Assembly (NCBI GenBank): GCA_963833985.1
Contig: CAWIAD010000001.1
Coordinates: 672,001-736,000, forward strand
Direction of reading: 5' to 3'
Origin: an uncultured Planctomycetaceae bacterium
Lineage (GTDB): Bacteria > Planctomycetota > Planctomycetia > Isosphaerales > Isosphaeraceae
Length of the DNA: 64,000 nucleotides
Shown: one piece after another, positions 1 through 64,000 of the stretch
How the letters are laid out: every line of letters starts with the position of its first letter
Numbering within the stretch: position 1 is the stretch's first letter
Made by a program: the position numbers and the translations under genes
Notes under the pieces: model-generated
Seen by the model: only the letters and a program-made list of their open reading frames with translations
Databases searched by the model: none
What the model was told of the DNA's origin: nothing

Positions 1-374
1 ACCTGGGCGGCGAGCGCGTGGTGCAGGGCTATAACCTGATGGGCGTGGCCAAGGCTGCGCTTGACGCCTCGGTGAAGTATCTGGCCTACGACCTGGGCCC
101 GCGCAAGATCCGCGTCAACGCGGTGTCCGCCGGCCCGGTGAAGACGCTCGCGGCCTCCGCCGTGGGCGACCACGACAACCTCGCCGGTCTCTACGTGGCC
201 GTCTCCCCCCTGGGCCGCAACATCACCCGCGAGGAAGTGGGTGCGTCGGGAATGTTCCTCCTGTCCGACCTGGCCAGCGGCATCACCGGCGAAATCCTTC
301 ACGTGGATTGCGGCTACAACGTGATGGGCTCTCCGGGCCGGGCCATCGAGGCCCTGAAGGCAGGTACCATCTGA
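1..374 (+). CDS. fabI: Enoyl-ACP reductase, 5'-truncated by window edge
   Basis: FabI motifs [28 protein letters not shown] and [12 protein letters not shown]. Confidence 0.92.
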
Positions 375-778
375 GCGCCGCGGACCGTCAGCCCGAGATC
401 ATCGACGTGGGGATCGGCCTGATCCGCCGGGGCGACCGGTTTCTGATCCGCCGGCGTCCGGAAGGGACCGTCTACGCCGGCTACTGGGAGTTTCCCGGCG
501 GCAAGTGTGAGCCCGGCGAGACCCCGGCACTGGCGACGGCGCGCGAGTGCCTCGAAGAGACCGGGCTGGAAGTCCTTGTCGGCAGCCTGCGGCGCGTGGT
601 GGAACACTCGTATCCCCACGGCCGCGTGCGTCTTTTCTGCTTCGACTGTGTTCCGCGTGACCCGGCCGCCGAGCCTGCCGGGGATGCACCCCTGCGCTGG
701 GCCCTGGCCAGCGAGCTGCGCGGCCTGAGGTTTCCTGAGGCCAACGAGGTACTGCTGGAAGAGCTGAGCCGATCCTGA
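371..778 (+). CDS. MutT-like (deoxy)nucleoside triphosphate pyrophosphohydrolase (Nudix); start uncertain
   Basis: [30 protein letters not shown]udix box; C-terminal FPEAN; start probably overlaps the fabI stop. Confidence 0.85.
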
Positions 779-833
779 GGCGCAATCCTCGGTGCGCGTG
801 CGCGAGCTTGCCGGTCGCGCACGGCCGCCCTGC

Positions 834-1445
834 TCAGACTCGCTCGGGATTGGCCGGGAACTCCGGTGCGCGGTCCACCACGTTGTCGATCAACCCGTAG
901 TCACGGGCTTCCTCGGGACCCATGAACCGGTCCCGGTCCGTGTCTTCTTGAAGCCGCTCGAGTGTCTGTCCGGTGTGCCGCCGGTAGATCTCGTTGAGCT
1001 GGCGCTTCATCCGGATGAACTCCTCGGCGTGGATGAGGATCTCCGTGGCCGTTCCTTCCATGCCGGCGAGCGGCTGGTGGATCATGATCCGGCTGTGCGG
1101 CAGGGCATTGCGCTTGCCCTTGGCTCCGGCGGCGAGCAGCAGCGAGCCCATGCTGGCGCACTGGCCAATGCAATACGTGGCCACGTCGCAAGGCACCCAT
1201 TGCATCGTGTCGTAGATGGCCATGCCCGCGGTGACGCTGCCGCCGGGGCTGTTCACATACAGGTGAATGTCGGCCTTGGCGTCCTGGTGTGCCAGAACGA
1301 GCATCTGGGCCACGATCAGGTTGGCGACGGTATCGTCGATCGCCGTCCCCAGAATAATGATGCGGTCCTGAAGCAGGCGGGAGTAGATGTCCATCGCCCG
1401 CTCTTCACGGCCGCTCCGCTCAATGACGATCGGAACCAGTGGCAT
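834..1445 (-). CDS. clpP: ATP-dependent Clp protease proteolytic subunit
   Basis: [34 protein letters not shown] and DRDRFM: catalytic Ser/His/Asp motifs present. Confidence 0.96.
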
Positions 1446-1598
1446 GAGTGAATAGCCCTTGAATAAAAGCCGGCTGCCCGAGATGTCCCAGAAATGTTTC
1501 GCGAGATGCCGTCCGGCCCCTCCGTGCCAGGCCGCAGTCAGGCCCTTCTGAGGCTTCTGCGCTGGGGGGTCGGGGAATGCGGACGGCGGTCGGCAAGA

Positions 1599-2270
1599 TC
1601 ACTTGACCTCGGTACCGGGTGGCGAGGGCGAGGTGGATACCACGGTGGATCCAGGTCCCTTCTCTCCCGAGGCGATGCGGCCCACAACCTCGTCGACCAG
1701 CCCGTACTCCTTCGCCTGCATGGCCGTCAGATAACGGTCGCGCTCGGTGTCCCTGGCGATCCGCTCGATCGGCTGACTGGTGTGCCGCGCCAGGATCTCG
1801 TTGATGACCAGCCGGCTCTTGACGATCTCTTCCGCCTGGATCTCGATGTCGGAAACCTGTCCGCCCACCTGGCCGTAAGGCTGATGGATCATGATCTTGG
1901 AGTGAGGCAGGGAGAAACGGCGGCCCTTTGAGCCCCCCGCCAGCAGGACCGCCGCGCCGGACGCTGCCAGTCCGATGCAGTAGGTGGCCACGGGACACTC
2001 GATAAACTGCATGGTATCATAGATCGCCAGCGTGCTGCTCACGCTGCCGCCAGGGCTGTTGATGTAAAAGCTGATACCCTGTGTCCGATTCTCATATTGC
2101 AGGTACAAGAACTTCATCACCGCCAGGTTGGCTGCGGCGTCATTGATCACGCCCTCGAGAAAGATGATCCGGTTCTCCAGCAGGAGATCGCCCAGAGTCA
2201 TCTGCCGTTGCCGGGCATAGTCGCGGTAGCGCTGCAAGAACGGGTCCGCGAGAGGGAAGTCAGGAGGCAT
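1599..2270 (-). CDS. clpP: ATP-dependent Clp protease proteolytic subunit (second paralog)
   Basis: LLENRIIFL, YINSPGGSV, GLAASGAA, MIHQP, ERDRYL; AGGAGG-like context in tig-clpP-clpP order. Confidence 0.95.
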   Translation of the reverse strand: MPPDFPLADPFLQRYRDYARQRQMTLGDLLLENRIIFLEGVINDAAANLAVMKFLYLQYENRTQGISFYINSPGGSVSSTLAIYDTMQFIECPVATYCIGLAASGAAVLLAGGSKGRRFSLPHSKIMIHQPYGQVGGQVSDIEIQAEEIVKSRLVINEILARHTSQPIERIARDTERDRYLTAMQAKEYGLVDEVVGRIASGEKGPGSTVVSTSPSPPGTEVK

Positions 2271-2486
2271 GGATCAGTCCTGCTAGGATCAGTGTCGCCG
2301 GCTCGAAACGCGATCAGGGGGCCGATCGCTCGCTCGCGGCCAGCGCGGAAGAAGAAAGCCCGCCACAAAAGGACTCGTGCCATAGCATTGCGACGGCGCC
2401 CTGGCGCCGTCCAGGGCGGCAACCGCTCCGGCGGCCAGGGGCTCGTCCGGAGCGTGTCGCACGGTAAGTGTCAGCACCGCAGCGCG

Positions 2487-3992
2487 TCACGACCCGGACG
2501 GATCTGATTCCACGGAGACAGGCTCCGCCGCCGGCGCGGCGGTCTGGTCCACGGTCTCCACCGCCGTCTCGACCTCGTCGAGATGGACATCCTCGATCTC
2601 GACGAACCGGAGAATGCAGTCCAGCGCCTTGCGCTCGAGGATTTGCGTGGCCAGGGCGTCTCCCAGCCCTTCCTTCTCGACCCGGGCTCGAACCCGGCGG
2701 ACGCTCTCGCCGTTCCGAGCGGCCATCGCCTCGAGCTCCAGCTCGAGATCCTCCTGTTCCAGCTTGATCCCTTCCGCCTCGGCGATCCGCGCCAGCAGGA
2801 AAAACTCCTTGAGCGAGCGGCGCGTGGTCTCGTGGGCGTTGGCGCGTATCTCGGCTTCGCGAGCGCGAATGTCCGCGTCGGTGAAGCCCTGTTCGCGCAA
2901 CTCCATCGCCAGGCGGTTGGTGGTGCTCTTCTCCTGTCGTGAGACGAGATCGGCGGGCAGATCGAAGGGGGTCGCACCGATCAGCGTGTCCAGGATCTGG
3001 CGGCGCATCGCCTGGCGTTGCTGCGACTCGTTCTGCCGCTTGAGCGCATCGTGAATCGCTTCGCGCAGTTCCGCCTCGTCCGAGAAGCCGAGCGAATCCA
3101 GGAACTCGGCGTTCACCTCGGGCATTCGCATCTGCTTCAGGTCATGCACGGCGACCGTGGCGCGCACGGTGGCTCCGCGCAGTTCCTCCTCGGCCACGGC
3201 CGTGCCCAGCTTCGCCTGGATCTCCCGGGTTTCTTCCGGCCGCACACCTTGCAGCGCCGCGCCCATGGCAGGAATGTGGCCGTCCTGGAAGCGGAGCTCC
3301 GGCTGCAAACGGAACTGGATCTCCTTGATCTGGTTGAGCTCCGTGCCGTTCGGCCGGTAGAACGTCAAATCGGCCGTGATGTAGTCGCCAATCTCGGCCG
3401 CGCCTTCCAGTTTCGGAACGATCTGGGCGTACCGTTCCAGGAATCGTCCCAGGCGGGCCTCCACATCCTGCTCTCGAATCGTCTTGACCGGTCGCTTGAC
3501 CTTCAGCCCCTTGTAGTCGGGGAGCGTGAAATCCGGTTTGACCTCGACCTCCATCTCGAAGACCATCGGGCCGTCTTCGGGAAGCACGATCGCCTCGACG
3601 TCCAGCTTCGGCTGGGTGATCGGGTCAAGCTTGTAGTCCTCATCGATCTGTTCCAGCGCAGTCATCAGCAGCGTCGACTTGACCTGCTCGCCCACCTGCT
3701 TGCGGAACCGTTTGACGACAAGCTGCCGCGGAGCCCGACCTGACCGGAAACCGGGAACTTGTGCGTCGCGCTGGAAGTTGCCCAGCGATTCCTCGAATTG
3801 CCGTTCAATCTCGCTCCGGGGCACCGTGACCTTGAGGTGCTTCTTGCACGGCCCCACGTTGTCAATCTGAACGTCAAGCTCGAGCTTGCGCTTCGCCTCG
3901 ACGCCGCTCCCGTCTTCCTGGGAAGGCGAGTCGTCGGCAAGCTGATCGGTTGCCGCGGCTGACGTATCGTGCTGATCCTCACCGGTGCTCAT
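2487..3992 (-). CDS. tig: Trigger factor
   Basis: Ribosome-binding motif VPGFRSGRAP, FKBP-like middle domain, position upstream of clpP; start (MSTG) approximate. Confidence 0.94.
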   Translation of the reverse strand: MSTGEDQHDTSAAATDQLADDSPSQEDGSGVEAKRKLELDVQIDNVGPCKKHLKVTVPRSEIERQFEESLGNFQRDAQVPGFRSGRAPRQLVVKRFRKQVGEQVKSTLLMTALEQIDEDYKLDPITQPKLDVEAIVLPEDGPMVFEMEVEVKPDFTLPDYKGLKVKRPVKTIREQDVEARLGRFLERYAQIVPKLEGAAEIGDYITADLTFYRPNGTELNQIKEIQFRLQPELRFQDGHIPAMGAALQGVRPEETREIQAKLGTAVAEEELRGATVRATVAVHDLKQMRMPEVNAEFLDSLGFSDEAELREAIHDALKRQNESQQRQAMRRQILDTLIGATPFDLPADLVSRQEKSTTNRLAMELREQGFTDADIRAREAEIRANAHETTRRSLKEFFLLARIAEAEGIKLEQEDLELELEAMAARNGESVRRVRARVEKEGLGDALATQILERKALDCILRFVEIEDVHLDEVETAVETVDQTAAPAAEPVSVESDPSGS

Positions 3993-4098
3993 CTGAGGCA
4001 TTCCCACGGATCACTACTGGCTGGGACGGCTTGATCCGCCATCACGCAACCAACGCGCTCGTGCGAAAACGGCCAGCCCCAGAGGCAAAAGAAACCAG

Positions 4099-4170
4099 AG
4101 CGGGAGATGGGATTTGAACCCACGACAACCACGTTGGCAACGTGGTGCTCTACCCCTGAGCTACTCCCGC
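4099..4170 (-). tRNA. tRNA-Gly (GCC), CCA not encoded
   Basis: Minus strand GCGGGAGTAGCTCAGGGGTAGAGCACCACGTTGCCAACGTGGTTGTCGTGGGTTCAAATCCCATCTCCCGCT folds as a cloverleaf with anticodon GCC. Confidence 0.96.
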
Positions 4171-4453
4171 GAATCTCGATGCGAACTGACGCAGGGGAGC
4201 CTTCGCACCCATGCCGCGCACGCAACGACGTCGTTCATCAGTATAGCGCGAAGCCCCTCGATTGCAAGAGTTTTGCGTGGAATGCCGCAGCGCGACCGCC
4301 ACGTCTGCACACGATGGCGGCAAGGCAGGGCTTTCCATTTGCGTGACGGCTGCCGAGAAGGTAGGCTGAACGAGCGTAGATTCCAGTGATACCTGCGCCA
4401 GACATGATCTTCCCCATATCAAGTTCCGCCAGCCAGTCGGGATCGCTTCGATC

Positions 4454-5125
4454 ATGAATTACGCCCTCCATGTTGTGCGCGGCCGCAGCGGAGCCAACAC
4501 ACTTCGGCTGATGGATGGAGTGAATAGTGTCGGACGCCATGATGATTGCCAGATCCGCATCCGCTCTTCCCAGGTCAGCCGTCGCCACTGCGAGCTGATC
4601 GAGGAGGGCGAAAAGCTCATTGTCCGGGACCTCGGAAGCTCGAATGGTACCTACGTCAATGGCAAGCGCGTGCTCGGTCAGCAAACGCTCAAGCCCGGCG
4701 ACGTCCTGACCATCGGCGGAGTCACCCTACGCGTCGATCTGCTGCGCTCGACCAGCCCCCCGGTCGCTGCACCGGCGGGTGCCGGACCCGTGACCAACGA
4801 TACGGCCGAGGTCGAAGCCCTGCCCGCCGATGAAGATGACTTTCAGATGGAGTTGCCTGAGGACGAAGACGAATTCGAGGTCCCTATCGAAAGTGAGGCG
4901 GACCACTTCGATATCATCCCACTGGATGACGAACCCGCGCCGCAAACCGCGAAGTCCTCCAGGAGCCCCGGTCCGACCGGCGCGGTACAGGAACAGCAAG
5001 TGCCCTCCGATCCCGCTGACGAAACCGCGGATGCCGCCACTCCCGGCGCGAAGCCGAAGACCGCGGAGGATGAGGAAGCGGTTGCCCAGTTCTTGCTGGA
5101 CTTGAAGCTTGACGAGGACGATTGA
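4454..5125 (+). CDS. FHA domain protein with acidic low-complexity C-terminus
   Basis: FHA motifs VGR, VSRRHC and DLGSSNGTYVNG. Confidence 0.92.
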   Translation: MNYALHVVRGRSGANTLRLMDGVNSVGRHDDCQIRIRSSQVSRRHCELIEEGEKLIVRDLGSSNGTYVNGKRVLGQQTLKPGDVLTIGGVTLRVDLLRSTSPPVAAPAGAGPVTNDTAEVEALPADEDDFQMELPEDEDEFEVPIESEADHFDIIPLDDEPAPQTAKSSRSPGPTGAVQEQQVPSDPADETADAATPGAKPKTAEDEEAVAQFLLDLKLDEDD

Positions 5126-5434
5126 ACGACACACTCACCACCGTCGGATGGGTCCCCGTGCAGGGCTTCACAAGCGCTCGTTCGTGCGCGTCGGCGCTCC
5201 GCGTTCGAGCCGAATATCCTGAGCTCACGAAGACGGGGCCGGTGGTGTCGGAGGCATTCCCCAATCACTGATGATTCCATCCGTCATTGATGAACTTTCG
5301 CGACTTCCTCCGACTACGCATTGATTTCCGCGGCGAATCGCTTTAAATAGCTCTTAAGGAAGAATTCGTTCGGCACTGGGTCCATCATCTCAGCGTTCGT
5401 TTGACCGGTCGTGGTCATCGATAGGATTTGTCCC

Positions 5435-6178
5435 ATGGCTCGTCGCAAAACGTTACCCGAGTCGTTACGTGCCAAGCTTGCCCTGGCGGAACGGCTGTCA
5501 AATCTGCGCCTGGAGCTTTTCGGTGAGCGAGGCGGTCCGGAGATGGCTCGCCGGCTGCAAATCCCTGTTCGTACCTGGTACAACTACGAGGGGGGAGTGA
5601 CCGTTCCAGCCGAGGTGGTTCTCAAGATCATCGAGCTCACCTCGGTCGAGCCTGTCTGGCTGCTTCATGGCAAGGGTCCGAAATTCCGCCAGCAGTCCGA
5701 CGCCAACGTGCTGGATACCGCCGCGCGTCCCAACATGACCGTCGGCGCACTGCTGCGGACTGCGCTTCAGTTACTGGAAAGCGACCATGCGAGCCGTGAC
5801 GGTGGCATCGAGTCGGGCAACCAGCCACAACTCTTCGAGCCACCCCACGAGAATCCCGCCCGGAAAGAGTGGATCGAAGCCCAGCAAGAGAACCGTTGCA
5901 TCGTGGTCCAGGGCAACGCGATGGCGCCCATGGTTGCCGAAGGCGCCTGCGTCGCGTATTCCAAGCACGACGAGGATCCGCGTCAACTGGACGGCAAGAT
6001 GGTCGTCGTCTGGCTCGGCGACACGCCGACGGTTCGCTGGTTCAGCCACTGCGGCCGCTACGCCCTCTTACGGGCCGAGAATGCTCAAACCGTGCCCCAG
6101 CAGCAACTCGTGGACTTCGACGCCGACACCCAACGTGTCCGCATGCGGCGGGTCCTCTGGATCGACACGCCGCATTGA
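5435..6178 (+). CDS. XRE-type HTH regulator with C-terminal S24/LexA-like domain
   Basis: HTH-like EMARRLQIPVRTWYNYEGG...WLLHGKG; C-terminal VQGNAMAPMVAEG and LLRAEN resemble the S24 fold, catalytic Ser/Lys not evident. Confidence 0.72.
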   Translation: MARRKTLPESLRAKLALAERLSNLRLELFGERGGPEMARRLQIPVRTWYNYEGGVTVPAEVVLKIIELTSVEPVWLLHGKGPKFRQQSDANVLDTAARPNMTVGALLRTALQLLESDHASRDGGIESGNQPQLFEPPHENPARKEWIEAQQENRCIVVQGNAMAPMVAEGACVAYSKHDEDPRQLDGKMVVVWLGDTPTVRWFSHCGRYALLRAENAQTVPQQQLVDFDADTQRVRMRRVLWIDTPH

Positions 6179-6235
6179 ATCGCCCTCGTCCGGAGCTAGC
6201 GATCCGGAGCTTCGCACCTGGAGCTTGCAATCCGA

Positions 6236-6590
6236 TCACCAGACCAGGCATTCGCAGGCACAGCGCACAACGAGAATCTTGCCGTCGCCAATCCGCCCTG
6301 TCCGCGCCTCCACGGTGATCGCCCGGATGACCGCCTGGGCCTGCTCTTCGGCTACGAAGACCGTCACCTGGACCTTGGGCAGAAACGAGGCGCTGTACTC
6401 ACTTCCCAGGTACTGGCTGAGCCGGTTCTTCTGCCGGCCGTAGCCCATCGCCTCGCAAACCGTCGCTCCCAGAATGTCCAGCCCATGCAGAGCCGAGAGG
6501 ACCGCCTGCGCGAAAGGGCTTGACCAGGGCCATGATCTTCACAGGACAGGCTTGCCGTTCCGCAGCAGCCGCCAGCTCCGGGGAGTTCAT
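6236..6590 (-). CDS. P-II family nitrogen regulatory protein (apparent frameshift near 6505)
   Basis: KIMALVKPFR in one frame continues as GATVCEAMGYGRQK...FLPKVQV...ARTGRIGDGKI in another. Confidence 0.85.
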
Positions 6591-6835
6591 CGCAGCACCT
6601 CGATCGCGCTCCTGCATCGCCTGTTTCCCACGCTTTCCGGCTGGCATCGCTGGCGGCCCGCGACTTTTGAGATTAAGCTAAAAACACTTCGCTGTGAACT
6701 GTCAGACCGATCCGGTTCGACGCCGGTCTGCCCGCAAGGCGCGATCGCCGCAAGGCACTCGCGGGCGGAATCTGCACGATCTCTCGAGACTTCACGGCCA
6801 GAGAGCCGTCCGTCTCCTCGCTTCAGGATGCATCC

Positions 6836-7552
6836 ATGAAAAGGTTGGCGGCCGTTCTTCTGAGCCTGAGCCTCGTGCTCACGATCGGATGTGGAACCCA
6901 GAGTTACGAGACCCGGCTCGACAAGACCCTGGAAAACATGGCCTATCAGAAACGGCTCGACGATAATCTCGAGGAAGCGCCGACCAAGGGCAAGCTGAAG
7001 GAAGAGCTGCTGATCTATGTCCGGCCCCCCAAGAGCATGACGGGGCCGACGGAGACCTTCCAGCTCGCGGTGGTGGAGCCCGGCAAGTACGACACGGAGT
7101 CCAGCTTCATCGAGCCGGAGAAGCAGAGCCTGCACATCTTGGCACGCGTCAAGCGCCCCAAGAATCCGGCCAAGAAGGCGCCCAGCCAGGCCGAAACGCC
7201 TCGCGGCGACTTCAACGCCGACGTGGTCGAACTGCTCAAGAACGTCTACGGGGTGGAACTGGCCGTCGGCGAGTTCAAAGCCGACACGAAACGCACCAAC
7301 GCGTTCAAGTACAAGATGCTGGATTTGAATGCGAAAAACGTGCAGATTTATCTTTACGGGGATAAGAACAACCCTTACGAGGTCGCGCTCATCTTCGAGT
7401 ACCCCAAGGCCGAGCACAACGCGGTCAATCCCAAGATCGGGCTCTGCCTGGAATCGTTCGCGGTGGGCGAGAAGGCCAGGCGAGCCTACGCCGGTAGCGA
7501 AACGGAAGAGTTCGAGGGCGAGGAAGCACCTGCTGCGCCGGTCGCCTTCTAG
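6836..7552 (+). CDS. Hypothetical lipoprotein
   Basis: Signal peptide with lipobox-like TIGC; strong coding-type codon usage. Confidence 0.75.
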   Translation: MKRLAAVLLSLSLVLTIGCGTQSYETRLDKTLENMAYQKRLDDNLEEAPTKGKLKEELLIYVRPPKSMTGPTETFQLAVVEPGKYDTESSFIEPEKQSLHILARVKRPKNPAKKAPSQAETPRGDFNADVVELLKNVYGVELAVGEFKADTKRTNAFKYKMLDLNAKNVQIYLYGDKNNPYEVALIFEYPKAEHNAVNPKIGLCLESFAVGEKARRAYAGSETEEFEGEEAPAAPVAF

Positions 7553-7622
7553 CAAGCCGGCCCTTCCGGGCCCCGCCCACTGCGGGCGGGACTCGTTCTC
7601 ATCGCGGCCACGTGGTCCGGGT

Positions 7623-7832
7623 TCAGGAGCTCAGAGCGTGAGCCTCCGTGATCACCCGGCCTGTGCCGGCCTCGACTTCTGCACTCTCCAGAAGCTCGTC
7701 CCGCAAGATTGTGACATCGCGGGGAGCCTCGATGCCGATGCGTACCTGGTTCCGCTCCACCTTCACGATCGTGATTCGGATGTCCGGCCCGATCATGATG
7801 GACTGCAAAGGCTTGCGACTGAGAACGAGCAT
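7623..7832 (-). CDS. csrA: Carbon storage regulator CsrA
   Basis: MLVLSRK...IMIG..IRITIV...QVRIGIEAPRDVTILRDEL; GGAGGTGAGG RBS upstream. Confidence 0.93.
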   Translation of the reverse strand: MLVLSRKPLQSIMIGPDIRITIVKVERNQVRIGIEAPRDVTILRDELLESAEVEAGTGRVITEAHALSS

Positions 7833-7975
7833 CCTCACCTCCCTGGCATCCCGGTGTCGGCACGGAAGGACGGTTGACACTTGCAAATTCGTCCTACTGC
7901 TATGCTCTCGAATTCTGGTAGGCTCACGCGACAGGGAGCCAGGGACCATCAGAACCCAGGAGCGAAGCACAGGAC

Positions 7976-9547
7976 ATGGACGCAGCGCGATACCGGCCCG
8001 GGCGGTTCTTGCACCCCGTTCGATTCGCGGGACTGGCGTGCCTTGTACTCCTCTGCGAAGTCCTGTCGCCCGCGGGACGGGCGGAACTGCTCTACTTCAA
8101 GAATGGCGGGGCGGTGCAGACCCCGGTCACGATCGATGGTGACCACATCGTCATTGACCTTGCCGGCAACCACTATGACTTCCTGCGGGAGGATTTCCGC
8201 AAGGTTGTGATCGGGTTCATTCCCGAGCACGACTGGGACACCCGGCGGCTGCAAGTGCAAAGCCTGGCATTTCCCGCTCGCTACCAGTCGGCCTGGTGGG
8301 CCATCACCAATGGCCTTGGCCCGGAAGCTGCCGCCGAAATTCGTGCCCTCCATGCGCTCCAGCCTGGCCACGGCCCGACCGCGCGGATGGCTTCGGCCCT
8401 CAATGCGCTCCAGCAGCCTGCCGCTGATCCGGATCTGGACCCGTTTCGCCGGACTCTGGGAGTGTCGACCACCCTCGCACGCGGGCCTCATGTGATTTTG
8501 CTGCATCAACTGTCCGAGCCCGAGGCGCAGCAGCGACTGGCGCTGCTGGAGCGCGTCTTCGCCAGCTACTTCTTGACCTTCGCGGCCGAGGGGGTCAGCC
8601 TCCGAATCCCCCAGAAGCGCCTGGTCTTTGCCTGGTTCAACGAACAGCAGGACTACCTGGCATTCCTGCACGCTCAGGGAGCTGACGCGTTTGCCAGCAC
8701 GCGCGGTTATTACCACCCCACGTGGAATGCGGTCCTGGCCTATGACGCGATCTCCTCGGAGGAGCAGTTGCACGGCAAGGAATCTGTGCGGGCTCGCCGC
8801 GAGGAACTGGCCGAGTTTCGAGCGACCGTCGACCGGATCCCGCCCCGGGCCCGGCTCCGCGTCACGCTCACCGGCCAGTCGCCGCGCACGCTCAGCCGGT
8901 CCGACGCTCTGGCTCTGGCTGGCCGGCTGGAACGCGAGCTGCGCCGCGAAGAGCTGTTGCTGGACCTGGAATGCCGGATGATCAACGACGGGACCGCCGC
9001 CCACGAATTGATCCATCTCCTGGCGGCCGCGAGCGGCCTCCTTCCCCGCCCTGGTGCGTTCCCCGTCTGGCTTCAGGAGGGCCTGGCAATGCAGTTCGAG
9101 GTGATCCGAGGAGGGCGCTGGGCGGGAGTTGGCCGGGCCAGCGACCCGCGTTTGCCCGACTGGCGGCGGATCACTCCGGTTCCGAAGCTGGAGCCGATGG
9201 TGCGCGACACGGGCTACGGCCGCGGCTACCGCCGCGACCTCTACGCCCAGGCCTGGTCCCTGGTCTACTACCTCCGCGATCAGCACCCCGCGCAATTCCT
9301 GACTTACCTGGACCTGCTGCGCAGCCCCGACGCCGCCCTGGAAGATATGACCTCAGGCGAGCGCTCAATGGCCGCATTCCGGCGTGCCTTCGGCCCCGAC
9401 CTGGAAACCCTGGAGCGCTCCTGGCACGAGCACATGGCCGCGGTACAGACCCCTCTCGAAAAAAATGCACCCGCGGCAGCCCCCCCGTCGCTGCCATCGC
9501 CGAATGCCCCGGCCAGCGTGCAATCCGCGGCGCGCCGGAAGCAGTGA
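7976..9547 (+). CDS. DUF1570-like secreted protein with HExxH metallopeptidase motif
   Basis: Signal-like N-terminus; AAHELIHLL...PVWLQEGLAMQFE...YAQAWSLVYYL. Confidence 0.8.
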   Translation: MDAARYRPGRFLHPVRFAGLACLVLLCEVLSPAGRAELLYFKNGGAVQTPVTIDGDHIVIDLAGNHYDFLREDFRKVVIGFIPEHDWDTRRLQVQSLAFPARYQSAWWAITNGLGPEAAAEIRALHALQPGHGPTARMASALNALQQPAADPDLDPFRRTLGVSTTLARGPHVILLHQLSEPEAQQRLALLERVFASYFLTFAAEGVSLRIPQKRLVFAWFNEQQDYLAFLHAQGADAFASTRGYYHPTWNAVLAYDAISSEEQLHGKESVRARREELAEFRATVDRIPPRARLRVTLTGQSPRTLSRSDALALAGRLERELRREELLLDLECRMINDGTAAHELIHLLAAASGLLPRPGAFPVWLQEGLAMQFEVIRGGRWAGVGRASDPRLPDWRRITPVPKLEPMVRDTGYGRGYRRDLYAQAWSLVYYLRDQHPAQFLTYLDLLRSPDAALEDMTSGERSMAAFRRAFGPDLETLERSWHEHMAAVQTPLEKNAPAAAPPSLPSPNAPASVQSAARRKQ

Positions 9548-9552
9548 TGCAA

Positions 9553-9581
9553 TTGACAGAGCTTTCGCGATCGTCCATACT
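9553..9581 (+). promoter_or_regulatory. sigma70-type promoter for tRNA-Pro
   Basis: TTGACA (9553-9558), 17-nt spacer, CATACT (9576-9581), 13 nt upstream of the tRNA. Confidence 0.75.
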
Positions 9582-9594
9582 GATTGGACGCTAT

Positions 9595-9669
<75 letters not shown>

Positions 9670-9933
9670 TTGACATCTCCTGACGACTGCCCTTCCCGAT
9701 CGGAAACGGATGAGGTTGAAGAATGGGAAGGCAGCTCAGCCTATGGCGGGGCCGCGTGGCTTGCGGAGATAGTTGGCGGCGTGCAGGCGGCCACCGCATG
9801 GACATGCTTGCTTGCGGGTTTGCTCTGCGAGATCCTGGTCGGCAGCCCAAAGGAACGACCAGAACCTGGCGGTCAGGGGTAAATCATGATACATGGTCGA
9901 GTACTCCGCTGTTGTGGTAAACCACGGAGTTCA

Positions 9934-9984
9934 CCCCTCGGGAAGCTTGATCAAGTGACCAGGCTCTTCGAGGGGATTTTTGTT
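9934..9984 (+). terminator. Putative intrinsic terminator (long imperfect hairpin plus T-run)
   Basis: CCCCTCG...CGAGGGG ~20-bp imperfect stem (9934-9975) followed by ATTTTTGTT. Confidence 0.5.
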
Positions 9985-10047
9985 GGTACCCTCAGCGATG
10001 TTGCTCAGGAATCGCTGATTTCGCGTCGCTTAGCCTGCTCACGCACA

Positions 10048-13000
10048 CGGTGAGGCCGCGGAAAGTGATTCCATCGCCGATTCGCTCTCGATGTACGAGT
10101 AGCTTCAATGGGGCCGCGGCGGTGAGGCCGCGGAAAGCGATACACCGAGCCCCAGAGGGTGATTCTCCAGTGGAGCTTCAATGGGGCCGCGGCGGTGAGG
10201 CCGCGGAAAGCGCCGACAAGCAGCCGGTTCGACAGCGACGTCTACGGCTTCAATGGGGCCGCGGCGGTGAGGCCGCGGAAAGATTCTTGGCCCATCCTGA
10301 GCTGGTCAGCACGGTCGGCTTCAATGGGGCCGCGGCGGTGAGGCCGCGGAAAGATTCTTGGCCCATCCTGAGCTGGTCAGCACGGTCGGCTTCAATGGGG
10401 CCGCGGCGGTGAGGCCGCGGAAAGCAGGTGCCCTGGGCAACGCTCTGCACGAGCACGTTGTAGCTTCAATGGGGCCGCGGCGGTGAGGCCGCGGAAAGAC
10501 ATCCTCGGCCACGCGCTGAAGATCCTGATCAGCAGGCTTCAATGGGGCCGCGGCGGTGAGGCCGCGGAAAGTGAGCCGTGACGACGTGGTTGCCGACCTG
10601 GTCCGCACGGCTTCAATGGGGCCGCGGCGGTGAGGCCGCGGAAAGAGCGGTCATGATCCGGCTCGGCTACGACGACACAGCGCTTCAATGGGGCCGCGGC
10701 GGTGAGGCCGCGGAAAGTCCTGCGCGACCTGGCGGCCATCACGCACGGCACGCCGCTTCAATGGGGCCGCGGCGGTGAGGCCGCGGAAAGAGTCGGGTGT
10801 GGGCCGCTTCTTCAAGCGAGACCACGCGCTTCAATGGGGCCGCGGCGGTGAGGCCGCGGAAAGTATGTTGCCGTCAAAGCCCTACCTCCTTCCGCTTCAC
10901 GCTTCAATGGGGCCGCGGCGGTGAGGCCGCGGAAAGCCGTGCTGGATCGCCGTGGCGATCGCCTCCATTCCCTGCTTCAATGGGGCCGCGGCGGTGAGGC
11001 CGCGGAAAGCCGGGTATACCGCCGGCGGCAACACGCTCACGCTCGCCGCTTCAATGGGGCCGCGGCGGTGAGGCCGCGGAAAGCAGGGTGAAGCAGATCG
11101 GCGGTCCGGACGCTCCCTCGCTTCAATGGGGCCGCGGCGGTGAGGCCGCGGAAAGGGCATCAGAAAATCTCCTTCGCGTGCATACGTCGATTGCTTCAAT
11201 GGGGCCGCGGCGGTGAGGCCGCGGAAAGCGATGACCTTGGCGACGTCATCCCGGCAGTAGCCCGGCTTCAATGGGGCCGCGGCGGTGAGGCCGCGGAAAG
11301 ACGACCGGCGCGGAGCACTCGGGGCAGGGAGTGAAAGCTTCAATGGGGCCGCGGCGGTGAGGCCGCGGAAAGGGCATCTTGCGCATATCCACGTCCCGGC
11401 ATCAGTGATGCTTCAATGGGGCCGCGGCGGTGAGGCCGCGGAAAGCCAGCTTACGCCGGCGTAACAGGGGCCGGCCGCGACGCTTCAATGGGGCCGCGGC
11501 GGTGAGGCCGCGGAAAGCGGATTGGCCCACGTGGCACCAATGCACTCGTAAGAGCTTCAATGGGGCCGCGGCGGTGAGGCCGCGGAAAGCTGACCCCTTC
11601 GCCGCGCCATACCCGGGCGGACCTGGCTTCAATGGGGCCGCGGCGGTGAGGCCGCGGAAAGCCGGCTTGTCGCCTGTGCCGTAGTTCATCTCGATCCGCT
11701 TCAATGGGGCCGCGGCGGTGAGGCCGCGGAAAGAGTGGCCTGCACCGAACGCTGCCCGAGCACAGGCTGCTTCAATGGGGCCGCGGCGGTGAGGCCGCGG
11801 AAAGGGGCGGATGGCTGCGAAACCAGCGGCGGAGGAAATCGCTTCAATGGGGCCGCGGCGGTGAGGCCGCGGAAAGACGCTGTCACGAGACATGCGTGGC
11901 TCCGCGTGACTGGCTTCAATGGGGCCGCGGCGGTGAGGCCGCGGAAAGCTCTTGCTGTACGGTGGAATCAACGGGCTCCCTTAAAGGCTTCAATGGGGCC
12001 GCGGCGGTGAGGCCGCGGAAAGACAGCAAGGCCGCCCTGCGCGATCTACTGGGATTAGCTTCAATGGGGCCGCGGCGGTGAGGCCGCGGAAAGTTCAGAA
12101 CAAGGAGCGGACGGGGGAAACCAACCACAGAGCTTCAATGGGGCCGCGGCGGTGAGGCCGCGGAAAGAAGGGTTGCAGGGCAGCTCGGATCAGAACACCA
12201 CGGCTTCAATGGGGCCGCGGCGGTGAGGCCGCGGAAAGAACCAGGCCAAGGTGATGGCACGCGCGAGCCTGATCACGCTTCAATGGGGCCGCGGCGGTGA
12301 GGCCGCGGAAAGCCAGGGCGGTCGCGGCCTGTTCGGTCGCTGTCAGTAGCTTCAATGGGGCCGCGGCGGTGAGGCCGCGGAAAGGGGCCCCGACGAACAG
12401 GCCGAACAACGAGGCAGGGAGCTTCAATGGGGCCGCGGCGGTGAGGCCGCGGAAAGCCGCGGATCTGGTACTGCGTGTAGCCCGTGTTGTTGCTTCAATG
12501 GGGCCGCGGCGGTGAGGCCGCGGAAAGCCGCGTCGGGCCGGAAACCCAGTATTTCCCCAGTGAGCTTCAATGGGGCCGCGGCGGTGAGGCCGCGGAAAGA
12601 CACCCGGCGCATGTGCCCCCCGGCCCACTACTGGCCGGGCTTCAATGGGGCCGCGGCGGTGAGGCCGCGGAAAGAAAAACTGGTTGACCTGGCCCGCGCC
12701 GCTGCCGTTGGCGCTTCAATGGGGCCGCGGCGGTGAGGCCGCGGAAAGAAAAACTGGTTGACCTGGCCCGCGCCGCTGCCGTTGGCGCTTCAATGGGGCC
12801 GCGGCGGTGAGGCCGCGGAAAGCATGAATGCGGGATTGAAGGATGTGCCGATGGCCAAGGCTTCAATGGGGCCGCGGCGGTGAGGCCGCGGAAAGTTGGA
12901 CGGCAGGCCACGCAATTCGTGAGGCTGGTCAGGATGCTTCAATGGGGCCGCGGCGGTGAGGCCGCGGAAAGACATCGTCCTGGACTGGATGTTTCCCGGA

Positions 13001-16000
13001 TCCGCAAAGCTTCAATGGGGCCGCGGCGGTGAGGCCGCGGAAAGAGATGCCGTCCATCGAGAGTGATCAGGCGGCGTGGGCTTCAATGGGGCCGCGGCGG
13101 TGAGGCCGCGGAAAGTTGACGCCCGGCGCTCCTCGCATGGCGCGCCACAGTGCTTCAATGGGGCCGCGGCGGTGAGGCCGCGGAAAGTCGAAGATGTCCT
13201 CCACCTCGCCCGTCCAGGACAAAGCTTCAATGGGGCCGCGGCGGTGAGGCCGCGGAAAGTCGTCTCGCCGGCGACGGCCGCGGCCGGATGCGCTTGCTTC
13301 AATGGGGCCGCGGCGGTGAGGCCGCGGAAAGTACTCAACTCACGTTGTCGCCGCAGATGCGGGCAAAGCTTCAATGGGGCCGCGGCGGTGAGGCCGCGGA
13401 AAGTGAGGCGGTTCTCGAACGCGGCCCGATGGTCGATAGGCTTCAATGAGGCCGCGGCGGTGAGGCCGCGGAAAGTCTCCATCAGGTTCACGGCCGTCGC
13501 CATGGTGTTGGCTTCAATGGGGCCGCGGCGGTGAGGCCGCGGAAAGTACGCGACCAAGGCTGAGGCCGAGGCGAAGGCCAACGCTTCAATGGGGCCGCGG
13601 CGGTGAGGCCGCGGAAAGCATGGCATGTGCGATCATGGCGACGGGCGGCGAGGCGCTTCAATGGGGCCGCGGCGGTGAGGCCGCGGAAAGAAGAGGTCGG
13701 GGGTCAATCTGGGCTCGTGTCCTGTGGCTTCAATGGGGCCGCGGCGGTGAGGCCGCGGAAAGTGAGTTACCCCGCCCATGCAAGTACCGTGTGGCCGCGC
13801 TTCAATGGGGCCGCGGCGGTGAGGCCGCGGAAAGGCCTTGTGCCTGGCACGAGTTTCCCGTTTTGGGTTGGCTTCAATGGGGCCGCGGCGGTGAGGCCGC
13901 GGAAAGCGAGCGTGTCAGCACAAGCACGGCGATTCCTTTCGGGGCTTCAATGGGGCCGCGGCGGTGAGGCCGCGGAAAGAGCGCGTCTATCTCGGGAACC
14001 CACTCAAAGCGGAAGGGCTTCAATGGGGCCGCGGCGGTGAGGCCGCGGAAAGCCGCCCCGGGTCGACTTGCCCTTGCGCGCACGCTCGCTTCAATGGGGC
14101 CGCGGCGGTGAGGCCGCGGAAAGTCGAGCATGGCCACATACTCATCGGAGAAGCACTTGGCTTCAATGGGGCCGCGGCGGTGAGGCCGCGGAAAGGACCA
14201 CCAGCACCCAGGCTCTGAGCAAGGGCCTGAAGCTTCAATGGGGCCGCGGCGGTGAGGCCGCGGAAAGGGAGTGGCTCAAGGAAGACGAGGTAGCGAGGCT
14301 GTGGCTTCAATGGGGCCGCGGCGGTGAGGCCGCGGAAAGGTTTGCCCACATCGTGGCCGAGGCCGGGGTCGCGGCGCTTCAATGGGGCCGCGGCGGTGAG
14401 GCCGCGGAAAGCCGCGGCGTCCTGCTCGGCGACCGCGTTGGACGCGGCTTCAATGGGGCCGCGGCGGTGAGGCCGCGGAAAGGATCTCTTCTCCCCTGCC
14501 GATGAGGGATTGCCCCCATCTGCTTCAATGGGGCCGCGGCGGTGAGGCCGCGGAAAGCTGAGCCTTGCTCAGAACTCGTCGCTCTACAAGATCGTGCTTC
14601 AATGGGGCCGCGGCGGTGAGGCCGCGGAAAGCCCGGTGTCCTCGCTGTATTCGTCGGTCGACAGCGTGCTTCAATGGGGCCGCGGCGGTGAGGCCGCGGA
14701 AAGACATCTCTTGCGCCATGCGCATGCGCCGGACCAGCCCGACGCTTCAATGGGGCCGCGGCGGTGAGGCCGCGGAAAGTCACTTCGCGCCGCCTTTCCG
14801 CTTGCTCAACTCATGCTTCAATGGGGCCGCGGCGGTGAGGCCGCGGAAAGGACCAGGTGCTGGCTCACGTAGGTGGGGATGATCCAGCTTCAATGGGGCC
14901 GCGGCGGTGAGGCCGCGGAAAGGCGACAACCCCTGGAGAGATGACCATGCCCGCCAAGCTTCAATGGGGCCGCGGCGGTGAGGCCGCGGAAAGACACGGA
15001 CCCTTGCGAGCCGAGCGGCGAGTGCGACGCTTCAATGGGGCCGCGGCGGTGAGGCCGCGGAAAGAAAAGCATCTGCCGCCCGGCGCCGGACCGCCAGGCA
15101 GCTTCAATGGGGCCGCGGCGGTGAGGCCGCGGAAAGTGCGCACCGCTCGATCATGCCAGAGTCCACTGGCTGCTTCAATGGGGCCGCGGCGGTGAGGCCG
15201 CGGAAAGACGCTGTGGCCCGCGGCGGCGCGCCATGACCGATCAGCTTCAATGGGGCCGCGGCGGTGAGGCCGCGGAAAGATGGGGGCTGCCGATCCACTG
15301 GCGGTCGGCGACCTGGTGCTTCAATGGGGCCGCGGCGGTGAGGCCGCGGAAAGTCACGCGGTCGATGACGCGGATGCGCAGGGGCAACCGAGCTTCAATG
15401 GGGCCGCGGCGGTGAGGCCGCGGAAAGCCGGCAGATCCAAGCTCAGGCTCTCGCCAAGCTACGGGGCTTCAATGGGGCCGCGGCGGTGAGGCCGCGGAAA
15501 GAAAGAGCGACGCGCCCGACTACGGCATCAGCCAGGTGGCTTCAATGGGGCCGCGGCGGTGAGGCCGCGGAAAGGCGCTGCTCCAGCCCCTGGTCGTCGC
15601 CGCCGCCGAGGTGCTTCAATGGGGCCGCGGCGGTGAGGCCGCGGAAAGGCAGAGTGGTCCATCGGCATGGTGGCCGAGGCGGTGCTTCAATGGGGCCGCG
15701 GCGGTGAGGCCGCGGAAAGCGCCGCTCATGCTCGTCGAGTGACTGCGATGTTGATTGCTTCAATGGGGCCGCGGCGGTGAGGCCGCGGAAAGATGCCCGA
15801 CGGTTTCCCACTGGCGTGGCTCAAGCCAGCTTCAATGGGGCCGCGGCGGTGAGGCCGCGGAAAGCGCAAGACCGACCGCATCAAGGCCGAGGGCCTGGTA
15901 GCTTCAATGGGGCCGCGGCGGTGAGGCCGCGGAAAGTGGTTCAAGTTTCGCGGCCAGGTCGACCTGACCGAAGCGCTTCAATGGGGCCGCGGCGGTGAGG

Positions 16001-17391
16001 CCGCGGAAAGCTCGCGCGCGTCTACCTCGTCGGCAAGTGAAGCATGGCTTCAATGGGGCCGCGGCGGTGAGGCCGCGGAAAGGACCGCGCGGCCGCCGAG
16101 AACCGCGATGTTTCGGACGTGCTTCAATGGGGCCGCGGCGGTGAGGCCGCGGAAAGACACGCGATCCATCGCCAGGTAATCATCGAGAAGCAGCTTCAAT
16201 GGGGCCGCGGCGGTGAGGCCGCGGAAAGCGGCGGCACAATCGCGACCCGCGCGGCGACGATTGCGCTTCAATGGGGCCGCGGCGGTGAGGCCGCGGAAAG
16301 AGCACCCGAATCAGAGATGATGCGCCAACACTCTTTGCTTCAATGGGGCCGCGGCGGTGAGGCCGCGGAAAGCCCCGCGACGGACCTGCTGCCCGACGTG
16401 CAGGGCCTCTGGCTTCAATGGGGCCGCGGCGGTGAGGCCGCGGAAAGTCATATCGCGCGATCGAGAGTCGGTTCCACGAAAAACGCTTCAATGGGGCCGC
16501 GGCGGTGAGGCCGCGGAAAGCCCCTGGCGCGACCCGGAGGCGTTCCGGGAGCGCCAGGCTTCAATGGGGCCGCGGCGGTGAGGCCGCGGAAAGTCCCCTC
16601 GAAGCAGCGCAGCTTCAGCCGCGTGCCAGCCGGCTTCAATGGGGCCGCGGCGGTGAGGCCGCGGAAAGACATCGCGTCCAGGACGCTCCAGATCCGGGAG
16701 CAACGCGCTTCAATGGGGCCGCGGCGGTGAGGCCGCGGAAAGGGGCCGGAGCAGTGCGTGTTGCCGCCGGGCCTGTAGCTTCAATGGGGCCGCGGCGGTG
16801 AGGCCGCGGAAAGCAACTTCCTGAGCGAGCTCAACGGGACGATCGATGTTGGCTTCAATGGGGCCGCGGCGGTGAGGCCGCGGAAAGTCATTCATCTCGG
16901 CGGATTAATTCCGCCCTCGTCTGCTTCAATGGGGCCGCGGCGGTGAGGCCGCGGAAAGCAAACGGTACGGCCAGCCGGCGGAAGGCGCCGCGCAGCTTCA
17001 ATGGGGCCGCGGCGGTGAGGCCGCGGAAAGCCGCCGTGTTCCTCGACCCGCCCTACGCCGATACGGCGCTTCAATGGGGCCGCGGCGGTGAGGCCGCGGA
17101 AAGGCTTTTGCTCTCGCGAAACGCGCTCATCAACGGCGTGCTTCAATGGGGCCGCGGCGGTGAGGCCGCGGAAAGCGCGCCGCGGATCGTGATCACCTCA
17201 TCCCAGTAGCCGCTTCAATGGGGCCGCGGCGGTGAGGCCGCGGAAAGAATAGGTTCCCCCTGAGCCGTCGCAGGCGATCGACTCGCTTCAATGGGGCCGC
17301 GGCGGTGAGGCCGCGGAAAGCGGCCGGCACCCTCGCCGAGCTGGTGGAAGAGGCGGCTTCAATGGGGCCGCGGCGGTGAGGCCGCGGAAAG
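10048..17391 (-). CRISPR. Type I-G (I-U) CRISPR array: 101 full 36-nt repeats plus one truncated trailer repeat; 101 spacers of 35-40 nt
   Basis: Repeat as transcribed CTTTCCGCGGCCTCACCGCCGCGGCCCCATTGAAGC (CCGCGGC/GCCGCGG stem, ATTGAAGC handle). Full repeats run 10102 to 17391 (manual count); half repeat at 10048-10065; one variant repeat (13449). Leader on the cas1 side. Confidence 0.99.
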
Positions 17392-17635
17392 AGCGGTCGC
17401 GTAAGTGCCGAATTGCCAAAGAGCTGCGAGCGGGTTTGCGAGCGGTGCCGGGTTTTCACGCCGCAAAAGTCGCCCAGGTCCACAAGCCGTCTCCCAAGTC
17501 ATGGTCAGGTAGCCACTTGCGTCTTGCGAGCGGTCCCCGGGGTTTTTCGCGCACCGCGCCGCTCGCGAACCGGGGCACGAAAAAGAAAAAGAGTCACCAG
17601 GTTCCCTGGCCATGGCGATCGCTGCCCCAACGGTC
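17392..17635 (-). promoter_or_regulatory. CRISPR leader
   Basis: Non-coding gap between the cas4-cas1 stop and the first repeat; repeated TGCGAGCGG motifs; opposite end from the degenerate trailer repeat. Confidence 0.8.
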
Positions 17636-19456
17636 CTAGCGCGTCACGAACACCGGGTACGAGGCGATCTCGCCGGTGAACAGCCGGGCCAGCAGCCGCG
17701 TCTGGATCTCCAGCATTCGCCGGTAATTGAGACGATAGCCGAACAGCGGGTGCGTCACAAGTGTGTCCATCCGCTGCTCGTACGCGCGGAAGAAGGCCTT
17801 CCTGCCGTCGGGCCGCAGCGCAACGGATTCCCCCGGCGCAGGAAGTCTCGCGGCGTGACCATCCGGGTATTGATCGCCGAGAGCACGGCCGAGTCCGCGA
17901 TCAGCGGCCGGAACGGCTCCATCAAGTCCAGCGCCAGGGCGCACGCCCGAACCGCGGCTGGTGATACACGCCCAGGAAGGGGTCGAACCCGACCGCGTGA
18001 CAGACGATGGTCAGGTCCTTGGCCAGCACGCTGTAGGCCAGCGACAGCATGGCGTTGACCGGGTCTTTCGGCGGCCGCCGGTTGCGATGGGTGAAGTCGA
18101 ACGAGAAGCCCCCGCCCGCTGCCGCGCCGGCACCGGCGCCCGCCCCGGCACCGGCGTTACTGCTGGCGTTCTCCGGTTCGTCGCCGGGCTCGCCGGTCTT
18201 GATCATGCCGGGGAAGAGCTCGAAGTAGATCCGCGCGGCGTTGCCTTCCAGGCCCAGGAGCTGCTGCGTCGACGCCGCGTTCTCGGCGTCATCGCACAGG
18301 GTCTTGAGCTGGGCGATCTTGCCGGCCGGGGGCTCGACGTGGTTGCGCTGGAGCATGGTCCGCTGGTTGCGGATCTTGCCGGCCACCAGCGTGCGCGAGA
18401 GCCGGAGCCGGAACTCGGGGTCTTCCGCCAGGCGGAACTGCTCGCGCCGCAGCGCGATGTTGCGCACGCCCAGCCCGTGTGTGGTCCCGTAGAACCAGCC
18501 GCCCTGGGAAAAGTAGCAGACGGGGACCTCGTTTTCACACAACGCCTGGAGCGCCTGGGTGGTGAGCTGGATGTTGCCGAACAGGCTCACCTGGCAGGTC
18601 TCACCGATGCGCACCTCCTGCACGACGGTGTCTTTTTCTTTCACCTTCAGCACGTTGCCCGACTTGCCGACGTGCAGACCCTGTGTGTTCAGATACAGCG
18701 GCCGCAGGTCGTCCCGCGCGGCGACCATCCGGCGCGGCTCAGCATCAACATCGCCGGCGGCAGCGGGGGCAGGACCATCGCCGGTTGCCGGCGGTGCGTT
18801 CGGCTCCCCGGCGGAGGCGGCCTCCTGGAGATAAAGCGTCTCGTCGGGCAGGCAGATGCCGACGAGCGAGCAGCGCGGGCACTTGGGGCTATCGGCCAGC
18901 GGCGCGGGGATGCGGCCGGCCACGGCCGCGGCGCGGGCCTGGGCAAGCGCCTGGAGCGTTTGCTCGACGAGGTTCTCGTCGATCGGCACGCGGACCCTTT
19001 GCCTGGTCTTGACGTAATAGACGACGCCCTCCTCGCAGGCATAACCGTTGTCCCTGAGCACCAGGGCTTGAACGGCGATCTGAACGCGGTCAGGGTCCCA
19101 GGCGCGGAGCTCGCCGGTCTCACCGTCCTTGAACGGCGCCCGCGCTTGTAATCGACGGGGGTGGCCGTGGCGCCTTCGGCCTCGACGACGTCGATGGTGG
19201 CGATGAGCCGGTGGGTCTCGCTGGAGAGCGTGACCGAGCGGGAGTGGACGCGCTGGTCTTCCGGCAACTCCTCGGCGGGCGCCAGCTCGTCGGAGCGGGC
19301 ATCGAGTTTGGCGTGCCTCAGCGCGCCCTCGACGGTTTCTTGATTGTGGGCGAAGACGCTTTCGACCCATTCATAGTAGAAGAGGCGTGGGCAGTAGACA
19401 TATTCGTTGAGCATGCGCGCGGGGAGGTAGTCGGGGAGTTCTTCAAGGAGCGGCAT
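17636..19456 (-). CDS. cas1: Cas4-Cas1 fusion (about three apparent frameshifts near 19140, 17940, 17835)
   Basis: Cas4: [38 protein letters not shown]. Cas1: [57 protein letters not shown]. Confidence 0.93.
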
Positions 19457-19488
19457 GAGGGTCTCCAATGGGAGAAGCTGTTCCGGCG

Positions 19489-19779
19489 TCAGACAACGAC
19501 GCAGGGCGCGTTGATGGGCGAATAGGGCTGGCCGAGCGCGGTGATCACGCGTTCGCCGCGGCCCTCGGTTGGCCCGAGGTCGACGAAGAGGACCTGGTCC
19601 TGCTCGTGGTGGATGATCTCGCTGAGGACGAACCGGCAGGTGGCCAGGTCGATGGGCGTGAACTGGCACTCGAAGATCGAGTACTGCAAGTGGTCGCCGA
19701 AATCGCGCATGGCCTTGAAGACCTTGCGCAGCCGCTTGTCATCGCGGATGTCATAGCAGACGAGGAAGGTGTTGCGCAT
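19489..19779 (-). CDS. cas2: CRISPR-associated endonuclease Cas2
   Basis: FLVCYDIRDDKRLRKV...LQYSIFEC...DQVLFVDLGP. Confidence 0.95.
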   Translation of the reverse strand: MRNTFLVCYDIRDDKRLRKVFKAMRDFGDHLQYSIFECQFTPIDLATCRFVLSEIIHHEQDQVLFVDLGPTEGRGERVITALGQPYSPINAPCVVV

Positions 19780-19811
19780 TGCAGATACGCTCCATCCAGA
19801 GGCGCTTCCGG

Positions 19812-21374
19812 TTAGCCGTGATTGCTTGGGGTGAAGAGGCCCAGGCCGAAGTGGCACGAATGACCCAAGGCGATCGGCCCAGAAACCGGGGCTGGGAACC
19901 GGATGCGGAACACGCCGCGTTGGCGCTGGTTTCCGTCATCCCCGCGCTTACGCCGTGTAAGCTGGAACTCGATCGCACGCAGCCTAGAGTTGCTGACGTA
20001 TTCAAGGGGATCGATCTCCGCTGCGCCGAGTCCACGCCGGTCGAGTTCCTCAAGCAGAACCTGGGCGACAAACGCGCGCCGGCCTTCCGGGCCCTGAAAG
20101 AACTCCTTCGGGTCGCGCTTCCGCCCCCGGCGCTTGGGATGGCGCGTCACGACGAACGGAGTGGCGGATTCCCAGAGACTCGACTTCTCCAGTAGCGCCG
20201 CCCGAAAATCCTCGTGGACGCCGAGGCCAACGAGTTGCACTCGCAGCTTGAGCGACTCGTCAACGAGCCTGAGCGTGCGAAGAGAATTCAGAGCGGCTAC
20301 CTCATCAGTTCCGAAGCCGTCAGCGGCTGCGGCAGTGACGTGCGTGATTCGTCGCGGATCGACGCCCTCGGCAGTAGGCAGGTAGAACGCATGTCGATGG
20401 CCCTGGAGGAATTGCCCTTCCGCATCTTTCCCTGAGAGTACTTCGGATCGGAACAACTCTCGGTCTGGCTCATGCACGGGGCCGTAGCGCTGAAGATGTC
20501 GGTGTCGTTGATACCGGCTCATCAGACCGCACCGGAAGGCCTCGGCCACGCGGATCGAGTTGGTAACGAGCGGCAGGACGGGCCCGTCAAGCAGGAAACG
20601 AGCGAGCGTTGGCGTTTGCTGGTTGCGCGAGCGAGGTTTCGCCGCGACGGGTCCGGCTTCCACCGGCCGGCTGTAGTTCACCCATCGCGCACCGGGAACG
20701 CTGGACCACCTCTCTTCGTGGATCGTTTCGGTGTCCAGGCAGAGGTGCCAGCGAGGGCAGTCGAATAGATAGTGGGAAGGGCTAATCTTTCCCCTGGCCA
20801 GTTTCGTGCGGTCGAGCACCGGGTAGTGTTGGTCGTTGAACGCAGCCGCTGGATCAGGACACAACACGGGGACGGGACTCGGGTCAGACACCTCAGCGGG
20901 CCCAAGGTTCAATTCGACCGTGGCGTCGGTCAGTTCGGCGTGAGCCCAGCCCTCCGCTCGGCCCAAGTAGGAGAGGTTAGCGAGAAGTTTTGAGAGGACC
21001 TCGCGGTCGCCGTCACACAGTTCGGCATTTGGCCATCCCACGAACAGCGGTTCGCGGCGATCGACGGTGACGAACGTGTCGAACACAAGGGTTCGGTCGG
21101 CCGGTCCCTTTTTCTCCCATGGCATGTAGTGTCGGGTGTGAGCGACGCGGAATGGCGGCAGACGGAACAGCGGTGGGTGCGCCAGAGGTTCGAGAATTCG
21201 GCGGACCTGGGATTCGGAGTAGTCCGGACAGGTCCTTCTCCACACGGCGATCAGCGCCCGCAGCAGCCGCCAAGGGGACGGCGGCCACTCGGGCACGCCC
21301 TCGTTCACGTGCCGGCCCCACGGTGTCGCGTGATATCGGCCACTCGGAAATGCGAGCTTGATAATCACAGGCAT
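19812..21374 (-). CDS. csb2: Type I-G Csb2 (Cas5-Cas6 fusion)
   Basis: GRYHATPWGRHVNEG.PEWPPSPWRLLRAL, LSYLGRAE, C-terminal G-rich loop GPIALGHSCHFGLGLF. Confidence 0.93.
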   Translation of the reverse strand: MPVIIKLAFPSGRYHATPWGRHVNEGVPEWPPSPWRLLRALIAVWRRTCPDYSESQVRRILEPLAHPPLFRLPPFRVAHTRHYMPWEKKGPADRTLVFDTFVTVDRREPLFVGWPNAELCDGDREVLSKLLANLSYLGRAEGWAHAELTDATVELNLGPAEVSDPSPVPVLCPDPAAAFNDQHYPVLDRTKLARGKISPSHYLFDCPRWHLCLDTETIHEERWSSVPGARWVNYSRPVEAGPVAAKPRSRNQQTPTLARFLLDGPVLPLVTNSIRVAEAFRCGLMSRYQRHRHLQRYGPVHEPDRELFRSEVLSGKDAEGQFLQGHRHAFYLPTAEGVDPRRITHVTAAAADGFGTDEVAALNSLRTLRLVDESLKLRVQLVGLGVHEDFRAALLEKSSLWESATPFVVTRHPKRRGRKRDPKEFFQGPEGRRAFVAQVLLEELDRRGLGAAEIDPLEYVSNSRLRAIEFQLTRRKRGDDGNQRQRGVFRIRFPAPVSGPIALGHSCHFGLGLFTPSNHG

Positions 21375-21389
21375 GGGTTAATCCTCGCC

Positions 21390-22583
21390 CTATGGCTTGT
21401 TCCACGTCAGTTGCGTCACTCTCGGCTCAGCAAATTGAGGGCTGCATTTCTTCATCAGGTCGCCGAGGTCACTCGTCAGCTCCGTGGTTGAAGGCAGTAA
21501 GAATCCCTCCGGTCGCGTGATGCGAATGGATTTGTCGTCCTTCAGCTCCAGCTCACAGGCCGTCCTCAACCGCATGTTCGAGTCGAGGAAACGCCGGACC
21601 TTCCAGAGCGATAGCACGATCAGTAGATTCACAGCGTTCTCGCCCAAGCCGTATCCGCGAATCTGTGCGAGGTCGAGACTGAAAAACGCGGTGATGGACT
21701 TGGCGGTGAATTCCGTGCGGTGGAAAGGAACGTTACCGTAGCCGCTCTTGGCATCCACTCCGGCCACACTCGGTTTGGGCAGGGCACGGTCGAACTTGAC
21801 CCCACCGCTGTCTGCCCGACCGACGCCACTCGCCTCGATGAACGAGGAGAGAGCCCGTGGGTGCCTCAGCCGGCCCGCGATCTTTTCAAGAAACACTCCA
21901 TGAACCAGGGAGTTTGGGTCGTACTTGAAGCAAACCGCGGCAAGCCTACGGAGGTTGACCACGCCGGCCACGTCGTCGCGGTCTGTGTCACCTGTACCAG
22001 CAGCCTCTTCCGTTGCGGGCTGGGTTGTCGCGCCCCGGCGACCTTGCGAGCGGCGAGCGGGCGCCGCTACCACGGCCATGCCCAGTTCCGGCTTGAGAAC
22101 GTCCGAGAAACTGGTTCCAGTTGGGATCTCCACCTCCTCGTCATCCCCGGACCCTGACCTACTGAGTTTAACGGTGACCTTTCGCTCGGTCGCTCCGTTC
22201 ATGATGTAAGGCGAATTGAGACGGTGGAACTCAAGTATGCTGCAAGTGGTGTCGGTACCGTTACCGAGACCGGCGAGATTCACCTTGACGTAAGGAATCC
22301 CCGGCGCCTTCGTCGCTGCCCTGCTCTCGGCGCCGTTGACTTCAACCATCAGGTCGGCGACAAGATTATCGTTTGCTTCATCCCAGCACACGGATTCAAG
22401 TCGGTTGGCCATTGACTGGGCGGACTCGACCAACAGCATGGAGTTGCCGTCCGGCGCGTCGTACGTGGCCGGGCCAAGGTCCGGAAAGCCGGTTGGCTGG
22501 ATACGCGTGCCCGCCACGGGTTTAAGCGCGGCTTCGATCAGAATGCGTGGCTTGTCTTGAAGTCCCCTGAAGTCTGTGAACAT
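21390..22583 (-). CDS. csb1: Type I-G Csb1 (Cas7 backbone)
   Basis: RIQPTGFPDLG, LLVESAQSMANRLE, HRLNSPYI, DPNSLVHGVF, GNVPFHR, LRTACEL. Confidence 0.93.
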   Translation of the reverse strand: MFTDFRGLQDKPRILIEAALKPVAGTRIQPTGFPDLGPATYDAPDGNSMLLVESAQSMANRLESVCWDEANDNLVADLMVEVNGAESRAATKAPGIPYVKVNLAGLGNGTDTTCSILEFHRLNSPYIMNGATERKVTVKLSRSGSGDDEEVEIPTGTSFSDVLKPELGMAVVAAPARRSQGRRGATTQPATEEAAGTGDTDRDDVAGVVNLRRLAAVCFKYDPNSLVHGVFLEKIAGRLRHPRALSSFIEASGVGRADSGGVKFDRALPKPSVAGVDAKSGYGNVPFHRTEFTAKSITAFFSLDLAQIRGYGLGENAVNLLIVLSLWKVRRFLDSNMRLRTACELELKDDKSIRITRPEGFLLPSTTELTSDLGDLMKKCSPQFAEPRVTQLTWNKP

Positions 22584-22585
22584 GG

Positions 22586-24800
22586 TTACTCCTCGATCTC
22601 GGGTGGATAGAGAACGGCGTTCGCAATTGTCTCGAGGTCACGGTAGGAGAGCGGAAACAGCATTGCCGCGAGTAGCCGCTCGGCCGGGATAGCGGACTCT
22701 ACGGCCAGCGACCGCCGAGCCATTTGGCGGTTCCGGAATCCATGCACGAGTCGGCCGCTGGATTTCAGCCGTCGGGCCGCACGATCGACGCACCTCCCGA
22801 CCGCATCGGGCTGACCTGTGGCGAGGATGTGAAATACACTGGGATCGGGCTTGGCCTCTGGATCTTCACCGACACAGATCTTCCAACCGTCGCTGGAGGC
22901 GTCGATTACCCGCGGTTCGACGAGCAGCCGGGGCACGCCAAACTCGAATGGCACCTCCCCGTCTCCGCTCGGCAATTCGAAGGCGACAGCGGACCAATCG
23001 ACAGCCGACAAGCCCCAGGTGAGGTCGTCCACTTTGGCGTCGTCGATTTCGTACCGAAGGAATGCGACAACATCTCCCAGCCTCGCTGGGCGGGGCGAGT
23101 AGAGTGGTACCCCTGCCCGCCCCCAGGTCTCGGGATCTCGGAACGCTTCCATCAATCGGCGGCGAAAGACGGCGCCAAGATTGGCATGAAGCGGTCGTTT
23201 CAGCCACACCGCAGACGTACTGCCCGGGGACCAGCTGACGGATTTGGTCGCCTCAACTTCTTCAAGGTAGGCGCGCAGTGGACCGACATGGCCGTGTGCC
23301 TGAATACCCGCGAGACTTGTTGCGAGTCGAAACTCCGGGCTGAGGTCGTTCGCCTGTGCAAGCCATCCGTTGTCCAACATCTGAAGCGGACGGAGATACT
23401 TGTCCTTGCAGAAGGCCAGCCCGTTCGCGAGTGTCCGCTCCGCGCTGACCGAGAGCACGCAGCACCTCAACCAGGAACTTCGCGTCGTCGCCCTTTTCGC
23501 TTCGACTTGCAAACCTGTAGATTGCTCCGTCGACCTGTCGCAGCGTAGTCTGGTAGCGGGCTGGGGTCCTATCCTTATCCCGGCAGGCGATGCGAAGACG
23601 GTCAAGCCACTCCCAAAGCCGAGGATCGTTGAGCAGCCGAGCGTGCGGACGGAGTGTCACTGCGACACGTCCGAGAGGCGCCGCCAGAAATGCCAGCCCA
23701 TTTCGCTTCAGGAACCCATAGCGCGCGAAGGAATCCAACCCGCTCCCAACCCCCAGCAGGTTGACGGCCAAGGCGAACTCGATCGCATTTTGAGCCTGTC
23801 GCCGTCCGAGCTGAGCGCGACCTTCTGCAAACAGGTGTTCGATCTCCCCGAACCCCGCCGGCTCACGCCACAACGGCAGCCACAACTCGGACCGCGAGGC
23901 GTCGGTGGTTTCTTCGGTAGCTGCCGCGGACCCATACCCGACCGCGACCGAAAGGACACTGAACGGGAACACGGCCCGTCCAGGACTGTTGGCCCCGAGC
24001 CTACCAGGACTGTTGGCCCCGAGCCTGCGGGCGACAGAGCCGGCGAATAGCAACGCCCCTTCAATCATCAGCACGAAGTCCCAGGGGTTCACTCGCGAGT
24101 CGGCTTCGAACTTCCCTTGAGTGCCGTTTGCTCCGCCGATTCCGCCTGGATTGAACTGACCAATCGATGTCCTTCCCAACTCGACCATGTTGTCCGCGAA
24201 CAACGCGGCAGCGAGGCTTTGTTGCGAGTCGGACGTGGGTTGTGTGCCTGTAGCAAACGGAATGACGTCAGCCAACCGCTGCATAAAGTTGTTGGTAAAG
24301 TCGAGCCGGCCGTCGTTACCGCCTGTGCCAAGGAGTGGGAAGAAGCTCGGACCATCCTCTCCCAGTACAAAGCAGACATCGAGCCAGGGAACGACCTCGT
24401 CGGCGAGCTCAGAGCGGCAGCGAACGAGGAGTGATTCCTTCGCTTCACCCTTGGGCTTGGTTTTTGGAGCAAACGCGCGGATACGGCCGATGGTCTCGCG
24501 ATACAAAGTGAGCCGTTCGGCCGTTGATTGAGCGATGGCGTCGAGCGGATCGGCTCCGCCTCCGTAGAACCCGCTCCCTCCGTTCCAGGGCGCAGTAATC
24601 GGGGTCGGGCGGTATTGCTCGAGGAAGAACTGCGTTAGCCCCTCGCGGCCAAGCTGACCGTGCAGGTGAGCAATCCCGCCTGACCAGGAAAGGCGTGCGT
24701 CCGGGTCGCCCTGCTCGGCAACCAATCGGAACACCCCGAGTGTCTTCAAGTAACCCATGAGAGGCTCTGGCGTGCAGCCCGTGAGTGCAACCTCAGCCAT
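22586..24800 (-). CDS. csx17: Type I-G large subunit Csx17/Cas8g (apparent frameshift near 23445)
   Basis: LTGCTPEPLMGYLKTLGVFRLVAEQ.D, PWNGGSGFY, PLLGTGGNDGRLDFTNNFM, NPWDFVLMIEG, ELWLPLW, EFRLA.SLA; start overlaps cas3 stop. Confidence 0.9.
23980..24026. repeat. 23-bp direct repeat with 24-bp period inside csx17
   Basis: CCAGGACTGTTGGCCCCGAGCCT at 23980-24002 and 24004-24026; gives RLGANSPG twice in frame. Confidence 0.9.
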
Positions 24801-27182
24801 TCCCGGCCTCCTTTCGGCTTGCCCGCGCATCGGCCGCGCGCAGGAGCGCTTCTAGGTACGCCAGCTTGAATGGTCCGAGATCCGCCAGGAGTTTCAGCGC
24901 CTGGGCAGTCCAACTGCCGTCTCCGCCCAATTGCATCGGCGACAGGTCCAGGACTGTGGCAGGACACATCTCCCCGCCACCGAGATCAACCTCGGGCATC
25001 TGATCGCCGTCGCGAACGCCAAGGGCGAAACGAATCACTGTGTCAGTCGGCGGTTCCTCGCCAGGAAGCGCCCGGATCACCAGTCGCACTCGGCCGTGGT
25101 GGGCGGCGATCAGGTAGGCTACGGCGAACGGCCAATCCTCAAGGTTTTGCAGTACGGCCAAGGCCGAGCCGAGTTCATGTCGGAATTGTTTCCGACCGTA
25201 ATTCCCGTAGTTCAGTCGACCTCTGCGACCGGATTTGGCAAGCAACCTGGATGGGTCAGGGTTCTCAGGTTCATACATTGCCTTCTGCGAAACCGGAAGC
25301 GCCTTTCCAACGTCGTGCCATTGAGCGGCTCTCACGAGTTGACTTTGCCATCCGTCAAGCCATTTGCCTAGTTGGTTGCATATTCCGGACATTTCATAGC
25401 AGACGTGCTGGGTGTGCTCTTCAATGGTCAGGGCAACCGGAATGGTCGATTTGGGATCAGAATTGACGGCTTCCTCGTTCACTTTTTCTTTCGGTGGTAG
25501 CGGCGTTACTGTCTCCTTGCTTTCTTCATCCCAACCTCTTCCGGTCGCCGACACAGTGTCCCAGTCATAGCCACCAGCCGTAACCGGCAACAGTATCGTC
25601 AGACCGGGCCGGATTTCATGTTTAGGGTCGCGCACTTGCCGCCACCGGTCATCGAGGTAGTCCCAGACGAAACCTTGGACCTTCTCCTTGTTCAGGAACG
25701 CCTTGATGCTTCCGACGGGCACGTTGCACAGTTCCCGTCGCACTGGCGACACCTCCCAACTTTCTGCCGTTATGTCTCGCCAGAAGACTTGGACGTCGCT
25801 GTCCGGGTCATCGCCACGGACGAACCTCTGGATGTCGATATCGTTTCCGGACAGATCTGGTGCTGTGTCAAACAGATCGAGCAGGTCCTTGCGGCGAAGG
25901 ACGTGAGTGTGCATGAAAGGTAGCGTGATGGATCGATCTCGTTTGAAGTCGTCGAGAGCCCTTGGAGACACATCACATCCACCGAGGGCAACCAACTGCT
26001 CGCGAGCGAACGCAAGGGCGACCGGCTCGTACGGGGCCGCTCGCTTCTCGGTGTCTAGGTCGATCCAGAAGACGCGTCCGGGTGCATCATCGCCCGTGCG
26101 GTTACATCGGCCGATGCGCTGCACGACGCTAGCCCAGGGAGCCAGTTCCGTAATCAACGTGCGGGCGGAGATGTCCACTCCAGCCTCGACGACCTGCGTG
26201 GCTACAATGATTCGGTCCGATTTCTCGTTCGTAAGCTTGTCGTTCAGGATTTGCCGCTCGGCAGGGCGAAATCGTGAGTGGATGAGCAAGACATCTTTTG
26301 GAGCAGCCATGTCTTTCTTGATGGCTGCGTACAAATCATTCGCTCTCGCAACTGTGTTCATCACAACGAGAGTCTGCGTACCGGCCACGTGGTGCCTTAC
26401 GACCTGGTGCGAAACTTCCTTCCCATCCGCGGTCGGGTTAACCATCAAGGGCTCGAGCTTTTTCTCCGCCGTCATCCGCTTGTAAAGGGATCTCTTCGGG
26501 TCGTAATCATCATCGGATAATTCCAGCGCCCCATGAGGAAACCGACCAGCAAAATCAATCGTATCGAGCCATTCCGGCTCCAGCGTGGCTGACATCCAGA
26601 CCGACGTGCAGGAGCCGGAGGTGCCCAGCGCGGCTCGTAACCCCGCCAATTGTGCGGATGTCGATACACCAGCGCCCATGAGCTGAGGTTCGTCAAAAAC
26701 CCATACGCAATCGTTGTTCAGCATGCCGAAGTCGATTGGCCAGTGGAACCGACTGGCGGAATACCCGCGATTGAGTGCACGGGACAACAGCATGTCCTGC
26801 GTGCCAATCAAGATCGCTGGTCTCTCTGGGTGCAAGTACCAGTCAGCCGTGTCCACGCCTCCCATCAACACGTGGACCTCTACCGCATCGACCTCTCGGC
26901 CCATATTACTGATCCAGCCGCGAGCCGCCCTTTCTGACTGCTCCACGAGGACTCGCATCGGTAAGCAGTAGACTAGCCGTCTCGGTGTCGGCTTGCCGCT
27001 GTGGAAAAATCGCCACAACCACCCGAGGACTGCCGTAGCAGTCTTCCCGGCTCCGGTGGCGCGCGAACGAGATGCGGGGTCGCATCCGCCTCAGCGAAAC
27101 GCTGCTGGTATGGGAAGGGCATCCGTCCATGTGGCTCGGAGTCGGATCGCGTCGCCTGTTTGAAAAAATCCAAGTAAGTCAT
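24793..27182 (-). CDS. cas3: Type I-G Cas3 (N-terminal SF2 helicase, C-terminal HD nuclease; 1-nt frameshift near 27058)
   Basis: PFPYQ, AP(T)GAGKT restored across the indel, RRLVYCLPMRVLVEQ, DEPQ, MSATL, ATQVVEAGVD, QRIGRCNR; HD domain WHDVGKA, FRHE, AAHHG, LRAAD. Confidence 0.94.
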
Positions 27183-27408
27183 GAGTCATCTCGCAAGGAT
27201 TCTACCAGGGCGTCGTAAGGCTAATCTTGTCGCTTCACGTGCGCGGTTCCACATGAAAGCATGTATGATGTAATTCTGTTACCCCGCAAGTTTTTGATGG
27301 ACGCAATGTACCGAGCGTGAGTGGCCCTGCCGTTCGCCTGAACTATGGTCTCGGACGCAAGGGCAGAGGCTCTGGGGCTGTGGTCGTCCGGGATCGAAGG
27401 GCGGTTCG

Positions 27409-27618
27409 TCAACGGCGAGGCAAACGTTGTCGCTTCCGAAGGTTTAGCAATCGCCGGAGTACCTGCTCCTCATCGGCCTCGACTCTCCGTTGGCGTAGCA
27501 TTTCTAGGAAGCGGTTACGTAGGGTAGGATTAACGAGAATCGTGTCCGCGGATGCGCCGGTTCCGTCCCGGAAGGAGGTGTAGGTCGAAACAAGCTGTTC
27601 ATCATCGAGTGGTTGCAT
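27409..27618 (-). CDS. Small basic 69-aa hypothetical protein heading the cas operon
   Basis: GAGGAGG RBS 6 nt before ATG; sigma70-like promoter upstream; helical, Arg-rich C-terminus RRLLNLRKRQRLPRR. Confidence 0.7.
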   Translation of the reverse strand: MQPLDDEQLVSTYTSFRDGTGASADTILVNPTLRNRFLEMLRQRRVEADEEQVLRRLLNLRKRQRLPRR

Positions 27619-27630
27619 GGCAAGCCTCCT

Positions 27631-27653
27631 CAATCACTTTTCCGTTCTAGTAA
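27631..27653 (-). promoter_or_regulatory. Putative Cascade binding site (TTA PAM plus partial protospacer) for the crRNA-like guide
   Basis: Minus strand TTA|CTAGAACGGAAAAGTGATTG versus spacer CTAGACCGGCAAAGTGACTG: 17/20, mismatches at 6, 10, 18. Confidence 0.75.
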
Positions 27654-27664
27654 ACAACAACTAG

Positions 27665-27694
27665 AGTTTAGTCGCGCACCATTCGCAGCGTCAA
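27665..27694 (-). promoter_or_regulatory. sigma70-like promoter for the 69-aa ORF/cas operon
   Basis: TTGACG (27694-27689), 18-nt spacer, TAAACT (27670-27665); predicted TSS about 27658. Confidence 0.65.
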
Positions 27695-27713
27695 CACCCC
27701 AAAATGTGAACGT

Positions 27714-27822
27714 CCACTTTTCGCCTCGGGTGCGTGGCCCCATTGAAGTCTAGACCGGCAAAGTGACTGTACCCGAGAGGGTCTACACCCCACGGCCCAA
27801 CTGGCCGTGGCCCCATTAGTGA
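27714..27822 (+). ncRNA. CRISPR-like RNA (degenerate repeat - spacer - degenerate repeat mini-array)
   Basis: PsiR1 27714-27749 ends GTGGCCCCATTGAAGT; 36-nt spacer 27750-27785; PsiR2 27786-27822 CACCCCACGGCC-CAACT-GGCCGTGG-CCCCATTAGTGA with compensated stem. Confidence 0.8.
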
Positions 27823-27855
27823 ATAAGCCATGCCATGGACGCATAGTTCCTGGCA

Positions 27856-28863
27856 TCATGAGCCCGGAGTGCATGAAGAAACCTCGTTTCGGTAGTTCCC
27901 GGCCATGGCGCTCGCGTCGGCCTGGACCATCGCGGCGAGCTCTTCGGGTTCCAACACCTTGCAGTCGGGGCCCCAGTACATCACCCAGCGCTTCAGCTCG
28001 CGCAGGTCGTTGACCACGAGACGAAGGACCAAGGCGCCGTCGTCCTGCGGCTCGACGACCTGGCTGGAGTGCCATTGCTTCTCGCGGATCCGGCCGGCAT
28101 GGGCGGGCGTGAATCGAAGCGCGACCTGATACTGGCCGTCGCCCCGGATCGTGCCGAAGCTGGCCGCCATGTAGTCCCTGACCTGGAAGTCCGGCGGGCG
28201 GACGAACGAGGCTCCCGTCTCCTCGGCCGAGCGCAGCGCGCTGCACCTTGAAAAAACGGATCTCGCTGCGCAGGTGGCAAAAACCGATCAAACACCAGTC
28301 GTCGTCGGCCGCCAGGGCCAGGGCGTACGGGTCCACCTCCCTGCTCGCGACGGAGTTCCGGGCCGCCGTCCAGTAAACCATGCGCACCCGGCGTGACTGC
28401 TGGACGGCCGCGACCAGGATGCGAAAGACGCCGGGATCGTAGGACGTCTGAACCCGCGGCAGCACGTCGAGACAACCTGACAGGTCCTCCAGGGACACCT
28501 CGACCTGCTCGGGAAGGCTCCGGGCGATCTTCTTCAGCGCCTGCCTCAGGTCGTGCTCGAACGGCGTACCACGATACAGGTTCATCACCTGGGCCGAGAT
28601 CAACAGCGCCACCAGCTCGCCGCGCGTTGCCGCGAAGTACGAGAGTCTGTAGGACGAATCCGCGTAAAAATAGCCGTTCCGCGCCTATCAAATTCCAGAG
28701 GGGCGCGCAGGCGGTTGCGCATGAACTCGATGTCCCGCTGGACTGTCCGGGCCGAGACCTCCATCATCCGTCCCAGGGTCCGGGCGTTGGGATACTCGCG
28801 GCCCAGAACGGCCGAGTCGATCACCTGGACCCGTTCGATCGGGGGTCTCGTCGATCCGCGCAT
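27856..28863 (-). CDS. HTH-WYL-WCX transcriptional regulator (several apparent frameshifts)
   Basis: HTH YPNARTLGRMMEVSARTVQRDIEFMR; WYL REVDPYAL...WCLIGFCHLRSEIRFFKVQR; WCX IREKQWHSSQ...WVMYWGPDCKVLEPEEL; split over three frames. Confidence 0.88.
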
Positions 28864-29904
28864 TGTCGACGCTTCCTGTTCCAGCTTGCTCTGCCAGTTC
28901 GCGCTCGCCGCTCGCTGAACGGCCGTTGACGCAAGGCCCCGCGTCTGCCTTCATCGTAGCGGGGGGGGTGCGACAACGATGGTCGTGGCAAGAAAAAATC
29001 AAAGTAAGAATGTCCTGGTCTGCGTGTGCGTGCGGCGGGACGAGGCCGCACCCCCGCCGGCTCGAGCCGGTGCCTCTTCACTCGGATCAACGACGAACTG
29101 TACGCAAGACCAGATCGCACCGTATCACGCGCAGCGGTGAGTGTCAACAACCATGGAGCAAGGGCAACTGGCGGAGGCGGACGGCACGAGTTCAAGAAAA
29201 TGGGAGATTTTGGAAAAAAACCTCAAGGGAGGCAGATCGTTCGGTCGCGGGTAGCGGATGCTAGTAGATAGGGGGCATTCTCAGCGCGGGCAGGGCCGCG
29301 CGGCGTGAACCGCGGAAGATCGACGAGAATGCCCGCAGCTTGATCCGTGGTCAGAACGGGTGGCGGCATCCAGAGCTGCACGAAAAACACGGAGCGAAGC
29401 CAATTTTCATGATCTACATAACTCTTACGCCATAAGGACTTACGTCATGAAATTGGGTTCCGCGACGATCGGGAACGAACCCAATTTCGCGACGGGAAGT
29501 GCCGGGCTGGGCCGCCGCACGGTCCGCATGCGCTCGATGAGTATGCCGGCAGGACCGGCGGTCCCGAGGAGGCGGAACACGATCAAGTGGGCCTGGAAAG
29601 AAGAGATCAACCCAGACGCCGCCGGGCGCATGCAATCACGGTGCCGACCGCGACCGGGAAAGTAATCAAGGAGTACTACAAGGAACAGCCCACGGGACCG
29701 CACGCCGGTGATGTCTTGCAGCCGATTCGCCCGCTTCCACAAGGCCCCACCATCTCCACCGCCGGGGAAGGCTCGCAAACGGCGCCCCCGGTCCGCGCGG
29801 CCACGGCGCCCCTTGATATGTCAAAGGACGAGATATGTCAAAGGCCGAGCTGGAGCGCGCTTCGACAGCTCCGCCTGAGTTGATCATCCCGAAGGAGCCA
29901 TTGA

Positions 29905-30075
29905 ATGAGCAGCGCGGCCCTCACCTCGTCAGCGGTTCACCGGCCAGCGGTCAACCCCTGGCTCGTTGCCACAGCCGTGGTCGTGCCCACGTTCATGGAG
30001 TTCCTGGACATCACGGTCTACGTTACCTCCCTGCGGTACATCGCCGGCGGGCTGTCGGCTACGGAGGTCGATTGA
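29905..30075 (+). pseudogene. N-terminal fragment of a DHA2/EmrB-type MFS efflux permease
   Basis: AAGGAG RBS; MSSAALTSSAVHRPAVNPWLVATAVVVPTFMEFLDITVYVTSLRYIAGGLSATEVD* then stop, 2 nt before the MITE-like element. Confidence 0.7.
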
Positions 30076-30077
30076 GC

Positions 30078-30190
30078 CTAAATAGCTCCCCGTAAGAGGG
30101 AAAGTGTGGAACGGCCGCCCTCGGCCGTCCTGAGCCAGCCGAGGGCGGCTGGCCCACATTCCACATTCCAAGAGGCGAGGATCTATTTAG
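30078..30190. mobile_element. MITE/REPIN-like element, copy 1 (113 bp)
   Basis: Ends CTAAATAG...CTATTTAG; internal palindrome GCCGCCCTCGGC...GCCGAGGGCGGC; near-identical to 47457-47562. Confidence 0.8.
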
Positions 30191-30866
30191 CGCTTTCCGC
30201 GGACACGGTAGCGCACTGGACGCTGGTGTCCAGTTTACCAGGGCCGGTGCTCTCGACAAGCGTGACGTACGCGAACGCCGAATGAGCCGGCTGCGGGTGT
30301 CTCGTGGTCGTCGCTTGCGGAGTCGCGCGGCCCCGGTCCGGTGCTTGCAAACCTGTGTCTGCCGGGCGCGTCACCGGGAGTGCCAGGAATGAAGCGGCTC
30401 ATGTGATGGCCAACACAGCGGCAATATGAATTGAATTTCACGCAATACAGTGTCCATTGCCATTCACATCTTGCAGGATTCTTCATGAAGTCGCCTTGCG
30501 CTTTGCGGCTCTGCTCACGGCGGAAAGCTCGTTTTCAGCACTCTTCTCTGGCTGGAGGAGCGGTCGAAGCTCGAGCTTCGTTGAATTGGTACGGCGGTTG
30601 CTTGACCACGTGCTCGAACTGCCCGGACACCGCAGGTGGACGTTTTCCATCAGCGCCAGCCTGGGAAGCAAAGACTGCCCGCGTGGAACGACAGCCGGGT
30701 GTCGTATGCCAGTGCACACCGACAGGGGCCGTCTTTGAGTTGATCGTGCACCCAAGAACATGCAGCCCGCGACCTGGCACACGGAAATGCACAGGTCGAT
30801 CGTGCAGGAAAACGTGGCAGGTTTGCGCGACCGAAACATTGACGAATTCCAATGGAGCGAACACTC

Positions 30867-31379
30867 ATGAATCGCAACCGCAAGAGGCAGAATCGGTTTC
30901 CGGATTTCGAGGCGCTCGAAGGCCGCCTGGCTTTGAGCGCGGGCATGGGGCTGGGAGTGGCAGAGGGACTGGTGTCCCATCACTCCCATGCTCTGATCAC
31001 GACTCCCGTCGTGCACAGGGTGCCAGTCTCCTTCAGAGGGCACGTGTCAATCAGTGGGTCGACGGTCACGACAAGCCTGACGGGGACGATCGGCAGGGAC
31101 CACTTCACGGGCCACGGCAATGGAACGGCATCGGGAACGCTCTTCGAAGGCGGCGATGTCTACCTGAGCAACAGCAGGGGCAGTGTCACCTTGCAGCTCA
31201 GCCCCGTCTCCGTGACGCACTTCGGCAGGCGTACAAGGCAAACGGTCGCCGTCGTCGCCCTCGAGTCCACTGGTAAATATGCTGGCTACCAGGGAAGCAC
31301 CGGGACACTGACGAGCTGGAATATCCGTGCAACGCCCAGCGCGACGTCGACCTTCAGGGGTGTGTTCAACATCGCTTGA
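30867..31379 (+). CDS. Hypothetical planctomycete extracellular protein
   Basis: Basic N-terminus followed by FEALEGRLALS (LEPR-XLL-like motif); Gly/Thr-rich beta-type body. Confidence 0.7.
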   Translation: MNRNRKRQNRFPDFEALEGRLALSAGMGLGVAEGLVSHHSHALITTPVVHRVPVSFRGHVSISGSTVTTSLTGTIGRDHFTGHGNGTASGTLFEGGDVYLSNSRGSVTLQLSPVSVTHFGRRTRQTVAVVALESTGKYAGYQGSTGTLTSWNIRATPSATSTFRGVFNIA

Positions 31380-31535
31380 TCGCGCCGGGCCGCGGTGCGG
31401 ATGACGCCGCCGGAACTGCAAGAGCGTGTCACTTCCGGATGAGGTAGAGGCTGTCTCGGGTACGAACCCCCGCAACTCGGCCTCGAGCGGGAGCAGGCAC
31501 CTCGGGATCGCCATGCGCCTCGGAGGCTGAGCCGC

Positions 31536-32389
31536 TCACCGCATGATCCGGGGTTCGAGCCAGCGAGCCAGGTCATCGAAGACCTGCTGGCGGCCGAGCT
31601 CGTTGAACGGTTCATGGAGCATCCTGGGGTAGAGCAGGAACGTCTTGTCGTCTGATCCCAGCCGGTCAAAGAAATCCCGGTTGGACTGCGGGCTGACCAC
31701 AGGGTCCTGGCCGCCGATGAGCATGAGGATCGGCAACTTGATTTCGGCCGCCCGAGCCAGCAGCATCTCGCCTCCTTCCACCATCCCGAAGAAAAGCGGC
31801 GCGCTGATGCGGTTGTGCCGCAGGCCGTCGGACCGGTACATCTGCTGCATCACCGGGTCGCGGGTCATCCATGCACTGGGTGCATCGGCACGCAGGGTGA
31901 TCCAGGGTGCCAGAGAGAGCAGCACCTTGCCGAGTTTCAGCTTGGCGGGGGCCACAGGCATGGCGATCCGGATCGAGGGGTTGGAGGCGATCAGTCCCAC
32001 CGCGCCGGTGGCACCCTCGAGCGCCAGGCGAAGCACCACCTGACCGCCATTGGAATGCCCGAGCAGGAACAGCGGCACGCCAGGCCGACGGCCGGCCGCC
32101 CAGGCCACGGCCGAACGGAGGTCGTCGACCAGGTCCTCGTAGCGGCGGACCACCCCGCGCGGCCCGAGCTCTGCCCGTGGCCGCGAAAGTCGAGGGCGAC
32201 GAAATCGATCTGGAGCGCGGGACCGATCGCCTCTGCAACCGGCGCATAGGCGCCGCTGTGCTCGCCCAGGCCGTGCGCCACCACCACCATGCCGCGGGGC
32301 CGCGGGACGGACCACCAGCGGGCTTTCAGGTGCACTCCGCCATGCGACGGCAACGAGAACTGACTGACATCGCCGTGTGAAACCGACAT
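31536..32389 (-). CDS. Alpha/beta hydrolase, lysophospholipase/monoglyceride lipase-like (frameshift near 32165)
   Basis: HGLGEHSGAY, DFRGHGQS, nucleophile GHSNGG, GGQDPVV, HEPFNE. Confidence 0.88.
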
Positions 32390-32735
32390 GGCGTCCCCCC
32401 ATCTCGTTCTCAACGCCTAACAGGCCGGATTCGCCGGCCGGGTCAATCTAGCAGAGCCAGCCCGTGGCGCGTGAGAGCAGTTTCCGGGACAGGTCCCTCC
32501 CCCTCTGCTACGCCGACACGGTCCGGGGTTTTACGCAGCGTGCGCAGGGTTCGTCTTTTGGCCCCCCCCATAATGAGTGGAATTTCATGAAATTTCCATA
32601 ATGCCAAACAAGGCAAATCCCTAGGTCAACCGCTGGAGCTTCTCCCGCCGTCGACATCTCCTTGACGAAGCGCCCGCGAACGGGTTGTATTACTGATGGG
32701 GCGAGTTGTCTTCCAAGGAGTCAGAGGCACCGTGA

Positions 32736-33188
32736 ATGCAGCGTCCCATCGGCCTGGCCCTCGTGCGCAAGGAGGATTCGGTGACTCCCGTGCCTCCAGG
32801 CGATCCTGGGAAGCCAACCAACTCTGCGAGTCGCTCCCGGATCCTGATTGTTGACGACAACAAGGACCTGGCAACCAGCCTGGCCCGGCTGCTGGGCCTG
32901 CTGGGACATGAGGTTCACGTGGTCTTCGACGGTCGCAAGGGGATCGAGGCGGCGCGGTCGTTCCGCCCCCGGGTGCTCCTGCTGGATATCGGCCTGCCTC
33001 TGGTGGACGGCTACCAGGTGGCCAGGACGCTCCGCGAGGACGGTTTTGACGACGTGCTGATCATCGCGCTCTCCGGATATGGCCAGGAAGAAGACCGGCG
33101 CAGGTCGCGTGAGGCCGGCATGAACCACCACGTCACCAAGCCGGTCGACGTCAAGACGATCTCCGATCTGATTGCCGGGCACGAGTAA
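32736..33188 (+). CDS. Stand-alone response regulator receiver
   Basis: ILIVDDN, LLDIGLP.VDGY, IALSGYG, TKPVD; start uncertain. Confidence 0.9.
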   Translation: MQRPIGLALVRKEDSVTPVPPGDPGKPTNSASRSRILIVDDNKDLATSLARLLGLLGHEVHVVFDGRKGIEAARSFRPRVLLLDIGLPLVDGYQVARTLREDGFDDVLIIALSGYGQEEDRRRSREAGMNHHVTKPVDVKTISDLIAGHE

Positions 33189-33476
33189 GGGCGAAGCTCG
33201 CCCCGCCCATCGAGACCACGATCCCGAGCGTCACGCAATCGGTCTCGAGGGACGGTTCGTTTCTCCGGCCGCTCTGCCGCACCCGCAACCAGGCGTTCTT
33301 CTCAGAGTGCTCCCTTTCGCATCCTGCTGACAAACCGGATAAATGAATCAGCACGTTGCGGCTGATGAGCCCGGAGAGTCAGGGCAGCTTCCGGTTCGCT
33401 GCACGTGAAACGTTCTTACCGGTCGTCGTGGCGTAACCTCCCCGCTCCATCCGGCACGACACGAAGGAACCCATTC

Positions 33477-35210
33477 ATGTGGAAAGGCACTTGGCGGACT
33501 CCCGCATCCCACCAATGGACGATCCGGGCAGTACGGCGTCCACGAAGACCTTGCGCGCATGAGCCCGCCGTCGATGCGCTCGAGGTACGCCAGCTTTTGA
33601 CCGCGGCGCTTGCACCCATTCCGAACCTGAGCGTCCCTTCCTTGCTCGGTGCTCAGGTCTCGCTGGACGGCAGCGGAAGCGGCGACCCGAGCCAGACCTT
33701 CACCGCGTCGTCCAGCAATCCCGATATCCAGGTCTCGGTGGCACAGGGAACATTCTGGACGATCACTGTTTCTCATTCTCCCGCCAACGTCAGCGACGTG
33801 ACGATCAACAACGAATCGATGACGTTCCAGCTTTTCGGCGACCTGACCCCGCTTACCGTCGCCCGCATCACCACGCTTACCAACGATCACTATTTCACGA
33901 CCGCGACCCTGCCTGGTTCCGTTCCGGCCGGCCCCGGGAAGTACATCCCGCGCATCACGTCGGACGCCTCGACCGGGTTCAGTGTCATCCAGGGCGGCTC
34001 GGGGAGCCCCACCAGCACGGCCTCATCCAGCGGTCTGCCGCCGATCGCGACGGAGCCGGTGCAGCAGCTCGCTTTCACGGGCGTGTACCAGATCGGCATG
34101 GCCAACACCGGGCAGCCGAATAGCACCGACGCCCAGTTCTTCATCAGCACGGGGACGTTCACGCCGGCCATCCAGCAGACCTTGGACTTCAATTACACGA
34201 TCTTCGGTCAGCTTGTCTCGGGTCAACAAACGCTGGCCGACCTCTCGCATGTGGCCGTGCAGACCAATTCGTTCGGAGAGCTCTCGCAACCGATCACGCC
34301 GGTGACAATTGCTGCCGTCACGCTGTCTTCCACAAGCCCCAGCGGCGTCCTTCATATCGATGCCACCCAGGCCAGGGCCGGGGAAACGGCCACGGTCACG
34401 GTGACGGCCAAGGACCCGACCGACGGTACCCAGGTCACCCGTACGTTCGATGTCGCGGTGGGTTCGTACAATGGTCCAGCAGATCCGGCCATCAACTTCC
34501 GGCCGTTCGCCAGTCCGGTCACCGTCACGACCAGCGAGAACCAGGCAGGCTCGGTGCATCTGGCCGGCCAGAGCGGGTACCCGGATCCGAGCCAACCGGG
34601 AACGCTCAGCTATACGATTCTCACGCAGCCCGCGCACGGCACGCTCAGCCAGTTCGATGCGGCGACCGGTCGCCTGGTTTACACGCCCGACCCGGACTAT
34701 TCCGGCACAGACTCCTTCGAGTATCAGGTGACTGCCACGGGTCCGCTTGCGGCACCCGCGACAACCGTCAGCAATCCCGCGGTGGTGACGATTGCGGTCC
34801 AGCCGGCGGCGGTGTTCCCGGTCGCGGTGACCGGCGTGAGCGACGTCGTCAATGCCCGCAACCTGGTCACGCAGATCACGGTCGATTTCAGTGGTCCACT
34901 CAATGCCTCGCAGGCGGTGAAGCGGTGCTACTATCGCCTGGCGATCGCAAGCCCCTCCGGCTCTTTTAGTGGGAAGTACGCTCGGGTGGTTCTCCTGAGG
35001 AAGCCCGTTTACAGCGCCGGCGGATACGTGGTGACGCTCCGGCCAGGCAGGCCGTTTACGCTTGCACGGCCGGTGCAGCTATTGATTCGCGGCAACCCGC
35101 CGCACGCCTTGAGGGACAGCCGTGGTGTACCGATCGATGGCAACCACGATGGCAAGCCGGGTGGCAACGCGATCGTCGTCCTTTCCAGCTCGGGAGCGAC
35201 CATCGGATGA
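33477..35210 (+). CDS. Extracellular cyclophilin-type peptidyl-prolyl isomerase-like protein with Ig-like (Big) domain
   Basis: ALEVRQLL motif; FSVIQGG, IGMAN.GQPNSTDAQFFI, NYTIFGQLVSG; QPAHGTL...YTPDPDYSGTDSFEY; C-terminal IDGNHDGKPGG. Confidence 0.8.
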   Translation: MWKGTWRTPASHQWTIRAVRRPRRPCAHEPAVDALEVRQLLTAALAPIPNLSVPSLLGAQVSLDGSGSGDPSQTFTASSSNPDIQVSVAQGTFWTITVSHSPANVSDVTINNESMTFQLFGDLTPLTVARITTLTNDHYFTTATLPGSVPAGPGKYIPRITSDASTGFSVIQGGSGSPTSTASSSGLPPIATEPVQQLAFTGVYQIGMANTGQPNSTDAQFFISTGTFTPAIQQTLDFNYTIFGQLVSGQQTLADLSHVAVQTNSFGELSQPITPVTIAAVTLSSTSPSGVLHIDATQARAGETATVTVTAKDPTDGTQVTRTFDVAVGSYNGPADPAINFRPFASPVTVTTSENQAGSVHLAGQSGYPDPSQPGTLSYTILTQPAHGTLSQFDAATGRLVYTPDPDYSGTDSFEYQVTATGPLAAPATTVSNPAVVTIAVQPAAVFPVAVTGVSDVVNARNLVTQITVDFSGPLNASQAVKRCYYRLAIASPSGSFSGKYARVVLLRKPVYSAGGYVVTLRPGRPFTLARPVQLLIRGNPPHALRDSRGVPIDGNHDGKPGGNAIVVLSSSGATIG

Positions 35211-37240
35211 GCTCCAGGCCGGTGCGCGGAGACCATGACGGCGAAGTGCGCGGGTATGCCGATGCGCCGCCGGAGCGCACACGACCCGTTCGTCGGTCGT
35301 GTTTCGCCGCGAGCAAGCCCATGAGGGTCTCGGCGAGAACAACTTTTGTAGTGCGACTGCTTCTGGTCGGGGCGATCTGGCCGGTGTGGGGTTGCGGCCC
35401 AGCGGGAGAAGAGTTGACCCGAGATCGCACCGGAAGCGTGTCGAGCGCCCGCACCGGCGACTCGCCCCCATCGCCGGGGCTGGACCGCTCGCCCGGGGAA
35501 CTCCGGCCTAGGATCTTGGGCGACCGGCAGGGGGACGCCGCGAGCGAGCCGCAAACGCTCTCGGACCAGGCCCAGTCCAGCCCGTTCCGCTTCACCGACG
35601 TCGTCAAGGAGTCGGGGATCGTGTTCGAACATTTCTCGGGCATGACCGCGGAGAAGCACTTCCCGACCGCCAACGGCTCGGGCGTGGCGATGTTCGATTA
35701 CGACAACGACGGCCGGCTGGATCTCTACTTCGCCACGGCCACCCGGCTTCCGCCGGGAAGCGCCCGGAGCGGCCCCAACCGGTTGTTCAGGAACCTTGGA
35801 GGCAACCGGTTCAAGGATGTGACCGAGGCCGCGGGAGTGGGTTTTCGCGGCTTCTGCCACGGCATCATCGTCGGCGATCTGGATAACGACGGCGACGCCG
35901 ATCTGTTTCTCTGCAACTACGGCCCGAACGTGCTGTACGAAAACCGGGGGGACGGAACCTTTCGCGATATCAGCAAGGCCGCGGGAATCGACCGCCCGAA
36001 CTGGTCCACGGGCGGAGCGCTGCTCGACTATGACAATGACGGTGATCTCGACCTGTACATCGCCAATTACGGAGACTGGAAACTTCCCGAGGATGACCAG
36101 TTCTGCGGCCAGCTCGAACCCAGGAGGGTCCGGCTCTACTGTTCTCCGAATTTCATTCGGCCCACGAAGCACCTGCTGTACCGGAACAATGGCGATCTCA
36201 CCTTCACGGACGTGTATGACCGGGTGATCAGGAGCATCGATCCTGAAACCAGGAAGCCACGGCCCAGGACCGACGGCCGCGGCTTCGCCGCCGTCACGGC
36301 CGATCTCAACAGCGACGGCCTGATCGATATCTATGTTGTCAATGATATGTGTCCCAATTTCCTGTTCCTGAACCGCGGCGACGGTACGTTCGACGATGCG
36401 ACCGAGTCGTCGGGTGCGGCCTATGATGAACGCGGGCAACCGCAGTCCGGCATGGGTGTGGATGCCGAGGACGTGAACGGCGACGGTCTGCCCGACCTCT
36501 TCGTGTCCAACTTCAGCAACGAGTACAACACGCTTCACCTGAATGTCGTCCGCGGGCTGTTCATGGATGCAACTTCGTTCTTCGGGCTGGCCGCCGACAC
36601 GATGCCCTTCGTCGGCTGGGGCACAGCGCTGGCCGATCTCGACAACGACGGCTGGCCGGACAACTTCGTCGCCAACGGCCATGTCGACGACAACCGACAG
36701 GAACTGGGGCAGCCTTACCCGTACGCGGAACCGCCGCTTTTGTTCGTGAACCTGGAGGGGAAGCGATTTCGCCTGGCGACTCGTGATGCCGGTCCGTATT
36801 TCGAGACCGGACACGTCGGCCAGGGCGCAGCCTTCGGAGACCTGGACAACGACGGCGATATCGATATCGTGATCAACCATAAGGACGCGGCGCCGGCCCT
36901 GTTGCGTAACGACACAAGGTCGGAGAATCGCTGGATCCGCCTCGATCTCGAGGGCGCACTCAGCAACCGCGACGCGGTCGGCGCCCGCGTGGAGCTTGAG
37001 GCAGGTGGGCGGACGATCTTCCGCCAGCGGAAAGGCGGGTATAGCCTGGAATCGTCAAACGACCCCCGCCTCCTGATCGGAGTCGGCCGTACATCGACTG
37101 TCGATCATGTAAAGGTACGCTGGCCCTCGGGGCAACAGAGCGTGCTCGACCATCTCGGAACGAATCGATCCTACAAGATTGTCGAACCGGGGCGGAGCAA
37201 CGCCGCGGGGGTGAAAAAGCCAGGCAGCAACACCCCGTGA
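35207..37240 (+). CDS. CRTAC1-family protein (FG-GAP/VCBS repeats plus ASPIC/UnbV domain); start uncertain
   Basis: Repeated D.DNDG..DL motifs; SNRDAVGARV...GGYSLESSNDPRLLIGVG...VRWPSG. Confidence 0.9.
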   Translation: MSSRPVRGDHDGEVRGYADAPPERTRPVRRSCFAASKPMRVSARTTFVVRLLLVGAIWPVWGCGPAGEELTRDRTGSVSSARTGDSPPSPGLDRSPGELRPRILGDRQGDAASEPQTLSDQAQSSPFRFTDVVKESGIVFEHFSGMTAEKHFPTANGSGVAMFDYDNDGRLDLYFATATRLPPGSARSGPNRLFRNLGGNRFKDVTEAAGVGFRGFCHGIIVGDLDNDGDADLFLCNYGPNVLYENRGDGTFRDISKAAGIDRPNWSTGGALLDYDNDGDLDLYIANYGDWKLPEDDQFCGQLEPRRVRLYCSPNFIRPTKHLLYRNNGDLTFTDVYDRVIRSIDPETRKPRPRTDGRGFAAVTADLNSDGLIDIYVVNDMCPNFLFLNRGDGTFDDATESSGAAYDERGQPQSGMGVDAEDVNGDGLPDLFVSNFSNEYNTLHLNVVRGLFMDATSFFGLAADTMPFVGWGTALADLDNDGWPDNFVANGHVDDNRQELGQPYPYAEPPLLFVNLEGKRFRLATRDAGPYFETGHVGQGAAFGDLDNDGDIDIVINHKDAAPALLRNDTRSENRWIRLDLEGALSNRDAVGARVELEAGGRTIFRQRKGGYSLESSNDPRLLIGVGRTSTVDHVKVRWPSGQQSVLDHLGTNRSYKIVEPGRSNAAGVKKPGSNTP

Positions 37241-37255
37241 GGTGCAGCCAGATCC

Positions 37256-38483
37256 ATGCGCGATGAGAACACGAGGCCGGGCCGTCGCAGAAGGTGGGCG
37301 TGGTGGATCGCACTTGCACTCGCGGCCGCGGCACTCGGCATGATGGTCGCCTGGGAGGGCTGGACACGGCAGGCTGTGAACCCGGACCAGATCCGCCGCG
37401 AGGTCGAGACCAGCCTGCGATCGGGACGGCCCGAACAGGCCTGGGCGCAGATCGCGAAGCTCAGGAAACCGACGCCGGACGACCTCTTGCTGCGCGCCCA
37501 GGCGGCCATGGCGCTGCGCCGGCCGGACCAGGCGCTCGCCGATCTGGCCCACATTCCGGATGCCAGCCCGCTGGCCGCCCAGGCGCGGTTGCTGGAGGGG
37601 CAGATCGAGCTCCCGCAGAGACCGCGTGCGGATCGCGGAGAAAACGCTGCGGAAGGCGCTCGAGCTGGACCCCAGGCTTGTGAACGCGCACAAGCAACTG
37701 ATCTACATTTACGGCATGCTGCTCCGACGTCGCGAGCTCGACGACCATTTCCAGGCGCTCGCCCGGCTGGTTCCCCTGAGCTTCGACAACGTGTTCCACT
37801 GGTGCCTGACACGCAACACGGTCTGGGAGCCGCACGAGCGGCTCGTCGACCTGAAACGCTTCGTGGTGGCGGACCCGGACGATCGCGGGTCGCGAGTCGC
37901 CCTTGCGGAGACCCTGCGCCAGGTCGGCAGGCGCGAAGAAGCCCTGAGCGTGGTCTCGATGCTTCCCGAGGCCGATCCGGAAGCCTGCGCGGTGCGTGCC
38001 AGAATCGCGCTGGACCGTGGCGATGAGCAAGGCTTCAAGGCGATCCTTCGCGCCGCACCCGCTGACCACCCGGAACTGGCGTTGCTCGCCGGCCGTTTCG
38101 CCCTGGCGCACCAGGATGGGAAAGCGGCCGTCGAGCGGCTTCGCGCCGCGCTCGCCGGGAGTCCGGATGATCGAGACGTGCTCTTCGGCCTGGGAACGGC
38201 GCTCGCGCTGACGGGCGACCACGCCGCAGCCGCGCCGTTCCTGCGTGCCTCGAAGGGCTACGACGATCTCGGCGGCGCTCATGACCCGGGCCGCCAACCC
38301 CGCCAACCATAGGGACCCTGCGCTCTGCGCGCTCTGGGAGCGGCGTGCGAGGCGGTCCGCCACTTTCCCGAGGCGCGCGCGTGGTACGTGCTGGCGCTGG
38401 AGATCGACCCGCTCGATGCCGTGGCGCAAAAGGCTCTCTTCAGGATGAACTCCCGGGAGACTCCACCTTCACCGGACGGTTAG
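37256..38483 (+). CDS. Tetratricopeptide repeat protein (apparent frameshifts near 37615 and 38275-38340)
   Basis: N-terminal TM helix; ARLLEGQIEL, LRKALELDP, ALEIDPLD segments spread over frames; typical CRTAC1 neighbour. Confidence 0.72.
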
Positions 38484-38522
38484 CCGGTGATCGACAGGGC
38501 ATCGAGACCAGCCGAGCGGCGC

Positions 38523-38759
38523 CTACCGGGCACCCGGCTTTGCGGGCGTAGTCTTTTTGGCTGGCTTCTCCGGCTCCGGAATGCCATCCCGGGCACGAGC
38601 TTCTTTCAGGACGTCGTCGGGCGTCTTGAGCTCGGCGCCACTTCCGGCCCGCTCCATGTCCGTCGACTCCCCGCAGCCGGGCGCGGCCAGCGAGATGGTG
38701 AAAAACAGCAGCCACGAACTCAGCAGGTAGGCCCAGGGGCCGCGATGCAGCTCTCTCAT
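38523..38759 (-). CDS. Small putative lipoprotein downstream of DUF1559 gene
   Basis: AAGAGGA RBS; hydrophobic stretch then APGCG lipobox-like motif. Confidence 0.6.
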   Translation of the reverse strand: MRELHRGPWAYLLSSWLLFFTISLAAPGCGESTDMERAGSGAELKTPDDVLKEARARDGIPEPEKPAKKTTPAKPGAR

Positions 38760-38960
38760 TCCGATCCTCTTGGGTGGTGTCGTAAAAACAGTAGACGAGA
38801 CGGCTGTACGAGTGATGGCCCGCGGCGAGGTCGCCGCGAACGATCCCCGGTTGAAACAAGGCGATGCGCGTTCCGGCGGGCCGGGTCGATAAGCCATCGG
38901 CGCTCGATGAGCTTTCGGCCGGTCCGCCGGTGGATGCATCGTGGATTACCGCCGCACGGC

Positions 38961-40055
38961 TCAGTAGCTGTCCGAGGAGATGATCTCGCCGTTGTCTCGG
39001 GTACCCAGCGACCACCACGTCGACATGTTGATGGAATTCTTGATGAAGCGTACGCTACCATCGGCCATCAGGGTGTTCACGCCGCCGGGGTGGTTGCTGG
39101 AGGCATTGGCGAATGTGGCCTCGTCGGGCCAGCCACCACCCTGGTCACGGCAGTCGCCCCAAGGGAATTGCTGCGAGTTCGGCGGCACAATGGTGTTGAA
39201 CCACGTCATCCCGTTGGCGCCCACCTCAAAATAAATGCCGCGCCAGGGGTTATTCGACCACGGTGACGTGGCACCGCTGTAAAAGCACGTATTGCAGGCC
39301 TGGAGTGCGGTCATGATGGCAGCCGTGTTCATGTTGGCGTCGTACATGTTGGCCGCGATCAGCGTGCCGTGAGAGCAGTTCATCGGCGACATGCCGCGGT
39401 ATGTGCCGGTTGACATTCCCGGAATGCCCACAAGCGCCTCGGAGAACGCGATCGTATTGGACGTGCCGTCGTGCACGTCCTGGATGCCGTACACCACATA
39501 GTAAAAGAACAGGCCGTTGCTCCCGGTCGATGAGTTGACCTGCGGGGTCATCGTCGTGGTGCCCTGAGACGCCACATAGCTGTTGTCATTGCTGGAGTTG
39601 TTGTTGTTCAGGTTCGCCGAGCCGACTCCCGCCCAGTTGTCCGATGGGCAGAGAAACCCCTTGATCCTGGAGAGCGTGACGGTGCTGTTCATCCAGAAAT
39701 TGATGCCTTCATTGTTGCCCACCATGAAATTGCATGCATTGTACGTCGTGGACATCTCCATGTAGGGGAGCATGAGGATGTGGCAGCTCCAGTTGTCCCA
39801 CTGGAAATTGTTGTTCCGGGTGGAATTCGTGGAAACGATGTATTCCGAGGCACCAAGCGGAAACGAATTGATTGCGGACTGGTAGTTGTGCAGGGCCAGA
39901 CCGATCTGCTTGAGGTTATTAGTGCACTGAGCTCTGCGGGCGGCCTCGCGCGCCGACTGCACGGCCGGTAAGAGGAGGGAGATAAGAACAGCGATGATTG
40001 CGATCACCACCAAGAGCTCGATGAGCGTGAAGGCACGGGGATACCTCAGTCGCAT
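38961..40055 (-). CDS. DUF1559 family protein (prepilin-type N-terminus, H-X9-DG motif)
   Basis: [73 protein letters not shown]. Confidence 0.96.
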
Positions 40056-40363
40056 GGCCGGCGTCTCCTTGTTGATGGGCAGAGTGAATCTCGCGACATT
40101 CTGACCGAACGCCGCTTCCGTAGAGGTGACGGGGCTCATTGTGACATGCGCCGATCTGTGGTCAACAAAAAAATCAAAAATTTTGGCCAGAGATGGCATG
40201 ACGGAGTGCAGAATTCGCAGTCAGGGAGCGGAAGGCCCGGGTCAGGGATGTACCTCAGACCCGGGGTCGCTGGCGAATCGTCCAGAAAGGCACTCGGTCG
40301 CTCTATCGACCGGGCTGTGCGGGCGGCCATGCAGTACATGCCGGATGCGTGGGAACGCGGCGG

Positions 40364-41380
40364 TCAGGTTGTGAAGCCGTGCTGCTTGCGGTGCGCCGTG
40401 CCGTCAAAGTACTGTGTGGTTTTGAAAAGCTCGAACCGCCCGTCGCCGGCAATGGCCTGGAACCGGGCCTCGAGCGCAGTCATTTCATCACGGCTCATGG
40501 GCTGGAATTCGCGTGCGATCTTGAGGTTCTGATCGAGGATCCGTTCCGAGTCGATCCCGCACACCAGGGTGGTGATGGGAAGAGAGAATACATAACGCAA
40601 GGCGTCCTCGACAGGGATGCCCGCCGCCGTCACGAGGCCGCCACGGCCGCCGAGGCTCTTCATGCCGATGGGAGCAATGCCGCGGCGGTTGACCTCCGAC
40701 AGCAGCTCGCGCTGAAAGCTGCGGAACTGGCTGTCCAGCACGTTCAGCGGCATCTGCACGCTCACCCACTCGAAGGGTTTTGCCAGCATCTTCTTGTGGA
40801 TCTCGGGATGCTTGTGCCCGGTGAAGCCAATGTAGCGGACCTTCCCTTGTTCCCTGGCCTTCAGCGCAAACTCGAGGGCTCCGCCGGAGGCGAAGATCCA
40901 GTCGGGGTCGTTATCGTAATTGATCTCGTGGAACTGCCAGAGATCGAGGTGGTCGGTCTGCAAGCGCCTGAGGCTGTCCTCGAGGTTGGACTGGGCGTCC
41001 CTGGCCGTACGCCCGCAGCACTTGGTCATGAGGAAGACCTTGTCGCGCCGGCCGCCCTGGGAGAGGGCCTTCCCCATACGGTCCTCGGCCTTGCCGTCCA
41101 TGTAGTCCCAGGCGTTGTCCATGAAGGTGATGCCCTCGTCCACGGCGCGCTGGATCAGCCGCACGCTTTCGGCTTCAGGCTCGGGGACGGCGGCGTGATA
41201 GCCGCCCAGGCCCATCATTGTCACCTTCTCGTTCGTCCGCCCCAGCGGGCGGAGGGGTATACCGCCGGGGCTCCGGTCCTGCGCAGCGTGCGCCGGAACC
41301 GCCAGCGACGCCACGGCCAGACCAGCCGCGCCGGCCTGGAGAAATGTGCGTCGATCAAGGCTCGGGGTCGGTTGCGTCAT
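40364..41380 (-). CDS. Aldo/keto reductase with Tat signal
   Basis: DRRTFL; RPLGRT, FMDNAWDY, VFLMTK, SLRRLQTDHLDLWQFH, GFTGHK. Confidence 0.92.
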   Translation of the reverse strand: MTQPTPSLDRRTFLQAGAAGLAVASLAVPAHAAQDRSPGGIPLRPLGRTNEKVTMMGLGGYHAAVPEPEAESVRLIQRAVDEGITFMDNAWDYMDGKAEDRMGKALSQGGRRDKVFLMTKCCGRTARDAQSNLEDSLRRLQTDHLDLWQFHEINYDNDPDWIFASGGALEFALKAREQGKVRYIGFTGHKHPEIHKKMLAKPFEWVSVQMPLNVLDSQFRSFQRELLSEVNRRGIAPIGMKSLGGRGGLVTAAGIPVEDALRYVFSLPITTLVCGIDSERILDQNLKIAREFQPMSRDEMTALEARFQAIAGDGRFELFKTTQYFDGTAHRKQHGFTT

Positions 41381-41523
41381 CGTTCGCTCCTCCAGCAGTT
41401 CGGGAAACGTCGCAACGGGAAGACCGGCGATCTGGCCTGATGGTACCCCCCTGCAAACTGGAAAACACCTTGGTACTTGCGGGTGGGTCCATTTCCTCGT
41501 GCGACGGGTTCCACGCCCGCACG

Positions 41524-42552
41524 TCAGACGGCCTTCATGTCCGTGTCGAAACCGTGCTGCTTGCGATGCACGGGTCCGTCATAGTGTTTCGAGCTCTTGA
41601 GGAGCTCGAACCGGCCGTCGCCGGCGAGGCTCAATGAGGCCGACTCGATGCGCTCCTTCTCCTCCTGGGAGACCGGCCGGAATTCGCGGACGACCTTCAG
41701 GTTCTGCTCGAGAACGCGCTCCGAGTCGATCCCCGAGACAAGGGTGGCGATGGGCAGCGACAGCGCATAGCGCAAGGCATCCTCCACCGGAATCCCGGCC
41801 TCGCTGACGATCTTGCCGGCGCCGCCCAGGCTCTTCATGCCGATGGGCGCGATCCCCCGGTTCACCAGCTCGGGGAGGACGCGATGCTGGAAGCTGCGGA
41901 AGTGAGCGTCCATCACGTTCAGCGGCATCTGCACGCTGGTCCAGTCGTAGGGCTTGCCGAGCATCTTCAGGTGGATCGACGGGTCCTTGTGGCCCGTGAA
42001 CCCCAGGAAGCGGACCTTGCCCTCCTTGAGCGCCCGGAGGCCTGTATGGATGGCCCCGTTCTCGGCGAAGATCCAGTCCGGGTCGTTGTCGTAGACGATC
42101 TCGTGGAACTGCCAGAGGTCGATATGATCAGTCCTCAGCCGGCGCAGGCTGTCCTCCAGGTTCGACTGGGCTTCCCGGGCCGTGCGGCCGCAGACCTTGG
42201 TCATGAGGAAGACCTTGTCGCGCCGGCCGTTCTCGGCAAGGGCCTTGCCCATCCGCTCCTCGGCGATGCCATCATGGTAGTCCCAGCAGTTGTCCATGAA
42301 GTGGATGCCCTCGTCCACGGCGCGCTGTATCAACCGGATGCTCTCGCTCTCGTCCTCGTGCTTCGTGCTGTGGTGCCCGCCAAGGGCGATCATCGTGACC
42401 TTCAGCCCGGTGCGGCCCAGCGGCCGTAACGGGATACCGGCATCATTCTTCTCATCCCCCTTCGCTGCACCCATCAGCGACCCGGCCGTCACGGCGGCCG
42501 CCCCCGTCTGGAGAAAGTCGCGGCGAGTGGGTTTCGGGCTGTTCTCGTTCAT
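41524..42552 (-). CDS. Aldo/keto reductase with Tat signal (paralog of the adjacent gene)
   Basis: TRRDFL; FMDNCWDY, VFLMTK, SLRRLRTDHIDLWQFH, GFTGHK. Confidence 0.92.
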   Translation of the reverse strand: MNENSPKPTRRDFLQTGAAAVTAGSLMGAAKGDEKNDAGIPLRPLGRTGLKVTMIALGGHHSTKHEDESESIRLIQRAVDEGIHFMDNCWDYHDGIAEERMGKALAENGRRDKVFLMTKVCGRTAREAQSNLEDSLRRLRTDHIDLWQFHEIVYDNDPDWIFAENGAIHTGLRALKEGKVRFLGFTGHKDPSIHLKMLGKPYDWTSVQMPLNVMDAHFRSFQHRVLPELVNRGIAPIGMKSLGGAGKIVSEAGIPVEDALRYALSLPIATLVSGIDSERVLEQNLKVVREFRPVSQEEKERIESASLSLAGDGRFELLKSSKHYDGPVHRKQHGFDTDMKAV

Positions 42553-42953
42553 CGTGGAAAACTCCGTTGCTGCCGACCTGGTCGTCTCGGGACGGAAGCC
42601 CGCTCCCGTGGTACGCTCGCTTCAAGATCGCTCGTCCGCTCGCTGCCGGTGCCCGGATTCGTCCCTGGACCAGGTCCATGAGCGAACGCGAGGCAAGCAG
42701 CCATTTTGAGCGAAAACCGTGCCGAGTCCCGGGATCGACAGCACCCGGGGCAGCCGTGAGGGCAAGAGCGCAGGGTGCACGCTCTGCGCGGGAGCACCAG
42801 GGCTGTGCCGCGTCCCGCTTCACACCAGCAAGGAGGAAGGGGCTCGGGCATGGCAAGCCCGGGCCGACGGAGTATATTGAGAGGTCTCCATCCATTGGTG
42901 AACCAATCCGCCAGTCTCTTGACGCCTCTCCGGCCAGGGATTCATAACTGATC

Positions 42954-44243
42954 ATGAAAACGATCAAGCTGACGCTCGACTACGGACGTACGGGAATGAA
43001 CGTGGAGCTCCCGGCGGAGCGGCTGGTCGGGCCGCTGACCATCCGCGACGTCTCTCCCCTGGATCATCCCGAGAAGGCCGTGGCCCGGGCGCTCGAGCAG
43101 CCGATCGACGCCCCACCCCTGCGCGGGCTGGCGAAGGCTCGGCAAAGCGTATGCATCCTCATTTGCGACATCACACGGCCCGTGCCAAACCAGACGATCC
43201 TCACTCCCATGCTCCGGGTTTTGCATGAAGCCGGGATCGTGCGCGAACAGGTGCTGATTTTGGTCGCGACCGGGTTGCACAGGCCGAGCACGCTGGCCGA
43301 GAAGAGAGAGATGCTCGGTGCGGAGATCGCCTCGGGCTATCGCGTGCAGGACCATCACGGCACGCAGCTCGAGGAGCACACGCTCATCGGCAGCACCCCG
43401 CGCGGGATTCCGGCATGGATTGACTCGCGGTATCTCCAGGCCGATCTGAAGATCGCCACGGGGCTGGTCGAGCCCCATCTCATGGCCGGCTATTCGGGGG
43501 GCCGCAAGCTCATCTGCCCCGGCATCGCGTCGATCGAGACAGTCCAACGCTGGCACAGTCCCGAGTTGCTGGCGCATCCGCGGGCGGAATGCGGCATCCT
43601 GGAGGGCAACCCGGTGCACGAGGAGAATACCCGGATCGCACGCATGGCCGGCTGCGATTTCATCGTGAATGTGACGATCGACAGCCATCGGAGAATCACC
43701 TCCGTGGCGGCCGGCGACATGGAGCGCGCGTTCATGGCCGCGGTCCGGTTCGTCGAGGGAGTCGTCCGTGCGCCGATCACCCGTCCGGTCGATATCGTGG
43801 TCACCAGCTCCGCCGGCTACCCGCTGGACACCACGTTCTACCAGTCCGTCAAGGGTTTGGCCGGATGCCTGCCAATCGTCAAGGAGGGCGGGACGATCAT
43901 CATGGCCGCCAGCCTGTCCGAAGGGATCGGCAGCCCCGAGCTCCAGTCAATCTTCCGCGAGATCCCCTCCCTCGAGTTCTTCGTCGAGCGCATCCTGGAC
44001 CGCGACTACTTCGTCATGGACCAGTGGCAGGTGCAAGAGCTGGCCAAGGTGCGCCGCAAGGCCCGGGTGAAGATTGTCACGGACGGGCTCTCGCCCGAGG
44101 TTCTCGGCCAGTGCTTCGTGGAGCATGCCCCGAGTGTGGAAAAGGCCCTCGATGAATCGCTGGCGGAATACGGCCCGGGCGCCACGATCGCCGTGATTCC
44201 CAAGGGCCCTTACGTCCTGCCTACCCTCGTCGACGCTGGATGA
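42954..44243 (+). CDS. larA: Nickel-pincer-dependent lactate racemase LarA family protein
   Basis: [48 protein letters not shown]. Confidence 0.88.
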
Positions 44244-44293
44244 AACCCGTCATGGGGGCTTGCGCCGGGTCCGTCCGGACAGGAAGAACCAGC

Positions 44294-47200
44294 CTATTGG
44301 GGCACCCGCTCGTCACGGTGCTTGAGCAGGAAGCTGAGCAGATCGTTGAGCTCCGGCACCGGAATCTGGTCGGCCATATTGGCCGGCATGGGTGAGATCT
44401 GGGCCGTGGATCGCTCTTCCACGGATGCTCTGGGTACCCGCAGTTCCTTCCCCTGAGCATCGGCGAGTACGAGCACCTGGCCCTCCTCTCGCAGCAGCAG
44501 GCCCGAGACGACCTGGCCGCTCTGAAGGGCCAGGCTGGTCACGCGGAAGCTCTGATCGACGTTGCGATTGGGGTCGAGGATGTCCTCCAGCAGGCGATCC
44601 AGGCCTCGGCTGCCGATCCCGTCGAGCTGGGGACCGACCCGGGCGCCCTTGCCTTCAAGCTGGTGGCAGATGGCGCAGTTTTTCTCGAAGACCCGGGCGC
44701 CGCGGGCGGGATCGCGAGCATCCCTCAGGTAAGCCGCTCTGCGCTCGCCCATGAGCTCCTTGACCTTCTGGTCAGCGGGCGGCAGACCCTTCAGCAACGC
44801 CGCAAGCCGATCGGAGAGGCGGGCGATGCCGGCATTCTCGAGGCCGATGACCACGCGCCGTTCCTGAAGCAGGCGTGGAGATCCCTTACCGGATTCGATC
44901 GCCCCGAGCAGCGCCTCGGCGCCGGCACGGCGCCTGGCCAGCGCCGCGGCCATTGTGGACTGGAGCCGCTCGGGGGTGGAGGGCAAGGCCGCGAGGATGG
45001 CGTCCAGCGCCTCGGGCCGTTCCAGGTTCGCCAGCGTGATCGCGGCCCTCTCGCGCAGGCCCATCGCGAGCGCGCTGTCGCCCAGCAGCCCGCCGAGCCA
45101 GGCGACACCGGCCGCCGGATCAACGGCCGCCACGGCGGCCAGCGCCTCGTTGCGCCGGGTCTCGGGAGCACTCTCACGGCCGGCGAGCTGTTTCAGGGCG
45201 GGGACCAGCTCTTTGAGCTGAAAGTCGCGGATGGACTCGATCCCCAGCGCCAGCTCCTCGTCATCACGCGACGACAGGAGCTGCTGGCAGAGACGGCTGC
45301 CGGCGGCGCGGATCTCCGCATCAAGCGGTTCGCCACGTTCCTGGGAGCCCTGCTGGATCGTGCGGTACAGGGCAAGGCGATCGGCGGGGCGGTGGTCGGC
45401 GGTCTCGACGAGCCGCTTCAGCCGGGATATGGCTTTCTTGCCGGCGTATCGGGCGATGTGATGCACGAAACGTTGCAGGTCCTCCCTCCCAGGTTCGGAT
45501 TGCGCTTCGAGATACGACAGCAGATAGTCGGCGGCAGCATGCGAACTCACTCCGGTGGATACGTCGGCCAGGCACGCGCGGTCCCGGTCGCTCAGGTCGA
45601 GATGGGCGAGCTTCGCCCATCCCGCGGGTGTCGTGAGCTGATCGCGCAGGGCCATCCGCACGACGTGGATGAGCTGGGTGTCATCGCCCAAGGACTCGTG
45701 CCTGAGCAACAGCAAGGGGCGGATGTTTTCCGGTTGCGGGTGGGCGCCCAGCGCCGCGGCCGCGGCACGGCGAACGAACGGGTCCTCGTGCGCCAGAGCC
45801 TCGAGCGCCAGTTCGTGCAGTGTGCCGGACAGGGTGGGGCGCTGGCCGAGGATGTTCATCACATGCACCAGTGTCATGCGATCAGCATGCTTGCGGGCAC
45901 AGTCGGCGAGGAGCTTCTCATCAAGTTGTCCCAGCCGGTGCAGCACCCAGAGCGCATGAACCCTGGAAAAAGGCCCGGCTGATGCTCCGGGGACATTGCG
46001 AAGCGCCGCTGCCACCTCCGGGCCGCCTCGTGCCGCAAGCTGGTTCGAGGCCGAGATGCGCACGGCCAGGTTGGGATGGTTCAGGTCGTCGACCAGTTCG
46101 GCAAGCGTGCTCCTGGTCCGATCGGTGCGGCCCGGAACCGGCGGCGGAGCCGTGTCCTTGCCCCGGTAGACGATCCGCCAGATCCGCCCGCTGGTGCGGT
46201 CGCGGCCGGGGTGAGTCAGGGGGACCTCGTAGTGGCCGATGATCCGGTTGTAGAAATCGGCGACATAGAGTGCTCCGTCGGGCCCGAGCTCGATGTCGAC
46301 GGGCCGGAACCAGTTGTCCTCGCTCCAGACGAAATCGGGCTGCTCGGTTCCCCGAGGTGTCGAGCCGTGCCAGGTGATCCGGTCGTGATTGATACGGTTG
46401 GTGACGACGTTGCCCACGAAGATCGTGTCGCGATACGGCTCGGGAAACTGGTCGGCCGCGTAGTAAGAAATGCCCGCGATCCCGGTCGAGCCATGGTCGT
46501 AGTTCACCATCTCGGGCCCGAAGCCCAGGCCGTCGTCGGGCTTGCCAAAGCTGGGATACCAGGCGCCTCGCAGCAATTGGTAGACCGGCCTGCTGTGGCA
46601 GTCGCACGAGTAGAGGTTCCCGAGCGGATCGAAGCAGAGCCCGAACGGGTTCACCTGGCCGTGGCTGAAGTATTCGGCGTGCGAGCCGTCGGGCTGCATC
46701 CGGTAGGTGTTCCCCGAGTTCATCGTGATGGGGCGTTTGTCCTTGCCCGCAACCGTCGAGTCATTGGCATATCCGTGGCACGCGTAGACCCAGCCGTCGA
46801 AACCCCAGGTAAAGGCGTTGGTCATACCGTGCGTGTCCCTGTGGCCGAAAACGCCGTACACCACATCGCGCGCATCGGCCTGGCCGTCACCATCGGTGTC
46901 GCGGACGAGGAAGATGTCCGGGATGCTGTGCACCAGGGCAGCCGAGGCGGAGGGAAGGGGAAGCAAGCCGATGGGGATGTTCAGTCCGTCGGCGAAGGTC
47001 TTGACCGAGCGGGCCCTGCCATCCGGCGCGAAGTCGGAGAGGATCTTGACCGTGTCACGAGGCCGCTTGCCCGGCTCTGCCGGATAGGGGTATTCGACCG
47101 TATCGGTGACCCAGAGCCGGCCGCGGTCGTCGAAGGCCAGGTTGAGCGGCTTCTGGATCTCCGGCTCGGCGGCCACAAGCTGGATCTCGAATCCAGGCGG

Positions 47201-47356
47201 TACGTGAAGGGCCTTCTGCTCCTCGCGCGGCGATCGATGCGGCAACGTCGAGACGTTCTCCACCGGTGCTGGCTTCTGGGCGCGTGCGTCGCAGCAGATC
47301 GTCAAGAGCAGGGCGGCAACCAAGAGCCCTGACCGCAACAGAAGGTATCTGGGCAT
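44294..47356 (-). CDS. PVC-type heme-binding CxxCH protein (sorbosone dehydrogenase-like beta-propeller, HEAT repeats, cytochrome c)
   Basis: GFEIQLVAAEP, FDDRGRLWV, WFRPVDIELGPDGALYVADFYN, CAICH, VGPQLDGIG, SPMP. Confidence 0.92.
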   Translation of the reverse strand: MPRYLLLRSGLLVAALLLTICCDARAQKPAPVENVSTLPHRSPREEQKALHVPPGFEIQLVAAEPEIQKPLNLAFDDRGRLWVTDTVEYPYPAEPGKRPRDTVKILSDFAPDGRARSVKTFADGLNIPIGLLPLPSASAALVHSIPDIFLVRDTDGDGQADARDVVYGVFGHRDTHGMTNAFTWGFDGWVYACHGYANDSTVAGKDKRPITMNSGNTYRMQPDGSHAEYFSHGQVNPFGLCFDPLGNLYSCDCHSRPVYQLLRGAWYPSFGKPDDGLGFGPEMVNYDHGSTGIAGISYYAADQFPEPYRDTIFVGNVVTNRINHDRITWHGSTPRGTEQPDFVWSEDNWFRPVDIELGPDGALYVADFYNRIIGHYEVPLTHPGRDRTSGRIWRIVYRGKDTAPPPVPGRTDRTRSTLAELVDDLNHPNLAVRISASNQLAARGGPEVAAALRNVPGASAGPFSRVHALWVLHRLGQLDEKLLADCARKHADRMTLVHVMNILGQRPTLSGTLHELALEALAHEDPFVRRAAAAALGAHPQPENIRPLLLLRHESLGDDTQLIHVVRMALRDQLTTPAGWAKLAHLDLSDRDRACLADVSTGVSSHAAADYLLSYLEAQSEPGREDLQRFVHHIARYAGKKAISRLKRLVETADHRPADRLALYRTIQQGSQERGEPLDAEIRAAGSRLCQQLLSSRDDEELALGIESIRDFQLKELVPALKQLAGRESAPETRRNEALAAVAAVDPAAGVAWLGGLLGDSALAMGLRERAAITLANLERPEALDAILAALPSTPERLQSTMAAALARRRAGAEALLGAIESGKGSPRLLQERRVVIGLENAGIARLSDRLAALLKGLPPADQKVKELMGERRAAYLRDARDPARGARVFEKNCAICHQLEGKGARVGPQLDGIGSRGLDRLLEDILDPNRNVDQSFRVTSLALQSGQVVSGLLLREEGQVLVLADAQGKELRVPRASVEERSTAQISPMPANMADQIPVPELNDLLSFLLKHRDERVPQ

Positions 47357-47456
47357 GAAGAGACTCCGCACGAGGAGGGAAAAGGTCACGCGATCCCACC
47401 ATTCGAAAATGGACAGGAGTTGGCCTGGCAACGTCGATACCGCGACAGCGTTCCAC

Positions 47457-47562
47457 CTAATTAGCTCCCCGTAAGAGGGAAAGTGTGGAACGGCCGCCCT
47501 CGGCCGTCCTGAGCCAGCCGAGGGCGGCTGGCCCACATTCCAAGAGGCGAGGATCTATTTAG
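47457..47562. mobile_element. MITE/REPIN-like element, copy 2 (106 bp)
   Basis: Identical to 30078-30190 except one substitution in the left end and absence of a 7-nt CACATTC duplication. Confidence 0.8.
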
Positions 47563-47575
47563 CTTCCAGTGCGAT

Positions 47576-48463
47576 TCATTCATCACGGCGTCGTGGGTTT
47601 AACAAGCTTGGACTTGCGGATCTGCTCGGGTTTTGTCGGTTCCAGGGCCTCTTCCTCGGCCTCGCGCACCGTCTCCGCGGGGAATTTGCCAAGGATCGAG
47701 CTGTTCCGCGCGCGATCTCCTCGCGGAGCAGGGGAGACCGGGCCACCGCTTTCGCCTGAGCCTTCTGGAGCTGGGCCAGCAAGCTGGGGTGCAATTCATG
47801 GGCACCCGCCGGGGCGCTGCTCAGGACTTCCAGGGCGGTGATGGGATGGATCTCCCAGGCGGTTGCCCGCACGTTGTGCGCACCACCGGGGTTGGTGTTC
47901 TCGGAGATATTCACATGAATGGAATCAAAGAATAGCCAGCCCGTGATCCGGACCCACGTCCCCACAATTCCATTGGCGCTGTCCTGGCCCTGGAGCGCCT
48001 TTGTGGACCAGTCCACGCCCATGGACGCCATCTGCTTGCGGAGCCGCGGGGTGATCTCCATGACGACACGCTGGTTCGGGGGTGCATCCGCGGAGAGCGC
48101 GACCTCGATATGGGTGTCCTCGTCGATGGGATCGGTCGCCTTGCAGTTGCAGCTCTCGGCCGATCCCGACTTCACGCGGATGACGATGCCCTCGATCGTC
48201 GCCCCCTTGGTGGCGTCGAACCGGCCCATGTCGTTGCCCGGAGCGAGGATGGCCGCCAGGGTCACGTCCGGGTCAATATCGCCGGCCGCCGGGCCGGTCG
48301 GCCTGTTCTTCTGAAGGTCCAGGGCAATCAGTTCCGGGTTGGGGTTACTCCCCTGGGGCGGGCAGGGAGTCCCGTTGGCCAGGGTGTACACGTTATCGTT
48401 CCCGGTCTGCTGTCCGAACGTCAGGGCGGCGAGCGTTGTGGCGATCCAACCGATCCATCTCAT
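47576..48463 (-). CDS. Secreted hypothetical protein (C-terminus possibly frameshifted)
   Basis: Signal peptide, GAAGAGG RBS; motifs ESCNC, DTHIEV, EITPR, RITGWLFFD, AWEIHPIT. Confidence 0.7.
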   Translation of the reverse strand: MRWIGWIATTLAALTFGQQTGNDNVYTLANGTPCPPQGSNPNPELIALDLQKNRPTGPAAGDIDPDVTLAAILAPGNDMGRFDATKGATIEGIVIRVKSGSAESCNCKATDPIDEDTHIEVALSADAPPNQRVVMEITPRLRKQMASMGVDWSTKALQGQDSANGIVGTWVRITGWLFFDSIHVNISENTNPGGAHNVRATAWEIHPITALEVLSSAPAGAHELHPSLLAQLQKAQAKAVARSPLLREEIARGTARSLANSPRRRCARPRKRPWNRQNPSRSASPSLLNPRRRDE

Positions 48464-48739
48464 GGCTTGCCTCTTCGAGAAGGAGAATCGGGTCAGGCTA
48501 CGTGTGCGCCTCGATCTTAACGACAGTTTGCCCTGAAATCATGGGCTGCCGGAATGCGGGCGAGCGTGTGGGCCCCCGGACGCGGCTCGCGCGGCTGCGT
48601 CGAGACGGGCTGCGCGGGCGTCGTGCATTCCCTGGCCTGGCGAATCGCCGGCCGGTTGCCGTTGACCGGGATCGCCGGATCACTACAATTTGCCTCAAGT
48701 CGTCGTTTCTCAAATGGTTTGATCGAGCAAGGCGGGGTG

Positions 48740-50245
48740 ATGGCGGACGAGCCGCGGGAGAGCCTGGAAGCCGTTCGTCTGGACAAGATGCGGCGAATCG
48801 CGGCGCTCGGGCTCGACCCCTGGGGTCAGCGGTTCGACGGCCATCAGGCGATCGCCTCGGCACGCGCGCTGCCCGTGCCGAAGGCGGGCGAGGGCGAGCC
48901 AGCCGAGACCGGCCCCGCCGTGCGCGTGGCCGGGCGCATCGTGCTCAAGCGCGGGCAGGGCAAGGTGGTCTTCGTCGACCTCCGCGACTGGACCGAAAGC
49001 ATCCAGGTCTTCATCGGCAAGAAGCAGGTTGGCGACGCGGGCTGGAGCCTGGCCGAGCTGCTGGACCTGGGCGACCTGATCGGCGTGTACGGCACGCTGG
49101 GATACACCAGGACCGGTGAGCTGACCATCTTCGCCACCGAGCTGACGTTTCTTGCCAAGAGCCTGCTTCCACCCCCCGAGAAATGGCACGGGCTGACCGA
49201 CCTGGAGCAGCGCTATCGGCGGCGGTACGTCGACCTGTTCACCAATCCCGAATCGCTGGAGACCTTCCTGGGCCGCTCACGGATCATCACGGCATTCCGC
49301 AAGATCATGGCGGAACGGGGTTTCATCGAAGTCGAGACGCCCACGATGCAGGCGATCGCCGGCGGCGCGGCCGCCCGGCCCTTCGTCACGCACCACAACA
49401 CGCTGGATATTGATCTGTTCCTGCGGATTGCGCCGGAGCTGTATCTCAAGCGGCTCCTGGTCGGGGGCATGGAGCGGGTCTTCGAGATCGGCCGGGTTTA
49501 TCGTAATGAAGGGATCAGCCCCAAGCACAATCCCGAATTCACCATGCTCGAGGCGTACCAGTCGTACGGCGACTATCACGCGATGATGGACCTGACCGAG
49601 GCCCTCGTCTGCGGCGCAATCGACGCGCTGGGGGGCGGTTTCCAGCGTCCCTGGGGTGAAAAAACGATCGACTTCACGCCGCCGTGGCCCCGGCGGACCT
49701 ATGCCGAACTGCTGGCCGAGCACGCCGGCGTGGACCCGGCGGAGTTCGGCTCCATCAAGTCTCGGGCCGAGGCGCAGGGGCTGGCCACGGCGGGCAAGGA
49801 TCGCGATGTCGTGGCCAGCGAACTGTTCGAGGAAGTGGTCGAGGAGCGGCTGAGCGGGCCGGTGTTCGTCATCGACTATCCCGCGGCGATCTGCCCGTTG
49901 ACCAAGCGGAAGCCCGCCAACCCGGCGGTGGCCGAGCGGTTCGAGCTGTTCATCGACGGCATGGAGCTGGCCAACGCCTACACGGAACTGAACGACCCCC
50001 TGCTGCAAGAGCAGCTCTTCCGCAGCCAGCTCGCGGGACTGCCCGCGGACGAGTCGATGGCCCGGATGGACGACGACTTCGTGCGAGCGCTCAAGCATGC
50101 GATGCCTCCGGCCGGCGGACTGGGCGTCGGTGTCGACCGACTCTGCATGCTGCTTCTGAACCGTCCCAGCATCCGCGACGTGATCCTGTTTCCGCTCATG
50201 CGTCCGCAGGCGGCCGGCAGCGCGAATCCGGAAGATTCGGGTTGA
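48740..50245 (+). CDS. lysS: Lysine--tRNA ligase (class II)
   Basis: PPEKWHGLTD.EQRYRRRYVDL, EVETP, LRIAPELYLKRL, YRNEG.SPKHNPEFTMLE, PPAGGLG.G.DRL. Confidence 0.97.
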   Translation: MADEPRESLEAVRLDKMRRIAALGLDPWGQRFDGHQAIASARALPVPKAGEGEPAETGPAVRVAGRIVLKRGQGKVVFVDLRDWTESIQVFIGKKQVGDAGWSLAELLDLGDLIGVYGTLGYTRTGELTIFATELTFLAKSLLPPPEKWHGLTDLEQRYRRRYVDLFTNPESLETFLGRSRIITAFRKIMAERGFIEVETPTMQAIAGGAAARPFVTHHNTLDIDLFLRIAPELYLKRLLVGGMERVFEIGRVYRNEGISPKHNPEFTMLEAYQSYGDYHAMMDLTEALVCGAIDALGGGFQRPWGEKTIDFTPPWPRRTYAELLAEHAGVDPAEFGSIKSRAEAQGLATAGKDRDVVASELFEEVVEERLSGPVFVIDYPAAICPLTKRKPANPAVAERFELFIDGMELANAYTELNDPLLQEQLFRSQLAGLPADESMARMDDDFVRALKHAMPPAGGLGVGVDRLCMLLLNRPSIRDVILFPLMRPQAAGSANPEDSG

Positions 50246-50287
50246 GAATCGACCCGACGGGACCAGACCAGGGAAGGAGTGGTCGAG

Positions 50288-51693
50288 GTGTACAAGTACC
50301 TGCTTTGCTGGCGCGTATCTGCGCCACCCGCTACATCGCGCTGGCCAGTGTGATCAGCGTGATGCTCGGCGTGGCCACGATGATCGTGGTCAACTCGGTG
50401 ATGGCCGGGTTCTCGGACAAGATGCGGGACCGGCTGCACGGCGTCCTGGCCGACATGGTGGTGGAGTCGGCCTCGATGGACGGCTTCGACCATTTCGAGG
50501 AGGTGATGGCCCGGGTGCGTGAGGCCGGCGGCGACGACGTGCTGGCCATGGCTCCCACCATGGAAACCCCCGGCATTCTCAAGTACCGCGTCGGCGGCGG
50601 TTCCATGACGCGCACGGTGCAGATCATCGGCGTGGATCCCCGCCAGCGCGCACTCACCGGCGACTTCGCCGAGTTCCTCTTCGACGAGACGGGGCAGAAG
50701 GTTGAGCCGTCGTTCCAGGTGGCCGAAGCGCTCAAGGATAGCTCGCCGGCCGGGAGTCGCCTCAAGGAGCTGGAAGGCGAGCCCGCGGACGAATTCACCA
50801 AGGCCATGAGGGAGCATCTGGAAGCGCAGAAGCGCGAGCAGGTCCCCGACCAGGGGGCGATCATCGGCTACGCGCTGGGAACCTGGCACCCGGGTAAAGG
50901 CCACGATGACGTCTATCTGGCTCACCTGGGCACCAAGATCAGCCTGGCATTCCCCAAGTCCGGGCGGAAGCCCGAGGCCGGGTTCGACGAGTTCTCGGTC
51001 GTCGGCTTCTTCAAGAGCGGCATGAGCGAGTACGATTCGATGCACGTCTACGTGCCGCTCGAGCAGCTTCAGAAGTCACGTGATCTCCGGGGGGCGGTGA
51101 ACCAGATCCAGATCAAGGCGAAGGCGGGAACCGACCTGGACCAGCTTGCCGACCGCCTGCAACTGGGGCTGGACCGGCTGCGGCCGATGTTCTTCAAGGT
51201 CTGGACCTGGGAGCAGAAGCAGGGTCCCTTGCTGGGTGCGGTGGCCATCGAGCAGAGCATCCTCAACATCCTGCTGTTCATGATCATCGCGGTCGCGGGG
51301 TTCGGCATCCTGGCGATCTTCTCGATGATCGTGGTCGAGAAGACGCGCGACATCGGCGTGATGAAGGCGCTGGGGGCCTCCACCAGCGGCATCCGGGGGA
51401 TCTTCCTGGGCTACGGCCTGCTCTTAGGCGCGGTGGGGAGCGGCGTGGGCATGATTGGCGGCCTGCTCTTCGTCCGGTACATCAACCCCATCGAACGCGG
51501 ATTGAGCTGGGTCATGGGACGCAAGGTCTTTGACGACTCGATCTACTATTTCGACAAGATCCCCACGCTCGTGGACCCTCACACGCTGATCGGAATCGTC
51601 TGCGGTGCGCTCCTGATCGCCGTGCTGGCCAGCGTCTGGCCGGCCCAGCGCGCGGCCCGGCTGCACCCCGTGAAGGCCTTGCGGTTCGAGTGA
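50288..51693 (+). CDS. Lipoprotein-releasing ABC transporter permease LolC/E family (indels near 50315-50325)
   Basis: GTG start MYKYLLCWR; SVMLGVATMIVVNSVMAGF; VVEKTRDIGVMKALGA; PAQRAARLHPVKALRFE; lysS-lolCE-lolD order. Confidence 0.88.
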
Positions 51694-51759
51694 CGGGCGG
51701 CTCGGCAAGAGGAGTCTGTCGGGCAGAGCACTTCGGTTCTTGCAGGGAAGGCGGGGACG

Positions 51760-52470
51760 ATGGCCAGTCATATCGCGGCGGTCGAGTTGCACAAGAGCTA
51801 CTGGAAGGGGCGGAACGAGGTTCCGGTCCTGCGGGGCGTGGACGTTTCGGCCGAGCAGGGCGAGCTGGTCGCGGTGGTGGGTGCCAGCGGCTCCGGGAAG
51901 AGCACGCTGCTGCACATCCTGGGTCTGCTCGACGCTCCTGATGGCGGCACCGTCGAGGTGGACGGGAAGCGGATCGACAACCGCCCGGAGCGGCACCGTG
52001 ACCTGATGCGGAACCGGCTATTCGGCTTCATCTTCCAGTTCTACCATCTGCTTCCCGAGCTGACGGCGCTCGAAAACGTGATGATGCCGGAGCTCATCCG
52101 CCAGGGCCTCTGGTCGTACTGGAAGGAACGCCGGCGGATCCGCCGCGAGGCGACCGATCTATTGCACCGGGTGGGTCTGGGGCACCGGCTCGACCATCTT
52201 CCCGCGGAGCTTTCCGGCGGCGAGATGCAGCGTGCCGCGATCGCCCGGGCGCTGGCGGGCCGGCCGACGATCCTGCTGGCGGACGAGCCGACGGGCAACC
52301 TGGACGCCGCCAGCGGCCAGGGCGTGCTGGAACTGCTGCGCGACTTGAACCGCGAGCGCCAGCTCACTATGATACTCGTTACGCATGATCAGCACATAGC
52401 CCAGCAGGCCGACCGGGTCGTTCGGCTCGCCGAGGGGCGAATCGAGGAGTGGGCACCCGCGCTGCTGTGA
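51760..52470 (+). CDS. lolD: Lipoprotein-releasing ABC transporter ATP-binding protein
   Basis: [48 protein letters not shown]. Confidence 0.9.
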
Positions 52471-52530
52471 GGACGTCTGGCCAGCGCGGGGCCGCGGCAT
52501 CGGCTGTGCGTCATGGCTGGAGGGCGGCCG

Positions 52531-53394
52531 ATGAGCACCAAGGTCTACATCAGCGGGAAACTCTACGCCAAGCAGGACGCCAAGGTGAGCGTCTTCGATC
52601 ACGGACTGCTCTACGGCGACGGAGTGTTCGAGGGCATCCGGGCGTACTCCGGCAGGGTTTTCCGGCTCCAGCAGCACGTCGATCGGCTCTACGATTCGGC
52701 GGCGGCAATCTTCCTGCAAATTCCCATGGCCCGTGATGAGATGTCCCGGGCAATCGTGGACACGCTCAGCGCCAACTCCCTGTCCGACGCCTACATCCGG
52801 GTCATCATCACGCGCGGCGCGGGGGGATTGGGCCTCGACCCGAGGAAGACCACTGATCCCCAGGTGATCATCATCACCGACCAGATCAGCCTCTATCCCG
52901 AGGAGCTGTACGATCACGGTTTGAAGATCATCACGGCCGGCACGACGCGGAATCACCCCAACGCCCTGAACCCGCGAATCAAGTCGCTCAACTATCTGAA
53001 TAACATCATGGGCAAGATCGAGGCGACCAACTCCGGCTGCCTGGAAGCCCTCATGCTGAACACGAAGGGCGAGGTCGCCGAGTGCACCGGCGACAACATC
53101 TTCATCGTGAAACGCGGCGTGATCCACACGCCCTCGATCGATTCGGGCATCCTGGAAGGGATCACGCGGAACGCCGTGATCGAGCTGGCGCGGCTTGCCG
53201 GCCACACCGTGGTGGAACGCACGATGGACCGTCTTGACGTTTACACGGCCGACGAGTGTTTCTTGACCGGCACGGCGGCCGAGTTGATTCCGGTGGTGGA
53301 ATGCGATGGCCGGGTGCTGGGTTCGGGCCGGCCCGGATCGATCACCCGCGACCTCCGCCAGCGATTCGCTCGCCTGGTCCGTGAAGAGCGCTAG
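52531..53394 (+). CDS. ilvE: Branched-chain amino acid aminotransferase
   Basis: DHGLLYGDGVFEGIR, IKSLNYLNNI, ECTGDNIF, LEGITR, FLTGTAAE. Confidence 0.95.
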   Translation: MSTKVYISGKLYAKQDAKVSVFDHGLLYGDGVFEGIRAYSGRVFRLQQHVDRLYDSAAAIFLQIPMARDEMSRAIVDTLSANSLSDAYIRVIITRGAGGLGLDPRKTTDPQVIIITDQISLYPEELYDHGLKIITAGTTRNHPNALNPRIKSLNYLNNIMGKIEATNSGCLEALMLNTKGEVAECTGDNIFIVKRGVIHTPSIDSGILEGITRNAVIELARLAGHTVVERTMDRLDVYTADECFLTGTAAELIPVVECDGRVLGSGRPGSITRDLRQRFARLVREER

Positions 53395-53422
53395 CGGCTG
53401 CTTGCCTGAGGAGATCCCTCGC

Positions 53423-53900
53423 GTGATCGAGATCCAGCGGCTGCTCGCCCCGACCGACTTCAGCGCTCACTCGCAGCGGGCTGTCCGCTTCGCCTGCTCG
53501 CTGGCTCAGCGCCTCGGCGGCAGCTCCATCTCGTGAACGTCCTCTCCGAGATCATTCCCGCCGGGCCTGATCCGTTACTCATGCCGGTGATGCCCCCGCA
53601 GTTCTACAAGGAGAACGAGGACCGCGCCGGGACACACTCGAGACGTTCATCCAGCCGTCCTGGGGCACCCCCCGCAGCATTCTCACGGCCGTGCGCTGGG
53701 GAAGCCCTGTCGAGGCGATCGTCGATTACGCCCAGGAACAGCAGATCGACATGATCGTCATCGCCACGCACGGCCGCACGGGCCTCAGCCACGTCCTGCT
53801 TGGCTCGGTCGCCGAGCGGATTGTCCGGGAGGCGAACTGCCCGGTCCTCACCATCCGCGATCCCCGGCGGCCCGCGCCGGCCGGCAACCCAGGAGCATGA
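53423..53900 (+). CDS. Universal stress protein (apparent frameshifts)
   Basis: LLAPTDFS...; GSPVEAIVDYA...DMIVIATHGRTGLSHVLLGSVAERIVREANCPVLTIR, split over three frames. Confidence 0.85.
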
Positions 53901-54454
53901 CTCTGGTGGACCCGACCCCGTCCCAGCCCGTGCGGCGGATCGTGTTCCGGGGATCGAAGATCGATCTGGCCTTGCAGTCGGTGGTCCTCGCCGACGGCAG
54001 CCTGGCCGAGCGCGAGGTGGTCGTCCACCGCGGTGCCGTTGCCCTGGTGCCCCTGGTCGACCGGGATCACGTCTGCCTGGTGAAGAACCATCGCTACGCC
54101 GTGGGGGCGACTCTCCTCGAAGTGCCCGCCGGCACGATCGATGAGGGCGAGACGCCCGAGCAGACCGCGCACCGCGAGCTGGCCGAGGAGACCGGCTTTC
54201 GCGCAGGCGGCCTTACATATCTGCGCGACTGGTACGTCTCTCCCGGCGTCATGACCGAGCGGATGTACCTGTTCGTGTGCGAGCAGCTACAAGCTGGCCC
54301 CACCGACCACCAGCCGGACGAGAGGCTGGAGACGGTGATTCTTCCCTGGTACGATGCGCTCGCCATGGCGCACGACGGCCGGATCAAGGACGCCAAGTCC
54401 ATGCTCGCTCTGTTCCTCTGCGAGGCGTGGCTGCGAAGTGGCCGGGGCCGCTGA
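53897..54454 (+). CDS. Nudix hydrolase, ADP-ribose pyrophosphatase-like
   Basis: REVVVHRGAVA, LEVPAGTIDEGETPEQTAHRELAEETG, SPG, IKDAKS. Confidence 0.9.
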   Translation: MTLVDPTPSQPVRRIVFRGSKIDLALQSVVLADGSLAEREVVVHRGAVALVPLVDRDHVCLVKNHRYAVGATLLEVPAGTIDEGETPEQTAHRELAEETGFRAGGLTYLRDWYVSPGVMTERMYLFVCEQLQAGPTDHQPDERLETVILPWYDALAMAHDGRIKDAKSMLALFLCEAWLRSGRGR

Positions 54455-54526
54455 TCGAGCGCATCGAACTCTGCCGTGCCGACGGTTTTACTCGGAATCC
54501 ACACATCGAAGGGACATCGCTCAACC

Positions 54527-55282
54527 ATGAAAGCATTATGCATTGCAGCCGCCGTTGCGGTGTTTGTCGGGCTGGCGTCCGTTCCCGGACGAGGCGACGA
54601 TGCCCAGGTAAACCAGGTCCTCGACAAGGCCATCAAGGCCCTGGGGGGTGAGGAGAAGCTCAGCAAGGCAACCGCCCTTTCATGGAAGACCAAGGGCAAG
54701 CTGACGATCGAGGGCAACGAGAACGAGGTCAGCACCCAGTCCACCGTCGAGGGGCTCAACCACTACAACGCGGTCTTCGAGGGCGAGTTCAACGGCAACA
54801 AGTTCAAGGGCCTGGTCGTGCTCAACGGGGACAAGGGCTGGCGCAGGTTTGGCGAACAGAACATGGACATGGATGAAGATGCGGTCAAGAACGAGAAGCG
54901 CACCATCTACCTGAGCGTCGCTCCGGCGACGATCGTGCCGCTGAAGTCGAAAGACTTCAAGGTGACCGCTGCGCCGGACGAAAAAGTGGGCGACAAGCCG
55001 GCGGCGGTGCTCAAGGTCACGGGACCGGATGGCAAGGACTTCACCCTGTCCTTCGACAAGGAGAGCGGCCTGCCCGTTCGCATGGTCGCGAAGGTCGCCG
55101 GCTGGATGGGCGAAGAGTACGTGCAGGACACCACTTTCAGCGACTTCAAGGTCATGGACGGCATCATGAGGGCCACGAAGCTCTCCATGAAGCGCGACGG
55201 CGAGAAGTTCATGGAAGCCGAGATCACCGACTTCAAGGTCCTGGACAAGGTCCCCGCCGACACCTTCACCGAGCCGAAGTGA
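54527..55282 (+). CDS. Secreted hypothetical protein (LolA-like beta fold possible)
   Basis: Signal peptide; VLDKAIKALGGEEKL, LSFDKESGLP; strong codon bias. Confidence 0.75.
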   Translation: MKALCIAAAVAVFVGLASVPGRGDDAQVNQVLDKAIKALGGEEKLSKATALSWKTKGKLTIEGNENEVSTQSTVEGLNHYNAVFEGEFNGNKFKGLVVLNGDKGWRRFGEQNMDMDEDAVKNEKRTIYLSVAPATIVPLKSKDFKVTAAPDEKVGDKPAAVLKVTGPDGKDFTLSFDKESGLPVRMVAKVAGWMGEEYVQDTTFSDFKVMDGIMRATKLSMKRDGEKFMEAEITDFKVLDKVPADTFTEPK

Positions 55283-55307
55283 ACCGAACCGCGGATGCAC
55301 CGGCGGT

Positions 55308-56807
55308 TCACCCCAGGAGCGAGGTGAGCACGCGGCCCGCGACGTCGGTCAGGCGCTCGTCGCGGCCGCTGTGCAGGAACGTCAGCCGCTTGTGATCCAG
55401 GCCCATCAGGTGCAGGATCGTGGCGTGAATATCGTTGACGTGAGCCCGATCGGCGACGGCGTTGAGCCCGATCTCGTCGGTCGCGCCCACGACGGTTCCC
55501 CCCGCGACGCCACCGCCGGCCATCCACATGGTGAACCCCGTGGCGTTGTGGTCGCGGCCCCGGCCGCCTCCCTGGCGGACCGGCGTGCGGCCAAATTCGC
55601 CGCCCCAGACTACCAGGGTTTCCTCCAGAAGCCCCGTTCGCTTGAGGTCCGTCAAGAGAGCGGCCACGGGCTTGTCGGTCAGCCCGCACATCTTCTCGTG
55701 GTTGGCGTCAATGTCGTCATGGGCGTCCCACTGCATCGCCACCGGGCCACCGCCGGAGTAAAGCTGCACGAACCGCACGCCTCGCTCCACCAGGCGCCGG
55801 GCCAGCAAGCAGCGCGTGCCGAACTCGGCGGTCCGCGGGTCATCCAGCCCGTACATGGCCCTGGTCCGCACCGACTCGCTCGCGAGGTCCACCGCCTCGG
55901 GTGCTGCGCTCTGCATCCGGAAGGCCAGTTCGTAAGATGCGATCCGCGCGGAAAGCTCGGTGTCGCCCGGGTCCAGGTCCTGCTCGTTCATGGCACGGAC
56001 CAGGTCCAGGAGATGACGCTGGCGCGCCTGGGAGAACTCGTCCGGCGGACGGAGATTCACGATCGGCGCCGGTCCGCTGCGGAACAGGGTTCCCTGGTAA
56101 TGCGCGGGGAGGTAGCCCGCTGCCCAGCAGGGAGGCCCTCCTTCGGGCGTTCCTTCCGGCTGCGTCATGACCACGTAGGCAGGCAGGTTCTCCGCCTCGG
56201 ATCCCAGTCCATAGACCACCCAGCTTCCCACGCTGGGATGACCCATGAAGATTCGACCCGTCAGCATTTGATACATGGCCGGCGCGTGGATCACGCTGTC
56301 CGCCACGCACGACCGCACCAGCGCGATCTCATCGGCATGCTGGTGCAGGTGGGGAACCAGGTCGGACATCTCCAGTCCGGACTGGCCGTACTTGCCCCAC
56401 TTACGGTGCGAGCCCATGCACAGCGGGTTGCTCTCCAGGAACTGGCTATGAATCTTGCCGAAGCTGGGCGGCAGGGGCTGACCGTCGAGCCGGTTCAGCA
56501 CCGGCTTGGGATCGAACAGGTCGACCTGGCTGGGCCCGCCGGTCATGAACAGGAAAACGCAGCGCTTCGCCCTGGCGGCGAAATGGGCCGGCCTGGCCGC
56601 CAGCGGGTAAGCCGACAATGGCGTGACGCGATCGTTCGCCCTGGTCTGCTCCTGGAGCAAGGCCGAGAGCGCCACCAGGCCAAAGCCGTTGCCCGTGCGC
56701 GCCAGGAACTCGCGACGGTTGAGCGGGTTGATGGCCGGCGCGGTGGAGCAGGGCCCGGGGCAGTGTTGAGTGCGGCGCGGCTCACGGACTCGTCGCCTCT
56801 GGGTCAT
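55308..56807 (-). CDS. DUF1501 domain protein (Tat signal)
   Basis: [54 protein letters not shown]. Confidence 0.94.
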
Positions 56808-56904
56808 CCTCGGCTCCTTCATCCGATCGGCTCGAGCGTGGGCGCCTTGCTGTCGACCGGGGATCCGACTGTTTCGGTGGCCATGGGCTCCCCTCGCCAA
56901 TCGA

Positions 56905-59256
56905 TCAGGGCACGTACAGGAATTCATTAGAATTGAGCATGGCCAGGGAAAAGTCCGCAAGGGCCTGCGCGCCGCGGGCCTTGACTGATTCGTCGAGGGC
57001 GCGATGGTCCGCGTCTGTCGCGCTGCCATGCTGCTGCTTCCGGATCAGCTCGCCCTGCGATGCGAGGAACGCTTCCGCGCGGGCAAGCTCGCCGGGTGCC
57101 GGCGCGCGGCAGAGGACGAGCTCGTACGCCCGACGGACCTGGTCAGCGGGGCCGCCAGGGGCTTCGCGGCGGATCCGGTCCGCCAGCGCACGAGCCAGGG
57201 ACAGGGCGAACTCGCTGTTCAGCAGGTTCAGTGCCTGGAGCGCGTGGGTGCTGTTTTCTCGACGGGGACAGGGGAACTGATTGTCCGGCGCATCGAATGA
57301 CTCGAGCAGTGGATAGCGGACGTTCCGCTTGCGGTACAGGTAAAGCGAGCGCCTCAGGTGCTCGCTCGGGTCGCGATCCACGGGCCAGATGTCCACGACC
57401 TCGGCCTCGGTGAAGATCAGATCCTCCACTTCCTTCTCCAGCGGGGCCAGCACGCCGGGCCCGCCCATTTTCAGGTTCAGCTTGCCCGAAACGGCGAGCA
57501 TCGCATCGCGGATCCCCTCGGCATCGAGCCGCCGCCGGTTCATCCTTCCCAGCAGCGTGTTGTCCGGATCGTGCTGCGTGAGCTGGGCAATCGGCTTGCT
57601 CGACTGGCGATAGGTGGCCGAGGTGACGATCAGCCGGTGGATGGGCTTGAGCCGCCAGCCGGAGGAGATGAGCTCCGAGGCCAGCCAGTCAAGCAGCTCG
57701 GGGTGCGTGGGCAGCTCGCCGCGCACGCCCAGGTCGCTGGACGTCGGCGCGATCCCCCGGCCGAGGTGGTATTGCCAGAGGCGATTGACGATCACCCGCG
57801 GAACCAGCGGGTTCGTGCCGCTGGTGAGCCACCGCGCCAGCGCCGCGCGCCGACCCGTCGCGGAAGCGGTCGGCACGATCCAGTCCGGGCGGAAGGCGTG
57901 CCCTGGCTGGCTGGCCAGGACGATGCCCAGCGGCCGCGGCTGCACTTTCGGCCCCTTGTTGTGATAATCTCCCCGCTTGAAGACAAAGGTCTCCGGAGCC
58001 GTCTTGCCGCGATCGACCAGCGCCATGGCGGCCGCGGGCGGGCGGGGGAGCGTACGCTCGAGCTCGGCGATCGCCCTCTTGAGCCGCTCGCGGTGCTCGT
58101 GGTCGGCAGGGACCGCGGCGACGGCCGCGGCAACCTCTTCCCAGGTGACCCGGAGTGACGATTCCAGGCCCTTGACCAGCCGCTTCTGGGCGGCGGACCG
58201 TGCCTTCTCGGGGATCGCCATCACCGCGCGTTCCTCGGCCGTGAGCAGGGCATGCTTCGTCTCTGCGAGCCGCTGACGATACGGTGCCTCGAGCTTGGCC
58301 AGCCGGGCCCGGAGCGGAGCGGTCTTTTCCTCGATGGCCTTTCTGGCCGATTCCACGGCCGCCTGCTCGGCCTGCGTGGCGATCGGCAGATCCACCAGCT
58401 CGGACGCGGCGAAGAACGACTGAAGGCGGTAGTAGTCGGCCGTCGGGATGGCGTCGAACTTGTGGTCGTGGCAGCGGGCGCAGGCGATCGTCAGACCCAG
58501 GAAGACCGAGCCGACAGTCCCGGTGATCTCGGTCAGCTCGCTTTGCCGGCGCACTTCGGGGATGATGTTGCCGGAGACGACCTCGCGCGGGCCGCAGCGA
58601 CCGAAACCGGTCGCGATCAGAGCCTCGTGGCTGCCCGGTTCGATCTCGTCGCCGGCGATCTGCAAGGAGACAAACCGGTCGTAGGGCAGGTCGGCATTGA
58701 GCGCCTTGACCACCCAGTCGCGATACCGCCAGGCATCGGGCCGCTCGGCGTCGAGCTCGAATCCGTTCGTGTCTGCGTAATGAGCGAGGTCCAGCCAGTG
58801 CTGCGCCCACCGCTCGCCGTAGTGAGGGCTGGCGAGGAGCCGGTCCACCGCCTCTTCGTAGGCGCCCGGCCGCCGGTCGGCCAGGAAGGCGGCGACCTCC
58901 TCGGGACGGGGCGGCAAACCGGTCAGGTCGAACGTCAGGCGGCGGATCAGGGCAACCCGATCCGCTTCGGGGGCATGGGGCAGCTCGGCGCTTTCCAGCT
59001 CCGCCAGGATGAACCGGTCGATGGGGTTCCTGACCCAGCCGAGCTGCCGGACCCGTGGCGGCTCGGGCCGTTTCAAGGGCTGGTAGGCCCAGTGTTCCCG
59101 TTGCTCGGCCGTGAAGGTCTCGATCCGGGCCTCGCCGACCCGGGGCAGACCCTTTCGGTCCGCGCTCTCCGCGGGTGGCTCGGCCTTCACCACGGTCACG
59201 ACACAGGCCAAGGCGGCCATCCAGATCGCGGGCCGAGTGCGGGCGGATCGCTGCAT
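56905..59256 (-). CDS. DUF1549/DUF1553 (PSCyt2/PSD1) planctomycete cytochrome-like protein
   Basis: [64 protein letters not shown]. Confidence 0.95.
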
Positions 59257-59598
59257 GAAGCCACGTCCTCGGTCAGGTGAGCAGGGCGGGGTGGAGGTTC
59301 TCGGGCGTAGACGCACTTATTTTGCGGAAAGCCCCCGCTTTGGACAAGAGAAGCTCCCGCGCCACCTGATCCAACCGATTCACGGAAGAGGACGTCATGG
59401 CTTGCCAGGGCCTGCTCTGGCACGCAGGCAGAGCGAGCCCGGCAGCAGGGCAGAGCCTCGACAAGGAGAGGAAGAACCGATCAAAGATTTCCAGGAATCG
59501 ACTCGATGCCAGATTCCGGGAATAGAACATCACAACCGGGCGATCCTGAGATAGACTGGAGGAGAGAACGACGATTCTGTCAACGATTGGACAGAGCC

Positions 59599-59827
59599 AT
59601 GACGCGCTCGGGCGATGATGCTCACTGGCGTGATCTTGAATCCCGTGCTCATCTGCCCGAAGTGCAGGAGCTCATCCGCCGGGAGATCCAGAACGGGACC
59701 ATCCGGGTCCGCCCCAACCCCGACGGCAGCATTCGCATCGAGCCGATCGAGGATCCGGCTGCCGGCCCTCCTGAGAGATCGCCAGACGATGCGGTACGAG
59801 AGCAAGCGCGCGGCGGGCCTACTTTGA
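59599..59827 (+). CDS. Possible small hypothetical protein; end uncertain
   Basis: Protein-like stretch HLPEVQELIRREIQNGTIRVRPNPDGSIRIEPIE; as sequenced the frame runs on into the convergent gene. Confidence 0.3.
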
Positions 59828-59841
59828 TCGTTTTCTCCGGT

Positions 59842-60810
59842 TCAAGGCGTTCCCGCCTTGGGCTTCTTGGCGATGAAAATGAGCTGCGTTCCGTCCCGGG
59901 AACAGCAGGGCGAATTGCTCTGCTGGTACTCAGCGCCCAACTCCACGGGCTGCCACGGGTCATCAAGGGAGTAGCGAACCATCGCTTCTCGTCGATCGAT
60001 CGCTCCGTTACAGACCACGGACTTGCTGTCAGCGGTCCAGTTGGCCCGGAACCAACCAATCCCCACGCTCAAATCGCGCTGGGTCTGAAGATCGTGCACG
60101 CAGATCACCGGAGGCCGTTCGGGAAGGCACAAACAGAAGGAGATCTTCTTGCCGTCCGGTGACCAGCTCGGACAGTCTCCATCGACAATCTGGCGCCGGT
60201 CGGTTCCGTCCAGCCTGGAAACGAAGACCGTCGATCCGATTCGAGCACCGCCCGTCTCGCCTCCACCCACGGAGAAGACCACCTGCTTCCCATCTGGAGA
60301 CCAGTCCGGCCACCGGCCAACGCCGATCCTTCGTTCGTTGCTGCCGTCCCTGTTGATCACGAACATCCCATCTTCCCACTTCGGGTTGTTGACCTTCTCT
60401 CGAACGAAGAGCAACTGCTTGCCGTCGGGAGACCAGCGTGGCGTTGCTCCCATCGCCAGCCGCGTCAGGTCTCGACCGTCAGGGCGGGCAATCCAGGATT
60501 CGGCGACCGAATTGTTGAAACCCTGCTTGTATCCGTCAAAGGCGATCCACTTGCCGTCGCTCGAGAAGCACGGTGACCCGAGCTCGCTGAACCCGGGCAT
60601 TATGACCCAGCTTCCTTTCCTGGGTGAATCCAGAGCCTGAATCCGGATGGTATTGGGAGTGATCTCCAGTTCGGGTGGATCATCGGCCCTGGCATGGGGC
60701 GCCGGCTCCCGCGGCCGGCCGTCATTTTTCCCATCCTGCTGGGCGCGGCTGGCTTCCACGCCCAGGGAACAGAGTCCGACAGAGATCGCCACCGCGAGAG
60801 TGCATCGCAT
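59842..60810 (-). CDS. TolB-like PD40 beta-propeller protein
   Basis: Signal peptide; repeated PRWSPDGK, PDWSPDGK, PSWSPDGK. Confidence 0.9.
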   Translation of the reverse strand: MRCTLAVAISVGLCSLGVEASRAQQDGKNDGRPREPAPHARADDPPELEITPNTIRIQALDSPRKGSWVIMPGFSELGSPCFSSDGKWIAFDGYKQGFNNSVAESWIARPDGRDLTRLAMGATPRWSPDGKQLLFVREKVNNPKWEDGMFVINRDGSNERRIGVGRWPDWSPDGKQVVFSVGGGETGGARIGSTVFVSRLDGTDRRQIVDGDCPSWSPDGKKISFCLCLPERPPVICVHDLQTQRDLSVGIGWFRANWTADSKSVVCNGAIDRREAMVRYSLDDPWQPVELGAEYQQSNSPCCSRDGTQLIFIAKKPKAGTP

Positions 60811-61064
60811 GAGAGGGGCTCCAGGACGCCGACCGAACTGAAGTCAAATCGACAGGACACGATTATGCCGAGGTCATGAATCGACTGCAACAAAAAGAAA
60901 AATGCTCCGTACCGATCGGCCCCCGCTCGCCTGGGGGCATGGGCACTGGAAGGGCCTCGCGTTTCGCGTTGAGTCGGGTTCGGTTACCCCTTGCCTGAGT
61001 CTCTATGCTTGTTTTCGATGGAGGCAAGTCATTCGTGGGACGTTACTGACGACGGAGGTGCGCG

Positions 61065-61802
61065 ATGACACAGGAGGGAAGGGTGGCTCTGATCACGGGC
61101 ACTTCCCGGGGCATCGGCCGGGCCATCGCCGAGCGGCTCGCTCGCGACGGTATCGCCGTGGTCGTGAACTACGCCGGGAACGAGTCGGCCGCTCGGGACG
61201 CTGTAAACGCCATCGAAAAAAGTGGCGGCCGGGCGATTGCCGTGCAGGCGGATGTGGCGAATCGTGCCGACGTGCAGCGACTGTTCGAGGAAACCATCCA
61301 GAAGTTCGGCCGGCTCGATATCCTCGTCAACAATGCCGGGATCATGTTCAACAAGCCACTCGCCGATGTCGCCGAAGAGGAGTTCGACCGGATCTTCGCG
61401 GTGAACGTGAAGGGGACGTTCCTCGCCTGCCAGCAGGCCGCCCGACGCATGGCCGAAGGTGGACGGATCATCAATTTCTCCTCGTCCACGACCGCGATGA
61501 TGTTGCCCACCTACGGCGCATACGTGGCGACCAAAGGCGCCGTGGAGCAGATGTCGCACATCCTGGCCAAGGAGCTGGGGCCACGGGGCATCACGGTGAA
61601 CGTCGTCTCACCGGGCCCGACGGACACGGAGCTGTTCGGTCAAGGCAAGTCAGAGCAGGACAAGCAGCGTTTTGCCCAGCTTGCTGCGCTGGGGCGGCTC
61701 GGGCAGCCGCGCGACATCGCGGACGTCGTCGCGCTGCTGATCTGCGACGACGCGCGCTGGATCACCGGACAGAACTTGCGCGTCAACGGCGGGACCATCT
61801 GA
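61065..61802 (+). CDS. SDR family oxidoreductase
   Basis: TGTSRGIG, LVNNAG, YVATK, VSPGPTDT, WITGQ. Confidence 0.94.
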   Translation: MTQEGRVALITGTSRGIGRAIAERLARDGIAVVVNYAGNESAARDAVNAIEKSGGRAIAVQADVANRADVQRLFEETIQKFGRLDILVNNAGIMFNKPLADVAEEEFDRIFAVNVKGTFLACQQAARRMAEGGRIINFSSSTTAMMLPTYGAYVATKGAVEQMSHILAKELGPRGITVNVVSPGPTDTELFGQGKSEQDKQRFAQLAALGRLGQPRDIADVVALLICDDARWITGQNLRVNGGTI

Positions 61803-61927
61803 CCGCGGAGGCCGAGTGACCGGGCCTGGCGCAAGAGTGAAACACCCCTGATTGCTGACAACGCCCAGTCGCTGGCGGCGACCCCGTCCCTCCCATTCGA
61901 TTCCTTGATGCAGAGTGAGGACATCCC

Positions 61928-63078
61928 GTGGCCCGGATCGAGCTGAGCAAGGTCAGCAAGGCGTTCGCACCAGGGGCGCCCGTCGTCAACGACATCAGCC
62001 TGGACATCGCCGAGGGGGAGCGGCTGGTCGTGCTGGGGCCATCCGGATCTGGCAAGACAACGCTGCTGCGGCTGATTGCCGGGCTGGAAGCGCCCGACGC
62101 CGGAACGCTCAGGATCGGCGGCCGCGACATGGCCGGCGTTCCTCCCCATCGCCGCGACGTCGCCATGGTGTTCCAGAACCCCGCCCTCTATCCGCACCTG
62201 AACGTCCAGGAAAACCTGGCCTTCGGGCTGAGGGCGCGGGGCGTCGCACGATCGGAGCGCCGCAGCCGCGTGCGCGATGTCGCCGAGATGCTGGGTCTGG
62301 GCCGGCTGCTACGCGCCGGCCCGCGGGGCTCTCCGGCGGCGAGCGGCAGCGCGTGGCCCTGGGCCGCGCGGTCGTGCGGGCACCACGGGTCCTGCTGCTC
62401 GACGAGCCGTTCTCGAACCTGGATGATCCGCTCCGCGCTGCGCTCCGGGAAGAGTTGCTGGCTCTCCATCACCGCTTCGGTTCAACCCTCGTGCACGTGA
62501 CGCACGACCAGGGCGAGGCGCTCGGGCTGGGCCAGAGGATCGCCGTCGTCCACGAAGGAAAGCTGGTCCAGGTGGATACGCCCGAGGCGGTTTACGAACG
62601 CCCGGCACACAGGTTCGTGGCCTCATTCGTCGGCAGCCCGGGCATGAACCGGATCGGCTGCGTGGCCGTGTTCGAGGAGTCCGAAGTCCAGATCCGCATG
62701 CCGGGCGTGGACACCATCCGGCTGCCGCGATCCATCCACTTCCAGCGCCAGGACTTACCTCGTAATGTTCCGGTGATGCTAGAACTGGGAGTGAGAGCGG
62801 AATCCGTGAAGCTTGCGGGCGAGCACCGCGAACCGTCGCTGCCGCTTCCCGCCGTGGTGAAGCACGTGGAATTCCAAGGGGGGTCGTGGCTGGTCGTGTT
62901 GCTGGCGTTGCGGGCCAGCGCACAGACCCTCCACTCGCGCGCTCCGTCCGGGCGGGAATTGCGGGAAGGCGAGCAAATCGTCGTCCATCTCGAACTCGAT
63001 CGCGCGTCGTGGTTCGACCCTTCCTCCGGCGTGCGCGTGCCGCTGGATTGCCAGCCGCACACCGACGCGATAGCGTGA
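61928..63078 (+). CDS. MalK-like ABC transporter ATP-binding protein (frameshift near 62315)
   Basis: GPSGSGKTT, AMVFQN.ALYPHL, then other frame LSGGERQRVALGRA, LLDEPFSNLD, VTHDQ, FVGSPGMN. Confidence 0.9.
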
Positions 63079-63119
63079 ATATGGGCAACAATCCGCACCT
63101 GAGACATTGAACCATCACC

Positions 63120-64000
63120 ATGCGCGACGTCCTTCGAACTCTGATCGATTCGCTTCAGGCAGGCCGTGAGCTGGTGTTTTGCCAGGTCGTGGAGACCAAG
63201 GGCTCGACGCCCCAGAAGGCCGGCGCCCTCATGATCGTCGACCCGGCAGGGGGACAGATCGGCACGCTCGGCGGTGGTTGCGTGGAGAACGAGGTCAAGC
63301 AGTACGCCATCCGGCAGGTGGGTGCTGCGGGAACCAGCCTGCGATCCTTCGTACTCGACCACGACCAGGCCTGGGCCGACGGCCTGATCTGCGGGGGCAA
63401 GATGGTCGTGGCCATCGAGGCCCTGCGGGGCGCGGAGCCGCTGCCGTACTTCCGCACACTCCATCTGCTGCTGGAAGCAGGAGCAGGGTTCACCGAGGCG
63501 GTTGTCGTCAATCCCGAACGGGTCCAGGACGCTGGCGACGGTGCGAATCTCGCCACGGGACGCAGGTTCCTTTTTGGGCCCGAAGGTGCTTGCCAGGCAA
63601 GCTGGCCGCCAGGTCCGGTTCCGGCCGGCTTGGCCGCGTCTGTCCTGCCGCTTCAGGAACGTCCTCGGCCGGAGGTGCGCGGAGGAGTGGCCTGGATGAC
63701 CACGCTGCCGCGCATTCGACTGCTGATCGTCGGCGCCGGGCATGTGGGGCAGGCAGTGGCCCGGCTGGCGGCTGAGACCGACTTCGACGTCTGGGTGATC
63801 GACGACCGGACGCAGTACGCCAACCCTGAGCGGTTTCCCCGGGCGCAGGAGATCATTGTCGGGCCGATCGAGCAGGTGCTGTCAAAGCTTGAGGTCACAC
63901 CGCATACCTACGCGCTGATCGTCACGCGCGGCCACGGGCATGATCAGGAGGCGCTCTATCACCTGGCGGCGACCCCGGCACCCTATGTCGGGCTCATCGG
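63120..64000 (+). CDS. XdhC/CoxI family molybdenum cofactor insertion chaperone, 3'-truncated by window edge
   Basis: VVETKGSTPQKAGA, GTLGGGCVE, DGLICGG, LLIVGAGHVG, IDDR, VTRGHGHD; open to the window end. Confidence 0.9.
   Translation, partial: MRDVLRTLIDSLQAGRELVFCQVVETKGSTPQKAGALMIVDPAGGQIGTLGGGCVENEVKQYAIRQVGAAGTSLRSFVLDHDQAWADGLICGGKMVVAIEALRGAEPLPYFRTLHLLLEAGAGFTEAVVVNPERVQDAGDGANLATGRRFLFGPEGACQASWPPGPVPAGLAASVLPLQERPRPEVRGGVAWMTTLPRIRLLIVGAGHVGQAVARLAAETDFDVWVIDDRTQYANPERFPRAQEIIVGPIEQVLSKLEVTPHTYALIVTRGHGHDQEALYHLAATPAPYVGLI

Follow-up and report, generated by a model that had tools for sequence, protein, structure and literature searches.

Why should a CRISPR-Cas locus carry, just upstream of its interference genes and on the opposite strand, an isolated pair of degenerate copies of its own repeat enclosing a single spacer? 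The question is raised by a stretch of 64,000 nt from an uncultured Planctomycetaceae bacterium (hereafter the window), whose host genome measures 10.16 Mb at 65% GC in two contigs. The answer developed here is that the unit at 27714-27822 is, with a probability of roughly 0.8 on comparative sequence evidence, a CreR-type mini-CRISPR, whose guide would place the system's own Cascade on the promoter of the cas operon and so make the operon repress itself. The system belongs to type I-G: cas3g, cas8g/csx17, csb1/cas7g, csb2 and a cas4g-cas1g fusion are all present, several of them frame-broken, with NCBIfam matches for the I-G cas set comprising TIGR02621 (676 bits), TIGR04113, TIGR02570, TIGR02165 and NF049935. 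Its parts lie in the window as follows.

10103-17392, minus strand: CRISPR array, 101 repeats of the unit CTTTCCGCGGCCTCACCGCCGCGGCCCCATTGAAGC
17636-19438, minus strand: cas4g/cas1g fusion, with three frame breaks (about 19130-19142, 17940 and 17830-17839)
19489-19857, minus strand: cas2, intact
19812-21374, minus strand: csb2, intact, a Cas5-Cas6 fusion and the repeat-cleaving enzyme of type I-G (PMC9638904)
21390-22583, minus strand: csb1/cas7g, intact
22586-24893, minus strand: cas8g/csx17, with a frame break near 23444
24793-27182, minus strand: cas3g, with a frame break near 27042-27057
27409-27618, minus strand: 69-aa open reading frame (P0001), ATG at 27618, the first gene downstream of the targeted promoter
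27856-28612, minus strand: WYL-WCX regulator gene (Pfam), ending just beyond the second degenerate repeat

The start of cas3g is at 27182, not at 27018 as in the list of open reading frames, and a gap of 226 nt separates it from the 69-aa ORF; co-transcription of the two is assumed in what follows. The array repeats are essentially identical across all 101 copies. The canonical repeat folds into a 7-bp hairpin at positions 5-24 (-14.4 kcal/mol), followed by 12 nt that consist of CCCC and AUUGAAGC. The unit at the other end of the locus, which runs on the plus strand and thus opposite to both the array and the cas genes, departs from this pattern in each of its repeats.

27714-27749, plus strand: first degenerate repeat (psiR1), ending GTGGCCCCATTGAAGT, with a hairpin of -6.9 kcal/mol followed by CCC and the 8-nt handle ATTGAAGT
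27750-27785, plus strand: psi-spacer of 36 nt, nt 1-20 being the guide seed region and nt 21-36 unmatched
27786-27822, plus strand: second degenerate repeat (psiR2), with an 8-bp hairpin, then CCCC, then the decayed handle ATTAGTGA (decayed tail: CCCCATTAGTGA)

The kinship of these repeats to the array is readily demonstrated. The 13-mer GGCCCCATTGAAG, searched with up to two mismatches, has 102 matches in the window where 2.33 are expected by chance; 101 of these are the minus-strand array repeats, and the remaining one, at 27736-27748, is the only match on the plus strand. What lies beside the cas genes is a degenerate repeat-spacer-repeat unit derived from the system's own repeat, much as a reading of this DNA from its letters alone (the sequence-only reading) had proposed. 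The psiR2 hairpin, at -15.8 kcal/mol, keeps the same register as the canonical one and is equalled in stability by 4 of 200 shuffles. The psiR1 hairpin is the second weakest among the first repeats of the ten mini-arrays described below, with 3 nt, not 4, between it and the handle. No terminator was predicted after psiR2, Rfam gave no match in 27000-28000, and ARAGORN detected no tRNA in 17000-32000.

The spacer has its counterpart only a short distance away, in the region from which the cas operon would be transcribed.

27665-27694, minus strand: sigma-70-like promoter TTGACG-18-TAAACT, pointing to the 69-aa ORF and cas3g
27651-27653, minus strand: PAM TTA, directly preceding the protospacer and conforming to the published I-G PAM, TTN (PMC9638904)
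27631-27650, minus strand: protospacer-like target, on the strand with the sense of the guide, identical to spacer nt 1-20 at 17 of 20 positions
27625-27631, minus strand: ribosome-binding site GAGGAGG of the 69-aa ORF, abutting the protospacer
27639-27667, plus strand: weak candidate mini-array promoter TTTCCG-17-TAGAGT (7/12), from a low-threshold scan

Read against minus-strand 27650-27631, the first 20 nt of the spacer are mismatched at positions 6, 10 and 18, and the remaining nt 21-36 agree with the continuation of the target at 2 of 16. The spacer therefore has a partial, PAM-proximal complementarity to the cas promoter region, beside the PAM of the subtype. The -10 box of TTGACG-18-TAAACT, the only sigma-70-like site in the scan of 27000-28000, ends 11 nt before the PAM, the spacer match begins 14 nt after it, and the paired stretch reaches up to the ribosome-binding site. 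The guide reads in the same sense as the mRNA, which leaves the template strand of the DNA as its only possible pairing partner. On all of these points, namely the match and its mismatches, the TTA before the site, its place between promoter and ribosome-binding site, the TTN preference that type I-G is known to have (PMC9638904) and the exclusion of simple antisense pairing, the alignment bears out the sequence-only reading. Nor is the match readily had by accident. Across the whole genome (10.16 Mb, both strands), the 20-mer with up to three mismatches finds this target, 99 nt away, and a single further place on contig 2; among 300 shuffled spacers, none reaches 17/20 beside a TTN in the 1.4-kb neighbourhood. 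As for expression of the unit itself, the stricter sigma-70 scan of 27000-28000 did not pick up the plus-strand TTTCCG-17-TAGAGT, whose -10 overlaps that of the cas-directed promoter and whose -35 lies inside the protospacer. One might speculate that the mini-array and cas promoters stand with their -10 boxes back to back, the -35 of the former within the protospacer.

A single locus of this kind could be a curiosity, and the case for function comes chiefly from its relatives. Neighbourhoods of related Cas3g loci were fetched and 21 loci were scanned for the repeat tail, allowing up to two mismatches in 12 nt. Six of them, in G027 (three repeats), G086, G133, G083 (three repeats), G079 and G048, bear an isolated repeat group just upstream of cas3g and on the opposite strand. 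The other 15 gave no mini-array upstream of cas3g at this threshold, below which more degenerate copies are possible; the element is therefore not universal. A search with the 69-aa ORF family added three more, in G099, in G069 and in a duplicated module of G086, for a total of ten mini-arrays in nine genomes (the window, G027, G086 twice, G133, G083, G079, G048, G099 and G069). All ten adjoin I-G cas genes, with cas3g or the small ORF on the other strand, and in G048 a terminator was recognized by eye after the mini-array. A 30-nt inverted repeat with hairpins upstream in G033 was considered by eye as a further candidate and rejected, as it has no handle.

The spacers of the ten mini-arrays are unrelated in sequence, and each finds its match at home. 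Nine of the ten have an ungapped match of 13-17 out of 20 in their own neighbourhood beside a TTN (TTA, TTC, TTG or TTT), and the tenth, in G069 (locus L051), matches its own locus only with a 1-nt bulge. Put otherwise, the search for spacer-target covariation in homologous I-G loci, by which the sequence-only reading could be checked, came out in its favour: eight of the nine further mini-arrays match their own site ungapped beside TTN, the ninth with the bulge. Most targets lie on the opposite strand at a distance of 58-106 nt; that of G133 is on the same strand and 422 nt off. A 7x7 cross-locus control gave scores of 13-17 at home and 9-13 in foreign loci, and the observed score was reached by none of 300 shuffles in five loci and by 3 of 300 in G027 and G048. 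At 17/20, the pair of the window shares with L037 the highest score among the nine ungapped pairs. These nine pairs establish that the arrangement is conserved in related loci with spacer and target co-varying.

The mismatches that have been tolerated in the process are not scattered at random. They were tallied over eight independent pairs, the G086 duplicate having been dropped, although kinship of the genomes means that the pairs are not fully independent. Positions 1-5 and 7-9 carry no mismatch in any of the eight, giving a perfect seed, while positions 6, 12 and 18 are mismatched in 5, 5 and 7 of the eight pairs, respectively. Pooling positions 6 and 12 gives 10 mismatched cells out of 16, compared to 11 out of 120 for the rest of positions 1-17 (Fisher p = 4e-6). 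In type I Cascades, every sixth guide base is flipped out and left unpaired in the Cas7 backbone. The 6/12/18 pattern is what such flipped-out bases are expected to leave behind in a set of aligned guides and targets.

The decay of the repeats tells a similar story. According to the account of type I-G published by Shangguan et al., the 36-nt repeat is cleaved by Csb2 at a point 4 nt to the 3' side of its hairpin, which leaves an 8-nt 5' handle (PMC9638904). Among the mini-arrays, ATTGAAG is retained in all ten first repeats and in one of the ten last repeats. The last repeats have strong hairpins (mean -12.6 kcal/mol), whose stems differ from one another and yet remain mutually complementary, and nearly all mini-array repeats have exactly 4 nt (CCCC) between hairpin and handle. 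First repeats thus keep the handle and last repeats the hairpin, so that each retains just what a mature guide would contain. Judged by sequence and predicted fold, the anatomy of the mini-array repeats fits the published Csb2 processing.

The targets, in turn, keep close company with promoters. In five of the seven loci scanned, a sigma-70-like promoter toward cas3g overlaps the protospacer or lies within about 35 nt of it, the two without such a promoter at the scan threshold being G133 and G083. The exact placement varies: the G086 target begins 22 nt past the -10 and spans the start codon of the ORF, G079 has an overlap between PAM and -10, G048 one between target and -35, and the G027 target lies directly against the -35 of TTGACA-16-TATGAT, a promoter placed before cas3g itself.

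Taken as a CreR-type element, the unit would operate as follows. The mini-array would be transcribed on the plus strand, divergently from the cas operon, and Csb2 would cut 4 nt 3' of each hairpin to yield a guide of about 73 nt, composed of AUUGAAGU, the 36-nt spacer and, at its 3' end, the psiR2 hairpin, to which Csb2 would stay bound. Loaded into the type I-G Cascade (Cas8g, Cas7g and Csb2), this guide would direct the complex to the TTA PAM, read at 27653-27651, and a partial R-loop of about 20 bp would form with the template strand, beginning shortly after the -10 box and extending to the ribosome-binding site. Such an R-loop would block transcription of the operon, that is, of the 69-aa ORF and then of cas3g, cas8g, cas7g and csb2. 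Because nt 21-36 find no partner, the R-loop would be expected to remain incomplete and to escape cutting by Cas3. The outcome would be a negative feedback, in which a scarcity of free Cascade complexes, brought about by crRNA competition or by anti-CRISPRs, would raise cas transcription.

Whether such a circuit still runs in this particular genome is another matter. Comparison with the intact G027 and G086 proteins located five frame breaks in total, one in cas3g, one in cas8g and three in cas4/cas1, and the placement of WYL and WCX in different frames (Pfam) implies at least one more in the regulator gene. At least 11 flanking genes, including those for trigger factor, a class II aminoacyl-tRNA synthetase, LarA, PSCyt2-PSD1 and DUF1501, match Pfam families at full length, so the breaks are concentrated in the I-G island. 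The island itself stands apart in composition, with a GC of 56-63% vs. 64.6% for the window and a GC3 of 0.66 vs. 0.82 (host genes being the higher). Within the order, 17 of 121 genomes have a Cas3g, and the search of the 13 further genomes of the genus gave none; a Cas3g search of genome contigs for related loci gave two, both distant. The low GC and GC3, together with the absence of Cas3g from those 13 genomes, therefore indicate an acquired island that can be lost. Either the I-G system is decaying here, or the stretch is poorly assembled. Given the breaks in cas3g, cas8g and cas4/cas1, Cascade may be defective in this genome unless they are local assembly errors, and, if they are real, the guide may be idle today. 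On this account the unit evolved as a CreR, the I-G system is now being lost, no Cascade forms, and the guide-target pair has simply not yet eroded, a state of affairs entirely compatible with a CreR origin. It is a serious possibility, if one with the odds somewhat against it: the 101 array repeats have remained essentially identical, cas7g, csb2 and cas2 are intact, the guide-target match ranks joint best of the nine, and the breaks may be errors in a two-contig assembly.

The 69-aa ORF opens a different line of argument, as the gene chiefly repressed may be this small one, with the cas genes behind it affected only secondarily. Its family has eight homologues at 58-78% identity with 32 invariant columns and a typical length of 69 aa; by this comparison it is a real gene. 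The AlphaFold model consists of four helices (pLDDT 82.7). No Pfam family (E <= 0.01), nor any NCBIfam, PADLOC or PHROG family, was matched, and Foldseek found no counterpart of the model in the PDB at E <= 0.001. In a wide VIA-align search, matches with Z up to 6.0, too weak to name a fold, were mostly to winged-helix DNA-binding domains, and the ESM Atlas matches were to unnamed planctomycete clusters only. The protein is thus possibly a DNA-binding co-regulator, insofar as its predicted structure is a guide. Its conservation, these weak winged-helix matches, its linkage to mini-arrays and the existence of a locus without it (G027) are the grounds on which it is taken here as the first gene of the regulated operon. 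It could also be regulated cargo rather than a bystander, being tightly linked to the mini-arrays.

The latter thought has precedents. In the CreTA module of Haloarcula hispanica (I-B) and the CrePA module of Acinetobacter baylyi (I-F), Cascade is led by a crRNA-like RNA to a small gene of the cas locus, whose promoter it represses (PMC12737573; 10.1101/2024.01.05.574328); in CrePA this gene encodes a small protein (10.1101/2024.01.05.574328), as does the ORF of the window locus. By analogy, the 69-aa ORF would be a toxin or abortive-infection trigger, freed when Cascade is lost or inhibited by an anti-CRISPR, and regulation of cas3g would be secondary. Several features speak for such a module. 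The conserved ORF comes first after the targeted promoter and has a strong GAGGAGG; six of seven stand-alone copies (the window, G086 twice, G083, G099 and G069, with L052 the exception) lie beside a divergent mini-array; and the ORF is broken in G083 and G099, two loci with decayed cas genes. Its domain also forms the C-terminal part of a TIR-like protein in G094/G100 (TIR_2, E = 2.7e-5, below the cut-off) and is present twice in a larger protein with a GIY-YIG-like motif seen by eye, in which Pfam found nothing. Other small cargos occupy the same slot: G079 has there a tRNA-like gene, class-II-like and with a proline anticodon (UGG), and G133 a hydrophobic ORF of 49 aa, with the target in its promoter region.

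The likeness to known cargo modules nevertheless breaks down in detail. G027 retains mini-array and target without any small ORF, and the window ORF is intact despite broken cas8g and cas3g, which, if those breaks are real, would argue against a lethal toxin held down by Cascade. As described, CreT is an RNA toxin in which a strong ribosome-binding site precedes tandem rare codons that tie up a tRNA (PMC12737573; 10.1101/2024.01.05.574328), whereas the 69-aa ORF, which does have a strong GAGGAGG, shows no such codons after its ATG and is conserved at the protein level; CreP is a 103-aa protein with a KilAC domain (10.1101/2024.01.05.574328), whereas neither KilAC nor any other family of the databases searched is found in the ORF, whose weak fold matches are mostly to DNA-binding domains. 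A further difference from CreTA and CrePA is that cas3g lies downstream of the same promoter at the window locus. A toxin or trigger module in this strict sense is accordingly quite improbable. Its more general version, in which the planctomycete I-G interference operon has at its 5' edge an exchangeable cargo slot under Cascade repression, with the mini-array acting as antidote and not solely as a throttle on cas, is also unlikely, if a little easier to entertain. The 69-aa protein would then be a new cargo that is set free once Cascade is put out of action, whether as a toxin, as a trigger of abortive infection or as a second-layer regulator, and relatives would carry other cargos such as the G079 tRNA and the G133 peptide. 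If this were true, and if the UGG tRNA were charged like tRNA-Ser, it would mistranslate.

Finally, a chance or non-CRISPR inverted repeat beside a relic of an inverted array, acting for example as operator half-sites for WYL or as an RNA hairpin, is very hard to credit, for even though the two 20-nt arms are 85% complementary at a distance of 99 nt and a WYL regulator gene is adjacent, neither model predicts a TTN beside the arm in nine of nine ungapped pairs, the 6/12/18 mismatch pattern, the asymmetric decay of the repeats or an arm that always starts exactly at the repeat-spacer boundary, and the RNA fold of 27700-27840 is not unusually stable (z = -1.04).

The preferred reading, a CreR-type mini-CRISPR, also has the closest kin in the literature. 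In CreR, degenerate psiR-psiS-psiR units beside cas genes carry a spacer partly complementary to a cas promoter at a cognate PAM, and the effector represses its own expression (bioRxiv 10.1101/2023.03.10.532045). The experiments reported there concern I-B, I-E and V-A, not I-G, and the targeted promoter here heads a conserved 69-aa ORF and cas3g, not cas8. For I-U (= I-G), the same preprint mentions creA-like elements that were identified manually and whose targets lie next to the promoter of the effector genes (10.1101/2023.03.10.532045). A CreR differs from CreTA and CrePA in having no toxin gene tied to its guide; the window locus has a conserved small ORF under the targeted promoter, and G027 has none. 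A second close relative is the class of regulatory cr-like mini-arrays (Shmakov et al., PMC10120712), in which two repeat-like sequences flank a spacer partly complementary to the promoters of cas or cargo genes, with conservation in related loci. That study counts mini-arrays in 0.04 of 235 CAS-I-G loci (4%); they are common there in I-B, I-E and I-F1, unlike the present subtype, the case tested is from I-F1, and the searchable text of the article discusses no I-G example (PMC10120712). More distant is tracr-L of Streptococcus pyogenes II-A, which autorepresses through a short (11-bp) complementarity to the effector's own promoter, but is a class 2 tracrRNA derivative and not a mini-array processed by a Cas6-like enzyme (PMC10120712). 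A literature search for a study of CreR in I-G or I-U brought up no more than a single sentence of the CreR preprint and one row of the table in PMC10120712; Fig. S7 of the preprint may detail an I-U example.

Mechanistically, then, the element would be ordinary, a member of the already published class of CreR and cr-like mini-arrays, and the general picture, established for I-B, I-E, I-F and V-A, is unchanged. What it would add is a case of CreR-type self-regulation in I-G, the type I subtype that has been studied least, backed by comparative evidence of unusual clarity. The co-varying pairs also yield predictions for the I-G Cascade, both for its seed rules and for the minimal pairing that would allow binding without attack by Cas3, and offer natural guide-operator pairs for I-G-based CRISPRi. 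For the planctomycetes that carry these loci, the tight linkage of the mini-arrays to an uncharacterised family of 69-aa proteins points to a possible extra layer of control or to a new cargo.

The type I-G cas island of the window may be decaying, or else locally misassembled. Five frame breaks are spread over cas3g, cas8g and cas4/cas1 (window 17636-27182), and the gene for a WYL-WCX regulator (window 27856-28700) carries at least one; the genes flanking the broken island appear full-length. The island also looks horizontally acquired. Its GC content (56-63% across window 17400-29000) lies below the 64.6% of the window as a whole, and GC3 is 0.66 in cas3g and 0.56 in the small 69-aa ORF adjoining the mini-array, versus 0.82 in the trigger factor gene. 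Searches of 13 further genomes from the genus turned up no Cas3g.

Around the mini-array itself, which comprises the degenerate repeats psiR1 and psiR2 and the spacer between them, further traces of repetition are visible. The sequence preceding psiR1 (window 27687-27701, AGCGTCAACACCCCA) resembles the spacer/psiR2 junction (27778-27792, AGGGTCTACACCCCA), forming a 15-nt direct repeat with 13/15 identities at a spacing of 91 nt, perhaps the remnant of an older, third mini-array unit. Separately, spacer nucleotides 20-31 (GTACCCGAGAGG, window 27769-27780) are complementary to the psiR1 hairpin region (CCTCGGGTGC, 27723-27732). This pairing appears as an alternative helix in a 141-nt fold whose stability is not unusual (z = -1.04). 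Elsewhere in the same genome, outside the window, a partial repeat-spacer-repeat unit lies on the − strand of contig C2 at about 2303000-2303086, directly after an apparently truncated PIN/VapC-type ORF (the PIN reading was made by eye). Running from hairpin loop to hairpin loop, it joins the 3′ 22 nt of the CRISPR repeat to the repeat's 5′ 13 nt through a spacer of 37 nt. Apart from the array itself, no other exact match to the 16-nt repeat tail was found in the genome.

In two related genomes, other genes stand beside the mini-array or its target:

L037 (G133), 2487-2636, − strand: 49-aa hydrophobic ORF (MAWLSGHLKFPAWAIILLGVMLVAF...) and spacer-matching site.
L047 (G079), 3053-3155, + strand: tRNA-like gene between the mini-array target and cas3g.

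The hydrophobic ORF of G133 is located directly upstream of the mini-array, on the same strand. The spacer matches at 17/20 positions, with a TTC PAM, a site immediately upstream of a promoter-like sequence for this ORF. The layout of mini-array, target and small hydrophobic ORF resembles a CreTA/CrePA module. The tRNA-like gene of G079 scores 45.3 bits against the Rfam tRNA model (gathering threshold 29) and was not detected by ARAGORN. It combines a class-II-like D arm with a 33-nt variable region, the anticodon loop UUUGGAA (UGG, proline), a discriminator G and a C at position 55 in the T loop. Across 121 genomes of the order no further copy was found; G080 has the 3′ half alone, upstream of its cas3g. 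The gene could be cargo of the repressed promoter or the remnant of an integration site.

In G086 the entire module is duplicated at a site far from the cas locus (L053, C2:1575267-1578452). This copy runs from the 3′ end of cas2 through the mini-array, the promoter and target and the small ORF into cas3g, of which it has the first 21 codons, and is cut off by an apparent IS3-type transposase gene, identified by eye. Its spacer is identical to that of the first G086 copy, and its target has drifted to 15/20 matches; one of the mismatches, at position 4, falls in the seed. By eye, the ~50 nt immediately preceding the start codon of cas3g look like the 3′ end of the G086 cas2 gene (L036 and L053 of G086; L008 of G027), which would fit insertion of the mini-array/ORF module between a cas2 and a cas3g that were once neighbours.

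The 69-aa domain also occurs within larger proteins, following a TIR-like domain as a C-terminal fusion in G094 and G100 (L054/L056) and present twice at the N-terminus in G072 and G005 (L055/L057). The latter proteins carry a GIY-YIG-looking motif, recognized by eye; Pfam returned no match. Its presence in TIR-like and GIY-YIG-looking proteins suggests that the 69-aa domain is a binding or sensor module reused across defence proteins.
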